From IMG/VR virus record IMGVR_UViG_2974696732_000001: a DNA stretch of 58,707 nucleotides. One strand, written 5' to 3'. Shown one piece after another: positions 1 to 58,707 of the stretch. Each line of letters opens with the position of its first letter. Positions within the stretch are counted from its first letter, which is position 1. The stretch is from a virus (lineage: Duplodnaviria > Heunggongvirae > Uroviricota > Caudoviricetes). The position numbers were made by a program, and so were the translations under genes. A model generated the notes under the pieces. It saw nothing but the letters and a program-made list of their open reading frames with translations, was not told where the DNA came from and searched no databases.

Positions 1-541
1 GTCCGGGATATCTCGCAGGTCTTACAAGCATTTGGAGGCACATTCCTAGGTCTAACACGCATCTGGCCCTCGAATCCAAGGCAAATAGGCTTCATAAGCA
101 TCGAAATTAGCCCCGAAAAATCACTCAAAACAAGCAGGAATCACGATATTTCGCCCCTAAATCGGACATTTTGCCCTGATTCTGCCCCGAATCCAGCAAT
201 TTTAACAGTCATTCGTAAAGCAGCCCCAATCCAGCCCTCATTCAGCCCCTAAATCCCCCGAAAATTAGGCATTCATCGTAAATGGACCCCACAATCTAAG
301 GTTGAATAGGCTCACATGCCTTAGATTGATAGGATTGGTGTCGATTCTCCCCATATACACGAGACACTGACCAATCTGGCTGTGATTGGGGATATCAGAA
401 ATCCCCGGCAGTCTTAGAAGCCATTCGTAAATAGACTAAGTAAGCATACACGCATTATAGGTTGTTCTATGTATATGGGGTACAAGGACACCTATGACTA
501 CCGGCCTTGAATCATAGCTTTGTTGTCCATGTATATGGGAA

Positions 542-571
542 AAGCCCACACCAAAGTGTGGGCTTATTTTT
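542..571 (+). terminator. Intrinsic terminator-like hairpin in the non-coding left end
   Basis: AAGCCCACAC-CAAA-GTGTGGGCTT followed by ATTTTT. Confidence 0.6.
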
Positions 572-744
572 CTAACCAAATATGTCTCCAAAATCCGGGA
601 GTTTTCGGCCCCTTCGTAAAGGGAATCTCCGGGAAATTTAGGACGCTATCGTAAAGGGGAAAAAGTCGGACATGACGGACAAATCGTTGTCGATATTGGT
701 AGTCATCTAGTTAGTTAGGTTAGCTAAGTGTCCGGGGCGGACAA

Positions 745-830
745 TTGAAAGGTCCCTGGGGAGAGGCCGACCTTCCTCTAATTAAGCCCTCGCCAGAATG
801 ACTGATAGGGCCCCCAGGGACACACTTTAT
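745..830 (-). ncRNA. Candidate ~85-nt three-way-junction small RNA
   Basis: Lies downstream of promoter 837-865. Stems 752-761/812-821, 762-766/775-779 and 786-790/807-811. No ORF; a U-run follows. Confidence 0.45.
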
Positions 831-836
831 ACTTCT

Positions 837-865
837 ATGTTAGCAAGGCAGTGTTACCTTGTCAA
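837..865 (-). promoter_or_regulatory. sigma70/HrdB-type promoter
   Basis: TTGACA-17-TAACAT on the minus strand. Confidence 0.75.
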
Positions 866-877
866 CATCACTTTAGG

Positions 878-1087
878 TCACCATTCCAGCTCGTCTTCCA
901 CGCAGTAGTGGGACACGAACGGAACGACCCATCGGGTATTGAGAAGATGACCCCTCTCCGTCCACAGAGTCAGAGTTGCAGTCTTGGAATCGAACTCGAT
1001 TCCCTTTCCGCCTCCCTGAATGTTATCGAAGATGAGTTCCCTTCGGACTCCCTCTTCCAGAACGATTACGGTTACCCTGTGAGTCAT
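878..1087 (-). CDS. Hypothetical early protein (69 aa)
   Basis: RBS AAGGGGA 4 nt before ATG; directly follows the 1097-1273 gene. Confidence 0.75.
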   Translation of the reverse strand: MTHRVTVIVLEEGVRRELIFDNIQGGGKGIEFDSKTATLTLWTERGHLLNTRWVVPFVSHYCVEDELEW

Positions 1088-1096
1088 TGCTTCCCC

Positions 1097-1273
1097 TTAC
1101 ACCGGCTCGTTCGGAATGATTACCTCGGTGTTGTCAGCGTTTCGGTAAACCGAGCAGTGACCACAAAGAGGTGTCTCAACATCGTTCAGGTTGAAGGTGC
1201 CGATGGCCCTGCGAGCGAAGCAACCTTCGCAGTCTTCGTTCTCTTCCGGACCGAAGGCCATGACCATCGCCAT
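1097..1273 (-). CDS. Small CxxC...CxxC zinc-finger-like protein (58 aa, not in ORF track)
   Basis: Translated by hand: MAMVMAFGPEENEDCEGCFARR...PLCGHCSVY...; RBS GAAAGGGG; own promoter. Confidence 0.75.
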   Translation of the reverse strand: MAMVMAFGPEENEDCEGCFARRAIGTFNLNDVETPLCGHCSVYRNADNTEVIIPNEPV

Positions 1274-1296
1274 GTCTTTCCCCTTTCGTTGATACG

Positions 1297-1325
1297 AGTC
1301 TAGCAGACTACAAGGACACTGTCTA
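1297..1325 (-). promoter_or_regulatory. Early promoter
   Basis: TAGACA-17-TAGACT. Confidence 0.8.
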
Positions 1326-1403
1326 CCCTGCCGGGCGATTGTCCGGGGCCGCCAAAATCCCCCTAAACCCTTCTGGGCTAGGGGGACTGGCGTGCCTACT
1401 GCA

Positions 1404-2417
1404 TTACGCAGCGAGGCTCAGGACCGCCTTACGGATGCGGTTCTTTTCGGCGTTGACCACCGGGTCGAAACCGCTGGCAGCGATGAACAGGTTGTCCACG
1501 TTGCCACCACGGGGCATCCGGTACCAGTCGATACGCTCGGTCAGAGCGTTCAGGGCACCGGCCATGGTTCCGGCCAGAGATTGAGTGGTCTTCGGACCGG
1601 GGGCCGTGTCGGTGAAGATGCCCATGAGCAGGTCACGCTTCGACTCCCACTTGACCATGCTGCCCTTGACATCCTTCTCGGGCTTGGGGTAGAGAGCCTG
1701 AACGATGCTGTCGAACTGGTCGCGCGTGCACTTGGCAGCGGCCAGCGTGGTCAGCTCACGCTCCAGCTCATCCCCGTACGCGAAGGTGATGTTCAGGGCC
1801 TCACGCGCGGCAGCCATGCGACCCTCGATGGTCTGCGTGTGGCGCATCTTGAACTGCTGCTTCACACCGTTACGGAGTGCGAAGTTCAGCGTGTTCTGAC
1901 ACACGACACGGACCGGAGTGACGGACGCCTGAACGGCCACGGAACCATCGTGAGAGGTGTTGACCAGCAGATAGAGCTTGGTCACGTCGTCGTCACCGAT
2001 GACGATGTCACGAGAGATGGACAGAGACCCGAAGACCACACGCCCATCCTTGATGGAACCGGCAGTCTCCCAGGTTCCACCACCCGCGAGGATGCCGTCA
2101 CCGAAGCCGAACAGGTCTTCGTTCTGGACGACCTTGTACCGCTCGCCCACCGTGGCCAGAACGTCGTTCCGACCGGTGAAGGGGTTGGTACGGACCACCA
2201 TGTGCGGCTCGGTCACGAAGTCATAGGAGTCCGAGACCAGACCCATGATTTCCTTGACCGACTCCAGACGGACGTCCCAGCCCTTGAGGTGAGCCAGAGA
2301 CAGCATCTCGTCGGTGGTCAGCTCTCCCTCGAACACGGTTCCGAGGTTGTGCCACGCGGGCTCGTTGCGAGAAGCGAACGCGACCTGACCCTTGGAACCA
2401 ATCTCAAGACCGTGCAT
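1404..2417 (-). CDS. DUF932-family (phage/plasmid TIGR03299-like) protein, 337 aa
   Basis: Motifs AWHNLG, WETAGSIKDGRVVF, LLVNTSHDGS, TPVRVVCQNTL, MRHT. Start moved to ATG 2417 (RBS AGGAGG, downstream of the promoter). Confidence 0.85.
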   Translation of the reverse strand: MHGLEIGSKGQVAFASRNEPAWHNLGTVFEGELTTDEMLSLAHLKGWDVRLESVKEIMGLVSDSYDFVTEPHMVVRTNPFTGRNDVLATVGERYKVVQNEDLFGFGDGILAGGGTWETAGSIKDGRVVFGSLSISRDIVIGDDDVTKLYLLVNTSHDGSVAVQASVTPVRVVCQNTLNFALRNGVKQQFKMRHTQTIEGRMAAAREALNITFAYGDELERELTTLAAAKCTRDQFDSIVQALYPKPEKDVKGSMVKWESKRDLLMGIFTDTAPGPKTTQSLAGTMAGALNALTERIDWYRMPRGGNVDNLFIAASGFDPVVNAEKNRIRKAVLSLAA

Positions 2418-2475
2418 GTTGTGCCTCCTAGGCAGATTGGTGTAAGGGCTGGTTTCCCTGCCCTTCGATGTCTCT

Positions 2476-2505
2476 AGTCTAGCAGTAAGCAAGGGTGGAT
2501 GTCTA
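2476..2505 (-). promoter_or_regulatory. Early promoter
   Basis: TAGACA-18-TAGACT. Confidence 0.8.
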
Positions 2506-2612
2506 CCCACACTGCCGGGCTCGATGTCCATAATGTCCGATTTGCCGGTTGGCCGGGCCGGACACACCGAAGCCCCCTCCGGAGAGGGGGCAGAGTGCGA
2601 GTCTTAGGAGAC

Positions 2613-3059
2613 TCAGTAGGCCGCGTCCAGCAGGGCACGCTCCCAGTCGGCCAGGTACATGCCGTTCAGCTTGGCCACGTAGGCGTCCACGATGTCCTTG
2701 GAGTCCTTGAGACCCAGACCCGTCTTCTCGCGGAGCTGCTTGATGCACTGAATCTTCTTGTGGGAACCGACCTCACGAACGATGTCCTTGACCAGCTCCT
2801 CACCCTGCGCCTTGACGCGCTTCTCGATGTCCCGGAGACGGGTCAGCTCCCAGCTCGTGGGCTGCTCGGCGTCGGCCTTGCCGGAGGCGTAGCCGTTCTT
2901 GTGGCCCTCGTTGTAGCCCTTGTCCTCGGCCACCCGCTGGACCTCGATGTGGTGGTCCATCATGCGACGGGCCAGACGCATCGCCTGGTCGAAGCTCATG
3001 TGCGGCTGCTCGTCGTGCAGCATGACCAGGTAGACGGCGAGGTTGACGTTGGCGCTCAT
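2613..3059 (-). CDS. Protein with a ribosomal L7/L12 C-terminal-like motif
   Basis: KIQCIKQLREKTGLGLKDSKDIVD resembles the bL12 motif KIxxIKxVRxxTGLGLKEAKDLVE. Confidence 0.7.
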   Translation of the reverse strand: MSANVNLAVYLVMLHDEQPHMSFDQAMRLARRMMDHHIEVQRVAEDKGYNEGHKNGYASGKADAEQPTSWELTRLRDIEKRVKAQGEELVKDIVREVGSHKKIQCIKQLREKTGLGLKDSKDIVDAYVAKLNGMYLADWERALLDAAY

Positions 3060-3105
3060 GTTAGTCTCCGTTTCTCAGGGGGTCCGTCCCCCTTTCGATG
3101 TTCTA

Positions 3106-3135
3106 AGTCTACACGATGACAGGGACAAGGGTCAA
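3106..3135 (-). promoter_or_regulatory. Early promoter
   Basis: TTGACC-18-TAGACT. Confidence 0.85.
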
Positions 3136-3201
3136 CACCGCCTGTGTGCTGATTTTTGTCCGGGCCCGACACGGGCCCCAGAAGTCAAGGGCCCGGTAGG
3201 G

Positions 3202-3492
3202 TCAAGGGTTCGTGTGTCCCCTTTTCAGTAGTATCTGTTCGATGACGAATTTGGAATCCATCACACGATTGAATTCGTCATCTGAGCGACTTTCCGTTCT
3301 TCCTGCCCACGCATTGAGCAGAGAGATGATGAATTGAAACATCACCGCTTGCACAGGCTCAGGGTAGGTAGAAAGGAGGTAGGCGAATGCATGGGGGTCG
3401 AAAGACCGTTTGTCCATTTCATCGATGAGCTTATTCGCCAGACGCTCATACGATGTGGGACGTGGTGTTACGAGTCGCGCACCCTCATACAT
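3202..3492 (-). CDS. Hypothetical protein (start uncertain; ATG 3492 chosen)
   Basis: The 3' part of the track ORF 3202-3663 is protein-like; its 5' part overlaps the gene at 3527-3694. Confidence 0.55.
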   Translation of the reverse strand: MYEGARLVTPRPTSYERLANKLIDEMDKRSFDPHAFAYLLSTYPEPVQAVMFQFIISLLNAWAGRTESRSDDEFNRVMDSKFVIEQILLKRGHTNP

Positions 3493-3526
3493 GTCAGGTG
3501 CGATGATGCTTGTTCGTTTGAAGGGA

Positions 3527-3694
3527 CTACGCGCCACCCTCTCCCCCAAAATCCTGCGTTGTACCGTAGCCGTCTGAGACACTGACAGACAGGCCCAGCA
3601 CCTTTGCCATGAACTCAGCCGTAGCTGTGGCAAAGGGCCAGGCACTGTCGTGAGCGTCATCATCAGGCGTGTCGATTTCGATGATGACTGACAT
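3527..3694 (-). CDS. Small acidic hypothetical protein (55 aa, not in track)
   Basis: MSVIIEIDTPDDDAHDSAWPF...; RBS AGGATAGGA; packed behind the lsr2-like gene. Confidence 0.65.
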   Translation of the reverse strand: MSVIIEIDTPDDDAHDSAWPFATATAEFMAKVLGLSVSVSDGYGTTQDFGGEGGA

Positions 3695-3703
3695 GTTCCT
3701 ATC

Positions 3704-4222
3704 CTATCGCGCGTGAACCTCTACGTCCATCCCGAGCACCACCGGGGAGCCACAGCCGCAGTGCGACAGGCTGTAACCGCACTTGCACACCTCGCGCTCC
3801 GAGAGACGGATACGCTTGTTGCCGTACCAAGCGGTGTACTCCGTACGGGGCGAACGGGTCGGGTTGGCGTGCGGACGGACATCCTTGCCCGTCACCTTGA
3901 CGTGGACGCCGGGCGCAGCGGGCTTGACCTCCGGGTTGTCCGCCTTGTAAGCGGCCAGCACCTCAGCGGAGAGACGACCACGGGCCGAAACGGTCATGCC
4001 CTTGGAAGTGGCCCACGCACGGACCGCCTTCGCATCGAACTGTCCGGCCTTGGGAGCGGCCTTGACGACCTTGCGCGGAGTGGCGTCGGTGTCGGTGAAG
4101 ACCTTGCCCGACTTCTCAGCCTCCGCGATGGCCTCGTATGCGGCAGCGCTCATCCGGCCACGGGACTCCTTGGCCAGGCCCAGAGAGACAGCGTACGCGC
4201 GACGGGTCATGTTGACGTTCAT
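3704..4222 (-). CDS. Lsr2-like DNA-binding protein with two RGR motifs and a C-terminal Cys/His cluster
   Basis: AKAVRAWATSKGMTVSARGRLSAEVLAAYKA matches the Lsr2 DNA-binding domain; degenerate N-terminal copy ESRGRMSAAAYEAI; CKCGYSLSHCGCG. Confidence 0.8.
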   Translation of the reverse strand: MNVNMTRRAYAVSLGLAKESRGRMSAAAYEAIAEAEKSGKVFTDTDATPRKVVKAAPKAGQFDAKAVRAWATSKGMTVSARGRLSAEVLAAYKADNPEVKPAAPGVHVKVTGKDVRPHANPTRSPRTEYTAWYGNKRIRLSEREVCKCGYSLSHCGCGSPVVLGMDVEVHAR

Positions 4223-4249
4223 GGGGTTTCCTTCCCTCGGTGTGCACTC

Positions 4250-4278
4250 AGTCTATCGGATTGAAGGCGGAGAGGCAA
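4250..4278 (-). promoter_or_regulatory. Early promoter (proximal, lsr2-like gene)
   Basis: TTGCCT-17-TAGACT. Confidence 0.75.
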
Positions 4279-4319
4279 GCCCCGGTGCAGAGGTTGGTTT
4301 CCCTCCCCTTCATGTCTCT

Positions 4320-4349
4320 AGTATAGAGGACGTAACAGGGTCATGTCTA
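4320..4349 (-). promoter_or_regulatory. Early promoter (distal, tandem)
   Basis: TAGACA-18-TATACT. Confidence 0.75.
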
Positions 4350-4420
4350 CAGCCTAGAATGTCCGTTTTGTCCGATATGCCCGTTGTCCGGGCCCGACAT
4401 GCCCCCGAAGGGGCAAGGGG

Positions 4421-5155
4421 CTAAGCCTTCCTGCGCTTAGGAACCTTAGAGGCGAATCGGATATCCGCCTTACCAAAGATGCAAAGGCCACACGTCACAC
4501 ATGCGCCTCCATCCTTAGTGATAAGGGGAATGCGCTTGGCATTCTCAGGGCAGATAGCGCCAGGCTTACCAGTTTCGGTAAGCATGAATTCCTTGCCCTT
4601 TTCGTGAGTCTCGTCAAGGTAGGCAAGACGCACAGACGGATATTCCTTTTGCGTTTCCAGCGCCTTTTCCTTGTTCTCACTGTCTACACTGAGATACACA
4701 GAGAGATTGGGCAGACCGTAGATGAATCCCACGTACTCGAAAGAGCGCGTGTAAATCCAGAATTGCACATCCGGAAAGGATTCACAGGTCATTTCGATGG
4801 CCTCTGCATAGGTGGCAGAGAAAATGTCACCATCTGCGTGCCAGCGGAATACCTTGGGAACGTTGTGCTTTTCGCATTCCTCTCGGAACTCACTCACCAT
4901 TTCGGCAAGCAAGTAAACCATTCGAATGAGGCTTGCGTCTTTCAGCAATTCCCAATTGTGCAGGGCAAGGTCACGGAATGCCGGGTATTGCTTTTCCAGC
5001 TTACCGGCATAGCAGACCGTCTCACACACGCCGGTCGCGCCAGGGCAGGAATACGCCTTGCCACTGGGCAGGGAGAATGCGTTTTTGATGAGAGACTGAG
5101 TGCCAGCACCGTTTGCACGATTGGCAGTCTTACGGTCGTGCGAGCGCTTGAGCAT
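4421..5155 (-). CDS. gp88-like (mycobacteriophage gene product 88) Cys-rich, possibly Fe-S/radical-SAM-like protein
   Basis: FSLPSGKAYSCPGATGVCETVCYAGK, FRWHADGD, FWIYTRS, C-terminal CPE...CVTCGLC. Start moved to ATG 5155 (RBS GAAAGGA). Confidence 0.7.
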   Translation of the reverse strand: MLKRSHDRKTANRANGAGTQSLIKNAFSLPSGKAYSCPGATGVCETVCYAGKLEKQYPAFRDLALHNWELLKDASLIRMVYLLAEMVSEFREECEKHNVPKVFRWHADGDIFSATYAEAIEMTCESFPDVQFWIYTRSFEYVGFIYGLPNLSVYLSVDSENKEKALETQKEYPSVRLAYLDETHEKGKEFMLTETGKPGAICPENAKRIPLITKDGGACVTCGLCIFGKADIRFASKVPKRRKA

Positions 5156-5181
5156 GACAGTCCTTTCGTTGACGTAAGTCG

Positions 5182-5210
5182 AGTCTATCAGAGACAGGCT
5201 ACGTAAACAA
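5182..5210 (-). promoter_or_regulatory. Early promoter
   Basis: TTGTTT-17-TAGACT. Confidence 0.7.
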
Positions 5211-5297
5211 GCCCTCAAAATGTCCGTTTTGCCCGATGTCCGGGGCGGCCAAAGGCCCCCTCCAAACGGAGGGGGCCAAGTGGGTTGAACTGGTGAC

Positions 5298-5471
5298 TCA
5301 CTCGGAGTCGGAAGGAGCGAACTCGCCCTGCTCGAACGCGATGTCGAGGAAGCGCTGCGCCTGCTCGCTGTCCAGGTGGGCGATGGCCTCGTTCACGAGG
5401 GTCTGCCGGGTGCTGGCCTTGAGCGGGGTGTTGGCGAAGGAACGGGCGATGGTGTCGAGGACGAGCTGCAT
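5298..5471 (-). CDS. Small hypothetical protein (57 aa, not in track)
   Basis: MQLVLDTIARSFANTPLKAST...; RBS GAAGGAG; own promoter and terminator hairpin; high GC3. Confidence 0.8.
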   Translation of the reverse strand: MQLVLDTIARSFANTPLKASTRQTLVNEAIAHLDSEQAQRFLDIAFEQGEFAPSDSE

Positions 5472-5517
5472 GGTGATTCTCCTTCTCTAGGGGGTGTTTC
5501 CCCCTTTCGATACCCTA

Positions 5518-5547
5518 AGTCTACACGACGCCTAGGGCTGTGTGCAA
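5518..5547 (-). promoter_or_regulatory. Early promoter
   Basis: TTGCAC-18-TAGACT. Confidence 0.8.
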
Positions 5548-5606
5548 GCCTGAATCTGAGGTGATTTTTGTCCGGCCCGGACACAGACCCCCGAAGGGGC
5601 CCGGTG

Positions 5607-5666
5607 TCAGAAGAGAATGAGCAGAATGAACAGGACTGCGATGAGCCACACATACCCATCACGCAT
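5607..5666 (-). CDS. 19-aa hydrophobic micropeptide
   Basis: MRDGYVWLIAVLFILLILF; RBS GGGAGG; overlaps the stop of the upstream micro-ORF; ends at the cassette hairpin. Confidence 0.5.
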   Translation of the reverse strand: MRDGYVWLIAVLFILLILF

Positions 5667-5736
5667 TCTCGCACACCTCCCGGTACCAAGCGTAGTGCGT
5701 GTAGGGGTAGAAGTGAAGCCATTCCACGAAGTACAT
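5659..5736 (-). CDS. 25-aa aromatic-rich micropeptide
   Basis: MYFVEWLHFYPYTHYAWYREVCENA; RBS AGGAG. Confidence 0.5.
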   Translation of the reverse strand: MYFVEWLHFYPYTHYAWYREVCENA

Positions 5737-5743
5737 GACACTC

Positions 5744-6043
5744 CTAGAAGAGTTCGGGTCCGGACTCGCTGTCTTCCGTCCAGTCCTCAGTATACTCGAT
5801 GAACTCGACGTTCAGCAACCACGCGATAAGAACTCGGTGGTGTCCGTTGAAAACGGTGTTCGACTCCACCATGTAGATGATGGGGTCAAGGATGCCCTTG
5901 GAGCAAGATTCAACAAACTCAGGGTTTCCCTCAAAGAGGTCGTTGAACTTCTCTTCGAACATCTGCCAGGTGGTGTGACCCTTGGCCTCAGCATCATTGA
6001 AGATAGCCGACTCAATCAGCTTCGCAACAGATACCTTGGCCAT
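5744..6043 (-). CDS. ParB/Srx-like N-terminal domain protein
   Basis: ILDPIIY...VFNGHHRVLIA resembles the ParBc DGHHR motif. Confidence 0.6.
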   Translation of the reverse strand: MAKVSVAKLIESAIFNDAEAKGHTTWQMFEEKFNDLFEGNPEFVESCSKGILDPIIYMVESNTVFNGHHRVLIAWLLNVEFIEYTEDWTEDSESGPELF

Positions 6044-6069
6044 GTCGCCCTCCTTGGCTTGATAGGTCT

Positions 6070-6098
6070 AGTCTACATGAGTACAAGGGCTGTGTCTA
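6070..6098 (-). promoter_or_regulatory. Early promoter
   Basis: TAGACA-17-TAGACT. Confidence 0.8.
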
Positions 6099-6154
6099 GT
6101 GCCGGGCCAAATTGTCCGGGGCGGCCAAATGGGGCCCCGGAGGGCCCCATTGGG

Positions 6155-6427
6155 TCAGTCTTCGCTGGTGTCCTTCTGGCTCACCAGCTTCGCACGGCCG
6201 AGCAGAGAGGCGTCGGCCTCCTTCCACTTCTTGACCGGCTTGCCGACTCGCACACGGGGGAACCGAGCGATGATGGCACGCGCACGGGTCTCGTCCGCCT
6301 CCAGGATGTCGAACCGCTGGAAGGGGGCACGGGTGGCGATGGGGCCGAACTCGATGTCCACCCCCTGGACAATCATGGCCACGCGGAGGGAGAGGGCGTC
6401 ACGGACGGGAACGATACCGGCAATCAT
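6155..6427 (-). CDS. Hypothetical early protein (90 aa)
   Basis: RBS AGGAG; high GC3; followed by hairpin and palindrome. Confidence 0.75.
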   Translation of the reverse strand: MIAGIVPVRDALSLRVAMIVQGVDIEFGPIATRAPFQRFDILEADETRARAIIARFPRVRVGKPVKKWKEADASLLGRAKLVSQKDTSED

Positions 6428-6541
6428 GTGAACTCCTGAGAGTCGAAGTAAGCTGGGGTATTCAGTTATCAGAGACTTTGGCAGGAAGGGAAAAACCTCA
6501 CGTTGCGAGGCCCTGTGGCCTGTCCCCTTGTGCTTAGCTAG

Positions 6542-6571
6542 AGTCTATCAGCCTGACCTAGTTGCAGTCAA
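6542..6571 (-). promoter_or_regulatory. Early promoter with a ~110-nt leader containing a terminator-like hairpin (6491-6510)
   Basis: TTGACT-18-TAGACT; leader contains CCTCGC-AAC-GTGAGG-TTTTT. Confidence 0.7.
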
Positions 6572-6740
6572 CCAGGTATTCGGGCTCGTCGTCCTCGGAG
6601 ACCGTCCAGATGTCGGCCAGCCAACCCTTACGGATGACACCGGCCGTCTCGAACTTGTGCGGCTCAGCGGACTCACGAACCGCATCTGCGTACTCCTCTT
6701 CGGAGATGATGCTGTAACCCTCGGGAATCTCGAACGTCAT
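6558..6740 (-). CDS. Small acidic hypothetical protein (60 aa)
   Basis: RBS GAGGAG; own promoter. Confidence 0.75.
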   Translation of the reverse strand: MTFEIPEGYSIISEEEYADAVRESAEPHKFETAGVIRKGWLADIWTVSEDDEPEYLVDCN

Positions 6741-6785
6741 GACCGCTCCTCTCGTTGGGAGGCTTCCCTCCCTCTCGATGTTCTA

Positions 6786-6814
6786 AGTCTACATGACCGA
6801 TGGGACAGGCGCAA
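6786..6814 (-). promoter_or_regulatory. Early promoter
   Basis: TTGCGC-17-TAGACT. Confidence 0.8.
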
Positions 6815-6876
6815 CAACCAATATTCGTTAGTCTGCCTAAGTTGTCCGGGGCCGACAGGCCCCGAAGGGCCCTTTG

Positions 6877-7032
6877 TCAGTCTCCCATGTCGTCCAGATG
6901 AGCATCCGGAGCGGGCTCGAACTCAAGGAAGGTGTCTTCGAAAATCACCATCCATGCGTAGCCCTCACGATTGTCCGGATTGCACTTGCCACGGTGCATG
7001 TCACCCATGGCAGCGCCACATTCGATGCACAT
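6877..7032 (-). CDS. Small Cys/His protein (51 aa, not in track)
   Basis: MCIECGAAMGDMHRGKC...; TGATG overlap with the upstream stop. Confidence 0.7.
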   Translation of the reverse strand: MCIECGAAMGDMHRGKCNPDNREGYAWMVIFEDTFLEFEPAPDAHLDDMGD

Positions 7033-7256
7033 CAGCGCCCCAGGTTGTAGAGAGAGGCAACCAGCATCTCAACTCGGTTGACTCGAATCGAAAGGCGGGA
7101 GCCGTTCGCGTCGGTGAGGGTGAACAGCTTCATGTCGTTGTGAACCGCTTCGGTCCATGCCAGATTGATGGCATCGGGCGTGGTGTCCTTGATGTAGGCC
7201 ACCAGCGTCTTGTCACGGTCGTGGAAGTACAGCTCAACACGAACATCGTTCAGCAT
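7032..7256 (-). CDS. Hypothetical early protein (74 aa)
   Basis: RBS AGAGGA; own promoter. Confidence 0.75.
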   Translation of the reverse strand: MLNDVRVELYFHDRDKTLVAYIKDTTPDAINLAWTEAVHNDMKLFTLTDANGSRLSIRVNRVEMLVASLYNLGR

Positions 7257-7301
7257 GGTGCATCCTCTCTTCCGGGAGCTTTTCTCCCTTTCGATGCTCT
7301 A

Positions 7302-7330
7302 ACTCTACAGCATGTGGGAGGCAGATACAA
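7302..7330 (-). promoter_or_regulatory. Early promoter
   Basis: TTGTAT-17-TAGAGT. Confidence 0.75.
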
Positions 7331-7388
7331 CCCCAATTTGAAAGTGTCCGGGCCCGACACGGGCCCCGAAGGGCCCGGCGGAAAGGTG

Positions 7389-7673
7389 TTACTTCTTGGC
7401 CTTGGTGCGACGGTTGCTGTGGTTGCCGTTCATGAGGGCGGTGAAGTCCAGCATGATGTTCTGCTTGAAGTTGGTCGCTCCGTGGAACTTGCCGTCCTGG
7501 TCACGGATGACGATGCGGACCTCGGTGGAGTCGCTGCCCGGAGTGGTCTTCCAGGTCTCCAGCCGGATGCTGTAGACGGACTTGGAACCCTTGACCTTGA
7601 AGCCCTCGGAGATGGTGACGGAGGAGACGATGTTGTGGTTGACGTCGGTCTTCTTGGCGAGGGTAACGGCCAT
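7389..7673 (-). CDS. Basic hypothetical early protein (94 aa)
   Basis: RBS GAGGAG; own promoter and hairpin. Confidence 0.8.
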   Translation of the reverse strand: MAVTLAKKTDVNHNIVSSVTISEGFKVKGSKSVYSIRLETWKTTPGSDSTEVRIVIRDQDGKFHGATNFKQNIMLDFTALMNGNHSNRRTKAKK

Positions 7674-7727
7674 TTGAAGCTCCTCAGAGTCTCGCTTGGG
7701 GGTTCCTTCCCCCTTGCTGATAGCTAA

Positions 7728-7757
7728 AGTCTACACGACCCAAGGGACATCGCGCAA
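7728..7757 (-). promoter_or_regulatory. Early promoter
   Basis: TTGCGC-18-TAGACT. Confidence 0.8.
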
Positions 7758-7818
7758 CCCCTGAATTTATGTCCTTTTTGTCCGTCCGGGCCGGACAGGG
7801 CCCCGGAGGGCCCGTCCA

Positions 7819-8160
7819 TCACTCGGAGGGGAAAGACTCAGCGAAGAACTTGGCACGCTCCCTCTTGGCACGGCTGTGAGCACCGTCACGGCTTGCGTAC
7901 TCCTGGAACTCCGACACGGTGTCGATGGTGAGATGTCCGTTTTCGTCCAGCTTGGCCACACGAACGGTGTAGAGTCGGGGAGACATGTCGTCGAAGCGCT
8001 CGGAGGAGACGAAGAACATCGTCTTCCCCTGCAAGTCGCTGTAGCACATCTCGGAGATGCGGGAGTTGAAGAAGCGCAGGGTGGCCCGGTCGAAGAAGTG
8101 GTTGTTCTGGTCCTTGGCGATGGCCTTGACGTCTTCCAGAGAGAACATCTGAGTGCGCAT
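7819..8160 (-). CDS. Hypothetical early protein (HFFDRATLRFFNSR motif)
   Basis: Start moved to ATG 8160, downstream of the promoter; RBS GAGAGGA. Confidence 0.8.
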   Translation of the reverse strand: MRTQMFSLEDVKAIAKDQNNHFFDRATLRFFNSRISEMCYSDLQGKTMFFVSSERFDDMSPRLYTVRVAKLDENGHLTIDTVSEFQEYASRDGAHSRAKRERAKFFAESFPSE

Positions 8161-8191
8161 TGTGTGGGTTCCTCTCCCTCGGTGTAAGTAG

Positions 8192-8221
8192 AGTCTAACA
8201 CAGCTCAAGGACAGGCCACAA
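8192..8221 (-). promoter_or_regulatory. Early promoter
   Basis: TTGTGG-18-TAGACT. Confidence 0.7.
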
Positions 8222-8282
8222 CACCTACCGGGCCTTTTTCTGAAAGTGTCCGGCCCCGACAGGGGCCCGAAGGCCCCTTCTG

Positions 8283-8606
8283 TCAGGTGAGCTGAGCCAG
8301 GAGAGAACTGATTTCCTGACGGAGTTCGGACTGAGGCCGGTAGCCTCGCTCCGCCTTCAACTGACGCTCGAAGTAGGCGCGAAGTTCGGTCTTGTTGTAC
8401 GGACCGTACGCCTGGTCAGCGTAGTCGATGTCCTCGAACGGAATGGGGCAGGAGCAACCGGAGTCGCTTGCCACGTAGTACCGCCCTCGGGCCTCCTTCC
8501 ACACTCGCGTCTCGTTGAACTGGTAGGATTCGTGGTCCCAGTCGAACCCACCGACGTAGGTCAGGCTGTCCAGCGAAATACGCTCGGGCTTCGAAAGGTC
8601 GGTCAT
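8283..8606 (-). CDS. Hypothetical early protein (DSGCSCPIPFE motif)
   Basis: RBS GAGGAGG; high GC3. Confidence 0.8.
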   Translation of the reverse strand: MTDLSKPERISLDSLTYVGGFDWDHESYQFNETRVWKEARGRYYVASDSGCSCPIPFEDIDYADQAYGPYNKTELRAYFERQLKAERGYRPQSELRQEISSLLAQLT

Positions 8607-8615
8607 GGTTCCTCC

Positions 8616-8759
8616 TCAGATGTCTTTACGCTGAACTTTATCACACTTGGAGCACTGGCGCACCTGAATCAGCGCCTTCCAGGTACCGAGCTTGGGGAAG
8701 AGAGGGGAGTCGAACGTTCCCACCATCTGCTTCCAGTTGGACCACTTGTGGAAACACAT
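8616..8759 (-). CDS. Small Cys-containing protein (47 aa)
   Basis: MCFHKW...RQCSKCDK; RBS GGAGG; start moved to ATG 8759. Confidence 0.7.
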   Translation of the reverse strand: MCFHKWSNWKQMVGTFDSPLFPKLGTWKALIQVRQCSKCDKVQRKDI

Positions 8760-8784
8760 CCCGTCCTCCGTTTTCGTTAGCTCT

Positions 8785-8813
8785 AGTCTACAGGGCCAAT
8801 TTTTGAGTCGCAA
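8785..8813 (-). promoter_or_regulatory. Early promoter
   Basis: TTGCGA-17-TAGACT. Confidence 0.8.
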
Positions 8814-8880
8814 CCCCAAAGTCCAGATTTTTAGTCGCAGATTTTTAGTCCGGGGCGGACAGGCCCGAAGGCCCTTCCGC

Positions 8881-9195
8881 TCACTCCCAAGGCTTGTAGT
8901 CACTCCAGTCCGCACCCTCGCGCGGCTCGATGAGGATTTCGATGGTGTCGCCCAGACGGTGATTCACGCTGTACAGAGAACGGGAAGAACCCTGGTAGCG
9001 ACGCTGCGCCTTGGCCCACTTGACCAGCTTCTCAGCCTGCTTGGCCGAACGACAGGGCCATGCCTCGATGCACAGACCGTAGTTGAACCACCATCCGCCC
9101 TCTTCGCTGCCTCCCCATGCACGCTGCAATTCGTAGACGTTCACCCAGTGCTTGTTCCGACGACGCTGGCCCATACGGAGTGACTTCTTCGCCAT
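8881..9195 (-). CDS. Hypothetical early protein (AWGGSEEGGWW motif)
   Basis: RBS AAGGAGG; own promoter and hairpin. Confidence 0.8.
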   Translation of the reverse strand: MAKKSLRMGQRRRNKHWVNVYELQRAWGGSEEGGWWFNYGLCIEAWPCRSAKQAEKLVKWAKAQRRYQGSSRSLYSVNHRLGDTIEILIEPREGADWSDYKPWE

Positions 9196-9218
9196 GTTTC
9201 CTCCTTGGTGATGACCTA

Positions 9219-9247
9219 AGTCTAACAGACGCCTAGGACAGACTCAA
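9219..9247 (-). promoter_or_regulatory. Early promoter
   Basis: TTGAGT-17-TAGACT. Confidence 0.8.
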
Positions 9248-9309
9248 CATGCTTGTAAGGATATTTTTTCATTTAGGGAGTGTCCCGCCCGGACAAAAAA
9301 TTCGCCCAC

Positions 9310-9370
9310 AAATTCACCCCTCTTTTCTAAGGAAATCTAGGCGAAAATCCTTGAAAAGAGGGGTGAATTT
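9310..9370. repeat. Long inverted repeat (18 bp perfect plus 5 bp); possible bidirectional terminator or cruciform
   Basis: AAATTCACCCCTCTTTTC(T)AAGGA ... TCCTTGAAAAGAGGGGTGAATTT. Confidence 0.8.
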
Positions 9371-9393
9371 TTTCTATGAAGTTTTTTCGAAGG

Positions 9394-9606
9394 TCAGATG
9401 GCGACTTTTTCGTCTTTTCCTGCCTCACAAAGGCAGTATTTCGAATGTGTCGCCTCGATTGCGGTAAAACCGCTTTCCTCGTAGCGTGCGAGGAGATTCG
9501 CCAGAAGGGACGAGTTGAATACCGAAGTTTTCGATTTCAGCCCGTCCCTTTCCAGCAAAAGGGACATACTGTGGAATTGTACCGGTTTCGGCCTTTTCCT
9601 GAACAT
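9394..9606 (-). CDS. Hypothetical protein (70 aa, AT-richer than neighbours)
   Basis: RBS AAGGGG; follows 9625-9768. Confidence 0.55.
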   Translation of the reverse strand: MFRKRPKPVQFHSMSLLLERDGLKSKTSVFNSSLLANLLARYEESGFTAIEATHSKYCLCEAGKDEKVAI

Positions 9607-9624
9607 GAATGCCCCTTTTAGGTG

Positions 9625-9768
9625 TTACGCCAGTTCGGCCATGTGCGGGTAGGCGTCCCAGTCGAAGCCGTCCACACGGTCCGCATCCCGAACGTCGGAA
9701 ACGGGAACCGTGATGGTGGTGAAGACACCCGCGTCAGCGGCCTGCTCAAGAAGGTCACGAAGGTCCAT
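9625..9768 (-). CDS. Small acidic protein (47 aa, not in track)
   Basis: MDLRDLLEQAADAGVF...; RBS GAGAGGA; own promoter. Confidence 0.75.
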   Translation of the reverse strand: MDLRDLLEQAADAGVFTTITVPVSDVRDADRVDGFDWDAYPHMAELA

Positions 9769-9800
9769 GGTGTGTACTTCCTCTCGCTTGGTGTAGTACC

Positions 9801-9829
9801 AGTCTACACAAGGGGTAGGGCAGATGCAA
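9801..9829 (-). promoter_or_regulatory. Early promoter
   Basis: TTGCAT-17-TAGACT. Confidence 0.8.
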
Positions 9830-9884
9830 GCCCAAAGTCTCCGGGAATTTTTCGTGCCTATCGTACACGCGCGGGGGAAATGTG

Positions 9885-10030
9885 GGGTATGTACGTAACG
9901 CCCCTTAAAAGGGCCTATATCCTAGATGTCCCATATGTACCCTATGCCCTATATGGGTGGGTATGGGATGGTATGCCCTATATGTACCCCTATGTATGGG
10001 TATGTACCCAATGTCCGTTTTGCCCCATAT
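9885..10030. repeat. Low-complexity TATG/TATGTACCC repeat tract
   Basis: TATGTACCC three times plus many GGTATG and CCTATAT units in non-coding DNA. Confidence 0.7.
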
Positions 10031-10091
10031 GTCGTCCGGGGCGGACAGGTAACGCTTAGGTAAAGCTTCCAAGATTCTTGCTGAATTGGGG

Positions 10092-10119
10092 TTGCATGGG
10101 TGTCCGGGGCGGGTATGCT
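10092..10119 (+). promoter_or_regulatory. Rightward promoter with a TGTCCG palindrome copy in its spacer
   Basis: TTGCAT-16-TATGCT; TGTCCGGGGCGGGTA at 10101-10115. Confidence 0.6.
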
Positions 10120-10152
10120 GTAAGCACAGCAACGAACAAGGGAGACAGGGAC

Positions 10153-10590
10153 ATGAACACCACCACCGCTCACCAGTGCAAGTACCAGAATGAAACCCAG
10201 GTCAACGCCCGTATCCGTAGGCAGGTGCTCGCTACGGTGCTGTACCTGGCCACCCTTACGGGTGACAGTGACGGTGCTACGTGGGCCAATTGTGTGGGGT
10301 GTGGGGAGCGTGCCCACGTGGGAGGTACCCCTAGGGCTATGGACACGTTCAACCTGGGGCACGTGCTGGCAGACGCTGAGGGTGGGATGTACTGCCCTTG
10401 CAACCTGCTCCCCCTGTGCAGGCAGTGCAACGCTGACATGGGTAAGGAGACCCTTACTGATGTGCTTGTTCCCCGTTACGACAATCGGGAAATGTGGAAC
10501 GGTAAGGTTCTGCCCGACCCTGGCACGGTGGCCGCTAAGCCTGAGAGCAACCGTGGACGTGCCCGCTGGAACGCCCCTGTGACCGTCTGA
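10153..10590 (+). CDS. HNH (His-Me finger) endonuclease-like protein
   Basis: CVGCG...GHVLADAEGG...NLLPLCRQCN; start moved to ATG 10153; terminator hairpin at 10605-10632. Confidence 0.7.
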   Translation: MNTTTAHQCKYQNETQVNARIRRQVLATVLYLATLTGDSDGATWANCVGCGERAHVGGTPRAMDTFNLGHVLADAEGGMYCPCNLLPLCRQCNADMGKETLTDVLVPRYDNREMWNGKVLPDPGTVAAKPESNRGRARWNAPVTV

Positions 10591-10604
10591 GACGCTGTGA
10601 AGGT

Positions 10605-10632
10605 GCCCCCTAGGGTAGTTTGCCTAGGGGGC
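10605..10632 (+). terminator. Hairpin after the HNH gene
   Basis: GCCCCCTAGG-N8-CCTAGGGGGC. Confidence 0.7.
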
Positions 10633-10828
10633 TAATTCATGCCCGCAGACGGGCCCTCAGCCCTTTTGAAAACGGCTTTCAGGTTGGGTGGAACCTTCCC
10701 CGGAACCTTCCCGCGACAGAATGTCAAGGGGTATGGGCGCACTATTTGGATTGTTACAAAGGTATGCGAAGCATGTATCATACATCACAAAAAATTACTA
10801 ACATTTCGCACACCTTTTAATGTAACAA

Positions 10829-11047
10829 TTAGGTAACGTCCGGGTCGGACTCGTCGGACATATCGAAGCTCGGAGCAGGCCCGAATACCTTACCCAATGC
10901 GTGTCCACGAAAGATGATTTCTGCTTCTTCCTTGTTTACGCCTCGTGCAATGCAAGTCAGCATATCATAGATACGCATCAGCATGATTGCATTGACGACA
11001 GAAGAAGCGTCCTCATCGAACATATCAGTCTCTGTCTTATCAGTCAT
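10829..11047 (-). CDS. Hypothetical protein
   Basis: Overlaps the thyX stop; RBS AAGG; start moved to ATG 11047. Confidence 0.7.
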   Translation of the reverse strand: MTDKTETDMFDEDASSVVNAIMLMRIYDMLTCIARGVNKEEAEIIFRGHALGKVFGPAPSFDMSDESDPDVT

Positions 11048-11774
11048 CCTTGCTCGCAAATGGTGCTAGAGCGACTGGGAATTCAGGCACAATCAAGTCT
11101 CTGACAGCCTTAGCATACATCTGGATTTCGACTTGTGCATTGTGCTCAAGACGTTCTCTCATGAAGTGCATTACTGCTGCTAGGCTTGTAGTCCATCTCC
11201 ATCTTACATACATACCGTATGCTGGGAGGAATAGCCTTGCTTGTTCCGGCGCAATTCCTGCACGCATAGCAGACTCATACAGTTCCTGGCCTTCTTCGAT
11301 ATAATCGGTCAGAGCACCGGTCCAGTAATCTCCGTAATCTGGCTGACAGCCTACTACCTTTTGATTTGGTGTTTCTGCTGGTAGAGGCTCACCGCTGCCT
11401 TGCTTGCTATTAGCAGGCCTTGAACGCCATTCGTTTTCTGCTGGCAGATGGAATGCTGCTTCTTCTGTTAGATACCTTCTTGATGATTCGTTCCAGCCGA
11501 TTTGGTCATCAAGGGCTGTACTGGCTACAGTGTACTTCCACCACTGCCGGGCCACAAATAGTGGCGCATATACTTCAAAAGTCATCGCAACATGACGAAA
11601 AGGAGAGTATTCGTTGTTTCTGACAAGGTAATTAATCAGTCTTTCATCCTTGTCAGAGAACTCCGCACTCTCCTTTGCGTAACTTACTCGTGCTGCGTTG
11701 ACGATACTCAAATCGGACCCCATGTGGTCCACCAGGCGAACATAACCCTGGTCTAGTACGTCAATCTTTGTCAA
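11040..11774 (-). CDS. thyX: Flavin-dependent thymidylate synthase
   Basis: IVNAARVSY, SPFRH, APLFVARQW, NESSRRY, HAQxEI-like motif. Confidence 0.9.
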   Translation of the reverse strand: MTKIDVLDQGYVRLVDHMGSDLSIVNAARVSYAKESAEFSDKDERLINYLVRNNEYSPFRHVAMTFEVYAPLFVARQWWKYTVASTALDDQIGWNESSRRYLTEEAAFHLPAENEWRSRPANSKQGSGEPLPAETPNQKVVGCQPDYGDYWTGALTDYIEEGQELYESAMRAGIAPEQARLFLPAYGMYVRWRWTTSLAAVMHFMRERLEHNAQVEIQMYAKAVRDLIVPEFPVALAPFASKDD

Positions 11775-11786
11775 TTTTCCTCATCC

Positions 11787-11957
11787 TTATTCTTTGAGAT
11801 TCGCAATCTCTCCGTCGAGCCGCGCAATTTCGCGCTTCTGGCGCTGCTCGCCTATGCGGTCTTTATTACGCTTTGCAAGCTCTAGTCCACGAGCAGCCGT
11901 TCTGCGCTGCTCATACAATGAGTTCAGAGCCTTACGTACGTCTGCCTTGTCGCTCAT
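11787..11957 (-). CDS. Small coiled-coil protein (56 aa, not in track)
   Basis: MSDKADVRKALNSLYEQRR...; ATGA overlap with the upstream gene. Confidence 0.7.
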   Translation of the reverse strand: MSDKADVRKALNSLYEQRRTAARGLELAKRNKDRIGEQRQKREIARLDGEIANLKE

Positions 11958-12091
11958 TTCACCAACTCGTCATTCAGCTCGTGGATTTTGGCCGCAATTT
12001 TAGCAGCCTCTTTGGGGTTCTTCGTTCGCAATTCAAGATACAGTGTTCGGAGCCTTCGTAGCTCCTGCTGTATCTTTACCTTGTCACTCAT
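11954..12091 (-). CDS. Small coiled-coil protein (45 aa, not in track)
   Basis: MSDKVKIQQELRRLRTLY...; 4-nt overlaps on both sides. Confidence 0.7.
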   Translation of the reverse strand: MSDKVKIQQELRRLRTLYLELRTKNPKEAAKIAAKIHELNDELVK

Positions 12092-12408
12092 ACGTTATTC
12101 CTGTCAAGTATGCCGTGTATATAATCGGCATCAATGTCGTCGTAGTTTGATAGCATTCTCAACTCTGAGACTGCCTCCTTGTACCGGCGATTTTCTGACA
12201 GATAGTCGTCAGCATCATTTGCCCACCGGTAGGCATCCTTGCGAAGTGCTAGGAACTTATCACGAGGAATCTCTTCATCGGGAAGGATATCGAATTCAAC
12301 CCAAACTGAATACTCCTCTTCTGTCATTCCTAGAAACTCGTGGAGTGACAATTTGCTTTCGCTGTCATGCCACTTGTCCACGAGGTCTTCTAGTTGTCCT
12401 CTGTTCAT
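12088..12408 (-). CDS. Hypothetical protein
   Basis: KWH....LHEFLGMTEEEY..W motif; operon packing. Confidence 0.75.
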   Translation of the reverse strand: MNRGQLEDLVDKWHDSESKLSLHEFLGMTEEEYSVWVEFDILPDEEIPRDKFLALRKDAYRWANDADDYLSENRRYKEAVSELRMLSNYDDIDADYIHGILDRNNV

Positions 12409-12412
12409 GTCC

Positions 12413-13285
12413 TCAGTTTGTCACATGTCCTGGGGCACTGTCAAGACGTGACACAGCCTTGTTCACCGTATTCAAGGGAATGTCCTTCTCCTTGATGTCA
12501 CAAATACGCTTGTGCAATTCTGTCCTGTCCGTGACACCTTGGGACCATAGGGCTCTGACCAGCGCGGACACTGATTTGTCCTTACTCATGTCATCTGTCA
12601 CCGGGGCAGGCTCTGTCACATTCTTTGTCCTAGGGACATTATCCGTGACAGGAATGTCCGGTGACGTGACAGAAAATGTCTTGTCCTTTTTGTCCTTCTT
12701 TGGTGTCACGATGTCACGCTTCTTGTCCCGTTCGAGAGGTTGTCCAGTGACACCCGTGACAACCTCGTTCAGACGATAGAATACCACGTCCTTGAATCCA
12801 CGGAAAGTCTTACCTGGAAAGATAAGCCAGCTAATCTTACCAAACACTGGCATACGCTTCGGAACAAGACCATTGGCACGCATCTCGCTTCGGTGAACGA
12901 AGCGCAGATAAAGCTCGAAAAGGATTCCTGCGATAACTGGTGGGGCACCAAAAAGCACCATTCCAGGAATGCCATAGGATAGCAGGATGGCGTGTTCTAC
13001 GTTGAGGTATACAGACGCTCCGACAAACAGATACGTCGCTAGTTTTGTTGCAAGACCGGAGTCTTCTGTTCTGGCGTACTTACTGGCAAGGTCAGCTACA
13101 AACAAAGCAGCACCATCGAATGCCGCGCTTACACCGATAGCCAGAATCTGAGGCACGCCATAGAACGTAATTGCGAGCGAATAAAGACTCCACCAACTCA
13201 GTGCCAGCGCGACAATGAGAACCACTCCGAATGATATTGAACCTCGCCAATCAAGAATTCTCTTGACATTTGGCGTCTTCATCAT
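12413..13285 (-). CDS. DUF2637/SpdA-like membrane protein with a probable C-terminal DNA-binding domain
   Basis: Four N-terminal hydrophobic helices, ALSWWSLYSLA...FDGAA..., low-complexity linker, helical C-terminus; RBS AAGGAG before ATG 13285. Confidence 0.65.
   Translation of the reverse strand: MMKTPNVKRILDWRGSISFGVVLIVALALSWWSLYSLAITFYGVPQILAIGVSAAFDGAALFVADLASKYARTEDSGLATKLATYLFVGASVYLNVEHAILLSYGIPGMVLFGAPPVIAGILFELYLRFVHRSEMRANGLVPKRMPVFGKISWLIFPGKTFRGFKDVVFYRLNEVVTGVTGQPLERDKKRDIVTPKKDKKDKTFSVTSPDIPVTDNVPRTKNVTEPAPVTDDMSKDKSVSALVRALWSQGVTDRTELHKRICDIKEKDIPLNTVNKAVSRLDSAPGHVTN
12419..12761. repeat. Cluster of 13 TGTCAC/GTGAC(A) motifs inside the gene
   Basis: Copies at 12419, 12448, 12496, 12531, 12596, 12614, 12645, 12661, 12666, 12704, 12712, 12747 and 12756, in both orientations. 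Confidence 0.85.
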
Positions 13286-13293
13286 TCTCCTTA

Positions 13294-13328
13294 ACAAAAA
13301 GGCAGGCGGCCCGCTTTGGACCGCCTGC
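13294..13328 (-). terminator. Intrinsic terminator after dps
   Basis: GCAGGCGG...CCGCCTGC followed by a T-run on the minus strand. Confidence 0.7.
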
Positions 13329-13335
13329 TATGTAA

Positions 13336-13737
13336 TTATTTTGCTGACTCATTGAACATCCAGAGCCACTTATCGACTCCCTGCTTCACTTCGATGAGAA
13401 CATCTTGTGTTGCAAGGTCATCGGTAATGTTCAGTATAGCACTTTGCAGGGTCTGGGTCAATCCTCTTAGAGAACTGACCGTTCCTGTAACTACTTGACT
13501 GAAACTGACTGATTCGCCAGAAAACTCGTAACTTACCTTTGGAGCAAGGTACATGTCAATGGCTCTGGCTCGTTCAGCGATAACGTCAGCATATTCAATT
13601 ATGTCGGAGTGTAGCTCGTCAAGCTTCTCGTGAAGGTAAAGAAATTCCCTACCTCTGAGATTCCAATGACTCTCCTTGACGACCAAGGAGAGAATCAGAA
13701 GCCATTCGAGAGCTTCCTCCAGCTTTGCTTCTAGCAC
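13336..13737 (-). CDS. dps: Dps/ferritin-like protein
   Basis: HWNLRGREFLYLHEKLDE...DVIAER ferroxidase signature. Confidence 0.85.
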   Translation of the reverse strand: MLEAKLEEALEWLLILSLVVKESHWNLRGREFLYLHEKLDELHSDIIEYADVIAERARAIDMYLAPKVSYEFSGESVSFSQVVTGTVSSLRGLTQTLQSAILNITDDLATQDVLIEVKQGVDKWLWMFNESAK

Positions 13738-13948
13738 TCTCCACCTCCTTAATCGCCTTTTTCACTTGGTGATGCATCTCTAGACCAGGGAGGATGTAGA
13801 TATCACATACCGGACACCATAGTCTGAGGTCGGAAGATGCATCAGGCTTCAATCTTGTTATTAAGTTATTCCCACAATCGGGGCATTCTAGTGCCGGGGC
13901 AAGTTGCTCGGCAACTAGTCTATTGTACGCATGGAAATCGCTCCACAT
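13649..13948 (-). CDS. Zinc-ribbon protein
   Basis: CPDC...CPVC; the 3' end overlaps dps by 89 nt. Confidence 0.65.
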   Translation of the reverse strand: MWSDFHAYNRLVAEQLAPALECPDCGNNLITRLKPDASSDLRLWCPVCDIYILPGLEMHHQVKKAIKEVESARSKAGGSSRMASDSLLGRQGESLESQR

Positions 13949-13960
13949 GCATTAAGTGTA

Positions 13961-14164
13961 TCACGCATCTCTGAGGGTGCGCAGAACGCTTTCTACATTA
14001 TGGGTGGCTTCCTCAATTGCATTCCGCAGGTTGCTGACTTCGTTCTCATAGGCATTATCGGCCTCTACAGCATCCTGCTTGATTTCACTGATAAGAGCAG
14101 TGACGAGATTCCTGTTCAACCCTGCGGAATCTGTCAGCAATAGCAATTCAAGTTCTGCTCTCAT
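13961..14164 (-). CDS. Small coiled-coil protein
   Basis: ATGA overlap; helical heptad character. Confidence 0.65.
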   Translation of the reverse strand: MRAELELLLLTDSAGLNRNLVTALISEIKQDAVEADNAYENEVSNLRNAIEEATHNVESVLRTLRDA

Positions 14165-14325
14165 CTTACACCGTCCACATGTGCATGTCCCTTGCAGACA
14201 GTGACCTGCTTGCCAAAATAGGTGACTTGGACAGCAGGCTTGTTAGGGCAATTCTTCATATAACACTTGCCCTTTGAATTTCGAGTGTTCTCACCCTTCT
14301 TGTCTCTTCCAAGACTGTCAGGCAT
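14161..14325 (-). CDS. Small Cys/His protein (54 aa, not in track)
   Basis: MPDSLGRDKKGENTRNSKGKCYMKNC...VCKGH; RBS AAGGAG. Confidence 0.7.
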   Translation of the reverse strand: MPDSLGRDKKGENTRNSKGKCYMKNCPNKPAVQVTYFGKQVTVCKGHAHVDGVR

Positions 14326-14347
14326 CACAGCTCCTTAAAATAGGGAG

Positions 14348-14418
14348 AGCCCCGCAAGAGAATCGAACTCTTAACTCTTCATTACGAAAGAAGTGCGTTA
14401 CCATTACGCCAGCGGGGC
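14348..14418 (-). tRNA. tRNA-Thr (anticodon CGT), CCA not encoded
   Basis: Cloverleaf GCCCCGC/GCGGGGC, D arm GCGT/ACGC, anticodon loop TTCGTAA, T loop TTCGATT. Confidence 0.9.
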
Positions 14419-14429
14419 ATTTGGTGAAA

Positions 14430-14903
14430 TCAGAGCTTCCACCAGGCTCGTCTACGGCGACGACGGGATTTCTTTACCTTTATCACACTCAGTATACACA
14501 GAGCGACAGCAATAGTCAATACCAGAGGTTGTGCTCCGATATAAAACAGAAGTGCTGTGAATCCGAAGAGAGCTATACGTAGCTTCCACAGATTGGTAAT
14601 AAAGCTTGGTCGTCTTGGTGCCGGGCGTGTTGAGCCAGCGAATCTAGCTCCCTTTGATTGGTTGCATCTCAGGTGAGCAAGAGCCACATTACCCCAAACG
14701 TGACCAGGAGAGTCTTTTCGCCACGATAGTGGCACGATATGGTCTAGAGACGCAGACTTGGGGTGAGGGTATTTCAGATTACGTCTGACCCTCTTGCCAC
14801 ACAGATGGCATTTCCAATTTGACTGCGCGTACACGACCGGCCTGGTAATGGATGGGTCATATGGAACGCCATACTCTATGCAACGCTCCTCGTCAGTTTT
14901 CAT
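14430..14903 (-). CDS. HNH endonuclease with C-terminal transmembrane helices and a basic tail
   Basis: CHLCG...SLDHIVP...NVALAHLRCNQSKG, then two hydrophobic segments; leaderless (extended -10 TGcTATGCT at 14910-14918). Confidence 0.8.
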   Translation of the reverse strand: MKTDEERCIEYGVPYDPSITRPVVYAQSNWKCHLCGKRVRRNLKYPHPKSASLDHIVPLSWRKDSPGHVWGNVALAHLRCNQSKGARFAGSTRPAPRRPSFITNLWKLRIALFGFTALLFYIGAQPLVLTIAVALCILSVIKVKKSRRRRRRAWWKL

Positions 14904-14930
14904 ACAAGAAGCATAGCATGTTTGTCAAGC

Positions 14931-15470
14931 TCAGTACCAATTATTGCGCTGGAAGAATGACCATGCGTTACAAGGTGTGCCGTAACGGTCTTCGATGTAA
15001 TCCACACCCCACTTTACTTGGGTGAAAGGATTCGTCTTCCAGTCCTTCCCAGCACTCGCCATCTTCGAAGCCGGTAGCGCTTGAGGAATCCCAAAAGCAC
15101 CTGATGAAGGATTAACTGCCTTGTGGTCCCATTCACTCTCATTGTTCCAAAGATTGTTCAGACATGAGAACTGCTTGTGACCGACCTTTTCCTTAGCGTA
15201 CTCCCTTGGAGTTGGCTTGGGAAGCGGCTTTCGCTCCAGAAGCGAACTCAAGGAAGGCTTAGGCGTAAGACTTGGCTGTGTTACAGCCTTTGGTGTCTCA
15301 CTCTTGCTTGGTGTTGCTGATGGCGATGGTGACGGACGTTCAGCTACCTTCTGCTCTTGCTTATCAAGAGGGAAGGTGCCTACTTCTGACCAGGCAGTAA
15401 CGAATACGGATGTCGCCACTCCCAGAAGCAGAGCACCAGCGGCTATATTGCCCCTCATATCTTGACCCAT
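14931..15470 (-). CDS. Membrane-anchored lytic transglycosylase (SLT-like)
   Basis: N-terminal TM helix, Pro/Ser linker, CLNNLWNNESEW...GAFGIPQALP...QVKWGVDYIEDRYG; RBS GGAGG. Confidence 0.85.
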   Translation of the reverse strand: MGQDMRGNIAAGALLLGVATSVFVTAWSEVGTFPLDKQEQKVAERPSPSPSATPSKSETPKAVTQPSLTPKPSLSSLLERKPLPKPTPREYAKEKVGHKQFSCLNNLWNNESEWDHKAVNPSSGAFGIPQALPASKMASAGKDWKTNPFTQVKWGVDYIEDRYGTPCNAWSFFQRNNWY

Positions 15471-15500
15471 TGTTACCTCCAAGTCCGAGTCAGTTCAAAG

Positions 15501-15529
15501 AGACTACAGGGACTGGAGTTAGGTGTCAA
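15501..15529 (-). promoter_or_regulatory. Promoter for the transglycosylase gene
   Basis: TTGACA-17-TAGTCT. Confidence 0.75.
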
Positions 15530-15693
15530 GTCAGAACAGAGATGTACTTCACAATCTTTACGGAAGTGGCTCCGTCAGCTTCAAGTTCAGCCTTCTCAAG
15601 GAGGGCTTCCGCATGGGAAACGATTTCGTTCGTTTCTTTGATTTCTCCCTTAGTGTTTCTGTACTTAAGGAAGTATCCCTTGACTTCTGTCAT
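15526..15693 (-). CDS. Small protein (55 aa, not in track), paralog of 15690-15863
   Basis: MTEVKGYFLKY...KAELEADGATSVKIVKY. Confidence 0.75.
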   Translation of the reverse strand: MTEVKGYFLKYRNTKGEIKETNEIVSHAEALLEKAELEADGATSVKIVKYISVLT

Positions 15694-15863
15694 GATTCCT
15701 CAAATCGTAGGTGGTCGAACTTTACAATCTTCACGTTCCTGGCTCCATCTTCCTCAAGGATAGCCTTTTGGATGTTGGCAGAACTGCGATTGAAAAGTTC
15801 ATCAGTTTCTAGTTTTACTCCATCTAGCTCGTAAGTTAGATAGAATCTGTGATTTCTTTCCAT
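15690..15863 (-). CDS. Small protein (57 aa, not in track), paralog of 15526-15693
   Basis: MERNHRFYLTY...KAILEEDGARNVKIVKF; RBS GGAG; ATGA coupling. Confidence 0.75.
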   Translation of the reverse strand: MERNHRFYLTYELDGVKLETDELFNRSSANIQKAILEEDGARNVKIVKFDHLRFEES

Positions 15864-16210
15864 CCTTCTTCTCCTTGAATTTGAATAGATTAAATCCCCC
15901 CCCCAGCGTGCCTAGAGTGATAATCACTCGCTGTTGAGTCTGCGTCACTGCCACGACAAGGGCCTCACAGTCACACGCACCTTGTCCTCTGGTGTTAGCC
16001 TTTGCTAACTTCTTCACTTTGAATTTCCGGGCTTTCGTATAGACTTGGCGGAAGAACGGGTCAAGAAGGCCATTAGACTACGAAGACAGTGACATTCGTA
16101 GAATTTGTCTATACCACAGCTATGTGTGACGCGGTTAGCCTCCGCGAGCCTTCCCCTTGTCGTCCATGTGGCTAGGGTCCTATTATTTCAAGGAAGGAGA
16201 ACTCTGGGGC

Positions 16211-16369
16211 AAATAAAAAGGACCCCGGAGGCTCGCCCCCTCCAGGGTCCTGTCTAGACTTACGTCTAGTATCCCACGCTGGGGCGAGCAGCATGTGTTG
16301 TTATCAACACCATACCACACGGTCGCAGCGTGTGCAAATCTGTCATAATTGAGCCATGACTCAACCACT
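16211..16369 (-). ncRNA. Candidate ~155-nt structured RNA or attenuator
   Basis: Promoter 16376-16404; four hairpins; terminator 16219-16251 whose loop is complementary to 16281-16289. Confidence 0.55.
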
Positions 16370-16404
16370 GATATAATCGTAGCATAGCTCAAAGAGCATG
16401 TCAA
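16349..16404. promoter_or_regulatory. Overlapping divergent promoters
   Basis: Plus strand TTGAGC-17-TATAAT (16349-16377); minus strand TTGACA-17-TACGAT (16404-16376). Confidence 0.75.
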
Positions 16405-16419
16405 CGACGAAGGGAAGCT

Positions 16420-17388
16420 ATGGATATCAGCTTTTCAACGATTCCGGGCAATTTGAACACGACCATCGGATATGGCGTGGCCGGATTCAACATGGTTCGC
16501 AGTCTACAGAAGCTAGGACATAGAGTCCCCTTTGCAGACAAGAACTGTAAGATTGAGATTTTCTTCTCACAGCCAGATTACTGGGAATGGAGCAACCAGT
16601 TCTCCTATCATATCGGATACACCCCATGGGAGTCAACAGGTCTGCCAGCAGGCTGGTTGGAACAAATGAATCTTGCTGATGAGGTGTGGACCACATCAGA
16701 GATTATCAGACGATGGTACACAGCGGCCGGTGTGAAGAACGTAAAGGTCTATCCTCATGGCATTGACCCTCAATGGACTCCAAAGAAGAGAAATGTCTAC
16801 GAGAAGATGCGATTCCTGCACATGGGAGAGCCTGCACCTCGAAAGGGTGGACAAATGGCCGTCGATGCATTCCGGGCGGCATTCGGAGACAGTTCAGATG
16901 TAGAATTGACCGTAAAGGCTCACAGACTCAACAACACCAGACGTATCTTTGACGGCCGTATTCTCGGACCAATCACTGACTACAACAATGTCAGACTGGT
17001 TACACAAGAACTCCCAGAAGACCATCTGGTCAGCTTTGTAAAATCCTACCATGTCATGGTCTATCCGAGCTGGGGAGAAGGCTTCGGCCTCATTCCGTTC
17101 CAGGCAATCGCCACAGGAATGCCCACAATCTGCACTGAGAAATGGGCACAATACAGAAGCTATCTTGGTCCACTCGGCCTTGATTCAAAGCTCACAGACT
17201 CACCATGGCCCGGTGTTCATCCAGGAAAGATGCTCGAACCGAGCTTCGATGACCTTGTGGATAAGTACCGCTATGCATACGACAATTTCGATGAACTAAG
17301 CAACTACTTTTACGCTCAGGCACCCAAGTTGCACGAAGAATACAACTGGGAAACGCTGACAGAGAAGGCTTTCGCCCACTTGATTTAG
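16420..17388 (+). CDS. Glycosyltransferase, GT4/GT-B type
   Basis: YPSWGEGFGLIPFQAIATGMPTICT (E-X7-E-like motif); RKGG motif. Confidence 0.85.
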   Translation: MDISFSTIPGNLNTTIGYGVAGFNMVRSLQKLGHRVPFADKNCKIEIFFSQPDYWEWSNQFSYHIGYTPWESTGLPAGWLEQMNLADEVWTTSEIIRRWYTAAGVKNVKVYPHGIDPQWTPKKRNVYEKMRFLHMGEPAPRKGGQMAVDAFRAAFGDSSDVELTVKAHRLNNTRRIFDGRILGPITDYNNVRLVTQELPEDHLVSFVKSYHVMVYPSWGEGFGLIPFQAIATGMPTICTEKWAQYRSYLGPLGLDSKLTDSPWPGVHPGKMLEPSFDDLVDKYRYAYDNFDELSNYFYAQAPKLHEEYNWETLTEKAFAHLI

Positions 17389-17469
17389 GTGGGCGTTTGC
17401 TGTACCATTGAGGAACTACGCGATGATTAGCCGTGCCCTCTACAAGCACGGCCAGAAGGGATTTTTACT

Positions 17470-19422
17470 TTGACTTTGGTCGATGACAAGGGCTTCCTCA
17501 CGGACCCTTACAGAAACTTCATCCACACCAGTCGATACGCAAGGTACCGTGATGACCTTGGACGACGTGAGACTTATGTGGAGACTGTTGACAGATACAT
17601 GAACTACATGCGCAACAGTCTGATTAACAATCACGGATACGGAATTCCCGAAGAGGATTACAACCTCGTACGGGAATTTATTCTTGAGCAGGCTTCAATG
17701 CCCTCCATGCGTGCCATGATGACTGCTGGTCCAGCACTAGACCGCGACAATGTTGCAGCCTACAACTGTTCCTACGTCACAATTGATGACCCACGAGCAT
17801 TCGATGAGACCCTGTACATTCTTATGAATGGTACAGGAGTTGGTTTCTCTGTCGAAGAGAAGTACGTTCGAAAGCTCCCGGTCATTGCAGAAGAGTTTGA
17901 AGCCACAGAAACAGTAATCAAGGTTGCTGACAGCAAGGAAGGTTGGGCACGAGCATATCGTGAGCTACTTAGCCTTCTATGGGGTGGTCGTGTACCTCGC
18001 TGGGATACCTCTAAGGTCCGTCCAGCAGGAGCAAGGCTAAAGACTTTTGGTGGTAGAGCTTCTGGTCCTGGCCCACTAGAACAGCTTTTCCAGTTCACGA
18101 TTGATATCTTCACCAAGGCGGCCGGTAGGCAGTTGACCTCTCTTGAGGCCCATGACCTTGTATGTAAGATTGCAGAAGTTGTAGTTGTTGGTGGAGTAAG
18201 GCGTTCAGCGCTTATTTCTCTTTCCGACCTCTCTGACCTCCGCATGGCTACAGCAAAGTCCGGTAGTTGGTGGGAAGGAAATGGTCAGCGAGCCCTTGCA
18301 AACAACTCAGTAGCTTACACCAGCAAGCCTGATATGACCGCCTTCATGGCTGAATGGAAGAACCTCTACGATTCCAAGTCTGGAGAGCGTGGAATCTTCA
18401 ATAGGCAGGCTGCTAAGGCTCAGGTACTTAAGAATGAAAGGCGAGATGGCAATTTCGACTTCGGAACTAATCCATGTAGCGAAATTATCCTTCGACCTAA
18501 CCAGTTCTGTAACCTGACTGAGGTTGTTGTTCGACCAGACGACACTACAGAGACTCTGATGCGCAAGGTAAAGGCCGCCACAATTCTCGGAACGTGGCAG
18601 TCAACACTTACGAATTTCAAGTACCTTCGCAAGGTCTGGAAGAAGAACACAGAGGAAGAAAGACTACTTGGCGTCTCTCTTACCGGCCAGTTCGGTAACA
18701 GACTGATGTCAGGCCAGGAAGGCATTAAGGAGCTAAGGGACGCCCTTGAAGCTCTCAAGTACAAGGCGGTGGCAGTAAATGCTGAGGTTGCCGATGCAAT
18801 CGGTATCCCTCGCTCTGCTGCAATTACCTGTGTCAAGCCTTCTGGAACTGTCTCACAGCTAGTGGGTGTTCCTTCTGGAATGCACACCGAGCATGACCAC
18901 TTCTACATCAGAACGGTACGAGGAGACAACAAGGACCCTCTTACTCAGTTCCTCAAGGACAGTGGCGTTCCAAACGAGCCTGACGTAATGAAGCCTAATG
19001 ACACCACAGTCTTTAGCTTCCCTAAGAAGGCGGCAGAAGGTGCGCTCACTCGAAATGACCTTACAGCAATCGAGCACCTTGAGATTTGGCTAGCTTATCA
19101 GCGAGCCTGGTGTGAGCACAAGCCATCTATCACTGTTTCTGTAAAGGAGCACGAGTGGATGGAAGTAGGAGCTTGGGTTTACAAGCACTTCGATGAAGTG
19201 TCTGGAATCTCATTCCTACCATTCTCAGAGCACACTTACAAGCAGGCTCCTTACCAGTCAATTACTGAGGCTGAGTACAAGGAATGGCTTGAGAAGATGC
19301 CTGATGAAATTCAGTGGGACCTTCTTCCTACATACGAAGAAGGCGACAACACGACAGGTTCTCAGGAACTTGCGTGTAGCGCAGCCGGTGGTTGTGAGGT
19401 AGTTGACATTACCTACAATTGA
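17470..19422 (+). CDS. nrdJ: Class II (B12-dependent) ribonucleotide reductase
   Basis: YNCSY, GTGVGF, GGVRRSA, TNPCSEI, ITCVKPSGTVSQL, C-terminal CSAAGGC. Confidence 0.92.
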   Translation: MTLVDDKGFLTDPYRNFIHTSRYARYRDDLGRRETYVETVDRYMNYMRNSLINNHGYGIPEEDYNLVREFILEQASMPSMRAMMTAGPALDRDNVAAYNCSYVTIDDPRAFDETLYILMNGTGVGFSVEEKYVRKLPVIAEEFEATETVIKVADSKEGWARAYRELLSLLWGGRVPRWDTSKVRPAGARLKTFGGRASGPGPLEQLFQFTIDIFTKAAGRQLTSLEAHDLVCKIAEVVVVGGVRRSALISLSDLSDLRMATAKSGSWWEGNGQRALANNSVAYTSKPDMTAFMAEWKNLYDSKSGERGIFNRQAAKAQVLKNERRDGNFDFGTNPCSEIILRPNQFCNLTEVVVRPDDTTETLMRKVKAATILGTWQSTLTNFKYLRKVWKKNTEEERLLGVSLTGQFGNRLMSGQEGIKELRDALEALKYKAVAVNAEVADAIGIPRSAAITCVKPSGTVSQLVGVPSGMHTEHDHFYIRTVRGDNKDPLTQFLKDSGVPNEPDVMKPNDTTVFSFPKKAAEGALTRNDLTAIEHLEIWLAYQRAWCEHKPSITVSVKEHEWMEVGAWVYKHFDEVSGISFLPFSEHTYKQAPYQSITEAEYKEWLEKMPDEIQWDLLPTYEEGDNTTGSQELACSAAGGCEVVDITYN

Positions 19423-19436
19423 TAGTACAATTGTAG
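19403..19436 (+). promoter_or_regulatory. Promoter of the HNH gene with an overlapping 9-bp inverted repeat
   Basis: TTGACA-17-TACAAT; CTACAATTG/CAATTGTAG. Confidence 0.8.
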
Positions 19437-19440
19437 TGTT

Positions 19441-20121
19441 ATGACAGTCAAGGATAAGTTTGAAGGGGTCCCGGCTAAATACCGGGACCTTCTTTATTAT
19501 GAGAATGGCAGACTTCGGGCCAGGTGCACTGAGTGTACAAATACCAGGTCCCTGCGAAGCCTATCTGCAACCATCATTACGATGAGGATAGGTTCTTTCA
19601 CAGGAATGTGTCGTCAATGTGAGCTAAATAATCTAGCTAGAGTGAATGTTCTAACGCCAGAAGAGGTTTCTGGTATGGACGTGAAGTTCGACTTCGAATC
19701 TCAGCGAAGAGAAAAGGGTCACATTGTAATCGATAAGGTTTGTGTTGATTGTGGGGATAGGGTTACAGTCAGGTCATCCTCCGTCAAGGCAACTCTGAGA
19801 GCGGAAGGTACTCCACAGGGTAAATGTAATGCTTGTGCCAAGCCGGGTCAATACATTAGTACCACAGGTTATGTAATGCTTAGGATGCCTAACCATCCAG
19901 ATGCTACAAAGGATGGTTATATTCCAGAACATCGTTGGGTAAAAGAGCAGGAATTGGGAAGACGTTTGGAGCGCTCAGAAACTGTTCATCACATCGATGG
20001 AAATAAAGTGAACAATGACCCTCTAAATCTCCAGTTGCGTCAAGGCAATCATGGCGCAGGAGTTAAGTATCAGTGTCTTGATTGCGGAAGTCACAACGTA
20101 AAGAATGTAAAGCTGGATTAA
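19441..20121 (+). CDS. Free-standing HNH homing endonuclease with N-terminal CxxC repeats
   Basis: GYVMLRMPNHP...YIPEHRWV...GRRL...ETVHHIDGNKVNNDPLNL. Confidence 0.85.
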   Translation: MTVKDKFEGVPAKYRDLLYYENGRLRARCTECTNTRSLRSLSATIITMRIGSFTGMCRQCELNNLARVNVLTPEEVSGMDVKFDFESQRREKGHIVIDKVCVDCGDRVTVRSSSVKATLRAEGTPQGKCNACAKPGQYISTTGYVMLRMPNHPDATKDGYIPEHRWVKEQELGRRLERSETVHHIDGNKVNNDPLNLQLRQGNHGAGVKYQCLDCGSHNVKNVKLD

Positions 20122-20125
20122 AAGA

Positions 20126-20154
20126 GGCCGGTACTTTCGAGTACCGGCCCTTTT
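20126..20154 (+). terminator. Intrinsic terminator
   Basis: GGCCGGTACT-TTCG-AGTACCGGCC-CTTTT. Confidence 0.85.
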
Positions 20155-20197
20155 GCTTCATAGCCGATACCTCCTTATACTATTAATCGAAGGAGGT
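20153..20197 (+). promoter_or_regulatory. Endolysin promoter plus anti-SD hairpin
   Basis: TTGCTT-17-TATACT; ACCTCCTT (20169-20176) pairs with AAGGAGGT (20190-20197). Confidence 0.75.
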
Positions 20198-20208
20198 GAA
20201 TGTGAAAA

Positions 20209-21624
20209 ATGGCAACACCAATGACAGCGAGCCAGATTGTGGCTCAGCTCAAGAAGTGGGGAATCAAGTACAAGGAAGTTAAGTCTTGGAAGACCCACAA
20301 TAGAAACTCTGTCGGTGCTTGGGGTGGAATGAACGGATTTATCTGGCATCACACTGGCGCTGACGTAACCGCTGCAAAGGCGGGAGAGTATGCAGGAAAT
20401 ATCCTCTACAATGGTATTTCTGGTCTTCCTGGTCCTCTATGTCACTTTGGTCTAGCACCAGATGGCATGGTCTATCTAGTAGGATGGGGTCGTGCAAATC
20501 ACGCTGGAGGTGGAGACCCTGCGGTTCTCAACCACGTAATCAATGAAGATTATTCCAGTCAGCTCAAGCCTACTCGCGGTAATTCCAATGGTACTGATGG
20601 TAACGCTCATTTCTATGGCGTGGAAATCATGTACTCTGGAAGTCGCAAGATGACTGACGCCCAGTACAAGACTGCACTTAAGCTTTCAGCAGCCATTCTA
20701 GATTTCCACAAGTGGACTGAAAAGTCTGTAATTGGACACGGAGAATGGTCTAATGACAAGTGGGACCCAGGCTATGCTTCTGGAAAGATTATGGACATGG
20801 TGAAGGTTCGTGCTGATATCAAGGCAACGAAGGCTGCTGGACCAGGCGGAACAACTCCTGCTCCAAAGCCAACTCCTACACCTACCCCAACAACTGGAAC
20901 ATATACCGTTAAGAAGGGCGACACTCTGTGGAGTATTTCCCAGGCACTCAAGGTAACTGTTGCAGACCTAAAGTCTTGGAATGGACTAAAGACCGATGAC
21001 CTAGATGTCGGTCAGGTTCTCAAGACAAAGAAGCCTGCTACAACTACTCCAAAGCCACCAACGGTTCCTACAATTCCGGTGCCAGTTCCAGTAATCATTC
21101 CTAAGTCTCGTGAGACAAAGGATGTTATTGTTGCCCAGGCAGCAGTTGCGCTAAAGGCATGGCCTTTCATTAGCGACGTGGAAAAGGCTAAGGGCCTCCC
21201 AACAGGACTGCTTCTGGCAGTTGGTTCTCGTGAAACGAATCTCACCAATGTAATTGGTGACAATGGAAATGGCTTCGGTGTGTGGCAGCGTGACAAGAGA
21301 TACTGGCCAGTTGACGAATCATATCTAAACGATGTGAAGAAGCAGGCCGAGGATGCAGCTCAGCTCCTTGCAGATAACTACAAGGTATTGAAGAGTTGGG
21401 ATTACGCAGTAGCTGCGTACAATGCGGGTGTCGATGGAGTGCAGAAGGCTTTGGCAGCCCTAAAGTCTGCTGATGCTGCGACGACTGGTGGAGATTATGC
21501 TGCTGACGTTCTTGGTAGACTAGCGTTTACAAAGGATGTGGCACCAACCACTACTCCAACACCTACTCTTGAGCAGAGAGTGTCTGACCTCGAAAAGAGA
21601 GTCGCTGCACTTGAAAAGAAGTAA
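20209..21624 (+). CDS. Endolysin: amidase-2 + LysM + lysozyme/SLT-like domain
   Basis: FIWHHTG, YGVEI, IGHGEW; YTVKKGDTLWSIS; LLAVGSRETN...AAYNAG. Confidence 0.9.
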   Translation: MATPMTASQIVAQLKKWGIKYKEVKSWKTHNRNSVGAWGGMNGFIWHHTGADVTAAKAGEYAGNILYNGISGLPGPLCHFGLAPDGMVYLVGWGRANHAGGGDPAVLNHVINEDYSSQLKPTRGNSNGTDGNAHFYGVEIMYSGSRKMTDAQYKTALKLSAAILDFHKWTEKSVIGHGEWSNDKWDPGYASGKIMDMVKVRADIKATKAAGPGGTTPAPKPTPTPTPTTGTYTVKKGDTLWSISQALKVTVADLKSWNGLKTDDLDVGQVLKTKKPATTTPKPPTVPTIPVPVPVIIPKSRETKDVIVAQAAVALKAWPFISDVEKAKGLPTGLLLAVGSRETNLTNVIGDNGNGFGVWQRDKRYWPVDESYLNDVKKQAEDAAQLLADNYKVLKSWDYAVAAYNAGVDGVQKALAALKSADAATTGGDYAADVLGRLAFTKDVAPTTTPTPTLEQRVSDLEKRVAALEKK

Positions 21625-21746
21625 CGTATATGCTATCCTGTAGTTACAGCCTACGGAAATGAGTCCGAGACTGTCTGGCGACATTCGTGCCGCTAGCTTA
21701 GGATGGTTAATTACTGCCAGGCCCCAGCTTTCGAGTTGGGGCTTTT
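21611..21746 (+). ncRNA. Promoter plus ~100-nt ORF-less transcript plus terminator (candidate sRNA)
   Basis: TTGAAA-17-(TGc)TATCCT at 21611-21639; terminator GCCCCAGCT-TTCG-AGTTGGGGC-TTTT at 21721-21746. Confidence 0.45.
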
Positions 21747-21771
21747 GGCATTTCAGTGGTAAAATCAATAT

Positions 21772-23508
21772 ATGTCTTACCAACTACAAGTTCTCACAGA
21801 TGCACCATTCAGCTATTGGAAGCTGGATGAGACAGGTCCAGCGTTTCCGGATTCAGCCGGAAGCATGAGGACCGCTGACTTGGTGGGAACTATCACCCGA
21901 CACCCAGCCCTTGTAACAGGCTCAGGCAGTGCCCTCGTATTGGATAATACAAACCACCTGGACATGGACGACCCTGTTTTCAACAAAGGCTACGAGCTAC
22001 GTCAGTTCTCTCTTGAGGCATGGGTAAAGCCGGTCAAGGTGACTGGTGAGGTATCAGTCATGAGTCATTCTGGCATTTATGATGGCATTACAATTACGCC
22101 AACCCACATCTATTTCAGGACAAAGTATTTGACGGCCGGTACCTGTGAGGTCTCTTATGAATATTCAACTGGAAAGTCTTTCCATGTTGTAGGTGTACAC
22201 ACCAACGCAAAGAATTCTCTCTATGTAGATGGAGTTCTGGTGGCAGAAATGGACTTGACAGACGAACAGCAAATGGATAGCTATTCATTTCTAACCTCAG
22301 ACCTTATTGCCGGGCAAGGTTCAGGTGTGATTGCTCTCGATGCCCCAGCGATTTACACTAACTCTCTTGGAGCAGAAGTAATCGCCAGACACTATTCAAA
22401 TGGTGTTGATGTCGATGCCAGCGAAGCCATTGCAGGATTCAACGATGCAATCTTCTGGAACTTCACAGATGAAACAAGAAACATTGCAATAAAGAAGGTC
22501 TGGACAACAAGTGACGATTGGGCAGATGCAGTTCTAACAGATGTTGCAGTGGTTGATGGCACCATTGTTCCCAACTACACCCAAACAGAAACTGAGAGTG
22601 TGGAGGATGGACTTATTGTTTCCGTTTATGAGAACACCTCTCTTCCTGGCGTGTGGCTAGCATCTCTTTCGTTTAATTCTATCCCAGAAGCAACCGTATC
22701 CGATGCAAGGATTAATTGGGTCGGAGAAGGAAGTTACACCATTGAATACTCTGTTGACGGTGGTAACATTTGGCTGGAGCCTTCTGATTCTGGTGCGACA
22801 GTTCTGGACAATGAGAGTGTTATTGACATTCGAGTAACCTTCGATGGTGGAATTGTAGACGACGAAAGCTTTGTCAGTTCAATTGAGGTTGTTGGCTATC
22901 TAGATAAGTATTACCGTGGCAGTCGTTCTGACCGAACAGCACAAATGTCCGGCACAGGAGTTGTCAGTTCCAGCTACTTTGAACCAATTGAATACGCGGA
23001 TGTCAATGGCCTACGCATCATTACTGGCACCATAAACGTCTCCCTTGACAATTCGTATGAAGGAGAGCAAGAGCCAGGAGACCTTAATGTCAATGGATTC
23101 GACATGTGGATAAAGCCAACAGTTGGAAACATTTTTACAGCGACAGGCATTAACGTGTCTCGTGTTGGTAATACCATTGTATTTTCTGGATTTAGCGCAT
23201 TCACGGTCAATGGAAAGTCTGTAGCCAGTGGAGACACTGTGTTTGGCTCAGATAGTTGGTATCACATTGCAGGAGTTTTCTCAACACCGGGAAACTATGA
23301 AATGTCAATAGCCAGCTCAGGAGCAATCATTTCACAGATGTCTATCATCTATGGCTCATTGAGCCTTCTAGGTCTGCAACAGATGTACGCAGCCTATCTC
23401 GGACTACCAGGTCTAGTCGTCAACGACGTTTCAAGCGTAAATATCGTTGAAGGAAGTCCTGCTACCAACCTATACGCGCATGTTTGGGGAATCACAGCAG
23501 CAGGATAA
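21772..23508 (+). CDS. LamG/concanavalin-like virion-associated protein
   Basis: YWKLDE, FSLEAWVKP, FHVVGVH, LYVDG; leaderless after TGgTAAAAT. Confidence 0.75.
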   Translation: MSYQLQVLTDAPFSYWKLDETGPAFPDSAGSMRTADLVGTITRHPALVTGSGSALVLDNTNHLDMDDPVFNKGYELRQFSLEAWVKPVKVTGEVSVMSHSGIYDGITITPTHIYFRTKYLTAGTCEVSYEYSTGKSFHVVGVHTNAKNSLYVDGVLVAEMDLTDEQQMDSYSFLTSDLIAGQGSGVIALDAPAIYTNSLGAEVIARHYSNGVDVDASEAIAGFNDAIFWNFTDETRNIAIKKVWTTSDDWADAVLTDVAVVDGTIVPNYTQTETESVEDGLIVSVYENTSLPGVWLASLSFNSIPEATVSDARINWVGEGSYTIEYSVDGGNIWLEPSDSGATVLDNESVIDIRVTFDGGIVDDESFVSSIEVVGYLDKYYRGSRSDRTAQMSGTGVVSSSYFEPIEYADVNGLRIITGTINVSLDNSYEGEQEPGDLNVNGFDMWIKPTVGNIFTATGINVSRVGNTIVFSGFSAFTVNGKSVASGDTVFGSDSWYHIAGVFSTPGNYEMSIASSGAIISQMSIIYGSLSLLGLQQMYAAYLGLPGLVVNDVSSVNIVEGSPATNLYAHVWGITAAG

Positions 23509-23510
23509 CG

Positions 23511-23538
23511 AAAAAGCTCCCATATCGGGAGCTTTTTT
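23511..23538. terminator. Bidirectional terminator
   Basis: AAAAAGCTCCC-ATATC-GGGAGCTTTTTT. Confidence 0.85.
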
Positions 23539-23571
23539 GCTTAATAACGCTAATGTCCTTAAGATATGGGT

Positions 23572-23907
23572 ATGAAGAAGACCAATATCCAGACAGTTGA
23601 AGAGGCTGCTTATGGAGTTTACGTTTGGGAAATGCCAGACGGCCGGTGGGTCGGAGACGACGATGGTAACTGGCTTAGCATTTCTGCAATGAAGGGCGAC
23701 CTCAAGCGCATTAACGAACTCACTCAGGCAGCTCGTCATTATGGAATTATGGTTGGAAAGCCCCTGTTTCTCTCAGGTCATCGAAAGATTGACGATGAGG
23801 AATTTGAATATCAGAAGCAGCGTCAGGCATTCGGACTGATTCCAGATGAGAATGACATTCCAGCTCTCGTAAGTGAGCAGATTTACAAGGAGCACAATGA
23901 CCAGTAA
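23572..23907 (+). CDS. Conserved-looking hypothetical protein upstream of portal
   Basis: Leaderless: TTGCTT-17-TAAGAT, then ATG 7 nt after the -10. Confidence 0.8.
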   Translation: MKKTNIQTVEEAAYGVYVWEMPDGRWVGDDDGNWLSISAMKGDLKRINELTQAARHYGIMVGKPLFLSGHRKIDDEEFEYQKQRQAFGLIPDENDIPALVSEQIYKEHNDQ

Positions 23908-25474
23908 TCGAGTTGTAGAGGCAGAGCCAGAAGAGAGCATGATTGAAGTCTCTCTAGGTTCAGAATATAGTCGTGATATCGCTCACGACCCAGACCCATT
24001 TCTAAAGTCAGCCGATGAGCTGAACAAGAGCTTGGACGGCCTTTCTCGTTCCTTCAAGATTCGCACCACGAAGTCAATTCAGAAGTTCTATCGTGGTGTA
24101 GATGGTGCTGCCTCAAAGAGGGAAGAAAGCCAGGAGGTAACGGGTTACAATGCCTTCCAGGTAATGCTTCCCCCATACAATCTCGATTACCTCGCAAAGC
24201 TTTATGAGGTTTCCTCTCCACACTACTCAGCCGTAAAGGCAAAGGTGTCAAACATCGTTGGCCTAGGTTTTGACCTTGTGGAGACTCCAGCCGCAAAGCG
24301 CAAGCTGGATGAAATTGAAGGCGAAGACAAGACCAAGAAGGCGCGCAAGAAGATTGCGACCGAAAAGGAGCGCATCAAGGAATGGATTGCAGCGTGCAAT
24401 GAGGAAGACGACTTCCTTGAGACTCTTATCAAGGTATGGACTGATTACGAGGTAACCGGAAATGGCTATCTTGAAGTTGGTCGCAAGTCCAATGGTGAAA
24501 TCGGATACATTGGCCACATTCCAAGCACCACAATGAGAATCAGGCAGCGAAGAGATGGATTTGTTCAAATCATCTCAAACAAGGCTGTGTTCTTCCGAAA
24601 CTTCGGAGACAATGAGACAACGGACCCGGTAGGAAATGACCCAAGACCAAATGAAGTCATCCACATCAAGAAGTACGCTCCAAGCAATGGGTATTACGGA
24701 ATCCCTGACATCGTGGCAGCTAAGGCTGCTGTCGCAGGTAATGAGTTCGCCACCCGATTCAACTTGGACTATTTCGAGAACAAGGCTGTTCCTAGGTATG
24801 TCATTGTCATCAAGGGAGGAAAGCTCAGCCCAGCAGCAGAACGACGAATCACCGAGTTCTTCCAGACTTCTCTAAAGGGAAAGAATCACAGAACTCTGTA
24901 TGTTCCTCTTCCACCTGATGAGCAAGACCGTAAGACCAGTTTTGAAATGAAGCCAGTCGAGGCCGGTACCCAGGACAGCTCATTCAACAATTACCGAAAG
25001 GGAAACCTGAATGACATTCTGATGGCTCATCGAGTTCCTATCACAAAGGTCGGTCTTGCTGAGGGTGCAAGCCTAGCAGTTGCACGAGATGCAGACAAGA
25101 CCTTTAAGGAACAGGTATGTCGTCCAGAGCAGACCATTTTCGAAAACAAGCTCAACAAGATTATGCGTGAGGTCACTGACGTATTCCTCATTCACCTCAA
25201 TGAGCTATCTCTTACCGACGAAGACACCCAGAGCAAGATTGATGAAAGGGCAATCCGCAATCAGTGGACTACTCCTAATGAAATTCGTGCTCGTCAGGGT
25301 AAGCCAGGTCTTCCAGGCGGTGACAAGATTGTGGAACAAAAGCCACAGCAGCAGGCCGAAGCCAGAGCGCAGACAGGCCAGACAAGAGCCCGAGACGCAG
25401 AGCGCTCAGCGGCATCTCCTGATAAGGATGGAGAGGCCCGGCAGCCAAAGGGTGAAGGTAGAGCAGTTCAGTGA
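23897..25474 (+). CDS. Portal protein (PBSX/HK97-like)
   Basis: DYEVTGNGYLEV, EVIHIKKY, YYGIPD, FFENKAVP-like motif, TPNEIR; RBS AAGGAG before ATG 23897. Confidence 0.9.
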   Translation: MTSNRVVEAEPEESMIEVSLGSEYSRDIAHDPDPFLKSADELNKSLDGLSRSFKIRTTKSIQKFYRGVDGAASKREESQEVTGYNAFQVMLPPYNLDYLAKLYEVSSPHYSAVKAKVSNIVGLGFDLVETPAAKRKLDEIEGEDKTKKARKKIATEKERIKEWIAACNEEDDFLETLIKVWTDYEVTGNGYLEVGRKSNGEIGYIGHIPSTTMRIRQRRDGFVQIISNKAVFFRNFGDNETTDPVGNDPRPNEVIHIKKYAPSNGYYGIPDIVAAKAAVAGNEFATRFNLDYFENKAVPRYVIVIKGGKLSPAAERRITEFFQTSLKGKNHRTLYVPLPPDEQDRKTSFEMKPVEAGTQDSSFNNYRKGNLNDILMAHRVPITKVGLAEGASLAVARDADKTFKEQVCRPEQTIFENKLNKIMREVTDVFLIHLNELSLTDEDTQSKIDERAIRNQWTTPNEIRARQGKPGLPGGDKIVEQKPQQQAEARAQTGQTRARDAERSAASPDKDGEARQPKGEGRAVQ

Positions 25475-25935
25475 CACATAGAATTTGGCATAAGACAGAC
25501 GAAGTAGCAAGAGGCTTGAGAAAGCCAATCAATACGGCTGCAATCTCCATCATGGGTGCTTACACATTCATATGGGGATTGTGGCTGGCATTGCCATGGC
25601 AGACATTTGCCAGGAGTCCTATTTACGAACTCATGAGCAATCTTGCGCCGGAACTGGTGTGGGGCCTGGCTGCCATGTGCATTGGTGGACTAATTCTCTA
25701 CGGAGTATGGAACTCAACGTATAAGGCATTGCTCAGAGGTGCCCTGGCAGGGTTCTACTACTGGTTTGTGGTCAGTGGCTTCTACCTGATTGGAAGCTGG
25801 CAGTCAGTAGGATGGATTAACGCCTTCATGGTAGCCATCTACTGCGCCTTTGTAGCCATTAACTTGAGGGTAAATCGCAAGTCTATTGACTCTAGTTTGC
25901 ATGATAATAAAGAAGTGAATAAGATAAGACCATGA
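25471..25935 (+). CDS. Four-TM membrane protein
   Basis: Four hydrophobic segments; GTGA overlap with portal. Confidence 0.75.
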   Translation: MTHRIWHKTDEVARGLRKPINTAAISIMGAYTFIWGLWLALPWQTFARSPIYELMSNLAPELVWGLAAMCIGGLILYGVWNSTYKALLRGALAGFYYWFVVSGFYLIGSWQSVGWINAFMVAIYCAFVAINLRVNRKSIDSSLHDNKEVNKIRP

Positions 25936-27209
25936 AGATTGAGAAGGCATCCTGGCAGTCTGATGAACATTCTGTTCGTTTGACCATGCCAATTGCGAAG
26001 TATGATGTGGAGAAGCGTCAGGTTAGTGGATTTGCCACTCTTGACAACTTCGACTCTCATGGTGACGTGGTTCTAGCAGAGGCTTCACAGAAAGCTTTTG
26101 CTCGTTTCCGTGGAAACATCCGTGAGATGCATCAGCCTATCGCAGTAGGAAAGCTGGTGGATTTCCGAGAGGAAGAGTTCTATGACTCATCTACTCAGAA
26201 GTTTTACCGTGGCATTTACGCGACAGCGTATGTCTCAAAGGGTGCTCAGGACACATGGGAAAAGGTACTTGACGGTACTCTAAGCGGTTTTAGTATCGGC
26301 GGTAGCATCGTAGACTCTGACACTGAGTGGAATAAGGATGCCCAGACAAACGTACGATTCATTAAGGACTACGAACTCATCGAACTCTCCCTTGTCGATA
26401 ATCCAGCTAATCAGCTAGCCAACATTTTCAGTATTGAAAAGGCAGCGAGCGGTGACAAGGTAATGAAGGGTATGGTCGTGGAAACCTCCGTAGAGAACGT
26501 CTTCTGGTGTCCAGCAGATGAAATCGCAAAGACTACAACCGACGAAAGCGCAGATTGTTCCGCTTGCGGAAAGTCAATGCAGAATATTGGTTGGTTCGAG
26601 ACAGACAGCAACCGACAGGAAGCAGTCAAGAATCTCGTACAGGAATTTACAAAGTCTTCTGACAAGGACACTGAAAAGGGAGGTGCAGAACAAATGGCAG
26701 ATGAGCGTAAGGACGACGTTGCGGAGCAGGGTCGAGCCGAATCCGAGACTCCAGTTGAGGAATCAACTACTGAGAATGCTCCGGTAGTCGAAGCTGACGG
26801 AACTGTTGAGTCCGAGGAAACAGCAGCAGAAGTAGATGAAGGTGGCGCAGAGGAGCCAAACTTCGAGAAGATGCTTGAGCAGGTCCAGGAAACAATCAAG
26901 AAGGGCCTAGAGCAGACTCGTGAAGCTACTGCTGAGGAAATCAAGACTATCGAAACCAAGGTTGATGAAATCAACAAGGCATTCGATTCAAAGTTTTCTG
27001 AGCTAGTCGAAAAGCACGGCGAGCTTAGCAAGAAGTTTGACAGTCTAACTGAGCAGCACGATGAAGTCACTAAGAGACTTGACAGTGTTGAGAAGGAGAC
27101 TGCTATCAAGAAGTCCGGCGACGTTGGCACGTCAAAGGAAGAGACCATTAGCAAGGCTAAGGGCTCAAAGTGGGGCGGACACTTCCTCAGTGTATCCGAC
27201 ATCAAGTAA
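25932..27209 (+). CDS. Prohead maturation protease fused to an acidic scaffold domain
   Basis: IREMH, LSGFSIGG, ELSLVDNPAN; CSAC zinc motif; acidic coiled-coil C-terminus; leaderless (TTGCAT-17-TAAGAT). Confidence 0.88.
   Translation: MKIEKASWQSDEHSVRLTMPIAKYDVEKRQVSGFATLDNFDSHGDVVLAEASQKAFARFRGNIREMHQPIAVGKLVDFREEEFYDSSTQKFYRGIYATAYVSKGAQDTWEKVLDGTLSGFSIGGSIVDSDTEWNKDAQTNVRFIKDYELIELSLVDNPANQLANIFSIEKAASGDKVMKGMVVETSVENVFWCPADEIAKTTTDESADCSACGKSMQNIGWFETDSNRQEAVKNLVQEFTKSSDKDTEKGGAEQMADERKDDVAEQGRAESETPVEESTTENAPVVEADGTVESEETAAEVDEGGAEEPNFEKMLEQVQETIKKGLEQTREATAEEIKTIETKVDEINKAFDSKFSELVEKHGELSKKFDSLTEQHDEVTKRLDSVEKETAIKKSGDVGTSKEETISKAKGSKWGGHFLSVSDIK
26694..27209 (+). CDS. Nested in-frame scaffolding protein (internal start)
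   Basis: GGGAGGTG 8 nt before an in-frame ATG (MADERKDD...). Confidence 0.6.
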   Translation: MADERKDDVAEQGRAESETPVEESTTENAPVVEADGTVESEETAAEVDEGGAEEPNFEKMLEQVQETIKKGLEQTREATAEEIKTIETKVDEINKAFDSKFSELVEKHGELSKKFDSLTEQHDEVTKRLDSVEKETAIKKSGDVGTSKEETISKAKGSKWGGHFLSVSDIK

Positions 27210-27240
27210 TCCAAGAAAAGGAAAGAGGTGAACAAACAAC

Positions 27241-28236
27241 ATGAGCGATGAGCTAATTGAAAAGGTCATTCGTACCACTGAGGTAGCATCTGGTGGCGGT
27301 GGTCTGCTTAACGCAGAACAGTCCAACCGTTTCATCGACTATATGTGGGAATCCACAGTTCTCGGTAACCAGGTTCGAACCATTCGTATGAGAGCCGACA
27401 CAGTTGACATTGACAAGCTCGGAATTGGTGAGCGTCTAATGAGAGTAGCCACTGAGGCAGTTGACGACGGTGTAAACGCCGGAGCAACCTTCTCCAAGAT
27501 TTCTCTCACCACCAAGAAGCTTCGTCTAGACTGGGAAATCTCAACCGAGTCCCTTGAGGACAACATCGAGGGCGAGGCCCTAGAGGACCACATTGCACGT
27601 CTAATGGCGACTCAGGCCGGTAACGACCTTGAGGACGTAGCCATTAACGGTAACACGGCCCTAACCACCGACCCTCTACTCAAGGCATTCGATGGATGGC
27701 GTAAGCGTGCACTCGCAGGAGGCCACGTAATCGACCACGGAGGTAACGGTGTTGACCGTAGCGTCTTCAACAAGGCACTTAAGGCTATGCCACGTAAGTA
27801 CATGCAGCGTAGAAACGGTCTTAAGTTCTTCACTGGCTCCAATGTAATTCAGGACTACCTATTCAGCCTACAGAACACGTCTGCTGACTACGTAACTCCA
27901 GAAGCAATGGCAGCCTCCGGAATCAACAGTGCAGTCCGTACCGAGGGTCCAGCAGGATTCTCTACCGGTAATGCATTCGGTGTCCCAGTCCAGGAAGTTC
28001 CTCTATTCGAGGAGACCCTTGACGGTGACTACTCTGGTGCTTCCGGTGACCACGCGGATGTATGGCTAACATTCCCTAACAACATGCTATGGGGTGTAAA
28101 GCGTGAAATCCAGGTCTTCCGTGAGTTCAAGCCTAAGAAGGACACCACGGAGTACACCATGTACTGCCGTGTAGGTACTCAGATTGAGAACGCTGACGCA
28201 TTCGTTGTCGTCAAGAACGTCAAGATTTCAGCCTAA
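27241..28236 (+). CDS. Major capsid protein (HK97 fold)
   Basis: GGGLLNAEQSNRFID, LEDNIEG, DLEDVAINGN; position after scaffold; strong RBS. Confidence 0.9.
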   Translation: MSDELIEKVIRTTEVASGGGGLLNAEQSNRFIDYMWESTVLGNQVRTIRMRADTVDIDKLGIGERLMRVATEAVDDGVNAGATFSKISLTTKKLRLDWEISTESLEDNIEGEALEDHIARLMATQAGNDLEDVAINGNTALTTDPLLKAFDGWRKRALAGGHVIDHGGNGVDRSVFNKALKAMPRKYMQRRNGLKFFTGSNVIQDYLFSLQNTSADYVTPEAMAASGINSAVRTEGPAGFSTGNAFGVPVQEVPLFEETLDGDYSGASGDHADVWLTFPNNMLWGVKREIQVFREFKPKKDTTEYTMYCRVGTQIENADAFVVVKNVKISA

Positions 28237-28259
28237 TCAAACTGGAACAACTTAATAGC

Positions 28260-28283
28260 GAAAGAGGGCTTCGGCCCTCTTTC
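28260..28283 (+). terminator. Terminator after capsid
   Basis: GAAAGAGGGC-TTCG-GCCCTCTTTC. Confidence 0.85.
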
Positions 28284-28318
28284 TGCTTTCTATGATACAA
28301 TCATTCTATGGAGGATGA

Positions 28319-28717
28319 ATGAGTTTTGACAAGATGAAGGTCGATGAGCTGCGTCAGATTGCTGACGATTTTGCAGTTGATATCGACCCCAAGGACAATA
28401 AGCAGGTAGTCATCTCCAAGCTGATTGGCAATGGAGTCACTTGGGAGTATTACCAGCAGTCAATTGGAGCGGAGCAGGAAGCCCCGGCACCAGTTGCAGC
28501 AAAGGCTAGCTTTGATGAGCCTGCGGAGACCGACGAAGAGACCAAGGTTCTTCTTCGTATGACCAGAGAGAACGGCACCTTCGAAGTAAGAGGTGTACGA
28601 TTCACCAGGTCTAATCCTTACGCTATTGTGAGGGAGCGCGACGCAGACTATATCCTTGAGAAGTACGAAGGATTCCGCATTGCCTCTCCACGAGAAGTCA
28701 AGGAATTTTATAGCTGA
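28319..28717 (+). CDS. Head-associated hypothetical protein (HeH/Rho-N-like N-terminus)
   Basis: FDKMKVDELRQIA; RBS GGAGG. Confidence 0.7.
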   Translation: MSFDKMKVDELRQIADDFAVDIDPKDNKQVVISKLIGNGVTWEYYQQSIGAEQEAPAPVAAKASFDEPAETDEETKVLLRMTRENGTFEVRGVRFTRSNPYAIVRERDADYILEKYEGFRIASPREVKEFYS

Positions 28718-28718
28718 C

Positions 28719-28767
28719 AGAGGCCCTACGGGGCCTCTTTGCTATTTAACCAGAAACAATCTATAAT
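28719..28767 (+). promoter_or_regulatory. Terminator hairpin fused to the next promoter
   Basis: AGAGGCCC-TACG-GGGCCTCT, then TTGCTA-17-TATAAT. Confidence 0.8.
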
Positions 28768-28773
28768 GCAGTC

Positions 28774-29646
28774 ATGGAAATCTACCGAGACACTACAAGC
28801 ACTGTTACTCTGGAACACCCGGTAACAGGAACTCTAACCGCTGACGTAATGCGCGGTGATGCGGTGATTTCCGCTGACCAGCCTGTTACCTCAAGCGGTG
28901 GCATTCACACGACCACAATTGATTGGTCATTGACAGAATACGACGGCACCCTTAAGGTGGTCTGGAAGAAGACTGGCTTTTCACGCTCCACCTATGTGGA
29001 AGTCGTAACCCCAATTATTCCATTGTCTCAGCTAGAGGCTCTGCTCGAAGATGTTTCTCAGCAGGACCGATATGACGCAGAGGCGGTAGTCAGAAGAATC
29101 ATTGAGGTATATACAGGACAGAGCTTCGGCAAGTTCCGTGGGACCAAGGACGTGGCTGGTAATGACAGCAGCCGTCTTGCGCTCCCAATGCCCCTCATCT
29201 CATTTACAGATATGACGGACAGCACTCTGTCCTATGACCCTTCTGCATTTCGTATCACAGGCGAGGGATGGTTCCTAGGGCAGGCTCCAGGCGCATGGTG
29301 GACAATCAAGCAGGCTCCTCCAGAGGAAGTCCTTGATGAATTCCACAGCGGAGTCATTTATGCACCAGGAGTAGTAAAGAAGCGCGACTTCTCATACACT
29401 GCTGTATATACAATTACTGGAGACTGGGGATATGAATCAGTCCCTTATCCTGTTGTCCAGGCAGCTAAGCTGCTCATTTCTGACTATGCATGTCAGGATG
29501 CCTCATATCGAGACAAGTATCTCGAATCAATGAAGGCAGCAGACTGGAGAATTCAGTTCACTCAGGCAGCCTATGACGGTACTGGAAATCTAAAGGCAGA
29601 CCAGCTCCTTGAGCCTTACAAGCTAAGCAACATGGTGGTCATATGA
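28774..29646 (+). CDS. Head-to-tail adaptor
   Basis: IIEVYTGQSF, ITGDWGYESVPYPVVQAAKLL; position. Confidence 0.75.
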   Translation: MEIYRDTTSTVTLEHPVTGTLTADVMRGDAVISADQPVTSSGGIHTTTIDWSLTEYDGTLKVVWKKTGFSRSTYVEVVTPIIPLSQLEALLEDVSQQDRYDAEAVVRRIIEVYTGQSFGKFRGTKDVAGNDSSRLALPMPLISFTDMTDSTLSYDPSAFRITGEGWFLGQAPGAWWTIKQAPPEEVLDEFHSGVIYAPGVVKKRDFSYTAVYTITGDWGYESVPYPVVQAAKLLISDYACQDASYRDKYLESMKAADWRIQFTQAAYDGTGNLKADQLLEPYKLSNMVVI

Positions 29647-30134
29647 GTTGTCTTCTTTCTTCTCGTTTCAATATGCGAGCTACAGTTCTCCGTCAGGTCG
29701 GAACCAATCCACAGGAAAATCCCGGTGGTCATTGGGAAACCCATTACGACCCAGAAACAGGTGACATCATCCGTGATTGGGTGCCAGATGAAGATAGTGA
29801 TACCCCAGGCAATCAGACCCTGACAATCAAGTGTATTGTTCGTGGTGTGACAAATGGTGGTATTCGAGTAGCAGGAACAACCCAGCGATACAGTGAAGTT
29901 TACGAGAATATCGACTGGGCTACTTTGGTATTTCCAAAGGGAGTGATTCTGTCAAAGCGTGACAGGATTACGAATGTTTCCAACGCAAAGGGCGAGGTCA
30001 TCTGGAAGGAAGAAGAAATCGAAGGAGCCCCAGCGACAGTATTCATTGTTATGGGTGTCACTCCTGTCGTAGACCCATTCGGAAATCACATCGAAAATAC
30101 AGCTCTGATTCAGAGGGCACAGGTTCAGTCATAA
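29643..30134 (+). CDS. Head-to-tail stopper
   Basis: Position, size, beta-rich pattern. Confidence 0.65.
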   Translation: MSCLLSSRFNMRATVLRQVGTNPQENPGGHWETHYDPETGDIIRDWVPDEDSDTPGNQTLTIKCIVRGVTNGGIRVAGTTQRYSEVYENIDWATLVFPKGVILSKRDRITNVSNAKGEVIWKEEEIEGAPATVFIVMGVTPVVDPFGNHIENTALIQRAQVQS

Positions 30135-30934
30135 TGGCCGTAGCAAAGGGCAAGGCTTTTCTTGGAATCAATGCTGACACAGTTGAAGTTTCTGCCCTCA
30201 CTGGATTTCTCACCAATCTGTCAGCGAAAGTGGGAATGGATGTCAATACTGGTCCAGTCATCAAATTCGCACACAGCAGAATGTCTGAAAGATTCGATGC
30301 TTATATGTCAGTAATTGCCCCGGCAGCGCCAGGGCAATTTCACCATGTCTATGACTGGGGACGTATAGGTGTTCCACAGGCACAGCTATGGAAGAACGTA
30401 TTGAGAGGGCGAGGAAGCGAGCGTTATGCGTCATTTGAATTCCGAGCCTCTGTCCTTCCCGTTCCTTTGCCAGAAGGAGATAAGGTTCCATTCAAGAGAA
30501 AGCATAGATTCATCTACAAGGCCATGGTCATGGAATACAACATGGCTGTGACTATTAGACCAAAGCGAGCAAAAATGCTGGCATTCCCTGTAGACGACAG
30601 AATCATTTTTACAAAGGGGCCGGTACAGGTACAGAATCCTGGTGGAGCTGCAACCACTGGAGCCTTCACAGCAGCTTGGACAAGTTGGTGGTCAGGAGCC
30701 GGTGCAGAGCAGGTCTTCAATAACGAGATTAGAAGGACGCTGGAGAATGACTTCTCAGAAAAGGCAATGGCAAAGTTCCTCAGAAGATTCAAGCCAGCAC
30801 GCAAGAAGGTAACAAAGCTATCCATTGCAGACAACAATGCCGCATTCGCAAATGGAGCCAAGCTTGCAGAAGAGTTCCTTGCAGAGCGCAATAGAAAGAA
30901 CGCGGCACGAAGGAGGACAAATGACGAGCTATAA
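30134..30934 (+). CDS. Neck/tail-completion protein
   Basis: Position between stopper and terminator; TIRPKRAKMLAF motif. Confidence 0.6.
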   Translation: MAVAKGKAFLGINADTVEVSALTGFLTNLSAKVGMDVNTGPVIKFAHSRMSERFDAYMSVIAPAAPGQFHHVYDWGRIGVPQAQLWKNVLRGRGSERYASFEFRASVLPVPLPEGDKVPFKRKHRFIYKAMVMEYNMAVTIRPKRAKMLAFPVDDRIIFTKGPVQVQNPGGAATTGAFTAAWTSWWSGAGAEQVFNNEIRRTLENDFSEKAMAKFLRRFKPARKKVTKLSIADNNAAFANGAKLAEEFLAERNRKNAARRRTNDEL

Positions 30935-31472
30935 GCTAACAGGCTCACATGCAGTCAATGCATTCACTCAGGCAAAGCTAATGGAAGCTGGCTTTCTCGT
31001 ACAGAGCAACTATGTCAATCTTCCACCAATCATCCCTGCTCAGCAGCAACCAGAGCTGACAAACCTTCCAAAGGGAATTCCCTTCATTGTCTACAACTAT
31101 GCACAGGAGGGCACCTATCAGGACTGGTGGCTTGAGCACGAACAGCTTGCTTATGTAGTGTACACAGACGATGCCAACAAAATCAGAGACATCATCCACT
31201 ATCTGACTCAGCTATTCCGTAGATTTGACTGGTCTGCTGACGAAGTGAATCAATGGCTGGCAGTCAATGGAACTGCAAATCAGAAGGCATTCGATATGAA
31301 GTACATCAGAGTAGTGAATGCCACAAGCATTGAGCCAGCGACAGAAGAGGGCGGAAGGCATTCGGCAATGATTGTTCTGCACGTTTGCTTTACTGGAGAC
31401 TTGTATGGAGGCCCAACAAAGCCAAGTGAACCATACCCACCTCGTGGCAATGGCATGGGAATGAGAGCCTAG
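30921..31472 (+). CDS. Tail terminator protein
   Basis: IPFIVY motif; RBS AGGAGG before ATG 30921; directly precedes the major tail gene. Confidence 0.65.
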   Translation: MTSYKLTGSHAVNAFTQAKLMEAGFLVQSNYVNLPPIIPAQQQPELTNLPKGIPFIVYNYAQEGTYQDWWLEHEQLAYVVYTDDANKIRDIIHYLTQLFRRFDWSADEVNQWLAVNGTANQKAFDMKYIRVVNATSIEPATEEGGRHSAMIVLHVCFTGDLYGGPTKPSEPYPPRGNGMGMRA

Positions 31473-31473
31473 T

Positions 31474-31502
31474 TTGCTTCATAACCTCTGAGCCATTAAC
31501 AT
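31474..31502 (+). promoter_or_regulatory. Major tail promoter
   Basis: TTGCTT-17-TAACAT. Confidence 0.7.
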
Positions 31503-31563
31503 AATCTTGAGGAAGTGCTCTAGCCAAGCAACACTTTTTCAAGAAAAGAGGTGAAAGAAAAAC

Positions 31564-32187
31564 ATGGCATATCAGGTTAAGAACATTATCATTGGTGCAG
31601 CAGCCGTTTACCTATCAGCAGAAGACTCTACTGAATGGACCAGCGCACCAGCCCTTCCAACCGTTTCCGGAACTGCTAGCATGACTCCTGCACTAGATGG
31701 AGACACTAACTGGCGTCACTCCGGTTTTACGTCCGAAGGTGTCGAGGTTTCTTACGAGCCAGACTACGGTGAGGTAGAGGTTGACCAGCTCCTTGACTCC
31801 GCGAAGCTATTCAAGCAGTCTATGCGAGTAATGGTTAACACGACCTTCTCAGAGGCTACTCTTGAGAACCTACTCATCGTTTGGGGTCAGCAGAATACCA
31901 CTCTGACTTCCGGTGCGAGCGACAAGACTCTTGGAATTTCAGCAGGTGCTCTTGGTGACGAGCCAACGGAGCGCTCCGTAGCATTTGTCGGTCCTGCACC
32001 ACGTGCAGACGCCGGTACAAAGCGTGAGCGTGTTTACCACGTACGACGTGCTCTATCAATTGAGTCTTCTTCTCACTCACTGAGAAGGAACGAGGCAACG
32101 GTATTCCCAGTCTCATTCCGACTTCTTCCAGACCCAAGCTTCTCAGGTCAGGAGTACGGTGTGATTAAGGACAGGAACATCGCCTAA
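31564..32187 (+). CDS. Major tail (tube) protein
   Basis: NIIIGAA, GFTSEGVE, EVDQL, LSEATLENL-like motif; followed by terminator 32206-32223. Confidence 0.85.
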   Translation: MAYQVKNIIIGAAAVYLSAEDSTEWTSAPALPTVSGTASMTPALDGDTNWRHSGFTSEGVEVSYEPDYGEVEVDQLLDSAKLFKQSMRVMVNTTFSEATLENLLIVWGQQNTTLTSGASDKTLGISAGALGDEPTERSVAFVGPAPRADAGTKRERVYHVRRALSIESSSHSLRRNEATVFPVSFRLLPDPSFSGQEYGVIKDRNIA

Positions 32188-32283
32188 TCCGATGACTTTA
32201 GCGTTAGCCCCCGAAAGGGGGCTTTCGCATTTTGGATTATGAGAAGGCGTTGATATAATCAAGTTAAACACATAGGAGGAAAT

Positions 32284-32628
32284 GTGGCAACAAGCGTATA
32301 CACAGTCGAAGAGATTGTGCTACAGGACGGTACTGAGGTAACACTCAAGCCGCTAAACATTAAGAATCTCCGTAAGTTCATGAAGAAGTTCAAGGAGATT
32401 GAAAAGCTAAAGGATGACGACCAGGTAGTTGACTTCCTTATTGAGGTTGGACAGCTATGTCTTTCATCTCTGTACAAGGAGTACGAAGACACCGAAAAGT
32501 TTGAGGACGCGGTTGACATGCCAACAGTTCACAAGATTATCGAAATCTGTGGAGGGGTCAAGCTTAACGACCCGGAACTGATGGCCGCAGCGGCGGCAAT
32601 GATGGAGAAGGAAGCTGGGACGAGCTAA
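32284..32628 (+). CDS. Tail assembly chaperone (gpG-like)
   Basis: Between major tail and tape measure; -1 frame open from 32568. Confidence 0.8.
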   Translation: MATSVYTVEEIVLQDGTEVTLKPLNIKNLRKFMKKFKEIEKLKDDDQVVDFLIEVGQLCLSSLYKEYEDTEKFEDAVDMPTVHKIIEICGGVKLNDPELMAAAAAMMEKEAGTS

Positions 32629-32927
32629 ACCTAGCCCAACTCGAAGCAGAACTATTTTTGCTCGGCATTTGGAAGAACTTCGAAGAGATTGAGGAAAACC
32701 TAACGCTGGCAGAACTGGAAAAGCTACTAGAAGTAAAGCGAGACCAGGACTGGCAAAGCAAGAAATTTGCGGCAGCGTTGAAGGGTATCGACCTTGATGA
32801 ACCAGGTGATAAGGAAACACCTAGCTTCGATGATATCAAGCGCAGAGCAGATGCCAAGAACAGAGGCGTATCAGCCGAAGAGCTGGAGTTTGCTGAAATT
32901 GGCATTGGTATAGAAGGAGATGACTGA
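32568..32927 (+). CDS. Tail assembly chaperone extension (gpT-like, -1 frame)
   Basis: The -1 frame reads ...WDELNLAQLEAELFLLGIWKNFEE...; the track only gives TTG 32658. Confidence 0.65.
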   Translation, partial: RPGTDGRSGGNDGEGSWDELNLAQLEAELFLLGIWKNFEEIEENLTLAELEKLLEVKRDQDWQSKKFAAALKGIDLDEPGDKETPSFDDIKRRADAKNRGVSAEELEFAEIGIGIEGDD

Positions 32928-35900
32928 CAATAGAGAACATTAATATCCGCTTTACAGCTACAGCGGACTTCCGTGGGGCCGCTCGTGAAATCGAGGCCAT
33001 TAACGCACAGCTTGCAGCAATGCAGGCTAATTTGGCACGCGGAATGACGCCAGCAGCTCTGGCAACAAATCAGGCGGCATTCAGAAACAGCGTTCGCAGT
33101 CTTGGTAGCATGACTACCGAGACTATGCGTGTCGCATCTGCGTCTGAGATGTACACCAAGGCTCTGCTAAAGGAGGATATTACTCTTCGTCAGGCTCTGA
33201 GAAACCGACAGACATTTAACCAGGTTCTCAGAGAGCAGTACCAGTTGAGTAGAGCCGCTTCAATGCAGTGGAGCACAAACACTCGTGGCGGCTCTACCAT
33301 GGACCTTATCGTTCCTCGTGACGCTCCAGAGCGTCTAGGACGATTCCGTCAAACACTCGGCGCAGTACGTGCTGGAACCATTTCTACAAACGTTGCACTG
33401 GGCGAGATGGCCATCAAGATGGGCCTTGTCAGCCAGGTTGCGAACTCCGCAGCAGCCAACATGATTAAGTGGGGTAAGAACACTCAGTGGGCTGGTCGTC
33501 AGCTCATGGTCGGTCTAACCCTTCCAGTTGTTGCGGCCGGTGCTGCAATGGGTAAGCTTGCATATGATGTAGAAGCACAGATGACTCGTATCAATAAGGT
33601 ATACGACTTCTCTGCCAACAAGGACCAGAACGCAGCAAAGAATGCACAGGAAACTGCAACCCTCAGAGCTAATTCTATGAGGGCAGCTAAGACTGCCGCA
33701 GAGCAGTATGGTGCATCAATGAAGGACACCCTAACCGTAGAAGCCAATCTGGCAGCGACCGGTGAAAAGGGTAATGAGCTTATTGGTAAGACAACCGAGG
33801 TTATGCGTCTGGCCACCCTTGGTGAAATGGATTATCAGAAGGCTCTGGACACCACCATTACCTTGCAGTCAGTTTATGGACAGAATACAAGTCAGCTAGC
33901 AGAGTCATTCAACTACATGAACTCTGTTGAGAACGCAACCTCTCTATCTATCGAGGACTTCTCAAAGGCTATTCCAAAGGTCGCTGCTCCAATGAAGACT
34001 CTGAACGGTTCTTTGCAGGACGTTGGTACATTGCTTGTTGCTATGCGTGCGCGTGGTATCAATGCAGTCGAAGGTGCTAACGCAATTAAGGCATCATTCA
34101 CCCGAGTCCTTAAGCCTACAAAGCAGGCTAGAGACATGTTCGAACTTCTCACTAAGCAGTCATTGACAGAGCTTACTGACAAGACGAATGGTGAGGTTAT
34201 TCCTACCTTCCAGGCATTGCAGAAGGCAACGGCCGGTCTTACAGGTAAGAAGCGACAGGCTCTATTTGCAGCCCTATTCGGTACGCAGCAGACCACTCGA
34301 CTACAGGCAATCGTTGAAGAAATGGCTAACCTTGAGGATGAAACTACTCAGGTTGGTAAGGCTTACAAGATTGCTCAGGAAGAGTCTTCAACTTGGGCAG
34401 ATAGTGCCAGTCGAGAGATGGAGCAGCTACAGCAGTCTGCATCAGGTCGTCTAAAGATTGCTATCGAATCCCTAAAGGTTCAGCTTGCCGAAGCGGGCAA
34501 GCCATTCCTTGAGATTGCAGGATACATCGTTCGTGGTGTGACTGCAATTGTCAAGGCATTTAACGACCTTCCAGGCCCAGTGAAGTCATTCGCTACCATT
34601 GCAATTATTGCCGGTGCTATTGCCGGTCCTATCATCATGCTCGTAGGTCTGTTCGCCAACTTGGCAGGACAGGCAGTCAAGATGGGCGCAGGTCTTCTTG
34701 GACTCGTATTCCGATTCCGTGCACTTCTACCAGAGCAGGTAGCATCCCGTCTTGCGTCAATGCAGCAGACGGCAGCAATGCAGACTCAGCAGGGTCAGAC
34801 TCAGGCTCTTATCGCAACGGTAAATGAACTTACCGCAGCTCTTGGACGAGCAACAGCAGCACAGCAGGGATTGACTCAGGCACAGAGAACTGGTCAGGCA
34901 ACATCAGGAATTCGACCTGGTGTAGTTTCTGGTGCGCCTCTTCCACCTGTAGTTCCAACAACACCAACCGTAACCGGACCAATCACAATGACTGGTGCGG
35001 GATATCGTGATGCTACGGGACGTGCTCTTACTCAGGCAGAGGTAAGAAATTGGCAGGCAGCTCAGGCAGCCTCTGCAAGCATTAACCAGAATGCTACGAA
35101 CACTCGTCGCACCTGGCAGCAAATGGGAAGCAGCTTCCAGAATGTTGCTCTAGCAGCAGGATTCATGGGAACAATGGTTACCGACTCCGGAACCATGGCG
35201 AACAACATTTCTCAGATGCTTATCCCTCTAGCCCTATTCGGTCCAATGCTTATCGGTCCTATTACCAAGTTCGCTGGTGCTATCAAGGGACTCGTCATGC
35301 CAGCAATCAGCGCAATTGGCTCTGCTGCAACGTCAGCATTCGGAACAGTAGCTACCAGAGGTCGAGCAGCCATGGGAGCAGTTCGTAGCTCAATCGGTGG
35401 AGCCGTTGCAGCAATGGGTGGACTAAGCGCGGTAATGGGAACGGTCCTTGCAGTAGCGCTTGCCATTGGTGCAGCCTGGTACATCATTAATAAGAATGTA
35501 GCAGCCTCCCGTAAGGAGCAGGAGAACATTGAAAAGTCCTCCGAGGCGTGGGCAAAGACTCTAGGATTTACTTACACTGAGCAGCAGAAGATTGTTGCAC
35601 AGGGCACCCACAATGTTTCTTCTCTGAATGACAAGATGAACGAATTCAAGAAGAACAACAAGGACGCCTACAACGACATCCAGAAGTTCTACGACTCAAA
35701 GGAGGCAGAGAAGTGGGGTCGTGCTATCGAGGAAGGTGTAAAGGTTCGTCTTCACGGTGGTACAAAGAGCGCGGCAGAAGAAGCCGTAAAGACCTCCCTT
35801 GCCATCATGGGTCAGCGCTACTCCAATGCCGAGTTCCAGTACAAGCTAAAGGCGCAGATTGACTTTGACGACGTTTCTCAGGTTATCGAGAAGCGTCTAA

Positions 35901-38900
35901 AGGATGCTGCCACGGATATGCGTGACGCCACTAACTTGAAGTTTGACCAGTCTAAGTCTGAGTCCTTCGGACGATTCTTTGCAAACCCAGGTACCATTCA
36001 GCAGAAGGCCGGTGAGGCAATGAAGCAGAATGCAAAGGATTTGTGGGACATCTATGACAACACCCAGGAAACAGAGAAGAAGAAGGTATTCGATAAGATT
36101 GCCACCTCTGTAAACTCTGAGTCCGTAAAACTCTTTGAAACCTACAAGAAGAAGTATTCCAAGGAATTCAAGGAGATGGGAATTGAGACCTTCAAGGACT
36201 GGACTGACTATCTTAACAAGGACAGCAACATCGAATCCGGTGTCGCAGACACAGCCCTTGGTGTAAAGCTTGGTCTTTCTGATGGTGAAATTCACAAGGT
36301 CCAGCGTGCAGCAGACGCAGTAAAGGGATTCTCCAAGGAATTCGCTGATATGCAGGGTATTCCGAAGGGTAAGGCTGGAGTTAACTTCGATGACCTTTCC
36401 AAGGAAATCCCTGAGCTACAGAAGACAAAGGTTGAGCTGTGGTCTGTAAAGCAGGCAGAAGACGGATACTACTCTTCTCTCCGTGAAAGAAGTCGAGCCA
36501 ATGTAGAGACTTCCGATGCGGATAGGCTAGCCACTCTTAACATTTACAGAAGAATGGCCGGTCTCGAAGACGCGACTTCTCTTGAGCAGGGATTCCAGAA
36601 GGAAATCGACAAGTCCACCGACTCTCTTGTAGAGAACATGAATGCATGGGAAGCAAACTCCGACAACATCGGAGACTTCACCGATGCCTACAAGAGCGTA
36701 ATGTCAAATACTCGTGACGAAGCGCTGGCACAGGCAGAGTCTCTGCTCAATGACCAGATGCAGGGAGAAATTGACGGCATCAACGCTCGTGCAGAGGCAC
36801 GTTCAAAGGCCCTGGACGACGCTCAGGAAAGAGCAGATAAGAAGTTCGATGAGCGACAGGACAAGACTGAAAAGCGTTTTGAGGCGAAGCAGGAAGCCCT
36901 TGATAAGAGCTACGAGAAGAAGCAGAAGGCGTTTGACAAGCGCTGGGATAACATCATGGAGAACCACGACAAGAAGTGGGAAGGCCGCACTGATGCTATC
37001 AACAAGGCTTACGACGCAAAGGTCAAGAAGATTGACGCTGCAATCAAGGCTGAGGAAGACGCCGAGAACAAGCGTCAGGAAATCTTCGAGCGCGAGAAGA
37101 CTCGTATTCAGCGCGCTGCTCAGATGGCCAACCAGAACATCGACTTCAACATGGCTATTAATTCTGGTAACCTCGATGAGGCTGCCAAGATTGGTAACAA
37201 CATGCAGGCGGACCTGGATTCATGGGCTGCCGAAGATGCCGCTGGTGCAAGTCAGTCTGCTTCCGATAAGCGAATTGAGGCTCTGAACAATCAGAAGACA
37301 ACTGTTGAGGCAGAAAGAGACCGTCGTCTCAAGGTCATTCAGCAGATGGAAGAGGCTGAGAAGAAGCAGCTACAGGCACGTAAGGAGCGTGAGCAGGAAG
37401 CTCTAAACGCTCAGCGTGAAGCTGCCAACAAGGCTTTGCAGATTGCTCGTGAGACGGCGCTCAAGAAGATTCAGATTGAGCGTGAAGCTTACAATAAGGG
37501 AATTCAGGCTCAGCGTGAGGCATTGCAGAAGGAGACGCAGGACAAGATTAAGGCAACGCAGCGAAAGTACGAAGCTGCAAAGCGTGCCATTGAACTTGAG
37601 CTTGCTACCCTAAAGGCATTCGTTCCACGTAACAAGAAGGAACTCGATGAACAAATCAAGAAGATTGAGGCTGCCTATCAGAAGTACGGTGTAAACCTAA
37701 AGGGCAAGGGTAATGACTGGTCCAAGTACATCAAGGACAGCCTTAACAAGAACGTCAAGGTGGCAGCCGAAGACCTAAAGAACAAGATTGCATGGGACAA
37801 GATTGCAAAGTCTGTCGCCAATGAAATCTCCGAGGGTGCATTCGGTCTAACCATTGGTCAGTTCTCTGATTGGGTTTCAACTGGTAAGCTTCCTAAGTCT
37901 GGTCTTAATGAGAAGTCTGGAAAGAACAAGTCTCTCGATGCTCACCACGAGGGTGGACTTATTGGCGGAAAGTCTGGAGGTTCTGGACGTACCGGATATT
38001 CTGGTGGTCGAGCACATTCCGAGATGGACATTCGTGCCAAGAAGGGTGAGTTCATGATGAAGGACAAGGCTGTGGATAAGTACGGTCTTGACTTCATGGA
38101 GAACATCAACTCTGGAAAGTTCGGAACTGGTGGAATCGGTGGAGCAGAAGGAATGGGTCTCCCAGGACTTCTTGGCGCAGGTATGGCAGGAATGATGCAG
38201 GCGCTAATCCAGAAGGGTATCCAGCAGGGTTCCGACATGGCCATGATGATGGGCATTGATGGAATGGGTATTCCTGGAGCGGCCGGAATGTATGGTGGCG
38301 TAGGTCTAAATGCAGAGCAGCTACAGAATGCAGCTACCATTATTGCGACTGGTAAGGGAATGGGTGCAACAAACACCGACCTTATCGTATCCATCATGAC
38401 TGCTATGCAGGAGTCAACCCTAAGAAACCTCAACTACGGTGACCGTGACTCTCTTGGTCTATTCCAGCAGCGTCCTTCACAGGGTTGGGGTACTCCGGAG
38501 CAGATTAGAACTCCTTCTTATGCAGCACGTAAGTTCTTTGAGCACCTACTTGCAATGAAGGGTCGAGCAAAGCTGCCTCTATGGGAGCAGGCTCAGAGAG
38601 TTCAGCGCTCTGGATACCCAATGGCTTATGCAAAGTGGGAGCAGATGGCTCGCGCAGTTGTTGCGGGAACTGGATTCCAGCCATTTGGTAGCGGTGCAAA
38701 GCGTCGTCCTGTGAATGGCCCGGTCTCCAGAGACTATGCTCACCACTCCAACCTACCACGAGCAACTGACTTCGGTGTAGGAGTTGGAACCCCAGTTTAT
38801 GCAGCAATGAATGGTAATGTCACCACGTCCACAGACCTTCGTGGAAATGGAAATGGTGGATACCGCTCATATGGTAGATATGTAGTCGTTCAGAATGGTT

Positions 38901-39331
38901 CTGAGAAGACTCTGTATGCTCACCTCAGCAGAAGAAATGTTGGTGTAGGTACAAATGTTCGTGCAGGACAGCTACTTGGTTACTCCGGTAACACAGGTAA
39001 TTCAACTGGTCCTCACCTTCACTTTGAAACCTGGCGAGGTGGACAGACAGTTCCTCCAGGCACATTCGGAATTCCTGGTCTTGCAGTAGGTGGAAAGATT
39101 AAGTATGACAACACCATTGCAAACCTTCACAAGAATGAGGCAGTCCTAACGGCTCCACTCACAGCCAAGCTTGAGAGTGGAATTGATAAGATTGACTCAG
39201 GAGGCGGTAACACGTACAATTTCAATATCAATGCAGAGGCTATCAACACTGAGATTGATTTCGAGAAGGTTGTTACCAAGGCTCTCGACAGAATCGAAAG
39301 CAAGAAGGGAAGGAGCAGGGTCGTCAAGTAA
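32924..39331 (+). CDS. Tape measure protein with C-terminal SLT-like and M23 peptidase domains; probable CTG start
   Basis: TP901-type TMP core, long coiled coil, AMQES...LGLFQQRPSQGWG, YAHLS...TGPHLHFE; frame open 96 nt upstream of ATG 33020. Confidence 0.92.
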   Translation: MTIENINIRFTATADFRGAAREIEAINAQLAAMQANLARGMTPAALATNQAAFRNSVRSLGSMTTETMRVASASEMYTKALLKEDITLRQALRNRQTFNQVLREQYQLSRAASMQWSTNTRGGSTMDLIVPRDAPERLGRFRQTLGAVRAGTISTNVALGEMAIKMGLVSQVANSAAANMIKWGKNTQWAGRQLMVGLTLPVVAAGAAMGKLAYDVEAQMTRINKVYDFSANKDQNAAKNAQETATLRANSMRAAKTAAEQYGASMKDTLTVEANLAATGEKGNELIGKTTEVMRLATLGEMDYQKALDTTITLQSVYGQNTSQLAESFNYMNSVENATSLSIEDFSKAIPKVAAPMKTLNGSLQDVGTLLVAMRARGINAVEGANAIKASFTRVLKPTKQARDMFELLTKQSLTELTDKTNGEVIPTFQALQKATAGLTGKKRQALFAALFGTQQTTRLQAIVEEMANLEDETTQVGKAYKIAQEESSTWADSASREMEQLQQSASGRLKIAIESLKVQLAEAGKPFLEIAGYIVRGVTAIVKAFNDLPGPVKSFATIAIIAGAIAGPIIMLVGLFANLAGQAVKMGAGLLGLVFRFRALLPEQVASRLASMQQTAAMQTQQGQTQALIATVNELTAALGRATAAQQGLTQAQRTGQATSGIRPGVVSGAPLPPVVPTTPTVTGPITMTGAGYRDATGRALTQAEVRNWQAAQAASASINQNATNTRRTWQQMGSSFQNVALAAGFMGTMVTDSGTMANNISQMLIPLALFGPMLIGPITKFAGAIKGLVMPAISAIGSAATSAFGTVATRGRAAMGAVRSSIGGAVAAMGGLSAVMGTVLAVALAIGAAWYIINKNVAASRKEQENIEKSSEAWAKTLGFTYTEQQKIVAQGTHNVSSLNDKMNEFKKNNKDAYNDIQKFYDSKEAEKWGRAIEEGVKVRLHGGTKSAAEEAVKTSLAIMGQRYSNAEFQYKLKAQIDFDDVSQVIEKRLKDAATDMRDATNLKFDQSKSESFGRFFANPGTIQQKAGEAMKQNAKDLWDIYDNTQETEKKKVFDKIATSVNSESVKLFETYKKKYSKEFKEMGIETFKDWTDYLNKDSNIESGVADTALGVKLGLSDGEIHKVQRAADAVKGFSKEFADMQGIPKGKAGVNFDDLSKEIPELQKTKVELWSVKQAEDGYYSSLRERSRANVETSDADRLATLNIYRRMAGLEDATSLEQGFQKEIDKSTDSLVENMNAWEANSDNIGDFTDAYKSVMSNTRDEALAQAESLLNDQMQGEIDGINARAEARSKALDDAQERADKKFDERQDKTEKRFEAKQEALDKSYEKKQKAFDKRWDNIMENHDKKWEGRTDAINKAYDAKVKKIDAAIKAEEDAENKRQEIFEREKTRIQRAAQMANQNIDFNMAINSGNLDEAAKIGNNMQADLDSWAAEDAAGASQSASDKRIEALNNQKTTVEAERDRRLKVIQQMEEAEKKQLQARKEREQEALNAQREAANKALQIARETALKKIQIEREAYNKGIQAQREALQKETQDKIKATQRKYEAAKRAIELELATLKAFVPRNKKELDEQIKKIEAAYQKYGVNLKGKGNDWSKYIKDSLNKNVKVAAEDLKNKIAWDKIAKSVANEISEGAFGLTIGQFSDWVSTGKLPKSGLNEKSGKNKSLDAHHEGGLIGGKSGGSGRTGYSGGRAHSEMDIRAKKGEFMMKDKAVDKYGLDFMENINSGKFGTGGIGGAEGMGLPGLLGAGMAGMMQALIQKGIQQGSDMAMMMGIDGMGIPGAAGMYGGVGLNAEQLQNAATIIATGKGMGATNTDLIVSIMTAMQESTLRNLNYGDRDSLGLFQQRPSQGWGTPEQIRTPSYAARKFFEHLLAMKGRAKLPLWEQAQRVQRSGYPMAYAKWEQMARAVVAGTGFQPFGSGAKRRPVNGPVSRDYAHHSNLPRATDFGVGVGTPVYAAMNGNVTTSTDLRGNGNGGYRSYGRYVVVQNGSEKTLYAHLSRRNVGVGTNVRAGQLLGYSGNTGNSTGPHLHFETWRGGQTVPPGTFGIPGLAVGGKIKYDNTIANLHKNEAVLTAPLTAKLESGIDKIDSGGGNTYNFNINAEAINTEIDFEKVVTKALDRIESKKGRSRVVK

Positions 39332-39732
39332 TGGCTATTGTATTTGCTAAGCCTCGTCTGATGCGTTTCAACAACAACGCAGTGACAGACCACAACCGTG
39401 GTGAGCTGTCTATCGACGTAGAGCGAATTGAGAAAAAGCAGCGCATGGCAGACGGTACGATGCGAAAGTACATTGTTGCAGACAAGCGTACTTTCGGTGT
39501 GTCATGGCAGAACCTACCGCATTCCTCCTCCTATACGGTAGACGGTTTCTGGGGTGCGCGTCAATTGAAGTCATTCTTTGACGCCACCCCAGGGGCCTTT
39601 ACGTTGGAATTGACGTATGGAGATGGAACAGTAGAAACATATCAGGTCATGTTTGCTGACTTCAACATGAACCTGACTAAGCGTGGAGCTTACGATTTTT
39701 ACGAAGTCACAGTTTCAATGGAACAGGTATAA
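39331..39732 (+). CDS. Distal tail/minor tail protein
   Basis: Directly after TMP; RMADGTMRKY motif. Confidence 0.75.
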   Translation: MAIVFAKPRLMRFNNNAVTDHNRGELSIDVERIEKKQRMADGTMRKYIVADKRTFGVSWQNLPHSSSYTVDGFWGARQLKSFFDATPGAFTLELTYGDGTVETYQVMFADFNMNLTKRGAYDFYEVTVSMEQV

Positions 39733-42700
39733 TGCAGACAACGACATTTGAGGTCAATAAGCTTTTGAAGGAGGGGCTTGCCGTAAAGGCACTGCCCCAG
39801 CTTATTGCTGAGTGGAATATGAATCGCTATGCTGGCATTCAGACGGTAGACAACACTCCATCAGAATATGATGAGGGTGACCCAGAATACTACCCAATTG
39901 AATCCATTGCATCTCCTCTCCGTCCATCCAAGAGTGGAATTGTCAAGGCACGTGCGAGCGTGGAAGGCATTGTATCTGAATACACGGACAGGCCCGGCAA
40001 TAAGAGATATTATCTCTCTGGCCTAGACGACCCATACAAGTATTGGAGCAGCCCAAAGGCTAGCTCCAATGTGGGTGGACAGAATGGATTTACAACCACT
40101 GTTCGCCCATACATTGTCTATAAGACGGCTTCATGGGTTAATAAGATTCATCTGCTTTTCGAGAACACAGCAGCCTATCCTGTTGATTATGACATTGACG
40201 TAACAACCGATGGAACGAACTGGACCACAGTTGGTGGAGATATTCAGCCTCCAGCAGATGGAAAGGTCACTCTGTATCGTCAGGCAAATGGAACCTGGGG
40301 AACCACAGTCTACCGAGAAAATCCGGTAAAGCTAAAGGGTGTCCGTATCAAGGTAAACACCATTTCAGCTCTAGGAAAGTACCTGGAGCTTATTGAGATG
40401 TCCCTCCGCCTTGAACAGGATTTGACCTCTACACTCATCAGTAGTGATTCTCAGTTCAGCATGGGAACAACGTCATTCGTTACCCCTTTGGGTGGAGCAT
40501 CATCAAATACGGCTAGCATCCAGCTATCCAACATTGATGGTCGCTACAACAACACCAATGACGAATCTCTCTTTTATGGTCTCATTGATAAGAACGTCAA
40601 GTTCACCTACAGCATGGGATACGACACAACGCCGGTAGGTGGAAGTGGCACCGTCTATGTCAGAGAATACACCATGTTCGCTGATAGCTGGGCAGGTCAG
40701 GGAGAGGAAATTGCTACAGTTTCCATGAAGGATGCTTCTAAGTTCTTGCAGGAAATGAAGCCTCCGAAGATGTTCTTTGAAAACATGACGCTTGCTAGAA
40801 TTGTTTGGCAGCTTTGTGACATCATGGGATTTAGTGACTACGCCTATGAAAAGATTGACGACGACAAGGCTACTGTTGTTCCTTATTTCTGGACTGATGG
40901 AGAGAAGACTATCTGGGAAATCTTCAGCAGTCTTGCAGCCACGACTCAGAGCGCAATCTATTTCGACGAATTTGGAATACTGCAAATTCTCACGAGAGAC
41001 AAGGCTTACAATCTTGGCAACCCAATCGCCTGGCAGCTCGATGGAGTAAAGAACGGAACAAAGCAGCCTGACATTGTTGACCTTTCACAGCAGTACGATT
41101 ACGAGGCAAACAACGTAACGGTTCGTTATTCCAAGGCAACCATGTCTGAAACTCAGCAGGGCCGTACTCCAGTAATGGATATTGTATGGCAGCCAGAGGG
41201 TGATGTCGTATTGCGTTCAAGCCAGCTTAGAGAGGCAATGAACAGCTCACAGATGTTTATCAGAATGACCGGTAGCGAAGCAGCTACTTGGCCATATCAG
41301 GGAATCATCGAGTGTGAAGGTGAGCTAATGCGCTATGACGCAAAGGGCTATTGGTACTACAACAAGTCTGGCGTCAGCACCTTCAAGGCCATCAAGTCTG
41401 CCGATGAAAAGAAGCAGGTTGACGAGGAGCTGAGTTCTCCAGAACTGAGATTCAAGAATGCGTTCTCTGGTTGGTTCAGAATTGTAGAAAGAGGTCTTTG
41501 GAACACATATCCAGCAGCACATACCGACGATGCGAATGGATATGGAGTAAAGGTCGCAAACTACAAGGGTGACTACAAGACGTGGCGTGGAGGATTTGTT
41601 CACAACAAGGACCAGTCAACCGTCAGCTTGAAGGCCACTACGACCACCAATGTAAATACCTGTTACGTAGCCTCACGAGGTTCCGAAACAGATAAAAGCA
41701 TTTGGTACGTTGGCACTCGTGTACGTTTCAGAGACTCTGGATACAAGCATGGAATGGCTGGCATTGCGTTCAACTTGGGCACCAAGGACAAGGGCTACTT
41801 CCTTGAGCTTTGTCGAACAGACAGACTTCCTGGAGGTAGGAAGTACCAGAATGAAGTGAATTTTTACATTCGCAGAAGTAATGGAAAGCTGGAGCGATTT
41901 GGCCCGGACAAGGGTAAGGGTGTGGCCATGGCCATTTCTAAGAACATCTGGTACGACATTGACATTGCCATTCGAATGGAGAATGGTGTCTACGGAGACC
42001 CAGGAGCCTTTGTTGGTCACGTTATTGAGGTCGCCATTAATGGTCAGAGCAAGATGACCTTCACAATTCCTGTTTCAAAGAAGGAGCCATTGACTGGCCG
42101 ATTTGGTGTCTTTACTCGTGGAAGCACTCATGCCGACTTTGAATATCTTTACGGAAACGGAACCACAGAGAATCTGCACATTGATACCACGAACTTCTTC
42201 GATAGAATTCGAGGCGGAATTGTAAGTAGCCAGGCATACACTGAATGGCTTTACAAGTGGCACTATACCAGCCACATCGTCAAGAGAAAGAAGAAGTATC
42301 TGTGGGCCAGATATGCGCAGAGATTCTTTGATGACTTTGGAGCAATCTGTCATGAGGTAAGAGAATTCGATGTAAAGTTTGATAAGGCACCTGCCGTTCA
42401 CTCAAACATCTATTTCTCCAACAATACTCAAATTGTATGTCCAGAATACATGTCTGACCCATTCGGGGCGAAATTCATTCTGGCCAACGCTTATCGAAGC
42501 AATGCCATTGTGAACGGTGAGGACACCCTGAGCTATGGAGCAGATAATTCTGTTGAGCAGAAGCTCATGATTTATGGCCGAACCATCACGAAGGAAGACG
42601 AGAAGACAATCATTTCAAAGAATGATGATGCTATTCGTCGTCGTGGCCAGGTTGATACAGAAATTCAGCCAGAATGGATTCAGACAGAAAGCGGTGCTCA

Positions 42701-42926
42701 GGCCCTTGCTGATTGGGTGACTCATCACTGGGCAGATGGTTGTGACGAGGTGGAAGCTGAAATCTTTGGTAACCCATTGCTACAGCTTGGAGATATCGTC
42801 TCAGTCAACTATCCGCAGAAGGATTTCGACCCGGTACATCACAGATATTTCGTAGTTGAAATCCAAAGAGGCTATGACACCGGATACGAAAACACGAAGC
42901 TCACGTTGCGCAGAGTCAAGATTTAA
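39732..42926 (+). CDS. Large minor tail (hub/Tal-like) protein
   Basis: 1064 aa; position; beta-rich. Confidence 0.75.
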   Translation: MQTTTFEVNKLLKEGLAVKALPQLIAEWNMNRYAGIQTVDNTPSEYDEGDPEYYPIESIASPLRPSKSGIVKARASVEGIVSEYTDRPGNKRYYLSGLDDPYKYWSSPKASSNVGGQNGFTTTVRPYIVYKTASWVNKIHLLFENTAAYPVDYDIDVTTDGTNWTTVGGDIQPPADGKVTLYRQANGTWGTTVYRENPVKLKGVRIKVNTISALGKYLELIEMSLRLEQDLTSTLISSDSQFSMGTTSFVTPLGGASSNTASIQLSNIDGRYNNTNDESLFYGLIDKNVKFTYSMGYDTTPVGGSGTVYVREYTMFADSWAGQGEEIATVSMKDASKFLQEMKPPKMFFENMTLARIVWQLCDIMGFSDYAYEKIDDDKATVVPYFWTDGEKTIWEIFSSLAATTQSAIYFDEFGILQILTRDKAYNLGNPIAWQLDGVKNGTKQPDIVDLSQQYDYEANNVTVRYSKATMSETQQGRTPVMDIVWQPEGDVVLRSSQLREAMNSSQMFIRMTGSEAATWPYQGIIECEGELMRYDAKGYWYYNKSGVSTFKAIKSADEKKQVDEELSSPELRFKNAFSGWFRIVERGLWNTYPAAHTDDANGYGVKVANYKGDYKTWRGGFVHNKDQSTVSLKATTTTNVNTCYVASRGSETDKSIWYVGTRVRFRDSGYKHGMAGIAFNLGTKDKGYFLELCRTDRLPGGRKYQNEVNFYIRRSNGKLERFGPDKGKGVAMAISKNIWYDIDIAIRMENGVYGDPGAFVGHVIEVAINGQSKMTFTIPVSKKEPLTGRFGVFTRGSTHADFEYLYGNGTTENLHIDTTNFFDRIRGGIVSSQAYTEWLYKWHYTSHIVKRKKKYLWARYAQRFFDDFGAICHEVREFDVKFDKAPAVHSNIYFSNNTQIVCPEYMSDPFGAKFILANAYRSNAIVNGEDTLSYGADNSVEQKLMIYGRTITKEDEKTIISKNDDAIRRRGQVDTEIQPEWIQTESGAQALADWVTHHWADGCDEVEAEIFGNPLLQLGDIVSVNYPQKDFDPVHHRYFVVEIQRGYDTGYENTKLTLRRVKI

Positions 42927-42962
42927 TTTTGCCTTTGTGCAACTCTGAGCTATAATCAATCC

Positions 42963-43328
42963 ATGAGCATTAACAGCAATCAAATCATCAAGAAGCCTGA
43001 TGTCGTCATCGACCCCAATTTCTTTCTTCCACCTGGGGTCGTTGATGCTCGTTACCCAAACGAGATTGAAGTCACCACGGAAGAGGTTACGGATGTTGTA
43101 GACACAGACGACATTCTTGACGTTGAAGATGATGACGTGGTTCTGGACGAGCCAGAAGAAACTGGTGAAGACAATGACACGGTTATTCTTTATCCACCAG
43201 ATACAGTTATTGTCGTTAGCCAGACCATCAGATTTGATGCGACTGGCAAGCAGGTGGTTGATGTAATTCTTGAAGTTCCAGATGTTCAGGATTCAATTCA
43301 GGTTGACGTTAGGATGACAAAGGCATGA
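42963..43328 (+). CDS. Acidic minor tail-associated protein
   Basis: Leaderless (TATAAT 42951-42956); Asp/Glu/Val-rich. Confidence 0.7.
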   Translation: MSINSNQIIKKPDVVIDPNFFLPPGVVDARYPNEIEVTTEEVTDVVDTDDILDVEDDDVVLDEPEETGEDNDTVILYPPDTVIVVSQTIRFDATGKQVVDVILEVPDVQDSIQVDVRMTKA

Positions 43329-44122
43329 TAACTACTCAGGGAAAGTCAGTAATCTTTAGATACCTAGCAGGGAATCTTCCTCGTATCGCAGAATCAATTG
43401 CTATTGGCATTGGTAGCTCAGCAGAGAATGTCAATGACACGACACTTGATTTCGAAGCAGAAAGAATCCCTGTTACTTTGGTGTCCGCAGACATCCTTAA
43501 CGACAAGATTATTTTCAAGGGCACTATCCCACAGGAATATGTGGGAACCATTTATGAGGTTGGACTGTGGTATGGAACTCCTCCGCAGACATCTGGAGGA
43601 AGCACTGTAATTGTCAGCTTTGACTCTGACACAGAAGGATGGGTGCCTGCTCTATGGAATACTACAGTTGCCAGAATTGGTGCTGATGGATTGCAGGTAG
43701 CAGGAGGAGCAAGCTCCACTTTGGCAGAAATCGCACTGGATATGTCTGTATATTCTGACGCCGACTTCATGTCATTGGCTTACAATGCTGATGCAGCCAT
43801 TAACAACGTCGTTCTGAGATTCAGCACAGACAGTACGAATTATTACGAATACAGTTTTGCTGCTGCCACTGGTTATGAAATCAAGACTATGGGCAAAACA
43901 GCATTTACTGCTACTGGAACACCAGATTGGGCAAATATCACTTCAATCACCGTTTCAGCGACCGGTACGGGAAATGTGGTCTTTGATGGTATTAGAGCAG
44001 AAGACGCCGATACCCTCAGCACAGACTACGCCCTTGTCGCCAGGTCAGTCCTCGGTACTCCAAAGGTTAAGACCTCAGATACCGAAATGGACATCGAGTA
44101 CGCATTGGAAATCAATATATGA
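43325..44122 (+). CDS. Minor tail/baseplate protein
   Basis: ITTQGK...IAIGIG...EVGL pattern typical of tail-fibre/baseplate proteins. Confidence 0.7.
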   Translation: MITTQGKSVIFRYLAGNLPRIAESIAIGIGSSAENVNDTTLDFEAERIPVTLVSADILNDKIIFKGTIPQEYVGTIYEVGLWYGTPPQTSGGSTVIVSFDSDTEGWVPALWNTTVARIGADGLQVAGGASSTLAEIALDMSVYSDADFMSLAYNADAAINNVVLRFSTDSTNYYEYSFAAATGYEIKTMGKTAFTATGTPDWANITSITVSATGTGNVVFDGIRAEDADTLSTDYALVARSVLGTPKVKTSDTEMDIEYALEINI

Positions 44123-47100
44123 GACTTCTACTTAGAGACCTTACACCAGGCACGAACTACAATATCCAGCTACGTGCAAATGATGGAACGAACGTTTCCG
44201 ATTGGAGCCGTATCTTCCCTCTTACCACGATTCAGGATACTCTAGCTCCAGCACATCCAGTCAATCTGACATGGGTTGTCAATCGAACCGCATTCTCAGC
44301 AAAATGGGATGCGGTTACTCAGAATGAAGACGCAAGCCCTCTGGAAGACTTCTCTCACTATCTCGTCAGGCTTACCGATGGAACGACTGTCGTTAACGTC
44401 AAGACAACCAATACATTCTACGACCTTGCCTTCGAGACAAACAAGGCTTTCTTCGGTACTCCAAAGGCTACTGTCAGCATTACCGTATTTGCAGTTGACC
44501 TTACCGGCAACGTTTCAGAGCCATCAACAACTCTGTCTGCAACCAATCCACCACCACCTGACCCAACTGGTGTAGCTGCGGCCGGTATCGTTGGTGGTGT
44601 CAGCATGAAGTGGGATGTACAGGTAATTGATGACCTTGCAGCCTATGACGTATACATGAGCACCACTGGTTCAGGATTCACTCCAACCAATGCGAATCGG
44701 GTATACAGCGGAACGGGAAACACTTTTGTTTTCGACAGCAGCTCTCTGGGAGTCGTTCATTACTTCAAGATTCGCTCTCGTGACGTATTCGATAGCATTT
44801 CAAACTACGTCACTGTTTCAGCGACTCCAATTTCACCAACTGATGTAGACACAACAGCGCCCGGTGTTCCAACAGGTCTAGCAGTCACTATGGCTGTAGA
44901 TACCAATGACTCAGCCTTTGCAACGGCTGCCCTATCTTGGACTGCACCATCCGATACTGACCTTGCTGGATACGTTGTAAGATACAAGCAGAATGCAAGT
45001 AGCACCTACGACTACGTAAATGTCCCTGTAGGCACGACCTCAATTACAATTGGAGGTCTAGTTGTTGGTGTCCAGTATAACTTCTCAGTTCAGTCATTCG
45101 ACAGGAGCACGAACCGAAGCGCATTCACTGCGGCGGTCAATGGCACTGCTGTCAATACTGCTCCTTCAACTCCAGCGGCTCCAACCGCTGTAGCAGACGT
45201 AATGAGCATTCAGGTAAGCCACTCTTTGCAGAAGGCTGCATCTGGACGACTTGAATCTGACGTTAGCTATCTTGAAGTTCACCTAGGAACGACCTCTACA
45301 TTTACCGCAAGCGACTCCACAATGATTGGACAATTGCAGGTAGAGCCTGGCAGCACCTTCGTTTCAGAAGTTTTCAACACGCCTGCTCAGGACACTTCTC
45401 TAGCACGTTGGGTACGAGTCATTGCCGTTGACCGAGGTGGATTGAAGTCTGCTGCTTCCGCAGTAGCCTCTGTCACTGTTGGTCTAATCAGTAATGCCTA
45501 CATTGCCAATGCGACCATTACTTCTGCCAAGATTAACAACCTGGATGCAAACAAGATTACGGCCGGTACTGGTATCATCAACGCTCTGCTTATCAAGAGT
45601 TCTCTGACCGTTGATACAGGCGGTACTGTAAAGAGCACCAATTATGTAGCGGGCTCAACTGGATATCAGCTATCTAACAATACCCTTGAAATCAATCAAG
45701 GTACGATTCGTGCTGCCGCACTTCTATTGCAGGATGCCCCTAACATTGTTCAGCCTCAGTACGCTGACTTTGAATTCCAGTCAACTTGGTACACCGGAAA
45801 GACCGTTACATTCAATGACGGTGGAACAACGACATGGGCAATTGCAACTGCTCCGGAAGTAACTCCTAAGTTCGGTACTCAGTGCCTCAAGCACACTTGG
45901 ACCGGTGGAGGAACATTCTCCCGAGTTTACCAGGGTGCTAGTTACACAGACTACAATGTCATCGTAGAGCCAAACACTGATTACATCGCATCTGTTTGGG
46001 TATTCAATCCAACAGGCTCCGGTGATAAGACAGTTGGATTTGGTGTCAAGATGGGTGACGGTGTTACCTACCCACAGCCTGGTGGAACTCCAGTCGTTGT
46101 GGCCAATGGAACATGGACCAGAATTTCAGGTACATTCAACACTGGTGCAAATAGCTCACTCATGACTTACATGAGCCTCTACAACACTGGCTCCGTTTAC
46201 TTTGATGGAGTGCAGATTGAACGCAAGCTAACCAGTGCGACAACTCCTTCACCATGGAGGGCACCAAGCACTACCTCTATTGATGGTGGAATTATCCGTA
46301 CTGGTGAAATTCGCTCTACCGCTTTGGCAAATGGTCTTTCTGGTCAGCCAGCATGGTCAATCAATATGACTGGTGGAGCGCAGTTTGGTGATGCCACGGT
46401 TCGAGGACGTATTGTTGTAGGTGACCCCGCTAACCCAACCGCTGACGGAACGAATTCACGAATCCATTCCGCTAACTATTCAGCCGGTGTAAATGGATGG
46501 ATTATCCGTAATGACGGATATGCAGAATTCCGCCAGCTAGCAGTGAACTCAATCAAGGTGACTGCGCTGGACTCTCCAATGCAGAACAACACCTATGCAA
46601 AGCTATTCGACTACATGCAGGACGGAACCCTTTGGCTCACTTCTGGTGCTGTAACTCAGAAGACTGACCCTGGTGCTTATTCTGCCGAATCCCTCTTTGA
46701 ATTCACCGGTCCTGGACTGGTTCTCAGAAATGCAGTCGGTGTTACTAAGGTCGCTTACGACCCTACCATTCTGTATCGTATCTCAGCCCGTATCCGTGCG
46801 TATGACGTAGCAACGCTGAACGCCAACTCAGGCTTTGAAACAAACACGTCTGGTTGGTTTGCCTATGGCTCAAACAGCATTACCCGAGACACCACTAAGA
46901 AGTTTGCTGGAACTGCGTCTGTTCGTTGGGACCAGGTTGGTACTTCAAACGGTGTTTATGGAATGGGAACTGTCGTCAATGTCAAGGCCGGTAGAACATA
47001 TAACTTTGCTGCTCGTGTACTTCCAAACAGCACGGTCATCCGAGACAATCTCAAGATGAACATTGTCTGGAAGGACGCAGCAAACGCTACGATTTCCACC

Positions 47101-50100
47101 ACTTTCAATGACATGGCACCACCTGTTGACGAGAATGGTGTGGCAATTCCAATTGATGGAGTAACCTGGATTCAATTTGCTTCTCAGGGTGTTGCTCCAG
47201 TAGGTGCGGTGACTGCTAGCTTTGAAATTCAGGCCGGTATCTCTGGAAGCCCTGTAGCAGGTATTCAGGGGTGGTTTGATGACGTTCTGATTACCACAGC
47301 TCCTCGTGTCAAGGTAGGTCTATTCGGTTTTGACAATTCAAACAGTGTCATTGACTGGGACTTTGTTGATGCCGCAACGACTCCTACCAAGATGCACGCA
47401 ATGCCTACAGATTACAGCCAGCTAGCAACTTTGGCTGGTGCTCAGTACATGATGGTATCAAATGACCAGGAAGTAGCAATCGCTTCTGGTACTGGTAGCA
47501 CTACTGCCGACTGGATTACTGTAACTGGTTATGTCCGTGGTCGTGGTGGTACTGGAACAGATGGTCTATTCGGTACTCAGGGACAGGCAAATGACCCGTA
47601 TGCACCTGCTGCCCTGAATCAGTCTGTTCGATACCTCGTGCCTTATGTAGAATTCGACATTGCAACCGGTTCAAAGGCTCAGCTCGACCAGTTCTCAATT
47701 GAAGCATATGAGAATGGTGCTCCAGCAAAGATTGACACAACTGATATCAGTGGAACAAAGGGTATCTCAATTGAGAATATTGAAGATGACTCTGAATTCG
47801 ACCACGCTATCAGGTTCTACACTGGCGCATCAGATGAAATGAGGCCCGGCATGATTGGTCACATCCTTGATGGTGACCTTAACAGTGCTGGACACCTTCG
47901 TATCTCTCCTCCAATGCTCAACAACGAGAGTACATATGGTCGAGTCTACATGGGTATTTATGACAGAAACCCTAACTACATCTACGACTCTTCATTCCAA
48001 AAGGGTATTACGAACTGGACTGCCAACACGGCTACACCTGGTTCCGCTGTCTCTTGGGATGAAACTGTCGGACGAATTGAACTTGGTTCCTTGAAGATTA
48101 CTACAACTGGTACTCCTGTTGCAGCAACCGAAATCTATGGAAAGTATGACATTTACACGGCTGACCATCCAGACCTTATCGGAAGAAACATTTCCGTATC
48201 AGGTTGGTTCAAGCCTGGGATGATTAGGCCAATTCGTCTGTACCTCAATTGTCACGATGAGACGGGCGCAATCATTACCAGTTACTACTTCCAGAAGACT
48301 CCTGTCAATACAACTGACTGGATTAGGCAGGCATGGACAATGCCAGTTGTTGTTCCTGACAATACGTATTATCTCCGTTACTTCTGGTGGTGGAACAATG
48401 CTGCGGCCGGTGACACCATTTGGGTTGATGAGGTTCAGCTAGAAACTGGTGGCATTTCCAATTACAGGGATGCACAGGCTTCACTGATTTCTCTGACAAG
48501 CGACACCGTAAGGTCAACAGGCTCAATCATTGTTTCAACCTCTGACCTCGACCTCCCTACAAACGTTTGGGGTGGTGGAGCTAAGCGTAGAGACGTGACA
48601 ACCTATCCATCATTTGTATCTCAAACTGATGGTGGTAGCGGTATCTTTAGAGCGATTAACTACACAGACTCTTATGGAAACCGTGCGTCTACAACTATTT
48701 CAAACTTTGCTCCAGATGGAACAGAAGAGGCGGCAGTAAGAATTTATGCCGGTCAGGATGACCGTTATCCAGGTCGAATTGCATTGACAAACCTTACAGG
48801 TGCCTTTGCTCTTTCAACCTATGCTGATGATGGTGCTGACATGACTACGAGCACCAATGTTCGAGTTGGAGGCCATTTGGATGTTCAGGGTAATCCACCT
48901 TGGGTAGCTCCAACGCTTTCAAACGGTGTGAACTATTCATCAGCGTACAATGTGGCCTACTTCAAGAGCAATGGAAATGTTTATCTGCGTGGAGTTATCC
49001 AGACATACACCAAGGCGACAACACTGTTCACCCTGCCTTCTGGATATCGCCCGGCACAGACGGTATACTTGAATGCCATTCAGTGGAGCAGCACGACATC
49101 AATTGGTGCTGTATTGCTCCAGGTCAATACGACTGGAACCGTTCAGGTTACATCTTCTGCAAGCACGCTGTCTCAGCTCTCTCTTGACGGTCTATGGTTC
49201 AGTGTTGCACCGGAAGCGGTTGCGCCTCCTGTAACTGGTGACACAACGCCTCCTGCTGCGCCTTCTGGCTTTAGCATCAATGCGTACAGCTCTGGTTCCT
49301 CAACGGGCGTTTACCAATTGAAGTGGACGAATCCAAGCACTTCTGACACGGCCGGTGTCAAGATTATCTGGAGGACTGACCGTTATCCAACAGTCACAAT
49401 TCCTGCATCTGGTACAAGGACACTGACTACTGATGGAAGCATTATCACAGTAACTGGTACTCCTTCTCAGGCCAAGTCTTACAACCATTCTGGACTTCCA
49501 GTCAATAAGACTATCTATTACAGAATTGTTGCTTACGACAAGTCAGGAAACCACTCTGGATATCTATCCGCATCAAGGTATCTGCTTGCATCACCTTTCA
49601 CCATTTATGCTACGGATTCAGATGCTTACCGTCTTGGATACGGTGGTATGTGGCGTAATGACGGTGACGCTCCTTACCAGGGTGACTGGACTGAAAATGA
49701 CAACCACAGAGGTCTATTCTTCTATGGAGATGGAATCTACAACAAGCTGGCGACGGGTGGTGTAGTGAGAACTCCTACCAAGATGACCGTCTATGTTCAG
49801 AGACAGAACACTTCCCATGGTAATAACTCTGGAGTCGGATTGAATCTGCGAGGTCACACCTACGGTTCAAAGCCTTCTGGAGACCCGGTAGGTAAGATGA
49901 CCAATGAGGGTTCTGATGGAGATAGCATTGTAGCTCTTTCAAGAGGAGAGGCAGCAACTGTTACAATTCCTTCAAGCTGGTACAACAATTTCGTGGATTC
50001 AACTTCTGCGAACAGGCTCAGAGGTGTAGGTTGTTATGGTAGCACAACAAGCGAATACCTCGTCCTCTACGGAAAGAGTTCAGGTTCTTCTCATGGAAAG

Positions 50101-50124
50101 ATTACCGTCTACCACAAGGGATGA
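44119..50124 (+). CDS. Giant tail fibre/receptor-binding protein with FN3 and carbohydrate-binding-like modules
   Basis: Repeated DTxAPxxPxGL/LSW/Y.V FN3 motifs; N(S/P)xFE...W CBM-like modules; 2001 aa. Confidence 0.85.
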   Translation: MRLLLRDLTPGTNYNIQLRANDGTNVSDWSRIFPLTTIQDTLAPAHPVNLTWVVNRTAFSAKWDAVTQNEDASPLEDFSHYLVRLTDGTTVVNVKTTNTFYDLAFETNKAFFGTPKATVSITVFAVDLTGNVSEPSTTLSATNPPPPDPTGVAAAGIVGGVSMKWDVQVIDDLAAYDVYMSTTGSGFTPTNANRVYSGTGNTFVFDSSSLGVVHYFKIRSRDVFDSISNYVTVSATPISPTDVDTTAPGVPTGLAVTMAVDTNDSAFATAALSWTAPSDTDLAGYVVRYKQNASSTYDYVNVPVGTTSITIGGLVVGVQYNFSVQSFDRSTNRSAFTAAVNGTAVNTAPSTPAAPTAVADVMSIQVSHSLQKAASGRLESDVSYLEVHLGTTSTFTASDSTMIGQLQVEPGSTFVSEVFNTPAQDTSLARWVRVIAVDRGGLKSAASAVASVTVGLISNAYIANATITSAKINNLDANKITAGTGIINALLIKSSLTVDTGGTVKSTNYVAGSTGYQLSNNTLEINQGTIRAAALLLQDAPNIVQPQYADFEFQSTWYTGKTVTFNDGGTTTWAIATAPEVTPKFGTQCLKHTWTGGGTFSRVYQGASYTDYNVIVEPNTDYIASVWVFNPTGSGDKTVGFGVKMGDGVTYPQPGGTPVVVANGTWTRISGTFNTGANSSLMTYMSLYNTGSVYFDGVQIERKLTSATTPSPWRAPSTTSIDGGIIRTGEIRSTALANGLSGQPAWSINMTGGAQFGDATVRGRIVVGDPANPTADGTNSRIHSANYSAGVNGWIIRNDGYAEFRQLAVNSIKVTALDSPMQNNTYAKLFDYMQDGTLWLTSGAVTQKTDPGAYSAESLFEFTGPGLVLRNAVGVTKVAYDPTILYRISARIRAYDVATLNANSGFETNTSGWFAYGSNSITRDTTKKFAGTASVRWDQVGTSNGVYGMGTVVNVKAGRTYNFAARVLPNSTVIRDNLKMNIVWKDAANATISTTFNDMAPPVDENGVAIPIDGVTWIQFASQGVAPVGAVTASFEIQAGISGSPVAGIQGWFDDVLITTAPRVKVGLFGFDNSNSVIDWDFVDAATTPTKMHAMPTDYSQLATLAGAQYMMVSNDQEVAIASGTGSTTADWITVTGYVRGRGGTGTDGLFGTQGQANDPYAPAALNQSVRYLVPYVEFDIATGSKAQLDQFSIEAYENGAPAKIDTTDISGTKGISIENIEDDSEFDHAIRFYTGASDEMRPGMIGHILDGDLNSAGHLRISPPMLNNESTYGRVYMGIYDRNPNYIYDSSFQKGITNWTANTATPGSAVSWDETVGRIELGSLKITTTGTPVAATEIYGKYDIYTADHPDLIGRNISVSGWFKPGMIRPIRLYLNCHDETGAIITSYYFQKTPVNTTDWIRQAWTMPVVVPDNTYYLRYFWWWNNAAAGDTIWVDEVQLETGGISNYRDAQASLISLTSDTVRSTGSIIVSTSDLDLPTNVWGGGAKRRDVTTYPSFVSQTDGGSGIFRAINYTDSYGNRASTTISNFAPDGTEEAAVRIYAGQDDRYPGRIALTNLTGAFALSTYADDGADMTTSTNVRVGGHLDVQGNPPWVAPTLSNGVNYSSAYNVAYFKSNGNVYLRGVIQTYTKATTLFTLPSGYRPAQTVYLNAIQWSSTTSIGAVLLQVNTTGTVQVTSSASTLSQLSLDGLWFSVAPEAVAPPVTGDTTPPAAPSGFSINAYSSGSSTGVYQLKWTNPSTSDTAGVKIIWRTDRYPTVTIPASGTRTLTTDGSIITVTGTPSQAKSYNHSGLPVNKTIYYRIVAYDKSGNHSGYLSASRYLLASPFTIYATDSDAYRLGYGGMWRNDGDAPYQGDWTENDNHRGLFFYGDGIYNKLATGGVVRTPTKMTVYVQRQNTSHGNNSGVGLNLRGHTYGSKPSGDPVGKMTNEGSDGDSIVALSRGEAATVTIPSSWYNNFVDSTSANRLRGVGCYGSTTSEYLVLYGKSSGSSHGKITVYHKG

Positions 50125-50132
50125 CCTTGTAC

Positions 50133-50161
50133 TTGACAGACTTGGCTCGGTGAGCTAAAGT
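50133..50161 (+). promoter_or_regulatory. Promoter
   Basis: TTGACA-17-TAAAGT. Confidence 0.75.
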
Positions 50162-50199
50162 GAAATTACACTAGAGAAGAAAGAGAGAAAAAGATTAAA

Positions 50200-50403
50200 T
50201 TGATGAGTAAAGATGCTCTTAAGTTTATGGCAATTAAGGAGAGAATTGCACAGCTAACTGCGGACTATGAAGAGAGAATCGCAGACCTGCGTGCAGACTA
50301 CACCTTGACCGTCGAAGAGATGAATGGTCAGATTGCCAAGCTCACCGAAGAGAATAACAATCTCAAGGCGGAACGCGATGCGGTGGCTGAGAAGGAAGAC
50401 TAA
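50200..50403 (+). CDS. Small coiled-coil protein
   Basis: Heptad pattern; follows the promoter. Confidence 0.75.
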   Translation: MMSKDALKFMAIKERIAQLTADYEERIADLRADYTLTVEEMNGQIAKLTEENNNLKAERDAVAEKED

Positions 50404-50818
50404 GAGAGTTGCGCCTATGGTCCCCGTGGATTATCCCACGGGGACTTGCGTACAGACGGAGAAGGGAGTATTCTTCATCAAGGGACGGTTCAGGTTCAGG
50501 GTGACATCTGACCGTATTCTGTCAAGCTGGCAGTATCCCTTTGTGATTCCTTCCAGTGAAGCGGCTTGCGTCCGGTACAAGATAGGTGGTAAGCTGGGCT
50601 TCCGTCAAGGAACTTTGGTTAAGGATATGTCCAATGGTAAAATGTATCTGATATCAGAGAACCTTAGACGACAGATAGTTTCGCCAGACTTCTTTGATGT
50701 CATGCTATTTCCACGAGACAAAATGATTGAAGCGTCTCCGGAGGAGATAGCCCTACACAAGGAAGGAGAGAACATAACTTGGCAACTACCCCCTACAAGC
50801 CTACAAGCTGGTCAGTAG
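50378..50818 (+). CDS. Hypothetical protein with an internal repeat (start uncertain)
   Basis: Two similar modules (G..VQT..G.FFI...R / GTLVKD...KMYLI...R). Confidence 0.7.
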   Translation: MRWLRRKTKRVAPMVPVDYPTGTCVQTEKGVFFIKGRFRFRVTSDRILSSWQYPFVIPSSEAACVRYKIGGKLGFRQGTLVKDMSNGKMYLISENLRRQIVSPDFFDVMLFPRDKMIEASPEEIALHKEGENITWQLPPTSLQAGQ

Positions 50819-51219
50819 GTGAGCAGATTACTCGTGAGAAGCTAAACCAGATGACTTCTAACGACCAGTATATCTTCGAGAATCAGCCTAATGCATTCTA
50901 CAATGCTCACGGAATCAAGAAGACTTCTGGTCTCAAGATTATGGCTGGTTACGTTTACATTAAGGGTGGAAAGGCCCGGCACTACGAGAAGGCTGTATAC
51001 TTTGGTAACTTCTTCTCAGTAGGATGTAAGCCAGTAATCGTAACGGGTCAGGTCATTCAGAAGCAGTCACGAATTCACTGTATCATTCGTGGCCTAACTG
51101 GAGAATACTGGCCAGACCACAGAGGCTTTACGGCTGTCGTTGACTCAGATGAGCTTAGCTCAAAGTCAAACTATTTCCACTACGGCGTGAATGTTCAGTT
51201 CATTGCTGTCGGATACTGA
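50779..51219 (+). CDS. Minor tail/virion protein
   Basis: YKPTSWSVGEQITREKLNQM; RBS AAGGAG before TTG. Confidence 0.7.
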   Translation: MATTPYKPTSWSVGEQITREKLNQMTSNDQYIFENQPNAFYNAHGIKKTSGLKIMAGYVYIKGGKARHYEKAVYFGNFFSVGCKPVIVTGQVIQKQSRIHCIIRGLTGEYWPDHRGFTAVVDSDELSSKSNYFHYGVNVQFIAVGY

Positions 51220-51497
51220 TGTACAGACCAATTCGTAATTGGCACAATCGTAAGAGAATCGTCTCAGACGATGGCTACATCCTTGTCCATGCTCCAGAAC
51301 ACCCAAAGTCATTCAATGGCGGATGGTACTATGAGCACCGAATGGTTTTTGAGGCCAAGCTAGGACGTTTGCTTCGCAAGGACGAGACTGTACACCACAT
51401 TGGAATCAAGACTGACAACAGCCAAAGAAACCTGTTCCTTTGCACGTGGGAGGAGCATGACAGGCTCAATCGACAGGAAGCCTTGACACGAAGATGA
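51219..51497 (+). CDS. Small HNH endonuclease
   Basis: DGYILVHAPEHP...YYEHRMV...ETVHH...NLFL. Confidence 0.8.
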   Translation: MYRPIRNWHNRKRIVSDDGYILVHAPEHPKSFNGGWYYEHRMVFEAKLGRLLRKDETVHHIGIKTDNSQRNLFLCTWEEHDRLNRQEALTRR

Positions 51498-51511
51498 TGA
51501 CCTGTTAGACT
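51483..51511 (+). promoter_or_regulatory. Promoter
   Basis: TTGACA-17-TAGACT. Confidence 0.8.
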
Positions 51512-51539
51512 CGTCCTTACGACAAGGAAAGGAACAAGT

Positions 51540-52301
51540 ATGTCTAAGGACATGACATGGCTGTTCGCTTCTGATATTCATTTCCCCCACCATGATGAGC
51601 GAATGGTCTCACTCTGGTTTGATGTACTCAAGTATCTCAAGCCTGGCGCTGTGGACCTTCCTGGTGACATTGATGATGCAGAAGAGACGAGCCGGTGGGT
51701 AGAGGGAACGAGCAAAGAAGGCTTTTCCCTGAACTATCCTGGCATTCAGCTCACACGCAAGTTCCAGGCGGACATCCATGAGATTGTCCCTGATGCAGAC
51801 AAGCATTTCCATGACGGAAATCACGGCTGGTATCGTCACGAAAAGTGGCTGGACAAGAATGCCTCATTCACTCTAACTGATGGTGTATACTCACCAGAGG
51901 TGCTGTATGAGCACAGCAAGTACGGATTCCAGTGGCATGATTACGCTGACCAAGCGGTTCATCGCTATGGAGACATCTACGTCCATCATGGCGATAGCAT
52001 TTCAAAGCACGCTGGTGAATCTGTGCGCAACGATGTCGAGAACTGGGGCGTGTCCCTTGTTCGTGGTCATTCTCATCGAATGGGTGTGTACAACCGAACC
52101 TTTGACCTGACTGGGGAAACTCGTCGTGGTTACGAAATCGGTCACATGTGCGACACCAAGCAGATGGGATACGACCGGACAAGGAACTGGCAGCCAGGGT
52201 TCGCCTATGGTATCGTAGCCAGTACAGGTGAAGTCTTCATCGACCTCGTACCCATCATCAACTACACATGCGTAATCGGAACAAAGGTATTCCGAGGATA
52301 A
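51540..52301 (+). CDS. Calcineurin-like metallophosphoesterase
   Basis: SDIH, GDIDD, DGNH, HGD, GHSH motifs. Confidence 0.88.
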   Translation: MSKDMTWLFASDIHFPHHDERMVSLWFDVLKYLKPGAVDLPGDIDDAEETSRWVEGTSKEGFSLNYPGIQLTRKFQADIHEIVPDADKHFHDGNHGWYRHEKWLDKNASFTLTDGVYSPEVLYEHSKYGFQWHDYADQAVHRYGDIYVHHGDSISKHAGESVRNDVENWGVSLVRGHSHRMGVYNRTFDLTGETRRGYEIGHMCDTKQMGYDRTRNWQPGFAYGIVASTGEVFIDLVPIINYTCVIGTKVFRG

Positions 52302-52304
52302 AGA

Positions 52305-52354
52305 TAAGACCTCCCATGCTATAATGAAAGAAAAAGCAAGGGAGGTTAAGTCTT
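52305..52354 (+). promoter_or_regulatory. Holin promoter plus anti-SD hairpin
   Basis: Extended -10 TGcTATAAT (52317-52325); ACCTCCC (52309-52315) pairs with GGGAGGT (52340-52346). Confidence 0.7.
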
Positions 52355-52702
52355 TTGGGTAAGTACGCCAAGTTCGCTATGGGAGTCGTTGCTACAGTTC
52401 TAACTGCTGTGGTAGGATTCGCTGGCGGAGGTATTACTGACGTAGAATGGATTAACGTCGCTATCGCTGGTGTAGGTTCTGCTTCTGTATTTGCTGCTCC
52501 TAATGTACCAGGTTCACGATACACTAAGTCTATTCTCGCAGTTCTCACAGCAGTTCTGGCATTCCTTACTTCCGCTATTCTTGGTGGAATCTCCCCTGTT
52601 GAGTGGGGCCAGATTGGAATCCTAGCACTGGGTGCTCTTGGTATTTACGCTGTCCCTAACAAGGTTGGCGATTCAGTACAGGGAGTACGACTTGAACCAT
52701 AA
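52355..52702 (+). CDS. Holin-like membrane protein
   Basis: Four hydrophobic helices in two repeats (G.IT/S.VEW...A.PN). Confidence 0.7.
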   Translation: MGKYAKFAMGVVATVLTAVVGFAGGGITDVEWINVAIAGVGSASVFAAPNVPGSRYTKSILAVLTAVLAFLTSAILGGISPVEWGQIGILALGALGIYAVPNKVGDSVQGVRLEP

Positions 52703-52871
52703 GAAGTGCGGTGGACGAGTGTTCATCGATAGAGTCTTTTCAGATAAGACTCATCTAGAATTGGCCTGCATTGAATGCGGAGCCAGATGGATGCTTGACA
52801 AAACCAAGAATAAGCTTGCCCAGTGGCTGATGGCGAGAGAGAAGAACCACTCTGCCCAGTTTGCTCGGTAA
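52692..52871 (+). CDS. Small zinc-ribbon protein
   Basis: HKKCGG...CIECG; RBS GGGAG before TTG 52692. Confidence 0.7.
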   Translation: MNHKKCGGRVFIDRVFSDKTHLELACIECGARWMLDKTKNKLAQWLMAREKNHSAQFAR

Positions 52872-52928
52872 AGGACAGGATGCTATACTCGACATAGCGC
52901 TCCCCTGCGTACGCAAGTGCGCAGGGGA
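52861..52928 (+). promoter_or_regulatory. Replication-operon promoter with a 5' GNRA hairpin
   Basis: TTGCTC-17-TATACT; TCCCCTGCGTAC-GCAA-GTGCGCAGGGGA. Confidence 0.7.
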
Positions 52929-52948
52929 CATTATTGTTTGGAGACCAA

Positions 52949-53464
52949 ATGGGAAAAGAAAATCGTACTGGGAAGAGAAATCCAAATCGATACTTCTTTC
53001 TCGATGGCGTCCCTCACAAGAAACTACAAATCAATCGCGGAGCAGACCTACTGCTCGCGTGGAATTATATTGAACGCAAGCGAGTTGCGTATGTATGGTC
53101 AGTGGCCAGAAAGAACATGAAGAAGGCGTTTCTCAGCAAAGATGTGATGCGTATGCTCAATCGTCATAGAAACAGTCTTCATCTCTACATTCATGAACAG
53201 CAAATCAAAACTCCTTTCAAGACCTATTCTCTGGACGGAAAATTCAATCCAGGGATGTATCTGTGGTCTGAGAAGGATATTCTCGACCTTCATGAATTGC
53301 TCATAAGCAGAGGATACGGCCGGAAGCGTAAGGATGGACTTCCCACTGCTTCACGACTTCCCTCAAGAGCTGAGCTACTTGCCATGATGCGCAACGATGT
53401 GGTTCTATACACGAAGACCCGTGATGGTGAATTCACACCAGTATGGCAAGAGAAAGATTGGTGA
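52949..53464 (+). CDS. Probable HTH (MerR/excisionase-like) DNA-binding protein
   Basis: FLSKDVMRMLNRHRNSLHLY...YLWSEKDI; basic. Confidence 0.55.
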   Translation: MGKENRTGKRNPNRYFFLDGVPHKKLQINRGADLLLAWNYIERKRVAYVWSVARKNMKKAFLSKDVMRMLNRHRNSLHLYIHEQQIKTPFKTYSLDGKFNPGMYLWSEKDILDLHELLISRGYGRKRKDGLPTASRLPSRAELLAMMRNDVVLYTKTRDGEFTPVWQEKDW

Positions 53465-53467
53465 CAC

Positions 53468-53758
53468 ATGGCGCAGGCCAAGTATACTCCATTTGGAGAC
53501 AGGCTGAATCCCTCAATTGCAATTGTTCAGGCAGCTAATGCTTTGGATATCGCAGCCAAGTTTGCAGTGGAGTCAAAGGACACTGACACTCTAGTTAGAG
53601 TAGCTAGGGAGTGGGTTGAAATCAGTGGCCGTCTGGTGTACGATGACGAAGAAGAGGACGACATCCCCCAGGAGAAGGAGGAAGGTCGTCCGTTTGGTTT
53701 CTCAGTGACGAGCGACATTGGAGAGGAGGACGCTGAGGATGACAGTAGTGAAGGGTAA
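53468..53758 (+). CDS. Hypothetical protein
   Basis: Operon packing; ends in an acidic tail. Confidence 0.7.
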   Translation: MAQAKYTPFGDRLNPSIAIVQAANALDIAAKFAVESKDTDTLVRVAREWVEISGRLVYDDEEEDDIPQEKEEGRPFGFSVTSDIGEEDAEDDSSEG

Positions 53759-53930
53759 TATCACTTACACCCACAATCTTGGAAATTTCAGGAGCGTGAA
53801 GGTTGACGTTGGTATTGAGGATACGGTCCGAGAAGGCGAGAGTGTTGACCAGGCTTTTGAGCGAGTATTCAACAAGCTCGAAGACCAGCTAGGCACTCGT
53901 GTTGCGAAGGCGGTAGATGAACTAGGATGA
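53739..53930 (+). CDS. Hypothetical protein (NLGNFRSVKVDVG motif)
   Basis: RBS GAGG before ATG 53739. Confidence 0.75.
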   Translation: MTVVKGNITYTHNLGNFRSVKVDVGIEDTVREGESVDQAFERVFNKLEDQLGTRVAKAVDELG

Positions 53931-54292
53931 CCAGGAAGCAGAAGAGTCCAAGGGCTAAGGCATTCGAGCTAATCGGCGTCTACAAAAAGCTCTATCGTGA
54001 GAAGTACGGCAAGAACCCTATGATTAACAGCAATGTTCTACAGTGGGGTTTCATGGCTGCTATTGATGACCTGGAGTACGCAAACGCACGTAAGGCGCTC
54101 GAATACTTCTTCACTTGCGAATCTCCTGGTCATGACGTTCAGGTCTTCCTGAACAAGTATGATAAGCTCCATGAGAACAGGCTGAGGGTTGAAGAAGATG
54201 CCCGGAAGCGAGTAGAGCGTCTACGTAAGACGGCAGCACTAGTTGCTGCACTTGATAAGAAGGAAAAGGAGGCAACGAGTGGCGAGCACTGA
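53927..54292 (+). CDS. Hypothetical replication-associated protein
   Basis: ATGA overlap; immediately upstream of the helicase. Confidence 0.7.
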   Translation: MTRKQKSPRAKAFELIGVYKKLYREKYGKNPMINSNVLQWGFMAAIDDLEYANARKALEYFFTCESPGHDVQVFLNKYDKLHENRLRVEEDARKRVERLRKTAALVAALDKKEKEATSGEH

Positions 54293-55499
54293 GGCAAAGC
54301 TCATCAGTTCCATTTGCCGTTCTAAGCAAGTGGGAGCCCTACTCGCTGATAACGTTGACGACCTCTTTGTAGCGCACAAGGATGTCTGGATTGGACTGCG
54401 TAAGTATTACATGCAGTTCAAGGCAATTCCAGACATCTCTGTGTTGCAGGAGCGTTACGCTCTACTTGAGGACATTGACGTAAAGGGCGAGCCTGAGTTC
54501 TATCTAGACGAACTCAAGGGCGAATATCTTCGAAGCCGAATGGTCAGCATCATGGACAAGGCGGACACTGCTCTATCAGCAGAGGCTCCAGCCCGAGTTC
54601 TTGCAAAGCTGTCTGCTGAGCTTGGCAAGCTCAACCGCTTCACAAACAATGTACGAGACCTGGACCTTACAGACTATGAGTCTGCTGAGCGACACTTTGA
54701 GGTTGTTCGTGAACGCGCGGCAGCAAATGGTTCACCTGGTATTCCTACTGGAATCAAGGCAATCGACGCTGCATATCCTACAGGCATGGCACCTGGTCAC
54801 CTCATCGTGGCCATTGGTTGGCCTGGTAAGGGTAAGACTTGGTTCACTTCCTATCTAGCCTGCAAGGCGTGGGAGCGTGGATTCAAGCCGATGATTGTCT
54901 CTCTTGAGATGTCACCTGAGAACATGCGAGACCGAATCTATACTCTTATGGGTTCTGGTCTGTTCTCAGCCACTGACTTTGCAAGGGGACAGATTGACAT
55001 TGACAACTTCCGAGCATGGGGTCAGAAGAAGCTGGTTGACAAGCCAGAATTCATCATTGTCTCCAATGAGGGTGTTGGCGATGTCACGCCGAACACTGTT
55101 CAGGCTAAGATTGAGCAGCATCGTCCAGACATCGTAATCTGTGACTACCACCAGCTATTTACGAACAACAACCGAAGCAACTCTCCTGTAGAGCGAGCAA
55201 TGGGTGTTTCTCGTGAATTCAAGCAGCTCGCCATCACGAATAACATTCCTCTGATTGACATCACTGCTGCAACGGCTGACGACACGAACAGCACGAAGAC
55301 TGCTCCGATGCTCAACCAGGTTGCATGGTCCAAGGCTATCGAGTACGATGCTGACATGGCCTTTGCGGTCCATCGTGACCCTGACAGTGGCCTCATGCAG
55401 GTCATTTGCAGGAAGAACCGTCACGGCTCAGACTTTGAGTTTGAGATTGACGCAGACCTCGACAAGGGTGTCTGGAAGGAATCCTACGGCGGTTTCTGA
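54279..55499 (+). CDS. dnaB: DnaB-like replicative helicase
   Basis: GIPTG, Walker A GWPGKGKT, SLEM, CDYHQL, IEYDAD, KNRHG; RBS AGGAGG before GTG 54279. Confidence 0.92.
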   Translation: MASTEAKLISSICRSKQVGALLADNVDDLFVAHKDVWIGLRKYYMQFKAIPDISVLQERYALLEDIDVKGEPEFYLDELKGEYLRSRMVSIMDKADTALSAEAPARVLAKLSAELGKLNRFTNNVRDLDLTDYESAERHFEVVRERAAANGSPGIPTGIKAIDAAYPTGMAPGHLIVAIGWPGKGKTWFTSYLACKAWERGFKPMIVSLEMSPENMRDRIYTLMGSGLFSATDFARGQIDIDNFRAWGQKKLVDKPEFIIVSNEGVGDVTPNTVQAKIEQHRPDIVICDYHQLFTNNNRSNSPVERAMGVSREFKQLAITNNIPLIDITAATADDTNSTKTAPMLNQVAWSKAIEYDADMAFAVHRDPDSGLMQVICRKNRHGSDFEFEIDADLDKGVWKESYGGF

Positions 55500-55792
55500 T
55501 GCACAGCAATGTCAAAAGGTTTCAGGTGGACGGCATTATCAATGATGATGCTGATTTTCCACGGCTGAGAGCACAATTCGAAGACATGCTGGTTAAAGAA
55601 ATGCGCGGCAGCGGATATGTTCCTGTCCTTGACCTAGGACCCTATTTCTCAACTGAATATCAAAAGAACAAATACAACTTTGTCATAACGGCCTATGGAA
55701 TATACGTTGGGAGGAGAAAGGCTTGGGAAATACAAGGGATAACCAATGGGCGACCAGTATCTATGATTACACCGAAGAACAAATCGCGGTAG
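55499..55792 (+). CDS. Hypothetical protein
   Basis: TGATG coupling; GYVPVLD motif. Confidence 0.7.
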   Translation: MHSNVKRFQVDGIINDDADFPRLRAQFEDMLVKEMRGSGYVPVLDLGPYFSTEYQKNKYNFVITAYGIYVGRRKAWEIQGITNGRPVSMITPKNKSR

Positions 55793-56787
55793 TCATTCAG
55801 GGAATTGGCGTAGAAGTAGATGGCGAGACGGGAAACGACTTTCTCTGCTACTGCCCTTTCCATGGAAACACTGATACTCCAAGCTTTTCTGTTTCCAAGC
55901 GTAACGGTACCTACATCTGCTTCAACGCTGCCTGTGCAGAACAGGGAAACCTGACTGGACTGGTTCAACGCCTACGTAAGTGCAATATGATGGAGGCCCT
56001 TCGCTTCGTAATGAAGCACAAGGACACTCGGCATGTTACTCTTGCTGAACGCAGAGAAAAGCGACTGGCGCGCGGAGGAGAGTTCAACATCTTTCCTGAC
56101 GCGCCTTTTGAGCGCATGTACAATGACTTCTGGGAGTATCCAGAAGCCGTAAGGTACATGGTTGAAGAAAGAGGATTTGAAGAGGAAACTCTTCACCACT
56201 TCAAGATTGGCTATTCTGCCAAGAATGACATGGTGATTGTTCCAATGCATTCACCAGATGGTCAACACGTTGGGCTTATCGGTCGTTCAATTGAAGGGAA
56301 GCGATTCAAGAATTCACCTGGCCTTCCAGTTAGTCGTACTCTCTGGAATCTGAATAGAGCAAAAGCGGCCGGTGATGCAGTGGTCATCACAGAAGCCTCT
56401 TTCGACAGTATGAGAGTCCATCAAGCTGGCTATCCTTGTACGGTAGCATTGTTGGGAGGACATCTCAGCCTCTTGCATATCGAACTGCTCAATAGGTATT
56501 TCAATACTCTCATCATCATGACAGACTTTGATGACAAGAGTCAGCACATATCTCCAGTTTGCAAGAAGTGTCGTGGCAAGTGTGAAGGCCACAACCCTGG
56601 CAGGGACCTTGGTAAACTGATTGTAGACTCCTTTCCTCGCAAGCGAGTTCTTTGGGCGTCACACGGTTACAAGGAAGTTTATCCGGATTCAGCAAAGGAC
56701 CCTGGTATGCTTTCCGATAAGGAAATCAAGACCTGTGTTCAGAACGCTGTGTCCAACTTCGAATACAGGAGATGGGGCTTGTACTAA
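55723..56787 (+). CDS. dnaG: DNA primase (CHC2 zinc finger + TOPRIM)
   Basis: CPFHGNTDTPSF...CFNAAC; TEASFD; MTDFD. Confidence 0.9.
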   Translation: MGNTRDNQWATSIYDYTEEQIAVVIQGIGVEVDGETGNDFLCYCPFHGNTDTPSFSVSKRNGTYICFNAACAEQGNLTGLVQRLRKCNMMEALRFVMKHKDTRHVTLAERREKRLARGGEFNIFPDAPFERMYNDFWEYPEAVRYMVEERGFEEETLHHFKIGYSAKNDMVIVPMHSPDGQHVGLIGRSIEGKRFKNSPGLPVSRTLWNLNRAKAAGDAVVITEASFDSMRVHQAGYPCTVALLGGHLSLLHIELLNRYFNTLIIMTDFDDKSQHISPVCKKCRGKCEGHNPGRDLGKLIVDSFPRKRVLWASHGYKEVYPDSAKDPGMLSDKEIKTCVQNAVSNFEYRRWGLY

Positions 56788-56862
56788 CAAGCCTTCATCT
56801 GCTACAATAGACATTAGCAGGCTCCAGGTAGCCTCAAATTCACACAGGAGATAATAAACTAA

Positions 56863-57660
56863 ATGGGAACTCTTAAGGGACTAGCAGCTATCCGCGCTTT
56901 CTCAGAGCAGCAGGCGCAGGCAGCAAAGGACCGTGAGGATAGGCTCAATGCTCCAAAGGTTGAGTATCTGAACCTTACCGATGGTCAGAGCGTTCGTGTT
57001 CGCTTTCTACAGGAAGTGGACGCTGAGGCAGAGAATTACGACAAGGCACGTGGTACCGGCACCCTAGCCGTAGAGCATGTTGTATTTGTAAAGTCTCTGC
57101 GTCGTATGTACCGTGCTACTTGTACAATGGAAGACGAGGGTCGCTGCTACGGCTGTGAGCGTGCTCGTGCCGGTGACAAGGAGTTCGTACAGAAGCGTAA
57201 CTTCTACATCAATGCACTTGTGGACTTCATGGATGGCAATGAGCCAAAGACCATGATTGTTTCTCGTGGTATGGGTTCAACCTTCTTCGCTCAGATTCTG
57301 GACGAAGTTGAGCCTGACACGCCTGACGGTCCACCTAACTCACTTACTGCCATGAACTACAAGATTACTCGACGTGGTTCAGGCACCGACACGAAGTGGC
57401 TGCTTAAGGCACTTCCAAAGGATGAGCCTCTGGACGACTCTGAGGCCGTCGTGCACAACATCGATGACGAGAAGAACGGCATCATCAGGAGCTTCCCTTA
57501 CGAGGCTACCTCTGAGAAGGCTTCTCAGGAGCAGTATTTCAATGGCGAGACCTACAACGACAAGAGTGAAAGCTCTGGTTCTGATTCAGGTTCCGCTGGC
57601 TCTGCTTCCACGTCAAAGCCTAGCGGTAACGCTGGCTACAACATGGATGAGTCCTGGTAA
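56863..57660 (+). CDS. Single-stranded DNA-binding protein (gp32-like)
   Basis: VRVRFL, C...C.GC, YKITRRGSGTDTKW, acidic C-tail; terminator at 57667-57684. Confidence 0.8.
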   Translation: MGTLKGLAAIRAFSEQQAQAAKDREDRLNAPKVEYLNLTDGQSVRVRFLQEVDAEAENYDKARGTGTLAVEHVVFVKSLRRMYRATCTMEDEGRCYGCERARAGDKEFVQKRNFYINALVDFMDGNEPKTMIVSRGMGSTFFAQILDEVEPDTPDGPPNSLTAMNYKITRRGSGTDTKWLLKALPKDEPLDDSEAVVHNIDDEKNGIIRSFPYEATSEKASQEQYFNGETYNDKSESSGSDSGSAGSASTSKPSGNAGYNMDESW

Positions 57661-57743
57661 CAAGTTGCCCCGCTTCGGCGGGGCTTCTTGCGTCTCCGGT
57701 CCTCATCTGATAGAGTGGACCTACAACAACAAGGAAGGTTTCA

Positions 57744-58707
57744 ATGACTCAGACTGTTGAACTTCACCTTCACGACCATTACTCCTCCATGGACGGAACC
57801 AATACTGCTGCTGAGTATATGGTTCGTGCCAAGGAATTGGGAATGACGCACCTTGCCCAGACAAATCACGGTACCCTTGGTGGTCACCGCGAGTTTCAGC
57901 AAGCTGCGATGGATGCAGGTATTGTTCCAATTCTCGGTGTAGAAGCTTATATCTCACCGACCGACCGCTTTGACAAGCGCTCCAAGGCGCTTCGCTCTGA
58001 CGGCACAAATGCATATAACCACCTCATCATTCTGGCTCAGAATGAAACTGGTCTACAGACTCTCAACCGAATCAACCGTGTTGGATGGACCGAGGGCTTT
58101 TACTCAAAGCCTCGTATCGACATGGAAGTGCTGGAGAATGACAATGAGGGTCTGATTGTTCTTTCTGGGTGCCTCAATGGACTCATCTGTAAGGCAATCG
58201 AGGCCGGTAATCTTGAAGAGGCTATGGCTATTGCTGACCGATTCAAGAGTATCCTTGGCGACCGATTCTTCATCGAAGTTCAGGGTCACAACCCTAAGAG
58301 TATGAACGAGGCTCTTTTCAAGATTGCTGACGAAAAGGGGATTCTTCCTGTCGTCACGTCTGACTGCCACTATGCTCGTAAGGAAGACCTGTGGATTCAG
58401 GAAGCTATGCTCATCCTGTCCACGAATCCTAAGAAGAACAAGGACGCTGAGCTGTCCAAGTCACAGAAGATGGACATGCTTGAGCGGTTCAATTACCTGT
58501 ACCCTGACCGCAAGATGACTTTTGAGAAGATTGAGATTTATCTTCATGACGCTCAGGAGCATCGAGATGCATTCAAGGCTCAGGGGTTTGACCGTGAGGA
58601 CATCATTACCAATACGCATGTCGTAGCAGACATGATTGGTGATTATCCTTTTCATCGTGGTCTGGACCTTCTTCCTCGTCCGAAGGATGGAAATCCTGAT
58701 GACATTC
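57744..58707 (+). CDS. dnaE: DNA polymerase III alpha subunit, N-terminal PHP domain (runs off the window)
   Basis: ELHLHDHYSSMDG, AQTNHG, ILGVEAY, YNHLIILA, KPRID, SGCLNG, TSDCHY. Confidence 0.92.
   Translation, partial: MTQTVELHLHDHYSSMDGTNTAAEYMVRAKELGMTHLAQTNHGTLGGHREFQQAAMDAGIVPILGVEAYISPTDRFDKRSKALRSDGTNAYNHLIILAQNETGLQTLNRINRVGWTEGFYSKPRIDMEVLENDNEGLIVLSGCLNGLICKAIEAGNLEEAMAIADRFKSILGDRFFIEVQGHNPKSMNEALFKIADEKGILPVVTSDCHYARKEDLWIQEAMLILSTNPKKNKDAELSKSQKMDMLERFNYLYPDRKMTFEKIEIYLHDAQEHRDAFKAQGFDREDIITNTHVVADMIGDYPFHRGLDLLPRPKDGNPDDI

Follow-up and report, generated by a model that had tools for sequence, protein, structure and literature searches.

A GC-rich palindrome of 15 bp recurs between the small early genes at the left end of the phage DNA studied here, which raises the question of whether it is read by a protein as DNA, acts as RNA, or marks the seams at which early genes are exchanged. 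The window, the whole stretch of 58,707 nucleotides that was analyzed, covers 58.7 kb at the left end of a Streptomyces phage of cluster BE1, with 99% identity to Bartholomune. A preliminary description placed the palindrome, TGTCCG-N3-CGGACA, between 729 and 10851. This span corresponds to a direct terminal repeat (DTR) of ~10.8 kb, an early region in the style of T5 and SPO1. The Bartholomune record is 131,879 bp long and has each site again at +121,099, so that the repeat measures 10,780 bp; its left copy, an early gene array that contains all strong dyads, spans 1..10780 of the window. Published BE1 repeat lengths are 10,666–11,458 bp, and their size has been compared with that of the T5 and SPO1 repeats (PMC5764925). 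The Riptide abstract reports this type of phage as lytic. Because the region is a direct terminal repeat, every copy of the dyad is present twice per genome.

We found 16 strong copies of the form TGTCSG-SSS-CGGACA at 729–10115, plus a weak copy at 10837, in agreement with the approximately 17 first counted. The exact TGTCCG-N3-CGGACA pattern occurs only twice in the window, at 729 and 5569. When up to two mismatches were tolerated, the window yielded 21 matches, of which 18 fell inside 729–10851 (shuffled controls: mean 1.9, maximum 7); the one at 2201, with two mismatches and within a gene, looks like chance. A weight matrix derived from the sites found, at 14 bits or more, 16 sites, all at 729–10115, and zero across the other 48 kb of the window, which upholds the early impression that copies cease beyond 10.9 kb. 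Block-shuffled sequence gives 0–3 such sites. Dyads are present in 15 of the 16 intergenic gaps of the repeat; that they are limited to the early array is consistent with a shared control element.

Sites with at most one mismatch are confined to the two repeat copies in Bartholomune, Jay2Jay, Mildred21, Samisti12, and Angela, with none in the ~110 kb between the repeats except Jay2Jay 11496, a perfect copy just past the repeat and the counterpart of window 10837. Streptomyces genomes have 7 exact copies per 8.6 Mb; the six inspected all lie within long coding frames, and no host regulon was seen among them.

The early genes are on the minus strand; therefore, each dyad, or box, is downstream of one hairpin and upstream of the next promoter. 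Along that strand, the order is a stop codon, a GC hairpin without a U tract, the dyad 0–3 nt further on, then 14–44 nt and a promoter. The box is 0–3 nt past a strong, U-less hairpin in 13 of 16 cases. Re-measurement reproduced the gaps initially given between the 15-mer and the -35 element of 13 early promoters. All of the following promoter-like sites and dyads are on the minus strand. Dyad 2 (1340..1354, left half TGGCGG) is followed after 14 nt by TAGACA-17-TAGACT (1297..1325), dyad 3 (2550..2564) after 44 nt by TAGACA-18-TAGACT (2476..2505), dyad 4 (3157..3171) after 21 nt by TTGACC-18-TAGACT (3106..3135), and dyad 5 (4385..4399) after 35 nt by TAGACA-18-TATACT (4320..4349), the promoter of the Lsr2-like gene. 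Dyad 6 (5237..5251) precedes TTGTTT-17-TAGACT (5182..5210) by 26 nt, dyad 7 (5569..5583, perfect) TTGCAC-18-TAGACT (5518..5547) by 21 nt, dyad 8 (6113..6127) TAGACA-17-TAGACT (6070..6098) by 14 nt, and dyad 9 (6843..6857) TTGCGC-17-TAGACT (6786..6814) by 28 nt. The remaining pairs are dyad 10 (7345..7359) with TTGTAT-17-TAGAGT (7302..7330, 14 nt), dyad 11 (7783..7797) with TTGCGC-18-TAGACT (7728..7757, 25 nt), dyad 12 (8247..8261) with TTGTGG-18-TAGACT (8192..8221, 25 nt), dyad 13 (8847..8861, then the 14-bp tandem AAAAATCTGSGACT) with TTGCGA-17-TAGACT (8785..8813, 33 nt), and dyad 14 (9281..9295) with TTGAGT-17-TAGACT (9219..9247, 33 nt).

A few copies depart from this arrangement. The sites at 729, 9281, and 10033 had been described as free of any hairpin, which is true only of 10033. 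Dyad 1 (729..743, minus strand, perfect) begins 3 nt after the stem that closes a structured RNA; this RNA is the final structured element in the leftward array, and no promoter follows the dyad. Dyad 14 is ~19 nt past a U-tailed hairpin. Dyad 15 (10033..10047, minus strand) has no adjacent hairpin and no upstream unit, and stands at the head of a long stretch of periodic repeats preceding the first leftward promoter. Dyad 16 (10101..10115), the weakest at 18.8 bits, is indeed in a promoter spacer; the promoter-like site, TTGCAT-16-TATGCT, is on the plus strand ahead of the HNH gene. The copy said to lie in a gene end (10837..10851, minus strand) occupies the final codons of the first gene past the repeat and has two mismatches here, but is perfect in Jay2Jay. 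The box is absent at host-type promoters outside the repeat (TTGAC[AG]-17-TAGAGT), and it is not a general promoter accessory. Its distance is constant to the hairpin and not to the promoter, which is unusual for a promoter operator and counts against that reading.

The close association with hairpins raises the possibility that the box acts as RNA, either as a second small hairpin or as an alternative partner of the terminator’s 3′ arm, and helps U-less hairpins to terminate, pause, or stabilize early transcripts. A stem of 6 bp closed by a 3-nt loop is available to perfect copies (-6.5 kcal/mol). In some relatives, the left half of the box serves as the 3′ arm of the hairpin, a topology that resembles a terminator/antiterminator. 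However, motif-alone folds range from -1.6 to -6.5 kcal/mol, with 9 of 16 weaker than -3 kcal/mol, and the minimum-energy fold in context seldom contains the motif hairpin. In Bmoc, the corresponding box and the 3′ arm of the terminator hairpin have bases in common. In 50 distinct 15-mers, each with six stem pairs, we counted 49 one-sided, symmetry-breaking departures against 2 that were compensated. What is conserved is specific bases and not pairing: orthologous sites in five phages show 92–100% identity at dyad positions 2, 4, 6, and 10–14, 56–66% at the center (positions 7–9), which drifts among G/C, and 35–65% in the flanks. The hairpins adjoining the dyads, in turn, change in sequence and keep their pairing. 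Furthermore, site 10033 has no upstream unit, and no Rfam family matched. We therefore regard a role as RNA as distinctly unlikely. The fixed half-sites, free center, one-sided deviations, and weak folds, together with the copies in unusual settings (729, 10033, and 10101), instead favor a protein reading double-stranded DNA, as the preliminary description had argued from the symmetry of the site.

That protein could be one of the host. Between or beside several dyads are direct half-site repeats on the minus strand: AAATCGGACA and ATTATGGACA between dyad 3 and the -35 (2525..2549), ATATCGGACA and AAAACGGACA at 4359..4384, AAAACGGACA adjoining dyad 6 (5221..5236), AAAAAGGACA adjoining dyad 11 (7770..7782), and AAAACGGACA adjoining dyad 15 (10012..10032). 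These extra half-sites had been noted before with a 10-bp period; the half-sites are present, but the period is 9 bp (TGTCCG at 4360 and 4369; TRF period 9 at 4359–4385). They match the optimized site of host BldC, a 68-residue MerR-like winged-helix protein; BldC, or else a BldC-like filament, might read CGGACA half-sites including those of the dyads. BldC, at whiI and smeA, and gp36 of phage D29, a phage example that regulates phage genes, are both small proteins of the winged-helix class and coat direct repeats, 9-bp or GC-rich, that lie upstream of promoters (PMC5859096, PMC12266134). BldC binds head to tail on 9-bp repeats with the consensus AATTNNNNC; its optimized site, made of AATTCGGACA, shares the hexamer TGTCCG/CGGACA with our dyad, Arg30 contacting the TG step and Lys26 the GG of TGTCCG, and its whiI site is at -50 to -80 (PMC5859096). 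The flanking units AAAACGGACA, ATATCGGACA, and AAATCGGACA recur at the 9-bp period, at the same cassettes even in relatives with different dyads. If BldC were the reader, the early genes would be tied to the vegetative state of the host. The sites of these proteins are direct repeats, however, AT-flanked for BldC, whereas the two halves of the present dyad are inverted around a GC center. An AATT to GGCC change, which produces exactly the GGCCCGGACA half of the dyad, abolished BldC binding; about 10 cassettes have no AT-flanked unit, and the loose unit WWWWNGGAC is not enriched window-wide (27 versus 28.7 in shuffles). CGGACA is also wholly absent from the dyads of some relatives. BldC is thus a very unlikely reader of the dyads.

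Those relatives provide a further comparison. The same slot holds GGCCGCCCCGGCC in Bmoc and Anedea and RRCCGCCCCGGY in Karimac, although the phages are otherwise ~80% identical. We call these the B and K types, and that of the window the W type; CGGACA is lacking from B and K. Both types are confined to the repeat, and all copies changed type together. This concerted switch resembles the co-evolution of operator and repressor at mycobacteriophage stoperators (PMC6550527, PMC9283540). In B and K, the center is always CCC when the transcribed strand is read, a strand bias that an RNA role would accommodate and that hints at a strand-specific or homogenizing process, a point against an operator.

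A binder that changes with the box was not among the proteins considered. The four candidates named at the outset (the Lsr2-like and ParB-like proteins and the products of 12413–13285 and 52949–53464) do not stand: none differs between phages of different box types, none has a recognizable sequence-specific DNA-reading domain for a GC-rich dyad, and the 12413–13285 product is a DUF2637 membrane protein. The genome’s annotated DNA-binding proteins (Lsr2-like, a 50-aa HTH, WhiB, and an FtsK-like winged helix) likewise show no difference across box types. Just one protein encoded in the repeat (6155–6427) does track box type, but its modeled fold resembles PII/PstA and not a DNA binder. Searches with Pfam and PHROGs turned up no helix-turn-helix protein, either among the 21 proteins encoded in the repeat or among the other small ORFs of the window, and W-type phages yielded no HTH_17 or MerR-like protein.

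The FtsK-like protein suggests another use of the boxes, as recognition sites of a phage FtsK/TraB-like translocase that pumps or spreads phage DNA. TraB proteins recognize 8-bp direct repeats in plasmid clt, and a role in spreading phage DNA has been proposed for actinophage homologs of SpdB2 (PMC4447253); the genome of the near-identical relative has a gene for an FtsK-like translocase whose C-terminal part is a winged helix, and the DUF2637 protein is SpdB2-like. However, the C-terminal 80 residues differ between Bartholomune (W) and the B type at one position (H/N), which lies well before the putative recognition helix, and are little changed in Karimac, yet the boxes differ. Boxes are also dyads placed one per transcription unit and not oriented tandem arrays. 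We consider this use extremely improbable.

The preliminary description had also offered a recombination site as an alternative, which gains some support. Comparing the window’s repeat with six relatives, 38 of 83 homology-block ends fall within 60 bp of a dyad center, against a mean of 15.3 and at most 29 for random placement (2000 trials). Blocks of five relatives start at the edge of dyad 4 (3157) or no more than 6 bp away, and that of Mildred21 starts exactly at 5569. The genes between boxes are gained and lost among phages: 1, 2, 4, 9, 13, 14, and 16–18 are absent from at least one relative or sharply divergent. The box could then be the joint of a mobile regulatory cassette, the core of a terminator–promoter module with no protein partner of its own, kept similar by inter-module recombination that shuffles early genes. 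T4-like phages offer a precedent in their PeSLs, composite promoter and stem-loop motifs in which a terminator hairpin and an early promoter are repeated between small, variable early genes, with mosaic breakpoints at the modules, as here (PMC2839356, PMC4122927). PeSLs, however, have no separate dyad between hairpin and promoter, whereas here a 15-bp operator-like dyad is the best-conserved part. Homogenization should fix the center too, yet the W-type center varies among copies and orthologous sites; with half-sites fixed and center free, selection on the half-sites is indicated. Fifteen bases are short for homologous exchange, and breakpoints tend to be intergenic anyway because intergenic DNA diverges faster. 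A pure joint is thus unlikely, and breakpoints at the boxes are compatible with an operator.

The same breakpoints would suit cutting, nicking, or recombination by a phage nuclease, for example, the HNH endonuclease (10153–10590), in repeat processing, recombination-driven replication, or cassette exchange. Its gene is the repeat’s sole plus-strand gene, with boxes on both flanks (10101 and 10837). HNH protein identity is 76–84% among W-type phages but falls to 53–54% for the B type and to 60% for Karimac, a covariation of low power because W versus B is effectively one evolutionary contrast (two near-identical B phages). Pfam shows only the catalytic HNH motif and no recognizable DNA-reading domain, and one box per intergenic gap suits transcription units better than genome processing. 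The boxes are therefore very improbable as nuclease sites.

Known repeated operators are similar to the dyad only in part. Like it, the stoperators of cluster A mycobacteriophages such as L5 and Bxb1 are many copies of a short site in short intergenic gaps; they act on transcription passing through, and their sequence varies between related phages and co-evolves with the repressor (PMC9283540, PMC6550527). However, stoperators are asymmetric, 13–14 bp long, bound by a monomeric immunity repressor, and found genome-wide in temperate phages. The present site is a dyad restricted to the terminal repeat, in a phage that an abstract reports as lytic, and a candidate repressor was not found. In published summaries, the ram sites of Bacillus subtilis RacA are GC-rich 14-bp inverted repeats, many and clustered, bound by a symmetric MerR-like winged-helix dimer (PMC5859096, PMC12266134), but they serve bacterial chromosome anchoring, and a RacA-like protein was not detected here. 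T5 and SPO1 likewise have a ~10–13-kb direct terminal repeat crowded with small early genes, with no sequence relationship to the present region. Each SPO1 early unit has its own strong promoter and terminator. We know of no description of a repeated dyad between units in the T5 or SPO1 repeats.

Overall, there is about an even chance that the dyad is a multi-copy operator, read as double-stranded DNA by a two-fold symmetric, sequence-specific protein. This protein would most likely be phage-encoded and made after the onset of infection. Each subunit would take one TGTCCG half-site, leaving the 3-bp G/C center uncontacted. One box marks the 3′ border of each early transcription unit, 0–3 nt past the U-less hairpin and 14–44 nt ahead of the next host-type promoter. 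As a best guess, the effect would be shut-off or insulation: a bound box would block read-through and, where arrays of 9-bp half-sites bridge to the -35, may also cover the next promoter. As a box lies at the border of each unit, occupancy of all boxes would act on the entire terminal-repeat array together, and cassettes may be swapped between phages at the box because it is the sole sequence common to all of them.

The 15-bp box TGTCSG-SSS-CGGACA is real and specific to the early gene array in the terminal repeat. We scanned the 58.7 kb with a weight matrix and obtained 16 sites at 18.8–25.3 bits, with no further position at 14 bits or above, while block-shuffled sequence gave 0–3 sites. The lack of copies past 10.9 kb, put forward in the preliminary description, was thereby confirmed. 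The exact 15-mer occurs twice in the window, and allowing up to two mismatches yields 21 matches, 18 of which lie within 729–10851 (shuffle mean 1.9). The sites have the consensus T-G-T-C-S-G-S-C-C-C-G-G-A-C-A when read along the transcribed strand, with hardly any variation in the half that faces the promoter. A short conserved intergenic site found this far above chance (16 against 0–3 in shuffles) has the distribution of a multi-copy operator. Fifteen of the 16 intergenic gaps in the repeat hold a box. The exception, 6428–6557, is the only gap of the array that has a promoter (TTGACT-18-TAGACT, 6542–6571) yet lacks both hairpin and dyad.

Over its first 11 kb, the window matches the beginning of Streptomyces phage Bartholomune (Samistivirus, cluster BE1) at 99% identity, and later stretches of the window are ~95% identical to this phage. 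We took the full-genome view from the Bartholomune record (131,879 bp), as a 99%-identical stand-in for the genome of the window. Each motif copy at 729–10049 is seen again 121,099 bp downstream in this record; positions 1–10,780 are therefore a long direct terminal repeat, and the boxes are present twice per genome, one set in either repeat copy. The paper announcing the BE1 phages describes repeats of 10,666–11,458 bp with 20–25 ORFs, likens their size to those of T5 and SPO1, lists the functions of the repeat genes as unknown except for lsr2, and makes no mention of a repeated motif (PMC5764925). In the phage collection, the repeat is found in at least 83 records. It has 21 small genes on the minus strand and a single HNH gene on the plus strand. 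One early protein (2613–3059, minus strand) has a ribosomal L7/L12 C-terminal domain (Pfam E = 9e-08) and is highly variable among relatives.

The gene-free left end has features of its own. A second repeat family, TTTACGA followed ~9–10 nt on by TAAAWTT and YCSGGRGATT, is found there in five copies of a single orientation (219–655, minus strand), with a further copy at 9867, just upstream of the first leftward early promoter. Because a host-type promoter would need wider spacing, this family may instead be a signal for ends, packaging, or replication. A canonical hairpin and T-run terminator lies at 542–565. Within 745–865 (minus strand), the sole leftward TTGACA-17-TAACAT promoter drives a structured stretch without an ORF, whose closing stem of 10 bp stops 3 nt ahead of the first dyad.

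The modules of the array share one order on the minus strand: stop codon, hairpin, dyad, an A-rich stretch or CGGACA repeats, promoter, a conserved leader, and gene. The hairpin is GC-rich, has TTCG or TCCG as its loop, and lacks a U tract; 0–3 nt separate it from the dyad in 13 of the 16 modules. The promoter has a weak -35 (TTGNNN or TAGACA), a 17–18 nt spacer, and TAGACT; promoter-like sites outside the repeat pair a good -35 (TTGACA or TTGACG) with TAGAGT and have no box. The distance from box to hairpin is constant and that from box to promoter variable, with weak helical phasing between box and -35 (R 0.52, p about 0.03). We recovered the reported spacing of 14–44 bp upstream of the -35 at 13 promoters. 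Three copies (729, 9281, and 10033) had been described as free of hairpins; this holds for 10033, but 729 and 9281 both have a hairpin nearby. Repeated stem-loops joined to early promoters beside small variable genes are the composite seen in PeSL cassettes.

Is the box read as DNA or as RNA? Six lines of evidence favor a putative half-site by half-site reading of double-stranded DNA. Among 50 distinct 15-mers from six W-type genomes (those with the box sequence of the window), the six stem pairs were broken 14, 3, 17, 2, 11, and 2 times by one-sided departures, giving 49 broken pairs against 2 compensated ones. At orthologous sites in the window and four relatives, positions 2, 4, 6, and 10–14 are identical in 92–100% of cases, while the three central bases are 56–66% identical and always G or C, and the flanks are 35–65% identical. 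The neighboring hairpins in the same alignments vary in sequence and keep their pairing. The motif alone folds at best to -6.5 kcal/mol, with 9 of 16 copies weaker than -3, and folds in context seldom use the motif stem. In several cassettes of phage Bmoc, the equivalent box overlaps the 3' arm of the terminator by four or five bases. Boxes also lie off the standard layout: the copy at 10033 has no upstream unit, that at 10101 sits in a plus-strand promoter spacer, and that at 729 has no promoter after it. We considered the box as the second hairpin of an intrinsic terminator and judge this unlikely, as stem changes are not compensated and the sequence after the box is A-rich or mixed, without a U tract. 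A consensus scan found no hairpin with a T-run on the minus strand of the repeat, and no Rfam family was matched. The broken pairs and conserved half-sites thus bear out the earlier proposal of a DNA site for a symmetric protein rather than an RNA structure.

Next to the W type, relatives carry two other box sequences. Jay2Jay, Mildred21, Samisti12, and Angela have the same box as the window, confined to both repeat copies except for one Jay2Jay copy just past the repeat. Bmoc and Anedea (B type) lack the W box and have GGCCGCCCCGGCC in the slot behind each hairpin. In Karimac (cluster BE2; K type), the sequence is RRCCGCCCCGGY and then AAAAGATCTTG. The B and K boxes are likewise found only in the repeat; every match to the oriented pattern is on the transcribed strand, and a few inverted copies (CCGGGGCGG) occupy the same slots. 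All three types share an inner CCG-N3-CGG and differ in the outer three bases. In the Karimac gaps (e.g., 3242–3352 and 5729–5860), the AAAAGATCTTG behind each box contains GATCTT. GATC-(A/T)T is a reported consensus of the Streptomyces nucleoid protein Gbn/SCO1839 (PMC9239103), and GATCTT in K-type cassettes may be a host-factor site.

The types change in concert, as do the sites of specificity groups among related phages: W, B, and K fill the same slot, and all ~15 boxes change jointly between phages that are otherwise ~80% identical. The host does not dictate the type, because S. griseus ATCC 10137 is a host for W-type and K-type phages alike. By analogy, a joint switch of ~15 boxes would be the expected outcome of co-evolution with a specific reader, and gene conversion could contribute further. 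The switch resembles that of stoperators, which are known to co-evolve with their repressor (PMC9283540, PMC6550527). However, stoperators proper are asymmetric and hold one orientation relative to transcription, whereas the W-type site is a dyad whose center flips between orthologous sites; a strand-fixed center is seen only in B and K. We therefore do not classify the W-type site as a stoperator.

The boxes also coincide with the joints at which early genes are exchanged. When we compared the window repeat with six relatives, 38 of 83 ends of homology blocks fell within 60 bp of a dyad center, against a mean of 15.3 and at most 29 for randomly placed ends. Several blocks start at the dyad edge or a few bases off. 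Genes between boxes have been gained, lost, or replaced among the phages. Mosaic breakpoints thus lie at the modules, as for PeSL elements, although intergenic DNA diverges faster anyway. The same exchange behavior has been described for the PeSL cassettes of T4-like phages (PMC2839356, PMC4122927). A recombination site had been raised as an alternative to an operator. The block ends support a role as cassette joint, which we regard as secondary.

Between the dyad and the -35, a subset of cassettes (ahead of the DUF932, Lsr2-like, and GP88-like genes and gene 21) carries head-to-tail units of the AAAACGGACA, ATATCGGACA, and AAATCGGACA type. Their spacing is 9 bp, not the 10-bp period first reported, and they are retained in B and K phages despite the different dyad. 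The host regulator BldC binds 9-bp direct repeats head-to-tail with the consensus AATTNNNNC, contacts the TG step through Arg30 and the GG of TGTCCG through Lys26, and has its whiI site at -50 to -80 (PMC5859096). The flanking units match the optimized BldC site. At least two head-to-tail 9-bp units, with an AT-rich tract bearing C(A) 4 bp on, occur at 2525–2549 and 4359–4384, and single BldC-consensus units at 5221, 7770, and 10012. The dyad itself does not qualify as a BldC unit, as its inner flank is G/C. An AATT to GGCC change abolishes BldC binding (PMC5859096), and this change creates the dyad's own half-site; BldC is therefore a lead for the flanking arrays only and not for the dyad. 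HTH_17 proteins (BldC/Xis family) were found in none of the W- or B-type phages, with a sub-threshold match only in Karimac. Mycobacteriophage D29 gp36, a small winged-helix protein known to recognize GC-rich repeats and to adjust the expression of phage genes (PMC12266134), is a precedent for a phage reader of such repeats. Additionally, near the right edge of the repeat (9850–10030), ~130 bp of GGGTACATA- and ATAGGGCAT-like units with a 9–10-bp period continue from the CGGACA repeats beside the dyad at 10033 and are conserved in Bmoc and Karimac.

We then looked for the reader protein. Searches of Pfam and PHROGs found no DNA-reading domain in the repeat-encoded proteins or the other small ORFs of the window; no HTH, RHH, or MerR-like protein was found in these ORFs, and most of the small proteins have no known family. 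Proteomes were then compared across five genomes of W type, two of B type, and one of K type. The candidates of the preliminary description (the Lsr2-like and ParB-like proteins and the products of 12413–13285 and 52949–53464) are equally similar to their B-type and W-type orthologues; none tracks the box type, and they are not supported as binders. A 50-aa HTH protein of a relative, a WhiB, and an FtsK-like translocase likewise do not track type. The 50-aa protein, a generic HTH with no PDB relative, was rejected as reader, as was clt-like recognition of the boxes by an FtsK/TraB-like protein, whose C-terminal winged-helix region differs at 1 residue between W and B. This translocase (Bartholomune 74131–75948) has a conserved C-terminal winged helix, and 12413–13285 (minus strand) encodes an SpdB2-like DUF2637 membrane protein. 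An SpdB2 and TraB-like pair spreads Streptomyces plasmids through hyphae, and phage SpdB2 homologues have been suggested to spread phage DNA (PMC4447253).

Proteins that do track type are the 90-aa product of 6155–6427, the HNH endonuclease of the repeat, and two small genes near 107 kb, but the covariation has low power because the two B-type phages are near-identical and in effect give one W/B contrast. The 6155–6427 product (minus strand) is 84–100% conserved in W type and 57% in B type and is absent from Karimac. Its model shows a PII/PstA-like, ferredoxin-type beta-alpha-beta-beta-alpha fold with a disordered charged tail (pLDDT 73); Foldseek matches were weak (E about 0.03), and the protein atlas gave no match. 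Although it tracks type, the predicted PII/PstA-like fold led us to set it aside as reader. The HNH gene (10153–10590, plus strand) has boxes on both sides, and its product is 53–60% identical in B and K types against 76–84% among W; it has the catalytic motif only, with no AP2-type domain. The two small genes near 107 kb have no family, and the W- or B-specific genes near 107 kb, 104 kb, and 90 kb of relatives were rejected, having neither a Pfam family nor the look of DNA-binding proteins. We also rejected a host regulon: two Streptomyces genomes, located by way of the published whiI BldC site, hold 7 exact dyads each, and the six inspected all lie inside long coding frames. With the Lsr2-like protein as query, no host relative was found, and matches to the TGTCCG/CGGACA hexamer in the Streptomyces literature were mostly primers.

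Judged by its variation among the phages, the box evolves like a dyad operator. The mechanism is most likely coordinated control through a putative symmetric DNA-binding protein, and the effect probably shut-off or insulation. The box is not a new category and combines known kinds, namely multi-copy phage operators and PeSL modules. A more elaborate reading, which we think improbable, has the box and a putative early-made phage protein impose type-specific shut-off on the host-takeover array of a lytic phage and silence the early genes of a second phage of that type when it enters. Exclusion of this kind would drive the W/B/K switches, so that concerted changes of ~15 boxes would arise like the immunity groups of temperate phages. 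In this reading, the 9-bp CGGACA units beside the dyad would also recruit host BldC and link early expression to vegetative hyphae.

Cluster BE is a large, well-sampled phage group. The dyad offers a concrete 15-bp bait for a putative regulator, and its three natural types can serve directly as controls for specificity. Should there be a binder, it would act as a simple switch on about 14 promoters together, could be used as a Streptomyces genetic part, and would give access to the roles of some 20 orphan early genes. From the breakpoint pattern one can see how early genes are swapped among these phages.

Follow-up and report, generated by a model that had tools for sequence, protein, structure and literature searches.

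The stretch of DNA analysed here (58,707 nt, referred to as the window) begins at base 1 of the genome of a cluster BE1 Streptomyces siphovirus, in agreement with the earlier note, which had assigned it to an actinophage. Phage Bartholomune matched the window at 98.9% identity, with two matching places per record, and the end sequence of its 10,780 bp direct terminal repeat (DTR) maps to position 10778. Published DTRs of BE1 phages measure 10.7–11.5 kb, and the literature describes DTRs ~11 kb long with 20–25 ORFs, lsr2 among them (PMC5764925). The GC content of the DTR is 56.7%, compared with 48.3% in the remaining window. Inside the DTR, 21 small genes read leftward and a single non-coding RNA would form about 15 autonomous transcription units, as follows.

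1–10778, no strand assigned: left DTR of the phage genome.
9282–9829, minus strand: Unit 1, with P21 (−35 9829–9824, −10 TAGACT 9806–9801), g21 (9768–9625), g20 (9606–9394), a long hairpin with T-tract and palindrome 9294–9282.
8848–9247, minus strand: Unit 2, with P19 (−10 9224–9219), g19 (9195–8881), a TTCG hairpin and palindrome 8860–8848.
8248–8813, minus strand: Unit 3, with P18 (−10 8790–8785), g18 (8759–8616), g17 (8606–8283, DUF7574), hairpin 8278–8261 and palindrome 8260–8248.
7784–8221, minus strand: Unit 4, with P16 (−10 8197–8192), g16 (8160–7819, DUF7447), hairpin 7813–7798 and palindrome 7796–7784.
7346–7757, minus strand: Unit 5, with P15 (−10 7733–7728), a leader hairpin, g15 (7673–7389), hairpin 7377–7360 and palindrome 7358–7346.
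6844–7330, minus strand: Unit 6, with P14 (−10 TAGAGT 7307–7302), a leader hairpin, g14 (7256–7032), g13 (7032–6877), a TTCG hairpin and palindrome 6856–6844.
6114–6814, minus strand: Unit 7, with P12 (−10 6791–6786), a leader hairpin, g12 (6740–6558), P11, g11 (6427–6155), hairpin 6151–6128 and palindrome 6126–6114.
6571–6542, minus strand: P11, internal to Unit 7 (TTGACT-18-TAGACT), overlapping the g12 stop codon and followed by a 114-nt leader.
5570–6098, minus strand: Unit 8, with P10 (−10 6075–6070), g10 (6043–5744), two unannotated small ORFs, a TTCG hairpin and palindrome 5582–5570.
5238–5547, minus strand: Unit 9, with P9 (−10 5523–5518), leader hairpin 5505–5489, g9 (5471–5298), hairpin 5277–5254 and palindrome 5250–5238.
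4386–5210, minus strand: Unit 10, with P8 (−10 5187–5182), g8 (5155–4421, Pfam GP88), hairpin 4415–4400 and palindrome 4398–4386.
3158–4349, minus strand: Unit 11, with tandem P7a and P7b, g7 (Lsr2-like, 4222–3704), g6 (3694–3527), g5 (3537–3202), a hairpin and palindrome 3170–3158.
4349–4320, minus strand: P7a of Unit 11 (TAGACA-18-TATACT), with its own leader hairpin; the −10 of P7b lies at 4255–4250.
2551–3135, minus strand: Unit 12, with P4 (TTGACC-18-TAGACT, 3135–3106), leader hairpin 3093–3077, g4 (3059–2613), hairpin 2591–2572 and palindrome 2563–2551.
1341–2505, minus strand: Unit 13, with P3 (TAGACA-18-TAGACT, 2505–2476), a leader hairpin, g3 (2417–1404, DUF932), a hairpin with T-tract and palindrome variant 1353–1341.
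878–1325, minus strand: Unit 14, with P2 (TAGACA-17-TAGACT, 1325–1297), g2 (1273–1097) and g1 (1087–878), without a terminator of its own.
730–865, minus strand: Unit 15, with P0 (TTGACA-17-TAACAT, 865–837), an ORF-less structured RNA of ~95 nt that matches no Rfam family, and palindrome 742–730.
10034–10121, plus strand: two extra palindrome copies without a hairpin (10034–10046 and 10101–10113).
10093–10121, plus strand: rightward promoter of the HNH gene (TTGCAT 10093–10098, TATGCT 10116–10121), whose 17-nt spacer holds palindrome 10101–10113.

Between 865 and 9829 the minus strand carries 17 promoter-like sites, each with a T[TA]Gnnn −35 element and a spacer of 17 or 18 nt. The −10 element is TAGACT in fourteen, all of them intergenic (1297 to 9806), and TAGAGT (7307), TATACT (4325) or TAACAT (842) in the others. 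The pattern T[TA]GNNN-N16-18-TAGACT gave 14 minus-strand matches within 745–9900 and one per strand in the rest of the window, while 500 shuffles gave a mean of 0.1 and a maximum of 2 matches, confirming the promoter count, −10 sequence and spacing given previously. These sites are putative promoters of near-consensus host sigma-HrdB type (TTGnnn or TAGACA, 17–18 nt, TAGACT). The conserved transcript start is AGACATCGAA; at about seven promoters a start of (A/T)AGAnCATCGAAAGGG is followed by a G-rich leader hairpin, and the remaining promoters have short leaders of 23–32 nt. Fourteen relatives have 11–17 minus-strand TAGACT sites each. All public runs labelled as RNA proved to be contigs from metagenomes.

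At the other end of the units, 14 GC-rich hairpins lie 3′ of stop codons. At least nine have a TTCG or TCCG loop, and downstream of every one a GTCCGGNCCGGAC-like palindrome begins within 0–5 nt. An independent repeat finder also picked up these boundaries, in the form of composite repeats with nine 38-nt copies, five 41-nt copies and a single 108-nt pair. The fixed order of elements proposed in the earlier note holds for promoter, gene or genes, hairpin and palindrome, with 14 hairpin–palindrome pairs; it is less regular for the A-tract, found 3′ of the palindrome at about 8 of the 14 boundaries, and for the conserved start with leader hairpin. Most hairpins have no U-tract, which mycobacterial RNA polymerase is reported to need, so they may not terminate transcription and may instead be attenuators, processing sites or 3′-end stabilisers.

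The 15-bp palindrome, TGTCCGG-N-CCGGACA, is absent from the other 48 kb of the window, all matches lying below 10851. Its left arm varies and its right arm is invariant. Across 66 distinct copies, mismatches comprised 20 G-U, 19 A-C and 120 others. The hairpin-then-palindrome order is kept in phages Bmoc, Karimac and Coruscant with different palindrome letters (GGCCGCCCCGGCC, GCCGCCCCGGC and TGGCGCCCGGCGCCA, respectively), indicating concerted change between lineages with dyad symmetry retained. Because of this concerted change, and because copies occur away from hairpins, including the one in the HNH promoter spacer, the palindrome is most likely a DNA-level site, predicted to bind a phage-specified dimeric protein. 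The lack of a G-U excess over A-C, the invariant right arm and the hairpin-less copies likewise argue for a role on DNA rather than RNA. Candidate roles are shut-off, roadblock or insulation.

The ORFs between the boundaries are mostly unrelated and range in GC from 0.49 to 0.66 and in GC3 from 0.54 to 0.93, as had been claimed, except that g12 and g13 are paralogues. The high GC3 of many ORFs would fit translation with the tRNAs of the host, before those of the phage appear. Nineteen of the 21 proteins are DUFs or have no known function, the exceptions being the Lsr2-like g7 and g10. The latter is named 'ParB-like nuclease domain protein' in the records of relatives; by Pfam, such a domain was found in neither the Lsr2-like protein nor g10. 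A bL12 C-terminal-like motif was seen in g4. The earlier description of these genes as host-takeover genes is an analogy only, and so is the label 'early'.

Cassette flux was then compared among 13 BE1 genomes. The g4 cassette (Unit 12) occurs in 0, 1 or 2 copies per genome and g10 in 1 or 2; x2, x3, x6, g9, g1 and g18 are each carried by some genomes and missing from others, and g16 and x4 alternate. Gene content was most variable in Unit 14. Cassette order is changed in Karimac (g18/g19, g10/g12 and g4) and in Coruscant (g9 and x2). Between BE1 genomes, 76–94% of the DTR can be aligned, no less than for the adjoining leftward block without cassettes (75–92%); only at the BE1–BE2 distance does the DTR fall below that block (32% versus 54%).

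Junctions were examined in 20 related genomes, with events regarded as recent when their flanks were 95–99% identical. All four recent whole-cassette indels broke inside the repeated boundary, one in the palindrome and three in the conserved transcript start. The P14–g14–g13 unit (Unit 6) is deleted in Evy and Targaryen, and the crossover lies within the CCCGGACA stretch of two palindromes. Cursive has lost two g4 cassettes and Lululemon one, and comparing Lululemon with Cursive gives a third indel of this kind; in each of the three cases the crossover falls in (T)AGAGACATCGAA(A)GGG. At the four junctions the two boundary elements share 8–13 nt exactly and 22–30 nt imperfectly. In recent replacements the breaks lie at the palindrome/A-tract, at the ribosome-binding site or at the hairpin-adjacent stop codon, two of the replacements beginning right 3′ of the palindrome, and chimeric promoter–leader junctions were seen among relatives. 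Single-gene indels of g1, g18 and g14 within units have junctions with microhomology only. In distant comparisons, ORF interiors held fewer breakpoints than expected (7 against 32), with mild enrichment at ORF edges; non-coding breakpoints were enriched neither at palindromes (6 against an expected 3.9, p=0.18) nor at promoters (11 against an expected 12.9). The earlier proposal of exchange through repeated boundaries is thus upheld for recent indels between close relatives, but not for distant breakpoints. Since the crossovers fall in three or more different elements as well as at ORF edges, the exchange looks like general short-homology recombination and not a site-specific process.

We favour the reading, with a confidence of about 0.72, that the array is an early-gene module of a virulent BE1 phage, placed inside the 10.8-kb DTR and made up of autonomous cassettes that are exchanged by recombination within their repeated boundaries. 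Each unit consists of a putative promoter, in many cases with conserved first transcribed bases, a stem-loop at the 5′ end and a strong ribosome-binding site, followed by its gene or genes, a GC-rich hairpin mostly with a UUCG loop, and the palindrome. Host RNA polymerase would transcribe all units in parallel upon DNA entry, with the hairpins insulating them from one another. The composite boundaries of ~100 nt are dispersed repeats, between which short-homology recombination deletes, duplicates and replaces whole cassettes, and an ORF landing between two boundaries brings or gains early expression signals.

The boundaries might instead be alike through a shared need for a strong promoter and terminator, with random illegitimate indels culled by selection where they damage genes and the repeats idle in exchange. 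The distant breakpoints, which avoid ORF interiors without concentrating at non-coding palindromes or promoters, are in line with this, as are the ORF-precise g1, g18 and g14 indels and, within BE1, an alignability of the DTR not below that of the adjacent operon-like block. However, we judge it unlikely, given that all four recent whole-cassette junctions lie in boundary matches and that the g4 and g10 copy series and the chimeric promoter–leader junctions are of the kind that unequal crossing-over between repeats yields. Considerably less probable still is that the units are long read-through transcripts on which hairpin and palindrome act as tandem RNA structures for processing (for example by RNase III) or 3′-end stabilisation, the TAGACT sites merely adding transcription. 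Early RNAs of SPO1 and SP82 are processed between cistrons, the palindrome left arm can pair with the hairpin 3′ arm in many copies to give alternative structures, and the missing U-tracts would fit as well; but the palindrome has many non-isosteric mismatches besides its lack of G-U excess, sits 3′ of the T-tract where a hairpin has one, and occurs without a hairpin, once on the promoter of the other strand, and the 17 near-consensus sites are far above chance.

A dedicated site-specific system appears very improbable. In it, a phage recombinase or nuclease, for instance the HNH or ParB-like proteins, would act on the palindrome, alone or with the hairpin, and move cassettes in and out. Every unit is bracketed by a palindrome that evolves in concert in each lineage, one clean deletion crosses over within it, two replacements start directly after it, and HNH and ParB-like nuclease genes are encoded in the DTR. 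Against this, three of the four clean cassette deletions cross in the promoter/leader, no tyrosine or serine recombinase domain was found in the DTR proteins, and BE phages are reported to lack an integrase (PMC10690885). The array does resemble an integron in being an ordered series of small exchangeable genes that are unrelated to one another and have imperfect palindromes between them. Integron cassettes, however, are promoterless and read from one Pc promoter, whereas each unit here has its own; together with the absence of an integrase and of attC sites (57–141 bp, with conserved core sites), and with crossovers not limited to one site, this led us to reject the term 'integron-like' used earlier.

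Judged from sequence features, the closest known mechanism is the promoter-early stem-loop (PeSL) cassette of T4-type phages (Arbiol et al. 2010, PMC2839356; Comeau et al. 2014, PMC4122927), and the closest architecture is that of the early modules which SPO1 and T5 carry in their terminal repeats. As with PeSLs, composite motifs of ~100 nt combine a strong host-type early promoter with a GC stem-loop terminator (putative here) in many dispersed copies beside small genes without known function in a plastic region, and junctions of close-relative indels or replacements lie in the motifs, so that exchanged genes carry or gain their own expression signals. The PeSL-like shuffling anticipated in the earlier note was borne out by the recent junctions and by the different cassette order of distant relatives, as described for PeSLs (PMC2839356). 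The array differs in host and lineage (an actinobacterial siphovirus rather than a T4-type myovirus), in having its hairpin upstream of and separate from the promoter rather than inside or overlapping it, in the additional presence of the 15-bp palindrome and of a transcribed leader that is conserved and holds three of the four clean crossovers, and in its placement in a terminal repeat. That placement is shared with the SPO1 host-takeover module, named as an analogue in the earlier note, and with the T5 pre-early (first-step-transfer) region; both are likewise long DTRs full of small genes (13.2 kb in SPO1, 10.1 kb in T5 and 10.8 kb here) with many short operons, strong host-type promoters and strong ribosome-binding sites, here read from sequence (PMC6873191, PMC5764925). 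However, no homology of the DTR proteins to SPO1 gp37–60 or T5 A1/A2 was detected, and a non-exhaustive literature search gave no report, for either SPO1 or T5, of a palindrome at the boundaries or of shuffling through them. The palindrome itself recalls the 17-bp dyad repeat of Cluster O mycobacteriophages, TGTTCGG-N3-CCGAACA (Cresawn et al. 2015, PMC4351075), which is also a short GC-containing palindrome (TGTyCG...CGrACA) with a variable centre, present in tens of mostly intergenic copies in an actinobacteriophage. The Cluster O repeat is genome-wide and its arms are invariant, whereas the 15-bp palindrome described here differs in arm sequence, varies in its left arm and is restricted to the terminal-repeat early array, where it is joined to the putative terminator hairpins.

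We found that the 800–9900 region matched 82 records of Streptomyces phages, each in two places, and that the matching records belong to cluster BE1 (genus Samistivirus), with genomes of ~131–135 kb. The best match was Bartholomune, with 98.9% identity over 100% of the query and the same coordinates, and these matches bore out the attribution of the array to an actinophage: the window comes from a Samistivirus siphovirus of Streptomyces. The limits of the direct terminal repeat (DTR) were taken from the Bartholomune genome, in which the right-hand copy starts at 121,100, giving a DTR of 10,780 bp whose last bases map to window position 10778. Hence, the array consists of the leftward genes of the left DTR (1–10778). 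Published BE1 DTRs are 10.7–11.5 kb long with 20–25 ORFs, including an lsr2-like gene, and were compared with those of T5 and SPO1 by the authors of those genomes (PMC5764925). The array is followed on its right by a rightward HNH gene, then by the end of the DTR, a dense leftward block (thyX, hydrolase, endolysin) and finally genes for structure and replication. The GC content is 56.7% in the DTR and 48.3% in 10779–58707. Among the array ORFs (numbered from g21 to g1 in the direction of transcription; coordinates from the deposited annotations), GC3 exceeds 0.8 in many, reaching at least 0.9 in g4, g9 and g15 and staying near 0.55–0.6 in g5, g8 and g20. From this we infer that the high GC3 would suit the host tRNA pool before the ~45 tRNAs of the phage are made, a hint of early expression.

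The earlier note had counted 17 leftward promoters, 14 of them with TAGACT as the −10 element and 17–18-bp spacers, and these counts proved exact. The 14 TAGACT hexamers, all on the minus strand and every one intergenic, are spread from 1297 to 9806, and the remaining predicted promoters carry TAGAGT (7307), TATACT (4325) and TAACAT (842). At all 17 sites a −35 hexamer, TTGnnn or TAGACA, is placed at a spacing of 17 or 18 nt. On the array's minus strand the composite promoter pattern has 14 occurrences, compared with one per strand in the other 49 kb and a mean of 0.1 in 500 shuffles. Start codons lie either 23–32 nt or 45–58 nt from the −10 element, and the longer leaders hold a G-rich stem-loop that starts in the conserved CATCGAAAGGG. 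One stretch with a promoter and a leader hairpin has no ORF: P7a, the first of two tandem promoters ahead of g7 (TAGACA-18-TATACT; 4250–4349, minus strand), continues through its leader hairpin directly to the −35 element of the second, P7b. About 70–87 nt are absent from this region in Mildred21 and MulchMansion, and the P7a stretch resembles what is left when a cassette loses its gene. The promoter closest to consensus in the whole array stands at its end, before a predicted RNA:

745–865, minus strand: ORF-less RNA of ~95 nt, with promoter TTGACA-17-TAACAT, ending at a palindrome

This RNA would be closed by a 10-bp helix (GUCCCUGGGG...CCCCAGGGAC), and it is kept at the array end in all BE1 relatives seen.

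Downstream of the stop codons we found 14 GC-rich hairpins, at least nine of which have TTCG or TCCG loops, and a palindrome follows each of them after 0–5 nt or beyond a short T-run; where a hairpin is joined to a T-tract, the palindrome stands beyond the tract. A canonical terminator scan recovered none of the 14 array hairpins, since they lack T-tracts, and its total matches were below the shuffle mean. Elsewhere in the window, terminators made of a hairpin and a T-tract are without the palindrome. A general repeat finder reported the boundaries (hairpin, palindrome, A-tract, promoter and leader) as composite repeats, including one 108-nt pair with 73% identity, and an Rfam scan of 1–11000 detected no known RNA family, only two sub-threshold chance matches. 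The fixed grammar that the earlier note had ascribed to almost every unit needs loosening: the order of hairpin and palindrome holds at 14 boundaries, the A-tract is present at only ~8 of the 14, the P12-g12 and P2-g2-g1 units lack a terminator hairpin and P7a lacks a gene. The ORFs do vary in composition (GC 0.49–0.66, GC3 0.54–0.93) as described, but they are not all unrelated, as g12 and g13 are paralogues. Four RNA-labelled public runs (metagenome or unknown source) mapped on 600–10200 yielded short contigs only, silent on starts, ends and strand. Apparent joints in these runs were rejected as evidence of rearrangement because their sides, 20–41 nt long, are just repeated boundary elements.

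We then compared cassette content among relatives by clustering the DTR genes in the deposited annotations of 15 genomes. Minus-strand TAGACT occurs at 11–17 sites in the same region of 14 other BE genomes and at five in Coruscant. The BE1 backbone is syntenic, with ~12 slots polymorphic among 13 genomes. Copy number among BE1 genomes is 0, 1 or 2 for g4 and 1 or 2 for the ParB-like g10; the presence of g1, g9, g18 and of x2, x3 and x6 (the x genes are cassette genes of relatives) varies; g16 and x4 alternate; and the terminal slot holds g2-g1, x1-g2, x1 or x5. In more distant relatives gene order changes as well. In Karimac, g18 lies ahead of g19, g12 stands farther downstream than g10 and two other slots are occupied by g4-like genes, and in Coruscant g9 and x2 are found in different slots.

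Junctions were read between close relatives with flanks 95–99% identical. In all four recent whole-cassette indels the junction fell inside a repeated boundary element. The unit comprising P14, g14, g13, hairpin and palindrome is present in Jay2Jay and Warpy and absent from Evy and Targaryen, with its junction in CCCGGACA, common to both flanking palindromes. The three other indels concern the g4 cassette (Sushi23, Samisti12 and Tribute compared with Cursive; the same three compared with Lululemon; Lululemon compared with Cursive); their junctions lie in (T)AGAGACATCGAA(A)GGG, the conserved predicted transcript start, and each joins the promoter of one cassette to the leader of another. Exact identity at the four junctions spans 8–13 nt within 22–30 nt of imperfect similarity, and exchange between boundaries would place crossovers in CCCGGACA and AGACATCGAA. 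Some recent replacements break directly after the palindrome and A-tract (Sushi23 compared with EGole; Jay2Jay compared with Evy); in others the break coincides with the ribosome-binding site, or with the stop codon at the start of the hairpin. Furthermore, g1, g18 and g14 show single-gene deletions inside units with microhomology only, and in one case unequal exchange took place between g12 and its paralogue g13.

In a coarse test, comparison with 12 relatives gave 46 distinct breakpoints, of which 7 fell in ORF interiors where 32 were expected. Outside ORF interiors the same breakpoints showed no significant enrichment at palindromes or promoters, and a mild one at ORF edges only. The proposal that breakpoints fall in the boundary elements held for the four recent whole-cassette indels and for most recent replacements; for palindromes and promoters the coarse comparison with distant relatives was not significant. 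Within BE1, the DTR is neither less alignable nor clearly more indel-rich than the neighbouring non-cassette block; at the BE1–BE2 distance, 32% of it is alignable, compared with 54% of that block. Our reading of these alignments is that whole cassettes move by short-homology recombination, for which the boundary repeats probably are real substrates, in a region that recombines elsewhere too; the sequence gives no sign of a dedicated recombinase.

These features resemble the promoter-early stem-loop (PeSL) cassettes of T4-type phages, which are composite promoter and stem-loop motifs dispersed in a plastic region of small unknown genes; when these motifs recombine, the genes that they flank are deleted, inserted or replaced (PMC2839356; PMC4122927). 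Here, too, a predicted strong sigma-70-family early promoter lies inside the repeated motif, a stem-loop belongs to the same composite, with hairpins directly upstream of the next promoter, and copies are dispersed next to small genes in a plastic region, confined to the 9-kb DTR array. The junctions of the four whole-cassette indels and of most recent replacements follow the PeSL pattern. The array differs from PeSLs in that the hairpin does not overlap the promoter, an extra palindrome is present, the elements stand in another order, the conserved leader is the main crossover site, and the location is a terminal repeat in another phage lineage. We therefore regard it as an analogue of PeSLs rather than a member, since the window belongs to a Samistivirus siphovirus and PeSLs to T4-type myoviruses. 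With SPO1 and T5 the array shares its position inside a long DTR (1–10778) and its make-up of many short operons, in which small genes have predicted strong promoters of host type and strong ribosome-binding sites (for SPO1, PMC6873191). In SPO1, host functions are shut off by terminal-repeat genes that are small, early and highly expressed (PMC6873191). Homology of the proteins to the SPO1/T5 early module was not detected, as Pfam and PHROGs returned only Lsr2, DUF932, GP88, DUF7447, DUF7574, a bL12-like motif and unnamed families. With almost no functions assigned by these databases, 'host takeover' stays an analogy with SPO1.

The likeness to integrons drawn in the earlier note did not stand. 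Integron cassettes are promoterless, bounded by attC and read from a common promoter, with the IntI tyrosine recombinase adjacent, whereas each unit here has its own promoter and the boundary is a hairpin and a 15-bp palindrome, not attC. Its remark that no integrase is visible was upheld, as Pfam and PHROGs scans covering g1–g20 among the DTR proteins found no recombinase domain, and BE phages are reported to be without integrase (PMC10690885).

The palindrome, of the form TGTCCGG-N-CCGGACA, is 15 bp long, and all its matches in the 58.7-kb window lie below 10851. It is written here as TGTCCGGCCCGGACA for comparison with the variants of Bmoc, Karimac and Coruscant. Most BE1 phages carry GTCCG-N3-CGGAC; Bmoc, despite having cassettes orthologous to the window's, carries GGCCGCCCCGGCC at 13 of 13 sites; Karimac has GCCGCCCCGGC; and Coruscant has a perfect TGGCGCC-C-GGCGCCA at 13 sites. 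The order of hairpin, palindrome and promoter is kept across the subfamily while the palindrome sequence is lineage-specific, and its presence at all sites of a genome indicates that the copies changed together with their dyad symmetry retained. The 66 distinct copies from BE1 have an almost constant right arm, CCGGACA, and a left arm in which two positions vary. Two copies lack a hairpin. One, at 10101–10113, is within the promoter of the HNH gene, and the full one lies 55 nt upstream, at 10034–10046:

10093–10121, plus strand: HNH promoter TTGCAT-17-TATGCT, its spacer filled by the left half and centre of the palindrome, GTCCGGGGCGG

The promoter spacer is a classic position for a repressor site. 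If the palindrome acted as an RNA hairpin, its mismatches should favour G-U pairs, and the copies show G-U 20 times, A-C 19 times and other mismatches 120 times, with G-U not above A-C. Taken with the two hairpin-free copies, the uneven variation of the arms and the place of the palindrome beyond the T-tract where one exists, these counts favour a site for a protein on DNA, as far as the sequences can tell. A role as an activator site of the next promoter is unlikely, since the distance from its centre to the −10 element ranges from 44 to 76 nt without helical phasing. A link to the genome terminus, suggested by the genome start GTCCGGG, was rejected because relatives have different termini (GGCCAGT, GTGGGGG, ATGGGGG and others) that show no correspondence with the type of palindrome; at its right end the DTR falls in an unrelated ATGTAT|CATACAT dyad. 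That the copies changed in concert and kept their symmetry in lineages with shared hosts speaks for a partner specified by the phage, although gene conversion among the copies could contribute. A dyad of similar form and unexplained role is found in Cluster O mycobacteriophages, TGTTCGG-N3-CCGAACA, which has 17 bp and invariant 7-bp arms, whereas the element here, TGTCCG-N3-CGGACA, has 15 bp and a variable left arm (PMC4351075).

Tentatively, at a probability of about one in five, we propose that the palindrome is the operator of a co-evolving, phage-encoded dimeric factor that controls or insulates all early units, and that the boundary doubles as a portable linker for recombination. If the operator reading is true, the terminal repeat would be a gene-capture platform in which an ORF arriving between two boundaries joins a co-regulated early regulon at once, a regulon-level plug-in system of actinophages beyond what PeSL descriptions cover. 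The lineage-specific palindrome also points to a putative regulator of the early programme. In the papers found on BE phages, genome announcements and a satellite paper, none of these promoters, palindromes and cassette junctions was described. The array offers a testable early-transcription map for ~90 sequenced virulent BE Streptomyces phages, whose DTR genes almost all lack an assigned function. It also carries boundary-mediated modular shuffling, so far known in T4-type phages, over to siphoviruses of actinobacteria. For engineering in Streptomyces, its compact promoters, leaders, putative terminators and palindromes are candidates for strong, insulated expression.

Of the genes themselves, 19 of 21 have no known function. 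Pfam assigned g3 to DUF932, g8 to GP88, g16 to DUF7447 and g17 to DUF7574, with an Lsr2 DNA-binding domain in g7 and a short motif like the bL12 C-terminus in g4; PHROGs added unnamed families only. The match in g4 (2613–3059) is to the bL12 C-terminal domain (PF00542, E=9e-8, residues 94–127), and its cassette is the most variable in copy number (0–2 among relatives). Within g8, ~80–90 nt at 4991–5083 match, with 75–78% nucleotide identity, the gene 88 region of mycobacteriophage genomes of the D29 type and Streptomyces phages of cluster BK. Between the g10 stop codon and the predicted terminator hairpin (5607–5741, minus strand) lie two unannotated small ORFs, one of ~25 aa (MYFVEWLHFYPYTHYAWYREVCENA) and an overlapping hydrophobic one of ~19 aa (MRDGYVWLIAVLFILLILF) that may be a small membrane peptide. 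Conservation of this stretch extends to Mildred21, Samisti12 and Bmoc. Repeats with a period of 9–10 bp (ATGTnCCCATATG / GGGTATG), iteron-like, occupy 9914–10036, between the first leftward promoter and the HNH gene. The gene-free left genome end (190–660) holds at least five copies of another repeat (CCGGGA...TCGTAAA), which could be binding sites tied to DNA entry or packaging:

193–219, 260–285, 405–431, 597–623 and 629–655: copies of the ~27-nt repeat

Follow-up and report, generated by a model that had tools for sequence, protein, structure and literature searches.

The distal part of a membrane-protein gene in a large, lytic Streptomyces phage of cluster BE carries a dense array of the hexamer TGTCAC, in either orientation, and this array is a cis element selected at the DNA level. 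The array is tied to the DUF2637 gene family across very distant relatives, and its word changes with lineage. Most likely its copies are sites at which the protein itself docks, so as to keep phage DNA at the membrane; we assign a probability of about one half to the reading that the C-terminal domain binds the array in its own gene and ties the genome to the membrane. We found no publication describing this arrangement of gene and array.

The window, by which we mean the whole stretch of 58,707 nucleotides that was analysed, is the left end of a cluster-BE phage. A complete phage genome that is 98% identical, WhereRU (131.7 kb), served as its stand-in for genome-wide checks. The gene lies on the minus strand at 12413..13285 and encodes 290 amino acids; the WhereRU homologue is annotated from the next ATG, at window position 13282. 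Its product is 100% identical to a protein named Streptomyces phage NootNoot gp028. It matches phrog_10376 (E = 1e-155) and the Pfam family DUF2637 (PF10935; 26.9 bits against a cut-off of 22.8), with residues 23-167 aligned to profile positions 10-150 of 161. Directly upstream of the ribosome-binding site is an intrinsic terminator, a hairpin with a T-run (13302..13328, minus strand), that is kept in six BE lineages, with compensatory changes in four of its pairs. The downstream gene on the same strand (12088..12408; 106 amino acids, phrog_12828, function unassigned) carries the tail of the array in its 5' end. The neighbourhood of the DUF2637 gene in WhereRU comprises Dps-like and ThyX genes together with small unknown ones, and the genes on either side vary from lineage to lineage. 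In Karimac-type relatives, other small genes or an intergenic gap replace the 106-residue gene, and the array still passes the stop codon.

The array occupies 12345..12761, with no strand assigned, and consists of 13 exact TGTCAC/GTGACA hexamers and about 16 TGTCC/GGACA variants. It covers the DNA encoding the final part of the helix that follows the membrane domain, the linker and the C-terminal domain, then the stop codon and the first 20 or so codons of the next gene. The exact hexamers start at 12345, 12419, 12448, 12496, 12531, 12596, 12614, 12645, 12666, 12704, 12712, 12747 and 12756, six on the plus strand and seven on the minus strand, so that both orientations are present as first described. 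Twelve of them fall within 343 bp (12419-12761), all in the coding sequence, the thirteenth lies in the next gene, and an extra GTGAC adjoins the hexamer at 12666. Because the remaining 58.3 kb of the window holds 31 hexamers, 0.18 would be expected in 343 bp, and the Poisson probability of 12 is 2.4e-18 (about 1e-18 for 13 in 417 bp). This recount agrees with the preliminary description, which had reported 12 hexamers and one GTGAC, far above chance. The same description had noted TGTCC variants spilling into the next gene, and these proved to be both enriched on the plus strand (14 against 0.5 expected) and continuous into the 5' end of that gene (12361-12410); TGTC[AC] and [GT]GACA combined occur 32 times against about 2.5 expected. 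The flanks of the hexamers show no consensus beyond the word except a weak G at +1, and the commonest spacing of exact hexamers is 9-12 bp. When the 72 open reading frames of the window were scored for their top hexamer, this gene was the sole outlier (z = 10.9); an antisense open frame over the same DNA scores 18.5, and the next unrelated frame 4.4. In WhereRU, 13 of the 85 hexamers are in the array and there is no second cluster.

That the hexamers have no function as DNA, and arise only from a repetitive, low-complexity linker in the peptide or from slippage during replication, is hardly credible and is already contradicted by the data. Nine of the 12 hexamers in the coding sequence are indeed Val-Thr codons, written GTG-ACA (frame 0) or T-GTC-AC (frame 2), and the linker is compositionally biased. 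However, the codon choice beats all 20,000 synonymous resamplings: drawing codons by phage usage gave 2.1 ± 1.3 hexamers (maximum 8 in 20,000), and permuting the gene's own synonymous codons gave 4.3 ± 1.5 (maximum 10), against 12 observed. The copies lie in both orientations and three frames and continue past the stop codon, and some overlie DNA that encodes the conserved, structured C-terminal domain. The array is not a tandem repeat; Tandem Repeats Finder reported one trivial 22-bp repeat in the region (2.3 copies of a 9-bp unit), on which result an origin by tandem repetition or slippage was rejected. The claim that the hexamers occupy different reading frames needs qualification, since nine of the 12 share one dipeptide with two codon solutions; the other three are in another frame and read RDI, CDI and VSR.

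Relatives point the same way. They keep 12-24 copies of TGTCAC in and around the gene, and these read as VT, [KRS]RDK or [LM]SR according to frame. At identical VT codons one lineage has TGTCAC where another has GTGACA, a flip of orientation, and every lineage has 2-5 copies beyond the stop codon. With 12 hexamers against 2.1 after resampling, and with the frame changes, flips and spill-over in relatives, the original proposal that selection acts on DNA rather than on peptide is upheld. A second proposal, that the TGTC core links the array to an early palindrome, fared differently. The dyad TGTCCG-N3-CGGACA is frequent in the window but is absent, at up to one mismatch, from the BE relatives Karimac and Coruscant, which carry 17-24 copies of TGTCAC in their DUF2637 genes. 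Because relatives keep the array without the palindrome, a functional link is unsupported, and a common reader for array and dyad was rejected on the same grounds.

More distant homologues have other words in the same place in the gene. Codon-shuffle z-scores were taken on the 3' part of each gene, and the N-terminal halves, which served as an internal control, reached at most 3.1. The scores for the 3' part are 9-23 in BE phages, 17 in the satellite MiniFlayer (TGCGAA), 24.6 in plasmid CP107756 (GAGACC, 28 copies) and 11 in an IMG/VR contig (AGACAA). Chromosomal and plasmid copies have 21 CGGACC (13.6), 13 CGACAA (9.1), 21 CGAACC (15.9) and 14 GCGACA (6.1). Homologues with the same C-terminal domain have a GACA core in common (GTGACA, AGACAA, GAGACA, GGACAG) and homologues whose tail differs use unrelated words, a covariation of word with tail that is confounded by shared ancestry. 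A sponge for promoters with a -35-like element (GTGACA resembling TTGACA) was rejected because the words of other lineages lack that resemblance, and WhiA sites (GACAC) were rejected as only four GTGACAC heptamers occur. Within the order containing Streptomyces, 57 of the 61 genomes sampled (one unpublished genome included) have DUF2637, usually in several copies. Arrays are not universal in the family: there is none in 29 canonical chromosomal copies, in the BK-cluster phage Wakanda or in two plasmid copies. A scan of genome contigs with a narrow alignment of homologues returned four loci.

A helper phage and its satellite also differ in their words. MindFlayer, the helper, has 24 TGTCAC, with TGCGAA at background. 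The 3.6-kb locus examined in MiniFlayer has no TGTCAC and 19 TGCGAA, its protein has a different tail from the helper's, and 18 of the 23 TGCGAA in its whole 17.4-kb genome are in or beside its DUF2637 gene. MiniFlayer is without replication genes and relies on its helper (PMC10690885).

These distributions bear on an alternative that we consider unlikely, namely that some other protein of phage or host reads the array as an iteron origin, a partition site or a landing pad for a regulator. Its position in this gene would then reflect only that a disordered linker can accommodate sites within its coding DNA; the lambda origin, in the linker-coding part of gene O, is a textbook precedent. The array's uniqueness in the genome, iteron-like density and mixed orientation suit this explanation, and the WhereRU annotation includes a small ParB-like nuclease-domain gene (99 amino acids) and an Lsr2-like gene, both in the terminal repeat. 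However, DUF2637 is the sole constant neighbour of the arrays in phages, a satellite, plasmids and chromosomal elements whose replication systems are unrelated. The words of helper (24 copies) and satellite (19 copies) do not overlap, and that MiniFlayer depends on its helper yet uses a different word argues against the helper's initiator as the reader. There is no AT-rich region for unwinding: a scan of 12300-12900 found a GC content of 0.49-0.50, equal to the flanks, and no AT-rich stretch beside the array. The WhereRU annotation has no initiator or ParA gene adjacent, and within 12 kb of the gene no ParA ATPase with a centromere-binding partner, the 99-residue ParB-like gene being the sole candidate. 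A packaging site was also considered, and was rejected from the position of the array, about 1.6-2 kb inside the left terminal repeat boundary (roughly 10.6 kb), and from the plasmid copies, which have no terminal repeats.

The predicted structure of the protein is consistent with a role for its own tail. The four transmembrane helices, linker and helical C-terminal domain of the preliminary description recur as the same layout in an AlphaFold2 model. The helices (residues 7-41, 46-71, 78-101 and 105-137) make up residues 1-137 (12875..13285, minus strand, as are the segments below) with pLDDT of 83-94, and across 59 homologues the polar residues S33, D57, N95, H98 and R132 do not vary. The placement of positive charge, at the N-terminus and following the fourth helix, suggests that both termini are cytoplasmic. 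A long predicted helix (residues 150-180; 12746..12838) leads into a disordered linker of hypervariable sequence, with abundant VT, KDK and RD (residues 181-238; 12572..12745), where pLDDT is below 50 at residues 192-230 and the alignment is gapped and unconserved. The chain ends in a confidently predicted three-helix, HTH-like domain (residues 239-279; 12449..12571), whose pLDDT is about 90 as part of the full-length model and 83 when the domain is modelled by itself, and which is conserved down to homologues about 40% identical. Its best structural neighbours are HTH and winged-HTH DNA-binding domains with modest scores (small terminase, Fur/Nur, Mos1, Lrp, MecI, FtsK-gamma, StbA). Such fold matches are generic, with Foldseek E > 2 and a VIA Z of 5-6.7, a range that the tool calls common. 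The sequence family of this domain had no match in Pfam, NCBIfam or PDB sequences, where one insignificant hit was returned (RAD50, E = 0.64), and phmmer against 1.8 billion representatives recovered only members of the same family and low-complexity noise. PADLOC had no family for the protein, the ESM Atlas returned nothing usable, and a fold search with the whole protein gave only spurious GPCR and helical matches. Taken together, the models support a protein that spans the membrane several times and has an HTH-like tail in the cytoplasm.

We propose that gene and array would form a one-gene module of trans factor and cis site. The four N-terminal DUF2637 helices would insert into the cytoplasmic membrane, and a flexible linker of about 60 residues would hold the HTH-like domain out in the cytoplasm. 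There the domain would recognise TGTCAC, and more weakly GGACA, at about 30 targets of either orientation within its own coding DNA and that of the linker. The membrane protein is probably oligomeric, and through many weak contacts at single sites it could attach the locus, and hence the genome, specifically and with high avidity. Binding by the C-terminal domain, oligomeric avidity and the tethering itself are the parts that we infer. Since the sites are inside the gene, recombination cannot part the protein from them, and since the tail of a membrane-inserted nascent chain would emerge beside its target, action in cis would be favoured. Candidate purposes are to organise replication at the membrane, as phi29 p16.7 does, to keep or move DNA in hyphal compartments, and to limit the gene's own expression. 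In weighing the tether we counted in its favour that the DUF2637 gene is the only constant partner of the arrays and that the helper and satellite words amount to a natural test of orthogonality; counted against it was that six bases are short for a specific monomeric site.

If limiting expression were the only purpose, the protein would bind its own gene purely as a transcriptional roadblock, restraining a potentially toxic membrane protein, with no role in tethering. We regard this as quite improbable. The sites are within and just past the coding sequence, so that protein bound there would stop an elongating polymerase. The gene has no obvious promoter of its own and begins right behind a conserved terminator, a layout that suggests its dosage is tightly controlled. 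SpdB2, a membrane protein, forms pores, and unregulated expression of the transfer gene traB is reported to be probably toxic (PMC4447253). However, one or two operators suffice for autoregulation, so that 13-30 sites maintained over deep divergence are excessive; the array reaches into the downstream gene or spacer; and a repressor needs no polytopic anchor.

Extended to its relatives, the tether becomes a broader and somewhat more doubtful proposition, to which we lean slightly against committing: that actinobacterial phages, satellites, phage-plasmids and integrated elements share an undescribed one-gene device, a polytopic DUF2637 anchor with an HTH tail, that ties DNA to the membrane, each co-resident genome being docked separately. 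Separate docking by a private six-base word, written into the gene's own linker-coding DNA, would serve to replicate the genome, to retain it or to move it from one hyphal compartment to another. Should the tail prove to bind the array, the module would be a compact, portable and orthogonal membrane attachment for mobile DNA. It would give DUF2637 a function, show the extent to which a DNA code can overwrite a protein linker, and bear on how large lytic phages and their satellites organise DNA in multi-genomic hyphae. Private pairs of word and tail could serve as orthogonal DNA-localisation tags in Streptomyces.

Movement between compartments could also be the work of a different machine. The repeats might form a clt-like locus for a pump of the FtsK/TraB type that moves double-stranded DNA between hyphal compartments, like those of conjugative plasmids of Streptomyces, a possibility we rate as slim. 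A Kitasatospora plasmid has its DUF2637-like gene, with 21 CGAACC, directly downstream of an FtsK/SpoIIIE gene, and in a 34-kb Streptomyces plasmid the DUF2637 gene is between a GntR (TraR-like) gene and a weakly FtsK-like gene; clt loci are themselves short repeats near traB (PMC4447253). Against this, we found no FtsK_SpoIIIE match in the entire WhereRU genome, in MiniFlayer or in the array-bearing plasmids CP107756 and CP108372. The 6-bp words occur in both orientations and flip between lineages, whereas clt repeats are direct and 8 bp long (PMC4447253). A host pump is ruled against because helper and satellite have private words in one cell.

Among plasmid systems, clt/TraB of pSVH1 and its relatives (PMC4447253) nevertheless resembles the phage arrangement. 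Each such element has its own short word, densely clustered at or close to the 3' end of a gene for transfer, and a membrane-associated protein reads it through a winged-helix tail, as the phage protein would. It differs in that the reader is an FtsK-like ATPase pump, a gene not found in the BE phage or the satellite, and in its direct 8-bp repeats, against a 6-bp phage word with orientations of 6:7. SpdB2 of pSVH1 binds double-stranded DNA non-specifically, oligomerises and forms pores (Thoma et al. 2015, PMC4447253); no site array is reported for it. The SpdB we compared, that of pIJ101, has no similarity to the phage protein by BLASTP (E = 1.7) and no Pfam match, PF10935 matches are absent in pIJ101 and in phiC31 (one of two phages cited in PMC4447253), and the context of an spd operon is missing from WhereRU, where no match to a traB (FtsK-like) gene was found.

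The precedent cited in the preliminary description, SpdA2 of pIJ101, had been represented accurately: SpdA2 binds a palindrome, sps (CGTCACGTGACG), within its own gene, and its loss causes a mild stability defect (Thoma et al. 2014, PMC4170104). The SpdA2 sites are inside the coding region and shape its peptide (SRDD/E); the phage array, too, lies within its gene, as a candidate target of the product. The sps core, GTCAC-GTGAC, equals that of the phage hexamer, and a single TGTCACGTGACA, read as MSRDK, occurs in BE2 relatives. Unlike the phage protein, SpdA2 is small, with a Cys-rich N-terminal binding domain and no membrane helices reported, and it uses the 12-bp palindrome in 1-3 copies where phages have 13-30 single hexamers. 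The window has no GTCACGTGAC palindrome, because no TGTCAC directly abuts GTGACA, and only the half-site core is common to sps and the window array. Homology to SpdA was rejected: its Cys-rich binding domain (CxxC...RQRAY) is unlike the C-terminal domain described here, the proteins have no similarity, and the motif CxxC...C..CRQRAY is absent in every frame of the window.

Phage and plasmid systems outside the spd genes supply parts of the proposed module separately. In lambda the ori sites fall inside gene O, which encodes their binder, in the stretch that codes for its linker, and the heptad arrays read by omega of pSM19035 show that very short sites in mixed orientation can be read cooperatively; both lambda O, an initiator, and omega, an RHH repressor and centromere binder, are soluble and have no membrane anchor. 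The p16.7 protein of phi29 organises phage replication at the membrane, in which it is anchored while its C-terminal domain binds DNA in the cytoplasm and so places phage DNA there, but it has a single transmembrane helix and binds without sequence specificity. To our knowledge, the phi29 genome has no cognate site array, and p16.7 is unrelated in sequence to the DUF2637 protein.

The gene for the DUF2637 membrane protein (12413-13285, minus strand, 290 aa) carries a repeat array that is real, strongly selected and coupled to a membrane-anchored, HTH-like protein. Between 12345 and 12761 there are 13 exact TGTCAC/GTGACA hexamers, 12 of them within 343 bp of coding sequence. Elsewhere in the window 31 copies occur over 58.3 kb, giving an expectation of 0.18 in 343 bp (Poisson P = 2.4e-18). 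In the complete genome of the phage WhereRU, 13 of the 85 hexamers lie in the array and there is no second cluster. Outside the hexamer itself, the only consensus is a weak preference for G following TGTCAC. TGTCC (coding-strand GGACA), a weaker variant, is enriched as well, with 14 plus-strand copies against an expected 0.5, and runs on into the opening codons of the following gene. Hexamer spacings in five cluster-BE arrays are most commonly 9 and 12 bp, followed by 11 bp, with mixed orientation. When the 72 ORFs of the window were scored for their top hexamer, this gene was the sole outlier (z = 10.9; next unrelated ORF, 4.4). An antisense open frame over the array DNA scored 18.5; this frame (11988-12779, plus strand, 263 codons) spans three genes and the entire array, is annotated in none of the relatives, and is probably a side effect of the word's repetition.

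Several lines of evidence indicate that selection acts on the DNA rather than on the protein, as the preliminary description had proposed. Its statement that the hexamers fall in different reading frames holds for a minority: nine of the 12 in the coding sequence encode Val-Thr (GTG-ACA or T-GTC-AC), and the other three give RDI, CDI or VSR. With the protein fixed and synonymous codons redrawn from phage usage, 2.1 +/- 1.3 hexamers were obtained (maximum 8 in 20,000 draws) versus the 12 observed, and permuting the gene's own synonymous codons gave 4.3 +/- 1.5 (maximum 10). The DNA word has left its mark on the peptide, where 9 Val-Thr pairs fall within 117 residues; the rate in long ORFs of this phage is 0.61 per 100. 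BE relatives keep 12-24 copies, read as VT in one lineage and as [KRS]RDK and [LM]SR in Karimac-type phages. When sites were mapped in 12 BE phages, some positions proved conserved, others had been gained or lost within the linker, and at identical VT codons the word had flipped orientation (GTC-ACG versus GTG-ACA). Every BE lineage has 2-5 hexamers past the stop codon, in the spacer or the downstream gene. An origin as a protein-level or slippage artefact is excluded by the codon resampling, by the site map with its flips, and by Tandem Repeats Finder, which returned one trivial 22-bp repeat only.

The window region is 98% identical to the cluster-BE Streptomyces phages WhereRU, Bartholomune and Braelyn, 91 phage records match it, and the protein is identical to the one named NootNoot gp028. 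Window coordinates parallel the left end of BE genomes, each roughly 131 kb. Hexamer matches in WhereRU are paired at 1804/122949 and 10094/131239, which implies a direct terminal repeat of ~10.6 kb and therefore places the array ~1.6-2 kb into the unique region. In EGole (NC_055791) and Samisti12 (NC_042012) the DUF2637 gene matches as two pieces separated by ~850 bp, a gap occupied by a gene annotated as endonuclease VII / HNH; it is interrupted by a mobile nuclease gene.

The gene lies in a leftward-transcribed block, with a Dps/ferritin-like gene on one side and small unknown genes, then ThyX, on the other. A strong intrinsic terminator hairpin with a T-run (13302-13328, minus strand; ~1470-1500 in the relatives' loci L002-L007) separates the Dps-like gene from the DUF2637 ribosome-binding site, and is kept in six BE lineages, four of its pairs with compensatory changes. 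Expression of the DUF2637 gene therefore seems to come only via read-through or from a promoter not visible in the sequence. About 100 nt upstream of the terminator, the 3' end of the Dps-like gene contains a promoter-like site (TTGACC-17-TATACT, extended TG; 13433-13461, minus strand), a possible sign of a short leader or attenuator. Overlapping the start of the Dps-like gene is a 99-aa ORF (13649-13948, minus strand) whose product has two CxxC pairs and matches zinc-ribbon entries of Pfam weakly; it lies in a stretch without annotation in WhereRU. The conserved terminator would suit an array that serves autoregulation only, a reading compatible with self-binding, but autoregulation leaves 13-30 sites and a membrane anchor without explanation.

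The four transmembrane helices, linker and helical C-domain described earlier are matched by an AlphaFold2 model built with 59 homologues. Four long membrane helices (residues 7-137, pLDDT 83-94) are followed by an additional helix (150-180), a disordered stretch (181-238, pLDDT < 50) and a confident three-helix bundle (239-279, pLDDT ~90), which takes the same shape when modelled by itself (pLDDT 83). Pfam places DUF2637 at residues 23-167. The distribution of basic residues, at the N-terminus and beyond helix four, suggests that both ends are cytoplasmic. Structural neighbours of the C-domain are nearly all HTH/winged-helix DNA binders (small-terminase HTH, Fur/Nur, Mos1, Lrp/AsnC, MecI, ArgR, FtsK-gamma, StbA); with such modest scores (Foldseek E > 2, VIA Z 5-6.7), a common fold is shared without a family assignment. 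No sequence family in Pfam, NCBIfam, PDB sequences or a phmmer search of 1.8 billion representatives claims the domain. Among homologues the anchor is conserved, the linker hypervariable, and the tail conserved to ~40% identity. S33, D57, N95, H98 and R132 are invariant polar or charged residues within the membrane helices, and DUF2637 may thus be more than an anchor, for example a pore or a specific interaction.

More distant DUF2637 genes carry another word at the same gene position. Codon-shuffle scores (z) for the part after the membrane domain were 17 for satellite phage MiniFlayer gp19 (TGCGAA, 14 copies in the tested region), 24.6 for plasmid CP107756 (GAGACC, 28 copies, 5 more after the stop), 15.9 for a Kitasatospora plasmid (CGAACC, 21) and 11 for a 34%-GC IMG/VR contig (AGACAA, 10). 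Five chromosomal copies scored 13.6 (L040; CGGACC, 21), 9.1 (L042; CGACAA, 13), 6.1 (L041; GCGACA, 14), 6.1 (L039; CCGTCC, 8) and 5.4 (L038; CTGTCC, 7). The N-terminal halves of word-bearing genes, an internal control, gave z <= 3.1. DUF2637 is present in 57 of 61 sampled genomes of Streptomyces' order, usually with 2-11 matches each, and a word array is missing from most of the chromosomal copies that score highly (open frames of 450-780 aa); none was found in 29 such genes (z <= 2.6), in BK-cluster phage Wakanda or in two plasmid copies. Homologues with a BE-type tail have a common GACA core (GTGACA, AGACAA, GAGACA, GGACAG), and those with another tail have unrelated words. On Kitasatospora fiedleri plasmid 3, an FtsK/SpoIIIE gene is followed immediately by the gene for an 830-aa protein (L072, 7543-10035). 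The protein has a long coiled-coil N-terminal part (weak DivIVA/apolipoprotein-like matches), a membrane segment resembling DUF2637, and a tail encoded by DNA with 21 CGAACC/GGTTCG copies.

MiniFlayer has no replication genes and propagates with MindFlayer as helper (PMC10690885), and the pair is a natural control for word and tail. The MindFlayer gene has 24 TGTCAC copies; the 3.6-kb MiniFlayer locus has none, has 19 TGCGAA, and encodes a different tail. Across the whole 17.4-kb MiniFlayer genome, 18 of 23 TGCGAA matches lie in or beside gene 19.

The sole constant partner of the arrays is the DUF2637 gene, as upstream and downstream genes vary by lineage. A separate reader (initiator, partition protein or regulator) is weakened by this want of a constant neighbour, by words that helper and satellite do not share and, for an origin, by a flat GC profile. 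Conjugative-plasmid settings lend real support to a clt-type site read by a TraB pump, but for this phage the idea fails for lack of a pump: no FtsK/SpoIIIE gene was found in WhereRU, MiniFlayer or two array-bearing plasmids. The simplest explanation is that the tail binds the array in its own gene. The membrane-embedded, probably oligomeric protein would keep the locus at the membrane via many weak contacts, and the whole genome with it. Sites inside the gene would make protein and site inseparable and favour a cis effect, each chain acting on the template it came from. Such a mechanism is plausible; we infer the binding, oligomerisation and biological purpose, and give tail binding with the locus or genome held at the membrane about an even chance.

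A proposed link through a shared TGTC core to the early palindrome, TGTCCG-N3-CGGACA, did not survive comparison. The window's terminal repeat has 21 matches (<=2 mismatches) versus 1.9 expected. With <=1 mismatch allowed, Karimac lacks the palindrome and Coruscant shows it once, at a position beyond the repeat, yet the TGTCAC array is retained in these two phages. Array and palindrome thus vary independently and probably have different readers.

The full-text literature searched offers no description of the array and touches on DUF2637 in two papers only, in passing. According to Thoma et al. 2015 (PMC4447253), actinophages carry putative SpdB2 homologues (phiC31 and VWB were cited) that might aid the spread of phage DNA. 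Since pIJ101 SpdB has no similarity to the protein studied here, and PF10935 matches nothing in pIJ101 or phiC31, SpdB family membership is not established. The pIJ101 precedent was accurately cited: SpdA2 binds a 12-bp palindrome, sps (CGTCACGTGACG), within spdA2, where it is read as SRDD/E, and loss in this system causes a mild stability defect (PMC4170104). SpdA2 differs in its Cys-rich CxxC...RQRAY binding domain, which is unlike the phage protein's tail and absent from the window. The sps core, GTCAC-GTGAC, is the core of the phage hexamer. In the BE2 phages Bordeaux (L005, 2093-2104), Karimac and MindFlayer, TGTCACGTGACA occurs once; it is a perfect palindrome of 12 bp, translated as MSRDK, and although SpdA2 and the putative phage binder are unrelated, its central 10 bp are those of sps.

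What the first reader, a model, noticed from the sequence alone, without database searches (positions are those of the whole stretch)
16211..16404. Highly structured ORF-less RNA with a terminator loop that can pair upstream (switch or pseudoknot)
Seen: TTGACA-17-TACGAT drives about 155 nt containing the hairpins UUGAG/CUCAA, CACACG/CGUGUG, GUAU-G-GUGUUG-AUAA-CAACAC-AUGC and CUAGAC-GUAA-GUCUAG. It ends in a 13-bp terminator plus UUUUU. The terminator loop GGGCGAG is exactly complementary to the single-stranded CUCGCCC 45 nt upstream (9 bp with flanks). The promoter overlaps the divergent promoter of the glycosyltransferase-nrdJ unit, at the point where the genome switches strand. Inference: a novel ncRNA with a loop pseudoknot, or an antiterminator/riboswitch gating the leftward middle operon (transglycosylase, dps, thyX).
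Basis: partly seen in the sequence, partly recalled or inferred. Interest (0 to 1): 0.75.

Follow-up and report, generated by a model that had tools for sequence, protein, structure and literature searches.

The report
Phage small RNA with kissing loops
An unannotated small RNA gene of large Streptomyces phages forms hairpins whose two loops stay perfectly complementary in every relative, even though the loop letters keep changing; this points to a loop-to-loop "kiss", possibly between copies of the RNA, and not to a metabolite switch.

Summary
On the minus strand a host-type promoter (16404..16376) leads to a strong intrinsic terminator (16251..16219 plus a U-run). The RNA folds far better than shuffles (z -5.3) and matches no Rfam family.

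The window is about 99.9% identical to Streptomyces phage PinkiePie (cluster BE). The element lies at the same place in about 80 relatives and is almost never annotated.

The terminator loop and the upstream 7-mer are complementary in all 24 variants examined, in at least 16 different sequence versions. So the pairing is under selection.

New points:
- The upstream partner is not a free strand. It is the loop of the best-conserved hairpin (95.6% paired), so this is a loop-loop kiss.
- A second promoter, conserved in 24 of 24 variants, lies inside the RNA and predicts an 89-nt short form made of the two kissing hairpins.
- No antiterminator pairing or aptamer-like conserved core is present.
- The RNA is swapped as a cassette. 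Two phages whose flanks are 99-100% identical differ at 17% of RNA positions.

Best reading: a stand-alone phage sRNA whose function depends on the kiss, plausibly between molecules, since several variants have linkers too short for an internal kiss. Its biological role is unknown. The riboswitch reading is not supported.

The parts
16376..16404 (-). Promoter P_a: -35 at 16404..16399, 17-bp spacer, extended -10 at 16381..16376. Predicted start about 16369.
   Evidence: Consensus scan, 10 of 12 matches plus TG. Present in all 24 variants.
16349..16377 (+). Divergent promoter of the glycosyltransferase-nrdJ unit. Its -10 overlaps the P_a -10 by 2 bp, and its -35 lies in the 3' arm of P1.
   Evidence: Gene annotation from PinkiePie.
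16214..16369 (-). Long form of the RNA, about 156 nt: P1, P2a/P2, P3, P3b, P4, P5.
   Evidence: Fold z = -5.3. Helices counted on 24 sequences. No Rfam family.
16347..16366 (-). Hairpin P1 (7 bp, 6-nt loop).
   Evidence: 91.1% of cells paired; 2 pairs with changes on both sides. Also predicted by RNAalifold.
16309..16338 (-). Internal promoter P_b: -35 around 16338..16332 (degenerate in this lineage), TG at 16317..16316, -10 at 16314..16309. Predicted start is A at 16302, inside the P3 loop.
   Evidence: Counts over 24 sequences: -35 TT 24, G 22, A 22, C 24; -14 G 24; -12 T 24; -11 A 24; -7 T 24; +1 A 24. Spacer is 17 or 18. Distance from -10 to +1 is fixed. Scored 10 of 12 with TG in Sushi23.
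16316..16334 (-). Hairpin P2a (6 bp). It competes with the long-range helix P2 (16332..16326 with 16281..16275).
   Evidence: P2a 70.1% paired, P2 77.5% paired, both with compensatory changes. Bare conformers: -60.8 vs -59.6 kcal/mol.
16291..16315 (-). Hairpin P3. Its 5' arm contains the P_b -10 box.
   Evidence: 7 of 10 pairs have changes on both sides. Frequent U-G pairs fix the strand as RNA.
16275..16295 (-). Hairpin P3b (7 bp). Its 7-nt loop, 16288..16282, is kissing loop 1.
   Evidence: Best-supported helix: 95.6% paired, 4 of 6 pairs compensatory. Found independently by RNAalifold. Present in the MFE of the short form in all type I and II variants.
16254..16269 (-). Hairpin P4 (6 bp, GUAA loop). 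Optional: absent in Warpy, Jay2Jay and Mandalore.
16219..16251 (-). Terminator hairpin P5 (13 bp). Its 7-nt loop, 16238..16232, is kissing loop 2.
   Evidence: 9 of 13 pairs compensatory.
16214..16218 (-). U-run of the intrinsic terminator; predicted 3' end.
16214..16302 (-). Predicted short form (about 89 nt from P_b): 7-nt leader, P3b, P4, P5.
   Evidence: MFE -44.2 kcal/mol, 42% of the ensemble, z = -4.74.

Best explanation
This is a discrete, unannotated small-RNA gene shared by the BE-cluster Streptomyces phages (Boydwoodruffvirinae).

Host RNA polymerase starts at two tandem extended -10 promoters. P_a gives about 156 nt. P_b, embedded in the RNA, gives about 89 nt. Both transcripts stop at the same strong intrinsic terminator.

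The part conserved across the family is a pair of hairpins, P3b and the terminator P5. Their 6-7-nt loops are fully complementary and form a GC-rich Watson-Crick loop-loop helix of 6-9 bp (a kiss). Selection acts on this pairing and on hairpin shape, not on primary sequence.

I infer that the RNA works through this kiss, most probably between molecules: a reciprocal homodimer or a larger assembly, as in phi29 pRNA and other self-associating RNAs. In the long form, the alternative helix P2 plus extra pairs hides loop 1. So the two promoters would give a masked and an exposed version.

The loop sequence acts as an allele-specific address, and the whole RNA is exchanged as a cassette between otherwise near-identical phages.

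Shown: sequence, fold statistics, covariation, promoter conservation, cassette boundaries. Inferred: transcription, intermolecular pairing, any biological role.
For: - Real and conserved. The window is 99.9% identical to PinkiePie. The element is at the same place in 79 phage records, with nothing annotated under it in almost all. Types by 3' half: 23, 9 and 11 records, the rest BE2 types.
- Structure. z = -5.3. On 24 sequences 78-79% of cells are paired, against 36-45% for slid partners, and 0 of 500 shuffles reach the covariation score.
- Kiss. The helix is 83.6% paired and 6 of 7 pairs have changes on both sides, despite some misaligned rows. Alignment-free: own loop-to-strand complement averages 7.8 nt, against 4.3 nt between phages, over 15 distinct loops. 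Persimmon adds a 16th compensated version.
- The partner is a hairpin loop: P3b is 95.6% paired and RNAalifold picks it unaided.
- Strand. U-G and G-U pairs occur in P3, P3b and P5.
- Internal promoter invariant in 24 of 24.
- Stand-alone cassette. Sushi23 and Pepperwood show 27 differences within 744-906 of the locus (RNA = 739-896), against 8 in the other 1440 nt. Sushi23 and LilMartin share the RNA at 95% but their downstream DNA is unrelated.
- Loops diverge (0.38 pairwise difference) while neighbouring stems do not (0.00-0.05).
- Crude geometry: the linker is too short for an internal coaxial kiss in Jay2Jay, Warpy, Mandalore and CeilingFan.
- Precedent: short natural RNAs assemble through intermolecular kissing loops (PMC4201828; PMC12286853; bioRxiv 10.64898/2026.07.01.735769).
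Against: - There are no expression data. Promoters, start sites and the 3' end are predictions.
- Intermolecular versus intramolecular pairing cannot be decided in silico. The geometric argument is a back-of-envelope estimate. It fails for variants with long linkers, and for the long form with P2 in place of P3b.
- In the Daubenski type the partner strand is not clearly in a hairpin loop, and the pairing can be an ordinary nested helix.
- Loops that carry no known pairing vary as fast as the kissing loops. So diversifying selection is not shown, only strict compensation.
- In relatives with the type B downstream block no host-type promoter was found before the next gene, so read-through may matter there.
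- No function or partner was identified.
Confidence: 0.55

Rival explanations
1. Intramolecular pseudoknot or kiss only. The loop pairing compacts and stabilises a monomeric sRNA, for example against 3' exonucleases. The sRNA's real job (decoy, protein sponge or regulator) lies elsewhere.
For: Both partners sit on one transcript, 26-43 nt apart. The long form with P2 in place of P3b leaves loop 1 in an internal loop, from which a hairpin-type pseudoknot is sterically possible. P2 covaries in type I and EGole-type RNAs. Variants with P4 or long linkers could reach.
Against: P3b is the best-conserved helix and presents the strand as a closed 6-7-nt loop. Linkers of 5-8 nt in four variants cannot span two intact stems plus the loop helix. 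The short form cannot make P2. There is no conserved single-stranded seed for a trans target.
Confidence: 0.25
2. Cis-acting leader of the leftward operon. The kiss, or the accumulated short RNA acting on nascent long RNA as with P4 CI or P1/P7 c4 RNA, sets how much transcription passes the terminator into the small-protein, transglycosylase and HNH genes.
For: Two strong tandem promoters head the leftward gene array. Relatives with the type B downstream block show no host-type promoter before the next gene. In this window the candidate downstream promoter has an imperfect -10. Lineage-specific compensated RNA-RNA pairing is how P1 and P7 differ in immunity (own knowledge, not tested here).
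Against: No conserved antiterminator: arm complementarity equals the cross-phage control. There is no aptamer-like conserved core and no Rfam riboswitch hit, including at E up to 10. The terminator is strong in all variants. 215-350 nt separate it from the next start codon. Homology breaks at the terminator end, so RNA and downstream genes assort independently. No third copy of either loop sequence occurs nearby or in the genome.
Confidence: 0.13
3. Origin-associated transcription. The tandem promoters and structured transcript mark a replication origin (primer RNA or transcriptional activation), as at T7 phi1.1A/B, T4 oriF/G or ColE1 RNA II.
For: The locus is the point of divergent transcription. 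It coincides with the minimum of cumulative GC skew and the sign change of AT skew. It has tandem promoters with no ORF.
Against: The skew change is explained by the switch of coding strand alone. A strong terminator ends the RNA. No iterons or AT-rich unwinding element were seen. Covariation shows selection on RNA loops, which a primer does not need.
Confidence: 0.05
4. No function: chance hairpins between a promoter and a terminator.
For: None beyond the lack of expression data.
Against: z = -5.3. Compensatory changes in every helix, and 16 compensated loop versions.
Confidence: 0.02

Closest known systems
phi29-family prohead/packaging RNA (pRNA, Rfam RF00044)
   Same: A phage-encoded, ORF-less RNA of about 120-170 nt made from a host-type promoter. 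It shows little sequence conservation but a conserved fold. Two loops of the same molecule are complementary and covary among relatives, and in pRNA they pair between molecules to build rings (PMC4201828, PMC5066667).
   Different: No match to the pRNA model. The loop helix is 6-9 bp here against 4 bp in phi29. The second loop belongs to the transcription terminator. The host phage is a 132-kb siphovirus with an ordinary terminase-portal module, not a phi29-like podovirus. There is no evidence of any packaging role.
ColE1 RNA I / RNA II (and TAR-TAR*) fully paired 6-7-nt kissing loops
   Same: Hairpin loops of 6-7 nt in which every loop base pairs with the partner loop. The loop sequence acts as a specificity (incompatibility) code that changes by compensated substitutions (own knowledge).
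   Different: In those systems the partners are antisense transcripts from opposite strands. Here both loops are on the same strand and the same RNA, and no replication control is evident.
Same-strand antisense immunity RNAs: P1/P7 c4 and P4 CI RNA (Rfam C4 family)
   Same: Phage RNAs that pair with complementary segments of the same transcription unit. Lineage-specific compensated changes define their specificity. P4 CI acts on termination (own knowledge).
   Different: No Rfam hit. The phage is lytic. No target overlaps a ribosome-binding site. There is no third complementary site. The terminator is intrinsically strong.
RNA-only homo-oligomers (ROOL, GOLLD, OLE, manA motif)
   Same: Natural, often phage-associated non-coding RNAs in which covarying loop complementarity turned out to be intermolecular kissing loops (PMC12286853; bioRxiv 10.64898/2026.07.01.735769).
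   Different: Most of those RNAs are larger or more ornate and have conserved cores. This RNA is a minimal two-hairpin module, and its oligomeric state is untested.
Riboswitches with a kissing-loop expression platform (for example cobalamin L5-L13)
   Same: The loop of an expression-platform hairpin pairs with an upstream loop.
   Different: No conserved ligand-binding core, no cmscan match, no alternative antiterminator. The RNA is transcribed away from nrdJ.

Membership tests
Any Rfam 15 family | Covariance-model score at or above the gathering threshold | tested here: not met
   The only hit in the window is tRNA-Thr at 14348-14418. With E up to 10 over 15700-16500, the best hit is ctRNA_p42d at 18.8 bits against a threshold of 50, covering the terminator hairpin only.
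phi29 pRNA | Match to RF00044 | tested here: not met
   No hit.
phi29 pRNA | Two loops of one RNA complementary and covarying among relatives | tested here: met
   At least 16 compensated versions.
phi29 pRNA | Intermolecular ring formation and binding to the portal of a phi29-like podovirus | not testable with these tools
   The host phage is a siphovirus of Stanwilliamsviridae. Oligomeric state is unknown.
Riboswitch | Highly conserved unpaired nucleotides forming a ligand pocket | tested here: not met
   Invariant columns fall in the shared 5' start region, in P1 (which overlaps the divergent promoter), at promoter positions (-35, TG, -12, -11, -7, +1), at one loop G and at one U of the U-run. 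The 3' half is constrained only by pairing.
Riboswitch / attenuator | Mutually exclusive antiterminator that pairs with a terminator arm | tested here: not met
   Own versus cross-phage complementarity: 5' arm 5.42 vs 5.50 nt; 3' arm 5.92 vs 5.81 nt. The terminator is in the MFE of all variants.
Riboswitch / attenuator | Controls the gene directly downstream | tested here: inconclusive
   Homology breaks at the terminator. However, no host-type promoter was found in the type B downstream block.
Intrinsic (Rho-independent) terminator | GC-rich hairpin followed by a U-run | tested here: met
   13 bp, 9 of them G-C, 7-nt loop, five T then A and TTT.
Primary-sigma (HrdB / sigma-70) promoter, extended -10 class | TTGACA-like -35, 17-18-bp spacer, TGn, TAnnnT; activity in vivo | tested here: inconclusive
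   The sequence criteria are met for P_a. For P_b they are met in 24 of 24 variants, with an invariant A at +1. Activity was not tested. The P_b -35 is degenerate in this window's lineage.
tRNA (EGole gene 42 is annotated tRNA-Arg) | Cloverleaf recognised by tRNA finders across homologues | tested here: not met
   ARAGORN calls a 95-nt tRNA only in EGole, and none in 15 other loci or at this place in the window. The Rfam tRNA model gives no hit here.
C4 / CI same-strand antisense RNA | Rfam C4 model match; complementary target at the RBS of a downstream gene | tested here: not met
   No hit. No further copy of either loop sequence occurs near the locus or in the genome.

The most novel reading that the evidence does not exclude
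The RNA is a minimal natural self-assembling module. Two hairpins with mutually complementary 6-7-nt loops, joined by a linker too short for an internal kiss, would form reciprocal homodimers or rings. The loop sequence would be an allele-specific address, so that RNAs of co-infecting relatives do not cross-associate. This would make it an RNA-level self/non-self (incompatibility-like) determinant, exchanged as a cassette among near-identical lytic phages. The inner promoter would produce the assembly-competent form.
Probability: 0.3. Interest if true: 0.82.

Novelty: new variant of a known kind. Interest (0 to 1): 0.68.

Why it matters
Large lytic actinophages are annotated almost only for proteins and tRNAs. 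This is a well-supported RNA gene that about 80 deposited genomes miss, or mislabel as a tRNA or a hypothetical protein.

It offers a compact natural system of 89-156 nt for studying fully paired kissing loops. More than 16 ready-made compensatory alleles already exist in nature.

If the kiss is intermolecular, it would join the few known natural RNA-only assemblies. It would also suggest address-coded RNA recognition in competition between phages.

It further shows a functional-looking promoter embedded in a structured RNA, which would give a masked and an exposed isoform.

Practically, genome annotators should add this feature and remove the false tRNA-Arg and CDS calls.

Tried and rejected
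- Rfam at gathering and at permissive thresholds: nothing.
- tRNA-like origin: rejected.
- Trans target inside the phage: the 9-mer occurs only at the two loop sites in PinkiePie, and 1-mismatch hits are at control level. There is no consistent third site in 24 loci.
- Antiterminator search: negative.
- A 15-mer scan of the metagenome and IMG/VR collections gave mostly chance hits. It added one real metagenome contig (L082) and two UViGs.
- The recurrent AGGACCCT motif is not enriched (5 found vs 2 expected; 7 of 100 shuffles reach 5).
- A possible phage-specific promoter motif of the type B block does not recur in the window.
- The 350-nt block downstream of the terminator is not unusually structured (z = 0.32).
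- The two small downstream proteins were tested as possible Rop-like binders of kissing complexes. They are paralogues of phrog_8915, with no Pfam family. The model (pLDDT 86.6) has three strands and one helix (strand-strand-helix-strand), is not a helical bundle, and has no significant PDB match.
- The literature searches found no description of non-coding RNAs in these phages.
- The whole genome of the window is not held, so the PinkiePie record was used instead.
- No covariance model was built. MAFFT places the LukeCage-type and Daubenski-type rows out of register in the loop columns, so the pair counts for the kiss are conservative.

Full report
**What and where.** The window is a large lytic Streptomyces phage of cluster BE (Stanwilliamsviridae, Samistivirus). 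The stretch 15800-16800 is 99.9% identical to phage PinkiePie (window position = record position minus 828). The finding lies in the 556-bp gap between a leftward array and a rightward array. The leftward array holds two 55-57-aa paralogues, a glycosyltransferase/hydrolase, an HNH gene and tRNA-Thr. The rightward array starts with glycosyltransferase, nrdJ, HNH and endolysin, followed by further rightward ORFs whose function I did not check. In PinkiePie and nearly all relatives nothing is annotated under the element.

**Checking the observation.**
- The promoter is at 16404..16376, with an extended TG.
- The overlapping divergent plus-strand promoter is at 16349-16377.
- Four hairpins follow, then a 13-bp terminator (16251..16219) with a U-run.
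- The terminator loop (16238..16232) is the exact complement of 16288..16282. The match is 9 bp with flanks and the gap is 42 nt.
- The 166-nt stretch folds at -74.3 kcal/mol, against -52.7 +/- 4.1 for dinucleotide shuffles (z = -5.3).
- Rfam gives no family at gathering or permissive thresholds.

**Relatives.** BLAST finds the element at the same place in 79 phage records, all Streptomyces BE phages. I collected 24 distinct versions from phage records, IMG/VR and one metagenome contig. Persimmon and Larnav were added later. The 3' halves fall into several types:
- window type: 23 records;
- EGole type: 9 records;
- Daubenski type: 11 records;
- the rest are BE2 types.

**The loop pairing is selected.** In every version the terminator loop is complementary to a segment at a fixed position upstream, yet the sequences differ. 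There are 15 distinct loops among the 24, and Persimmon adds a 16th. At one position close relatives carry U-A, A-U and C-G.
- Alignment-free test: the longest Watson-Crick match between a phage's own loop and its own upstream RNA averages 7.8 nt. Between different phages it averages 4.3 nt.
- On the 24-sequence MAFFT alignment, where some rows are out of register, the helix is 83.6% paired and 6 of 7 pairs have changes on both sides.
- For the whole structure, 0 of 500 shuffles reach the observed covariation score. Sliding the 3' partners drops pairing from 78-79% to 36-45%.
- U-G and G-U pairs in P3, P3b and P5 show that selection acts on RNA of this strand.

**The partner is a hairpin loop.** The best-supported helix of the whole RNA is a local hairpin, P3b (16295..16275). 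It is 95.6% paired and 4 of 6 pairs are compensatory. RNAalifold predicts it unaided, together with P1 and P5. Its 6-7-nt loop is the segment that pairs with the 6-7-nt terminator loop. So the interaction is a fully paired loop-loop kiss. Nearest-neighbour energy is about -12.8 kcal/mol for 7 bp and -19.5 kcal/mol for 9 bp. An alternative long-range helix, P2, uses the same 3' strand and also covaries in the window and EGole types (77.5% paired). In the window's long form the two bare conformers are nearly isoenergetic (-60.8 vs -59.6 kcal/mol). The MFE is the P2 conformer with extra pairs that partly hide loop 1.

**A promoter inside the RNA.** About 70 bp after P_a lies a second extended -10 promoter pattern, conserved in all 24 versions.
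- -35: TT 24 of 24; G, A, C at 22-24 of 24.
- Spacer: 17 or 18 bp.
- -14 G, -12 T, -11 A and -7 T: each 24 of 24.
- An invariant A exactly 7 nt after the -10 box.
- The sequence between these positions varies and covaries as RNA helices.

The predicted start (16302) lies in the P3 loop. The short form of about 89 nt contains only a short leader, P3b, the optional P4 and P5. It folds into that shape as a dominant MFE (42% of the ensemble, z = -4.74). In this window's own lineage the -35 is degenerate. Transcription from either promoter is an inference.

**Against a riboswitch or attenuator.**
- The terminator arms are no more complementary to their own upstream RNA than to other phages' RNAs.
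- The terminator is part of the MFE in all variants.
- Downstream of the internal start site the only invariant letters are one loop G and one U of the U-run.
- 215-350 nt separate the terminator from the next start codon.
- Homology between phages breaks at the end of the U-run. Sushi23 and LilMartin share the RNA (95%) but have unrelated downstream DNA (59%, the level of unrelated pairs).

One caveat remains. In relatives with the other downstream block, the scan finds no host-type promoter before the next gene. Read-through may therefore matter there.

**The RNA is a swapped cassette.** Sushi23 and Pepperwood are 100% and 99% identical in the 300 nt on either side but only 86% identical in the RNA. 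Over 1.6 kb, 27 of their 35 differences fall between positions 744 and 906, where the RNA occupies 739-896. The window against LilMartin or Warpy shows the same pattern more weakly. Persimmon, whose flanks are about 96% identical to the window's, carries an EGole-type RNA. Within the window type, the loops differ by 0.38 per site while the adjoining stems differ by 0.00-0.05. Loops with no known pairing vary as fast, so this shows strict compensation and not proven diversifying selection.

**Intra- or intermolecular?** This cannot be settled by computation. A rough estimate compares the length of two intact stems plus the loop helix with the reach of the linker. By this estimate an internal coaxial kiss is out of reach in Jay2Jay, Warpy, Mandalore and CeilingFan (5-8-nt linkers). 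It is borderline in many others, including the window. Short linkers fit a reciprocal dimer. Precedents are phi29-family pRNAs (PMC4201828, PMC5066667) and recent cryo-EM work. That work shows natural RNAs, some under 200 nt and some phage-associated, assembling through kissing loops (PMC12286853; bioRxiv 10.64898/2026.07.01.735769). The long form with P2 could instead make a hairpin-type pseudoknot.

**Other ideas tested.**
- No other copy of the loop sequences exists in the PinkiePie genome or near the locus.
- The EGole "tRNA-Arg" is an ARAGORN call unique to that phage.
- The downstream small proteins are paralogues of unknown function, with three strands and one helix and no informative structural match. 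Nothing links them to the RNA.
- The cumulative GC-skew minimum at 15-18 kb coincides with the switch of coding strand, so it does not by itself indicate an origin.

**Verdict.** This is a real, conserved, unannotated phage RNA gene with a selected loop-loop pairing, an embedded second promoter and cassette-like exchange. It belongs to no described family. What it does for the phage is unknown. My best reading is a stand-alone sRNA acting through the kiss, plausibly as a dimer (confidence 0.55). The rivals are a purely intramolecular fold (0.25) and a leader that controls read-through (0.13).

Noticed in passing
L012:792-886 (EGole); L015:710-1024 (Bmoc); Elmer gene 45: GenBank annotations over this RNA look wrong. 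EGole has a 95-nt 'tRNA-Arg' that ARAGORN calls in that phage only; I suspect it reads the loop pairing as an acceptor stem. Bmoc and Elmer have 'hypothetical protein' CDSs lying over the RNA.
   Followed up: partly
window 16372-16381: The -10 boxes of the leftward promoter P_a and the rightward glycosyltransferase promoter overlap by 2 bp, back to back. One RNA polymerase probably excludes the other. The P_b footprint would also reach the rightward -35.
   Followed up: no
window 15864-16213 (minus strand): This is a 350-nt conserved non-coding block (type A: window, Mildred21, LilMartin, Warpy, Jay2Jay, Sollertia, Mandalore). Sushi23, Pepperwood, Tomas, EGole and others have an unrelated type B block instead. 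Type A has a promoter-like site with an imperfect -10, a possible 10-codon ORF with synonymous-looking changes, and a run of nine G just before the next ribosome-binding site. It is not unusually structured (z = 0.32).
   Followed up: partly
window 15526-15863 (minus strand): Two tandem paralogous genes of 55 and 57 aa (phrog_8915, no Pfam family). The confident AlphaFold model has three strands and one helix (strand-strand-helix-strand) with no significant PDB match. A homologue is the first gene after the RNA in most relatives examined.
   Followed up: partly
window 15000-18000: The minimum of cumulative GC skew and the sign change of AT skew coincide with the point of divergent transcription. 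A replication origin is possible, but the strand switch alone can explain the skew.
   Followed up: no
L011, L013, L154, L181 (Daubenski, BoomerJR, Wofford, Peebs): In this RNA type the loop-bearing hairpin is weaker, with a 12-nt loop and a short U-run. A second strong terminator hairpin follows it. The complementary strand may form an ordinary nested helix rather than a kiss.
   Followed up: partly
L008:734-874 (Warpy): In Warpy the loop of hairpin P2a is also complementary to kissing loop 1, so it could compete with the terminator loop. This is not seen in the other variants.
   Followed up: no
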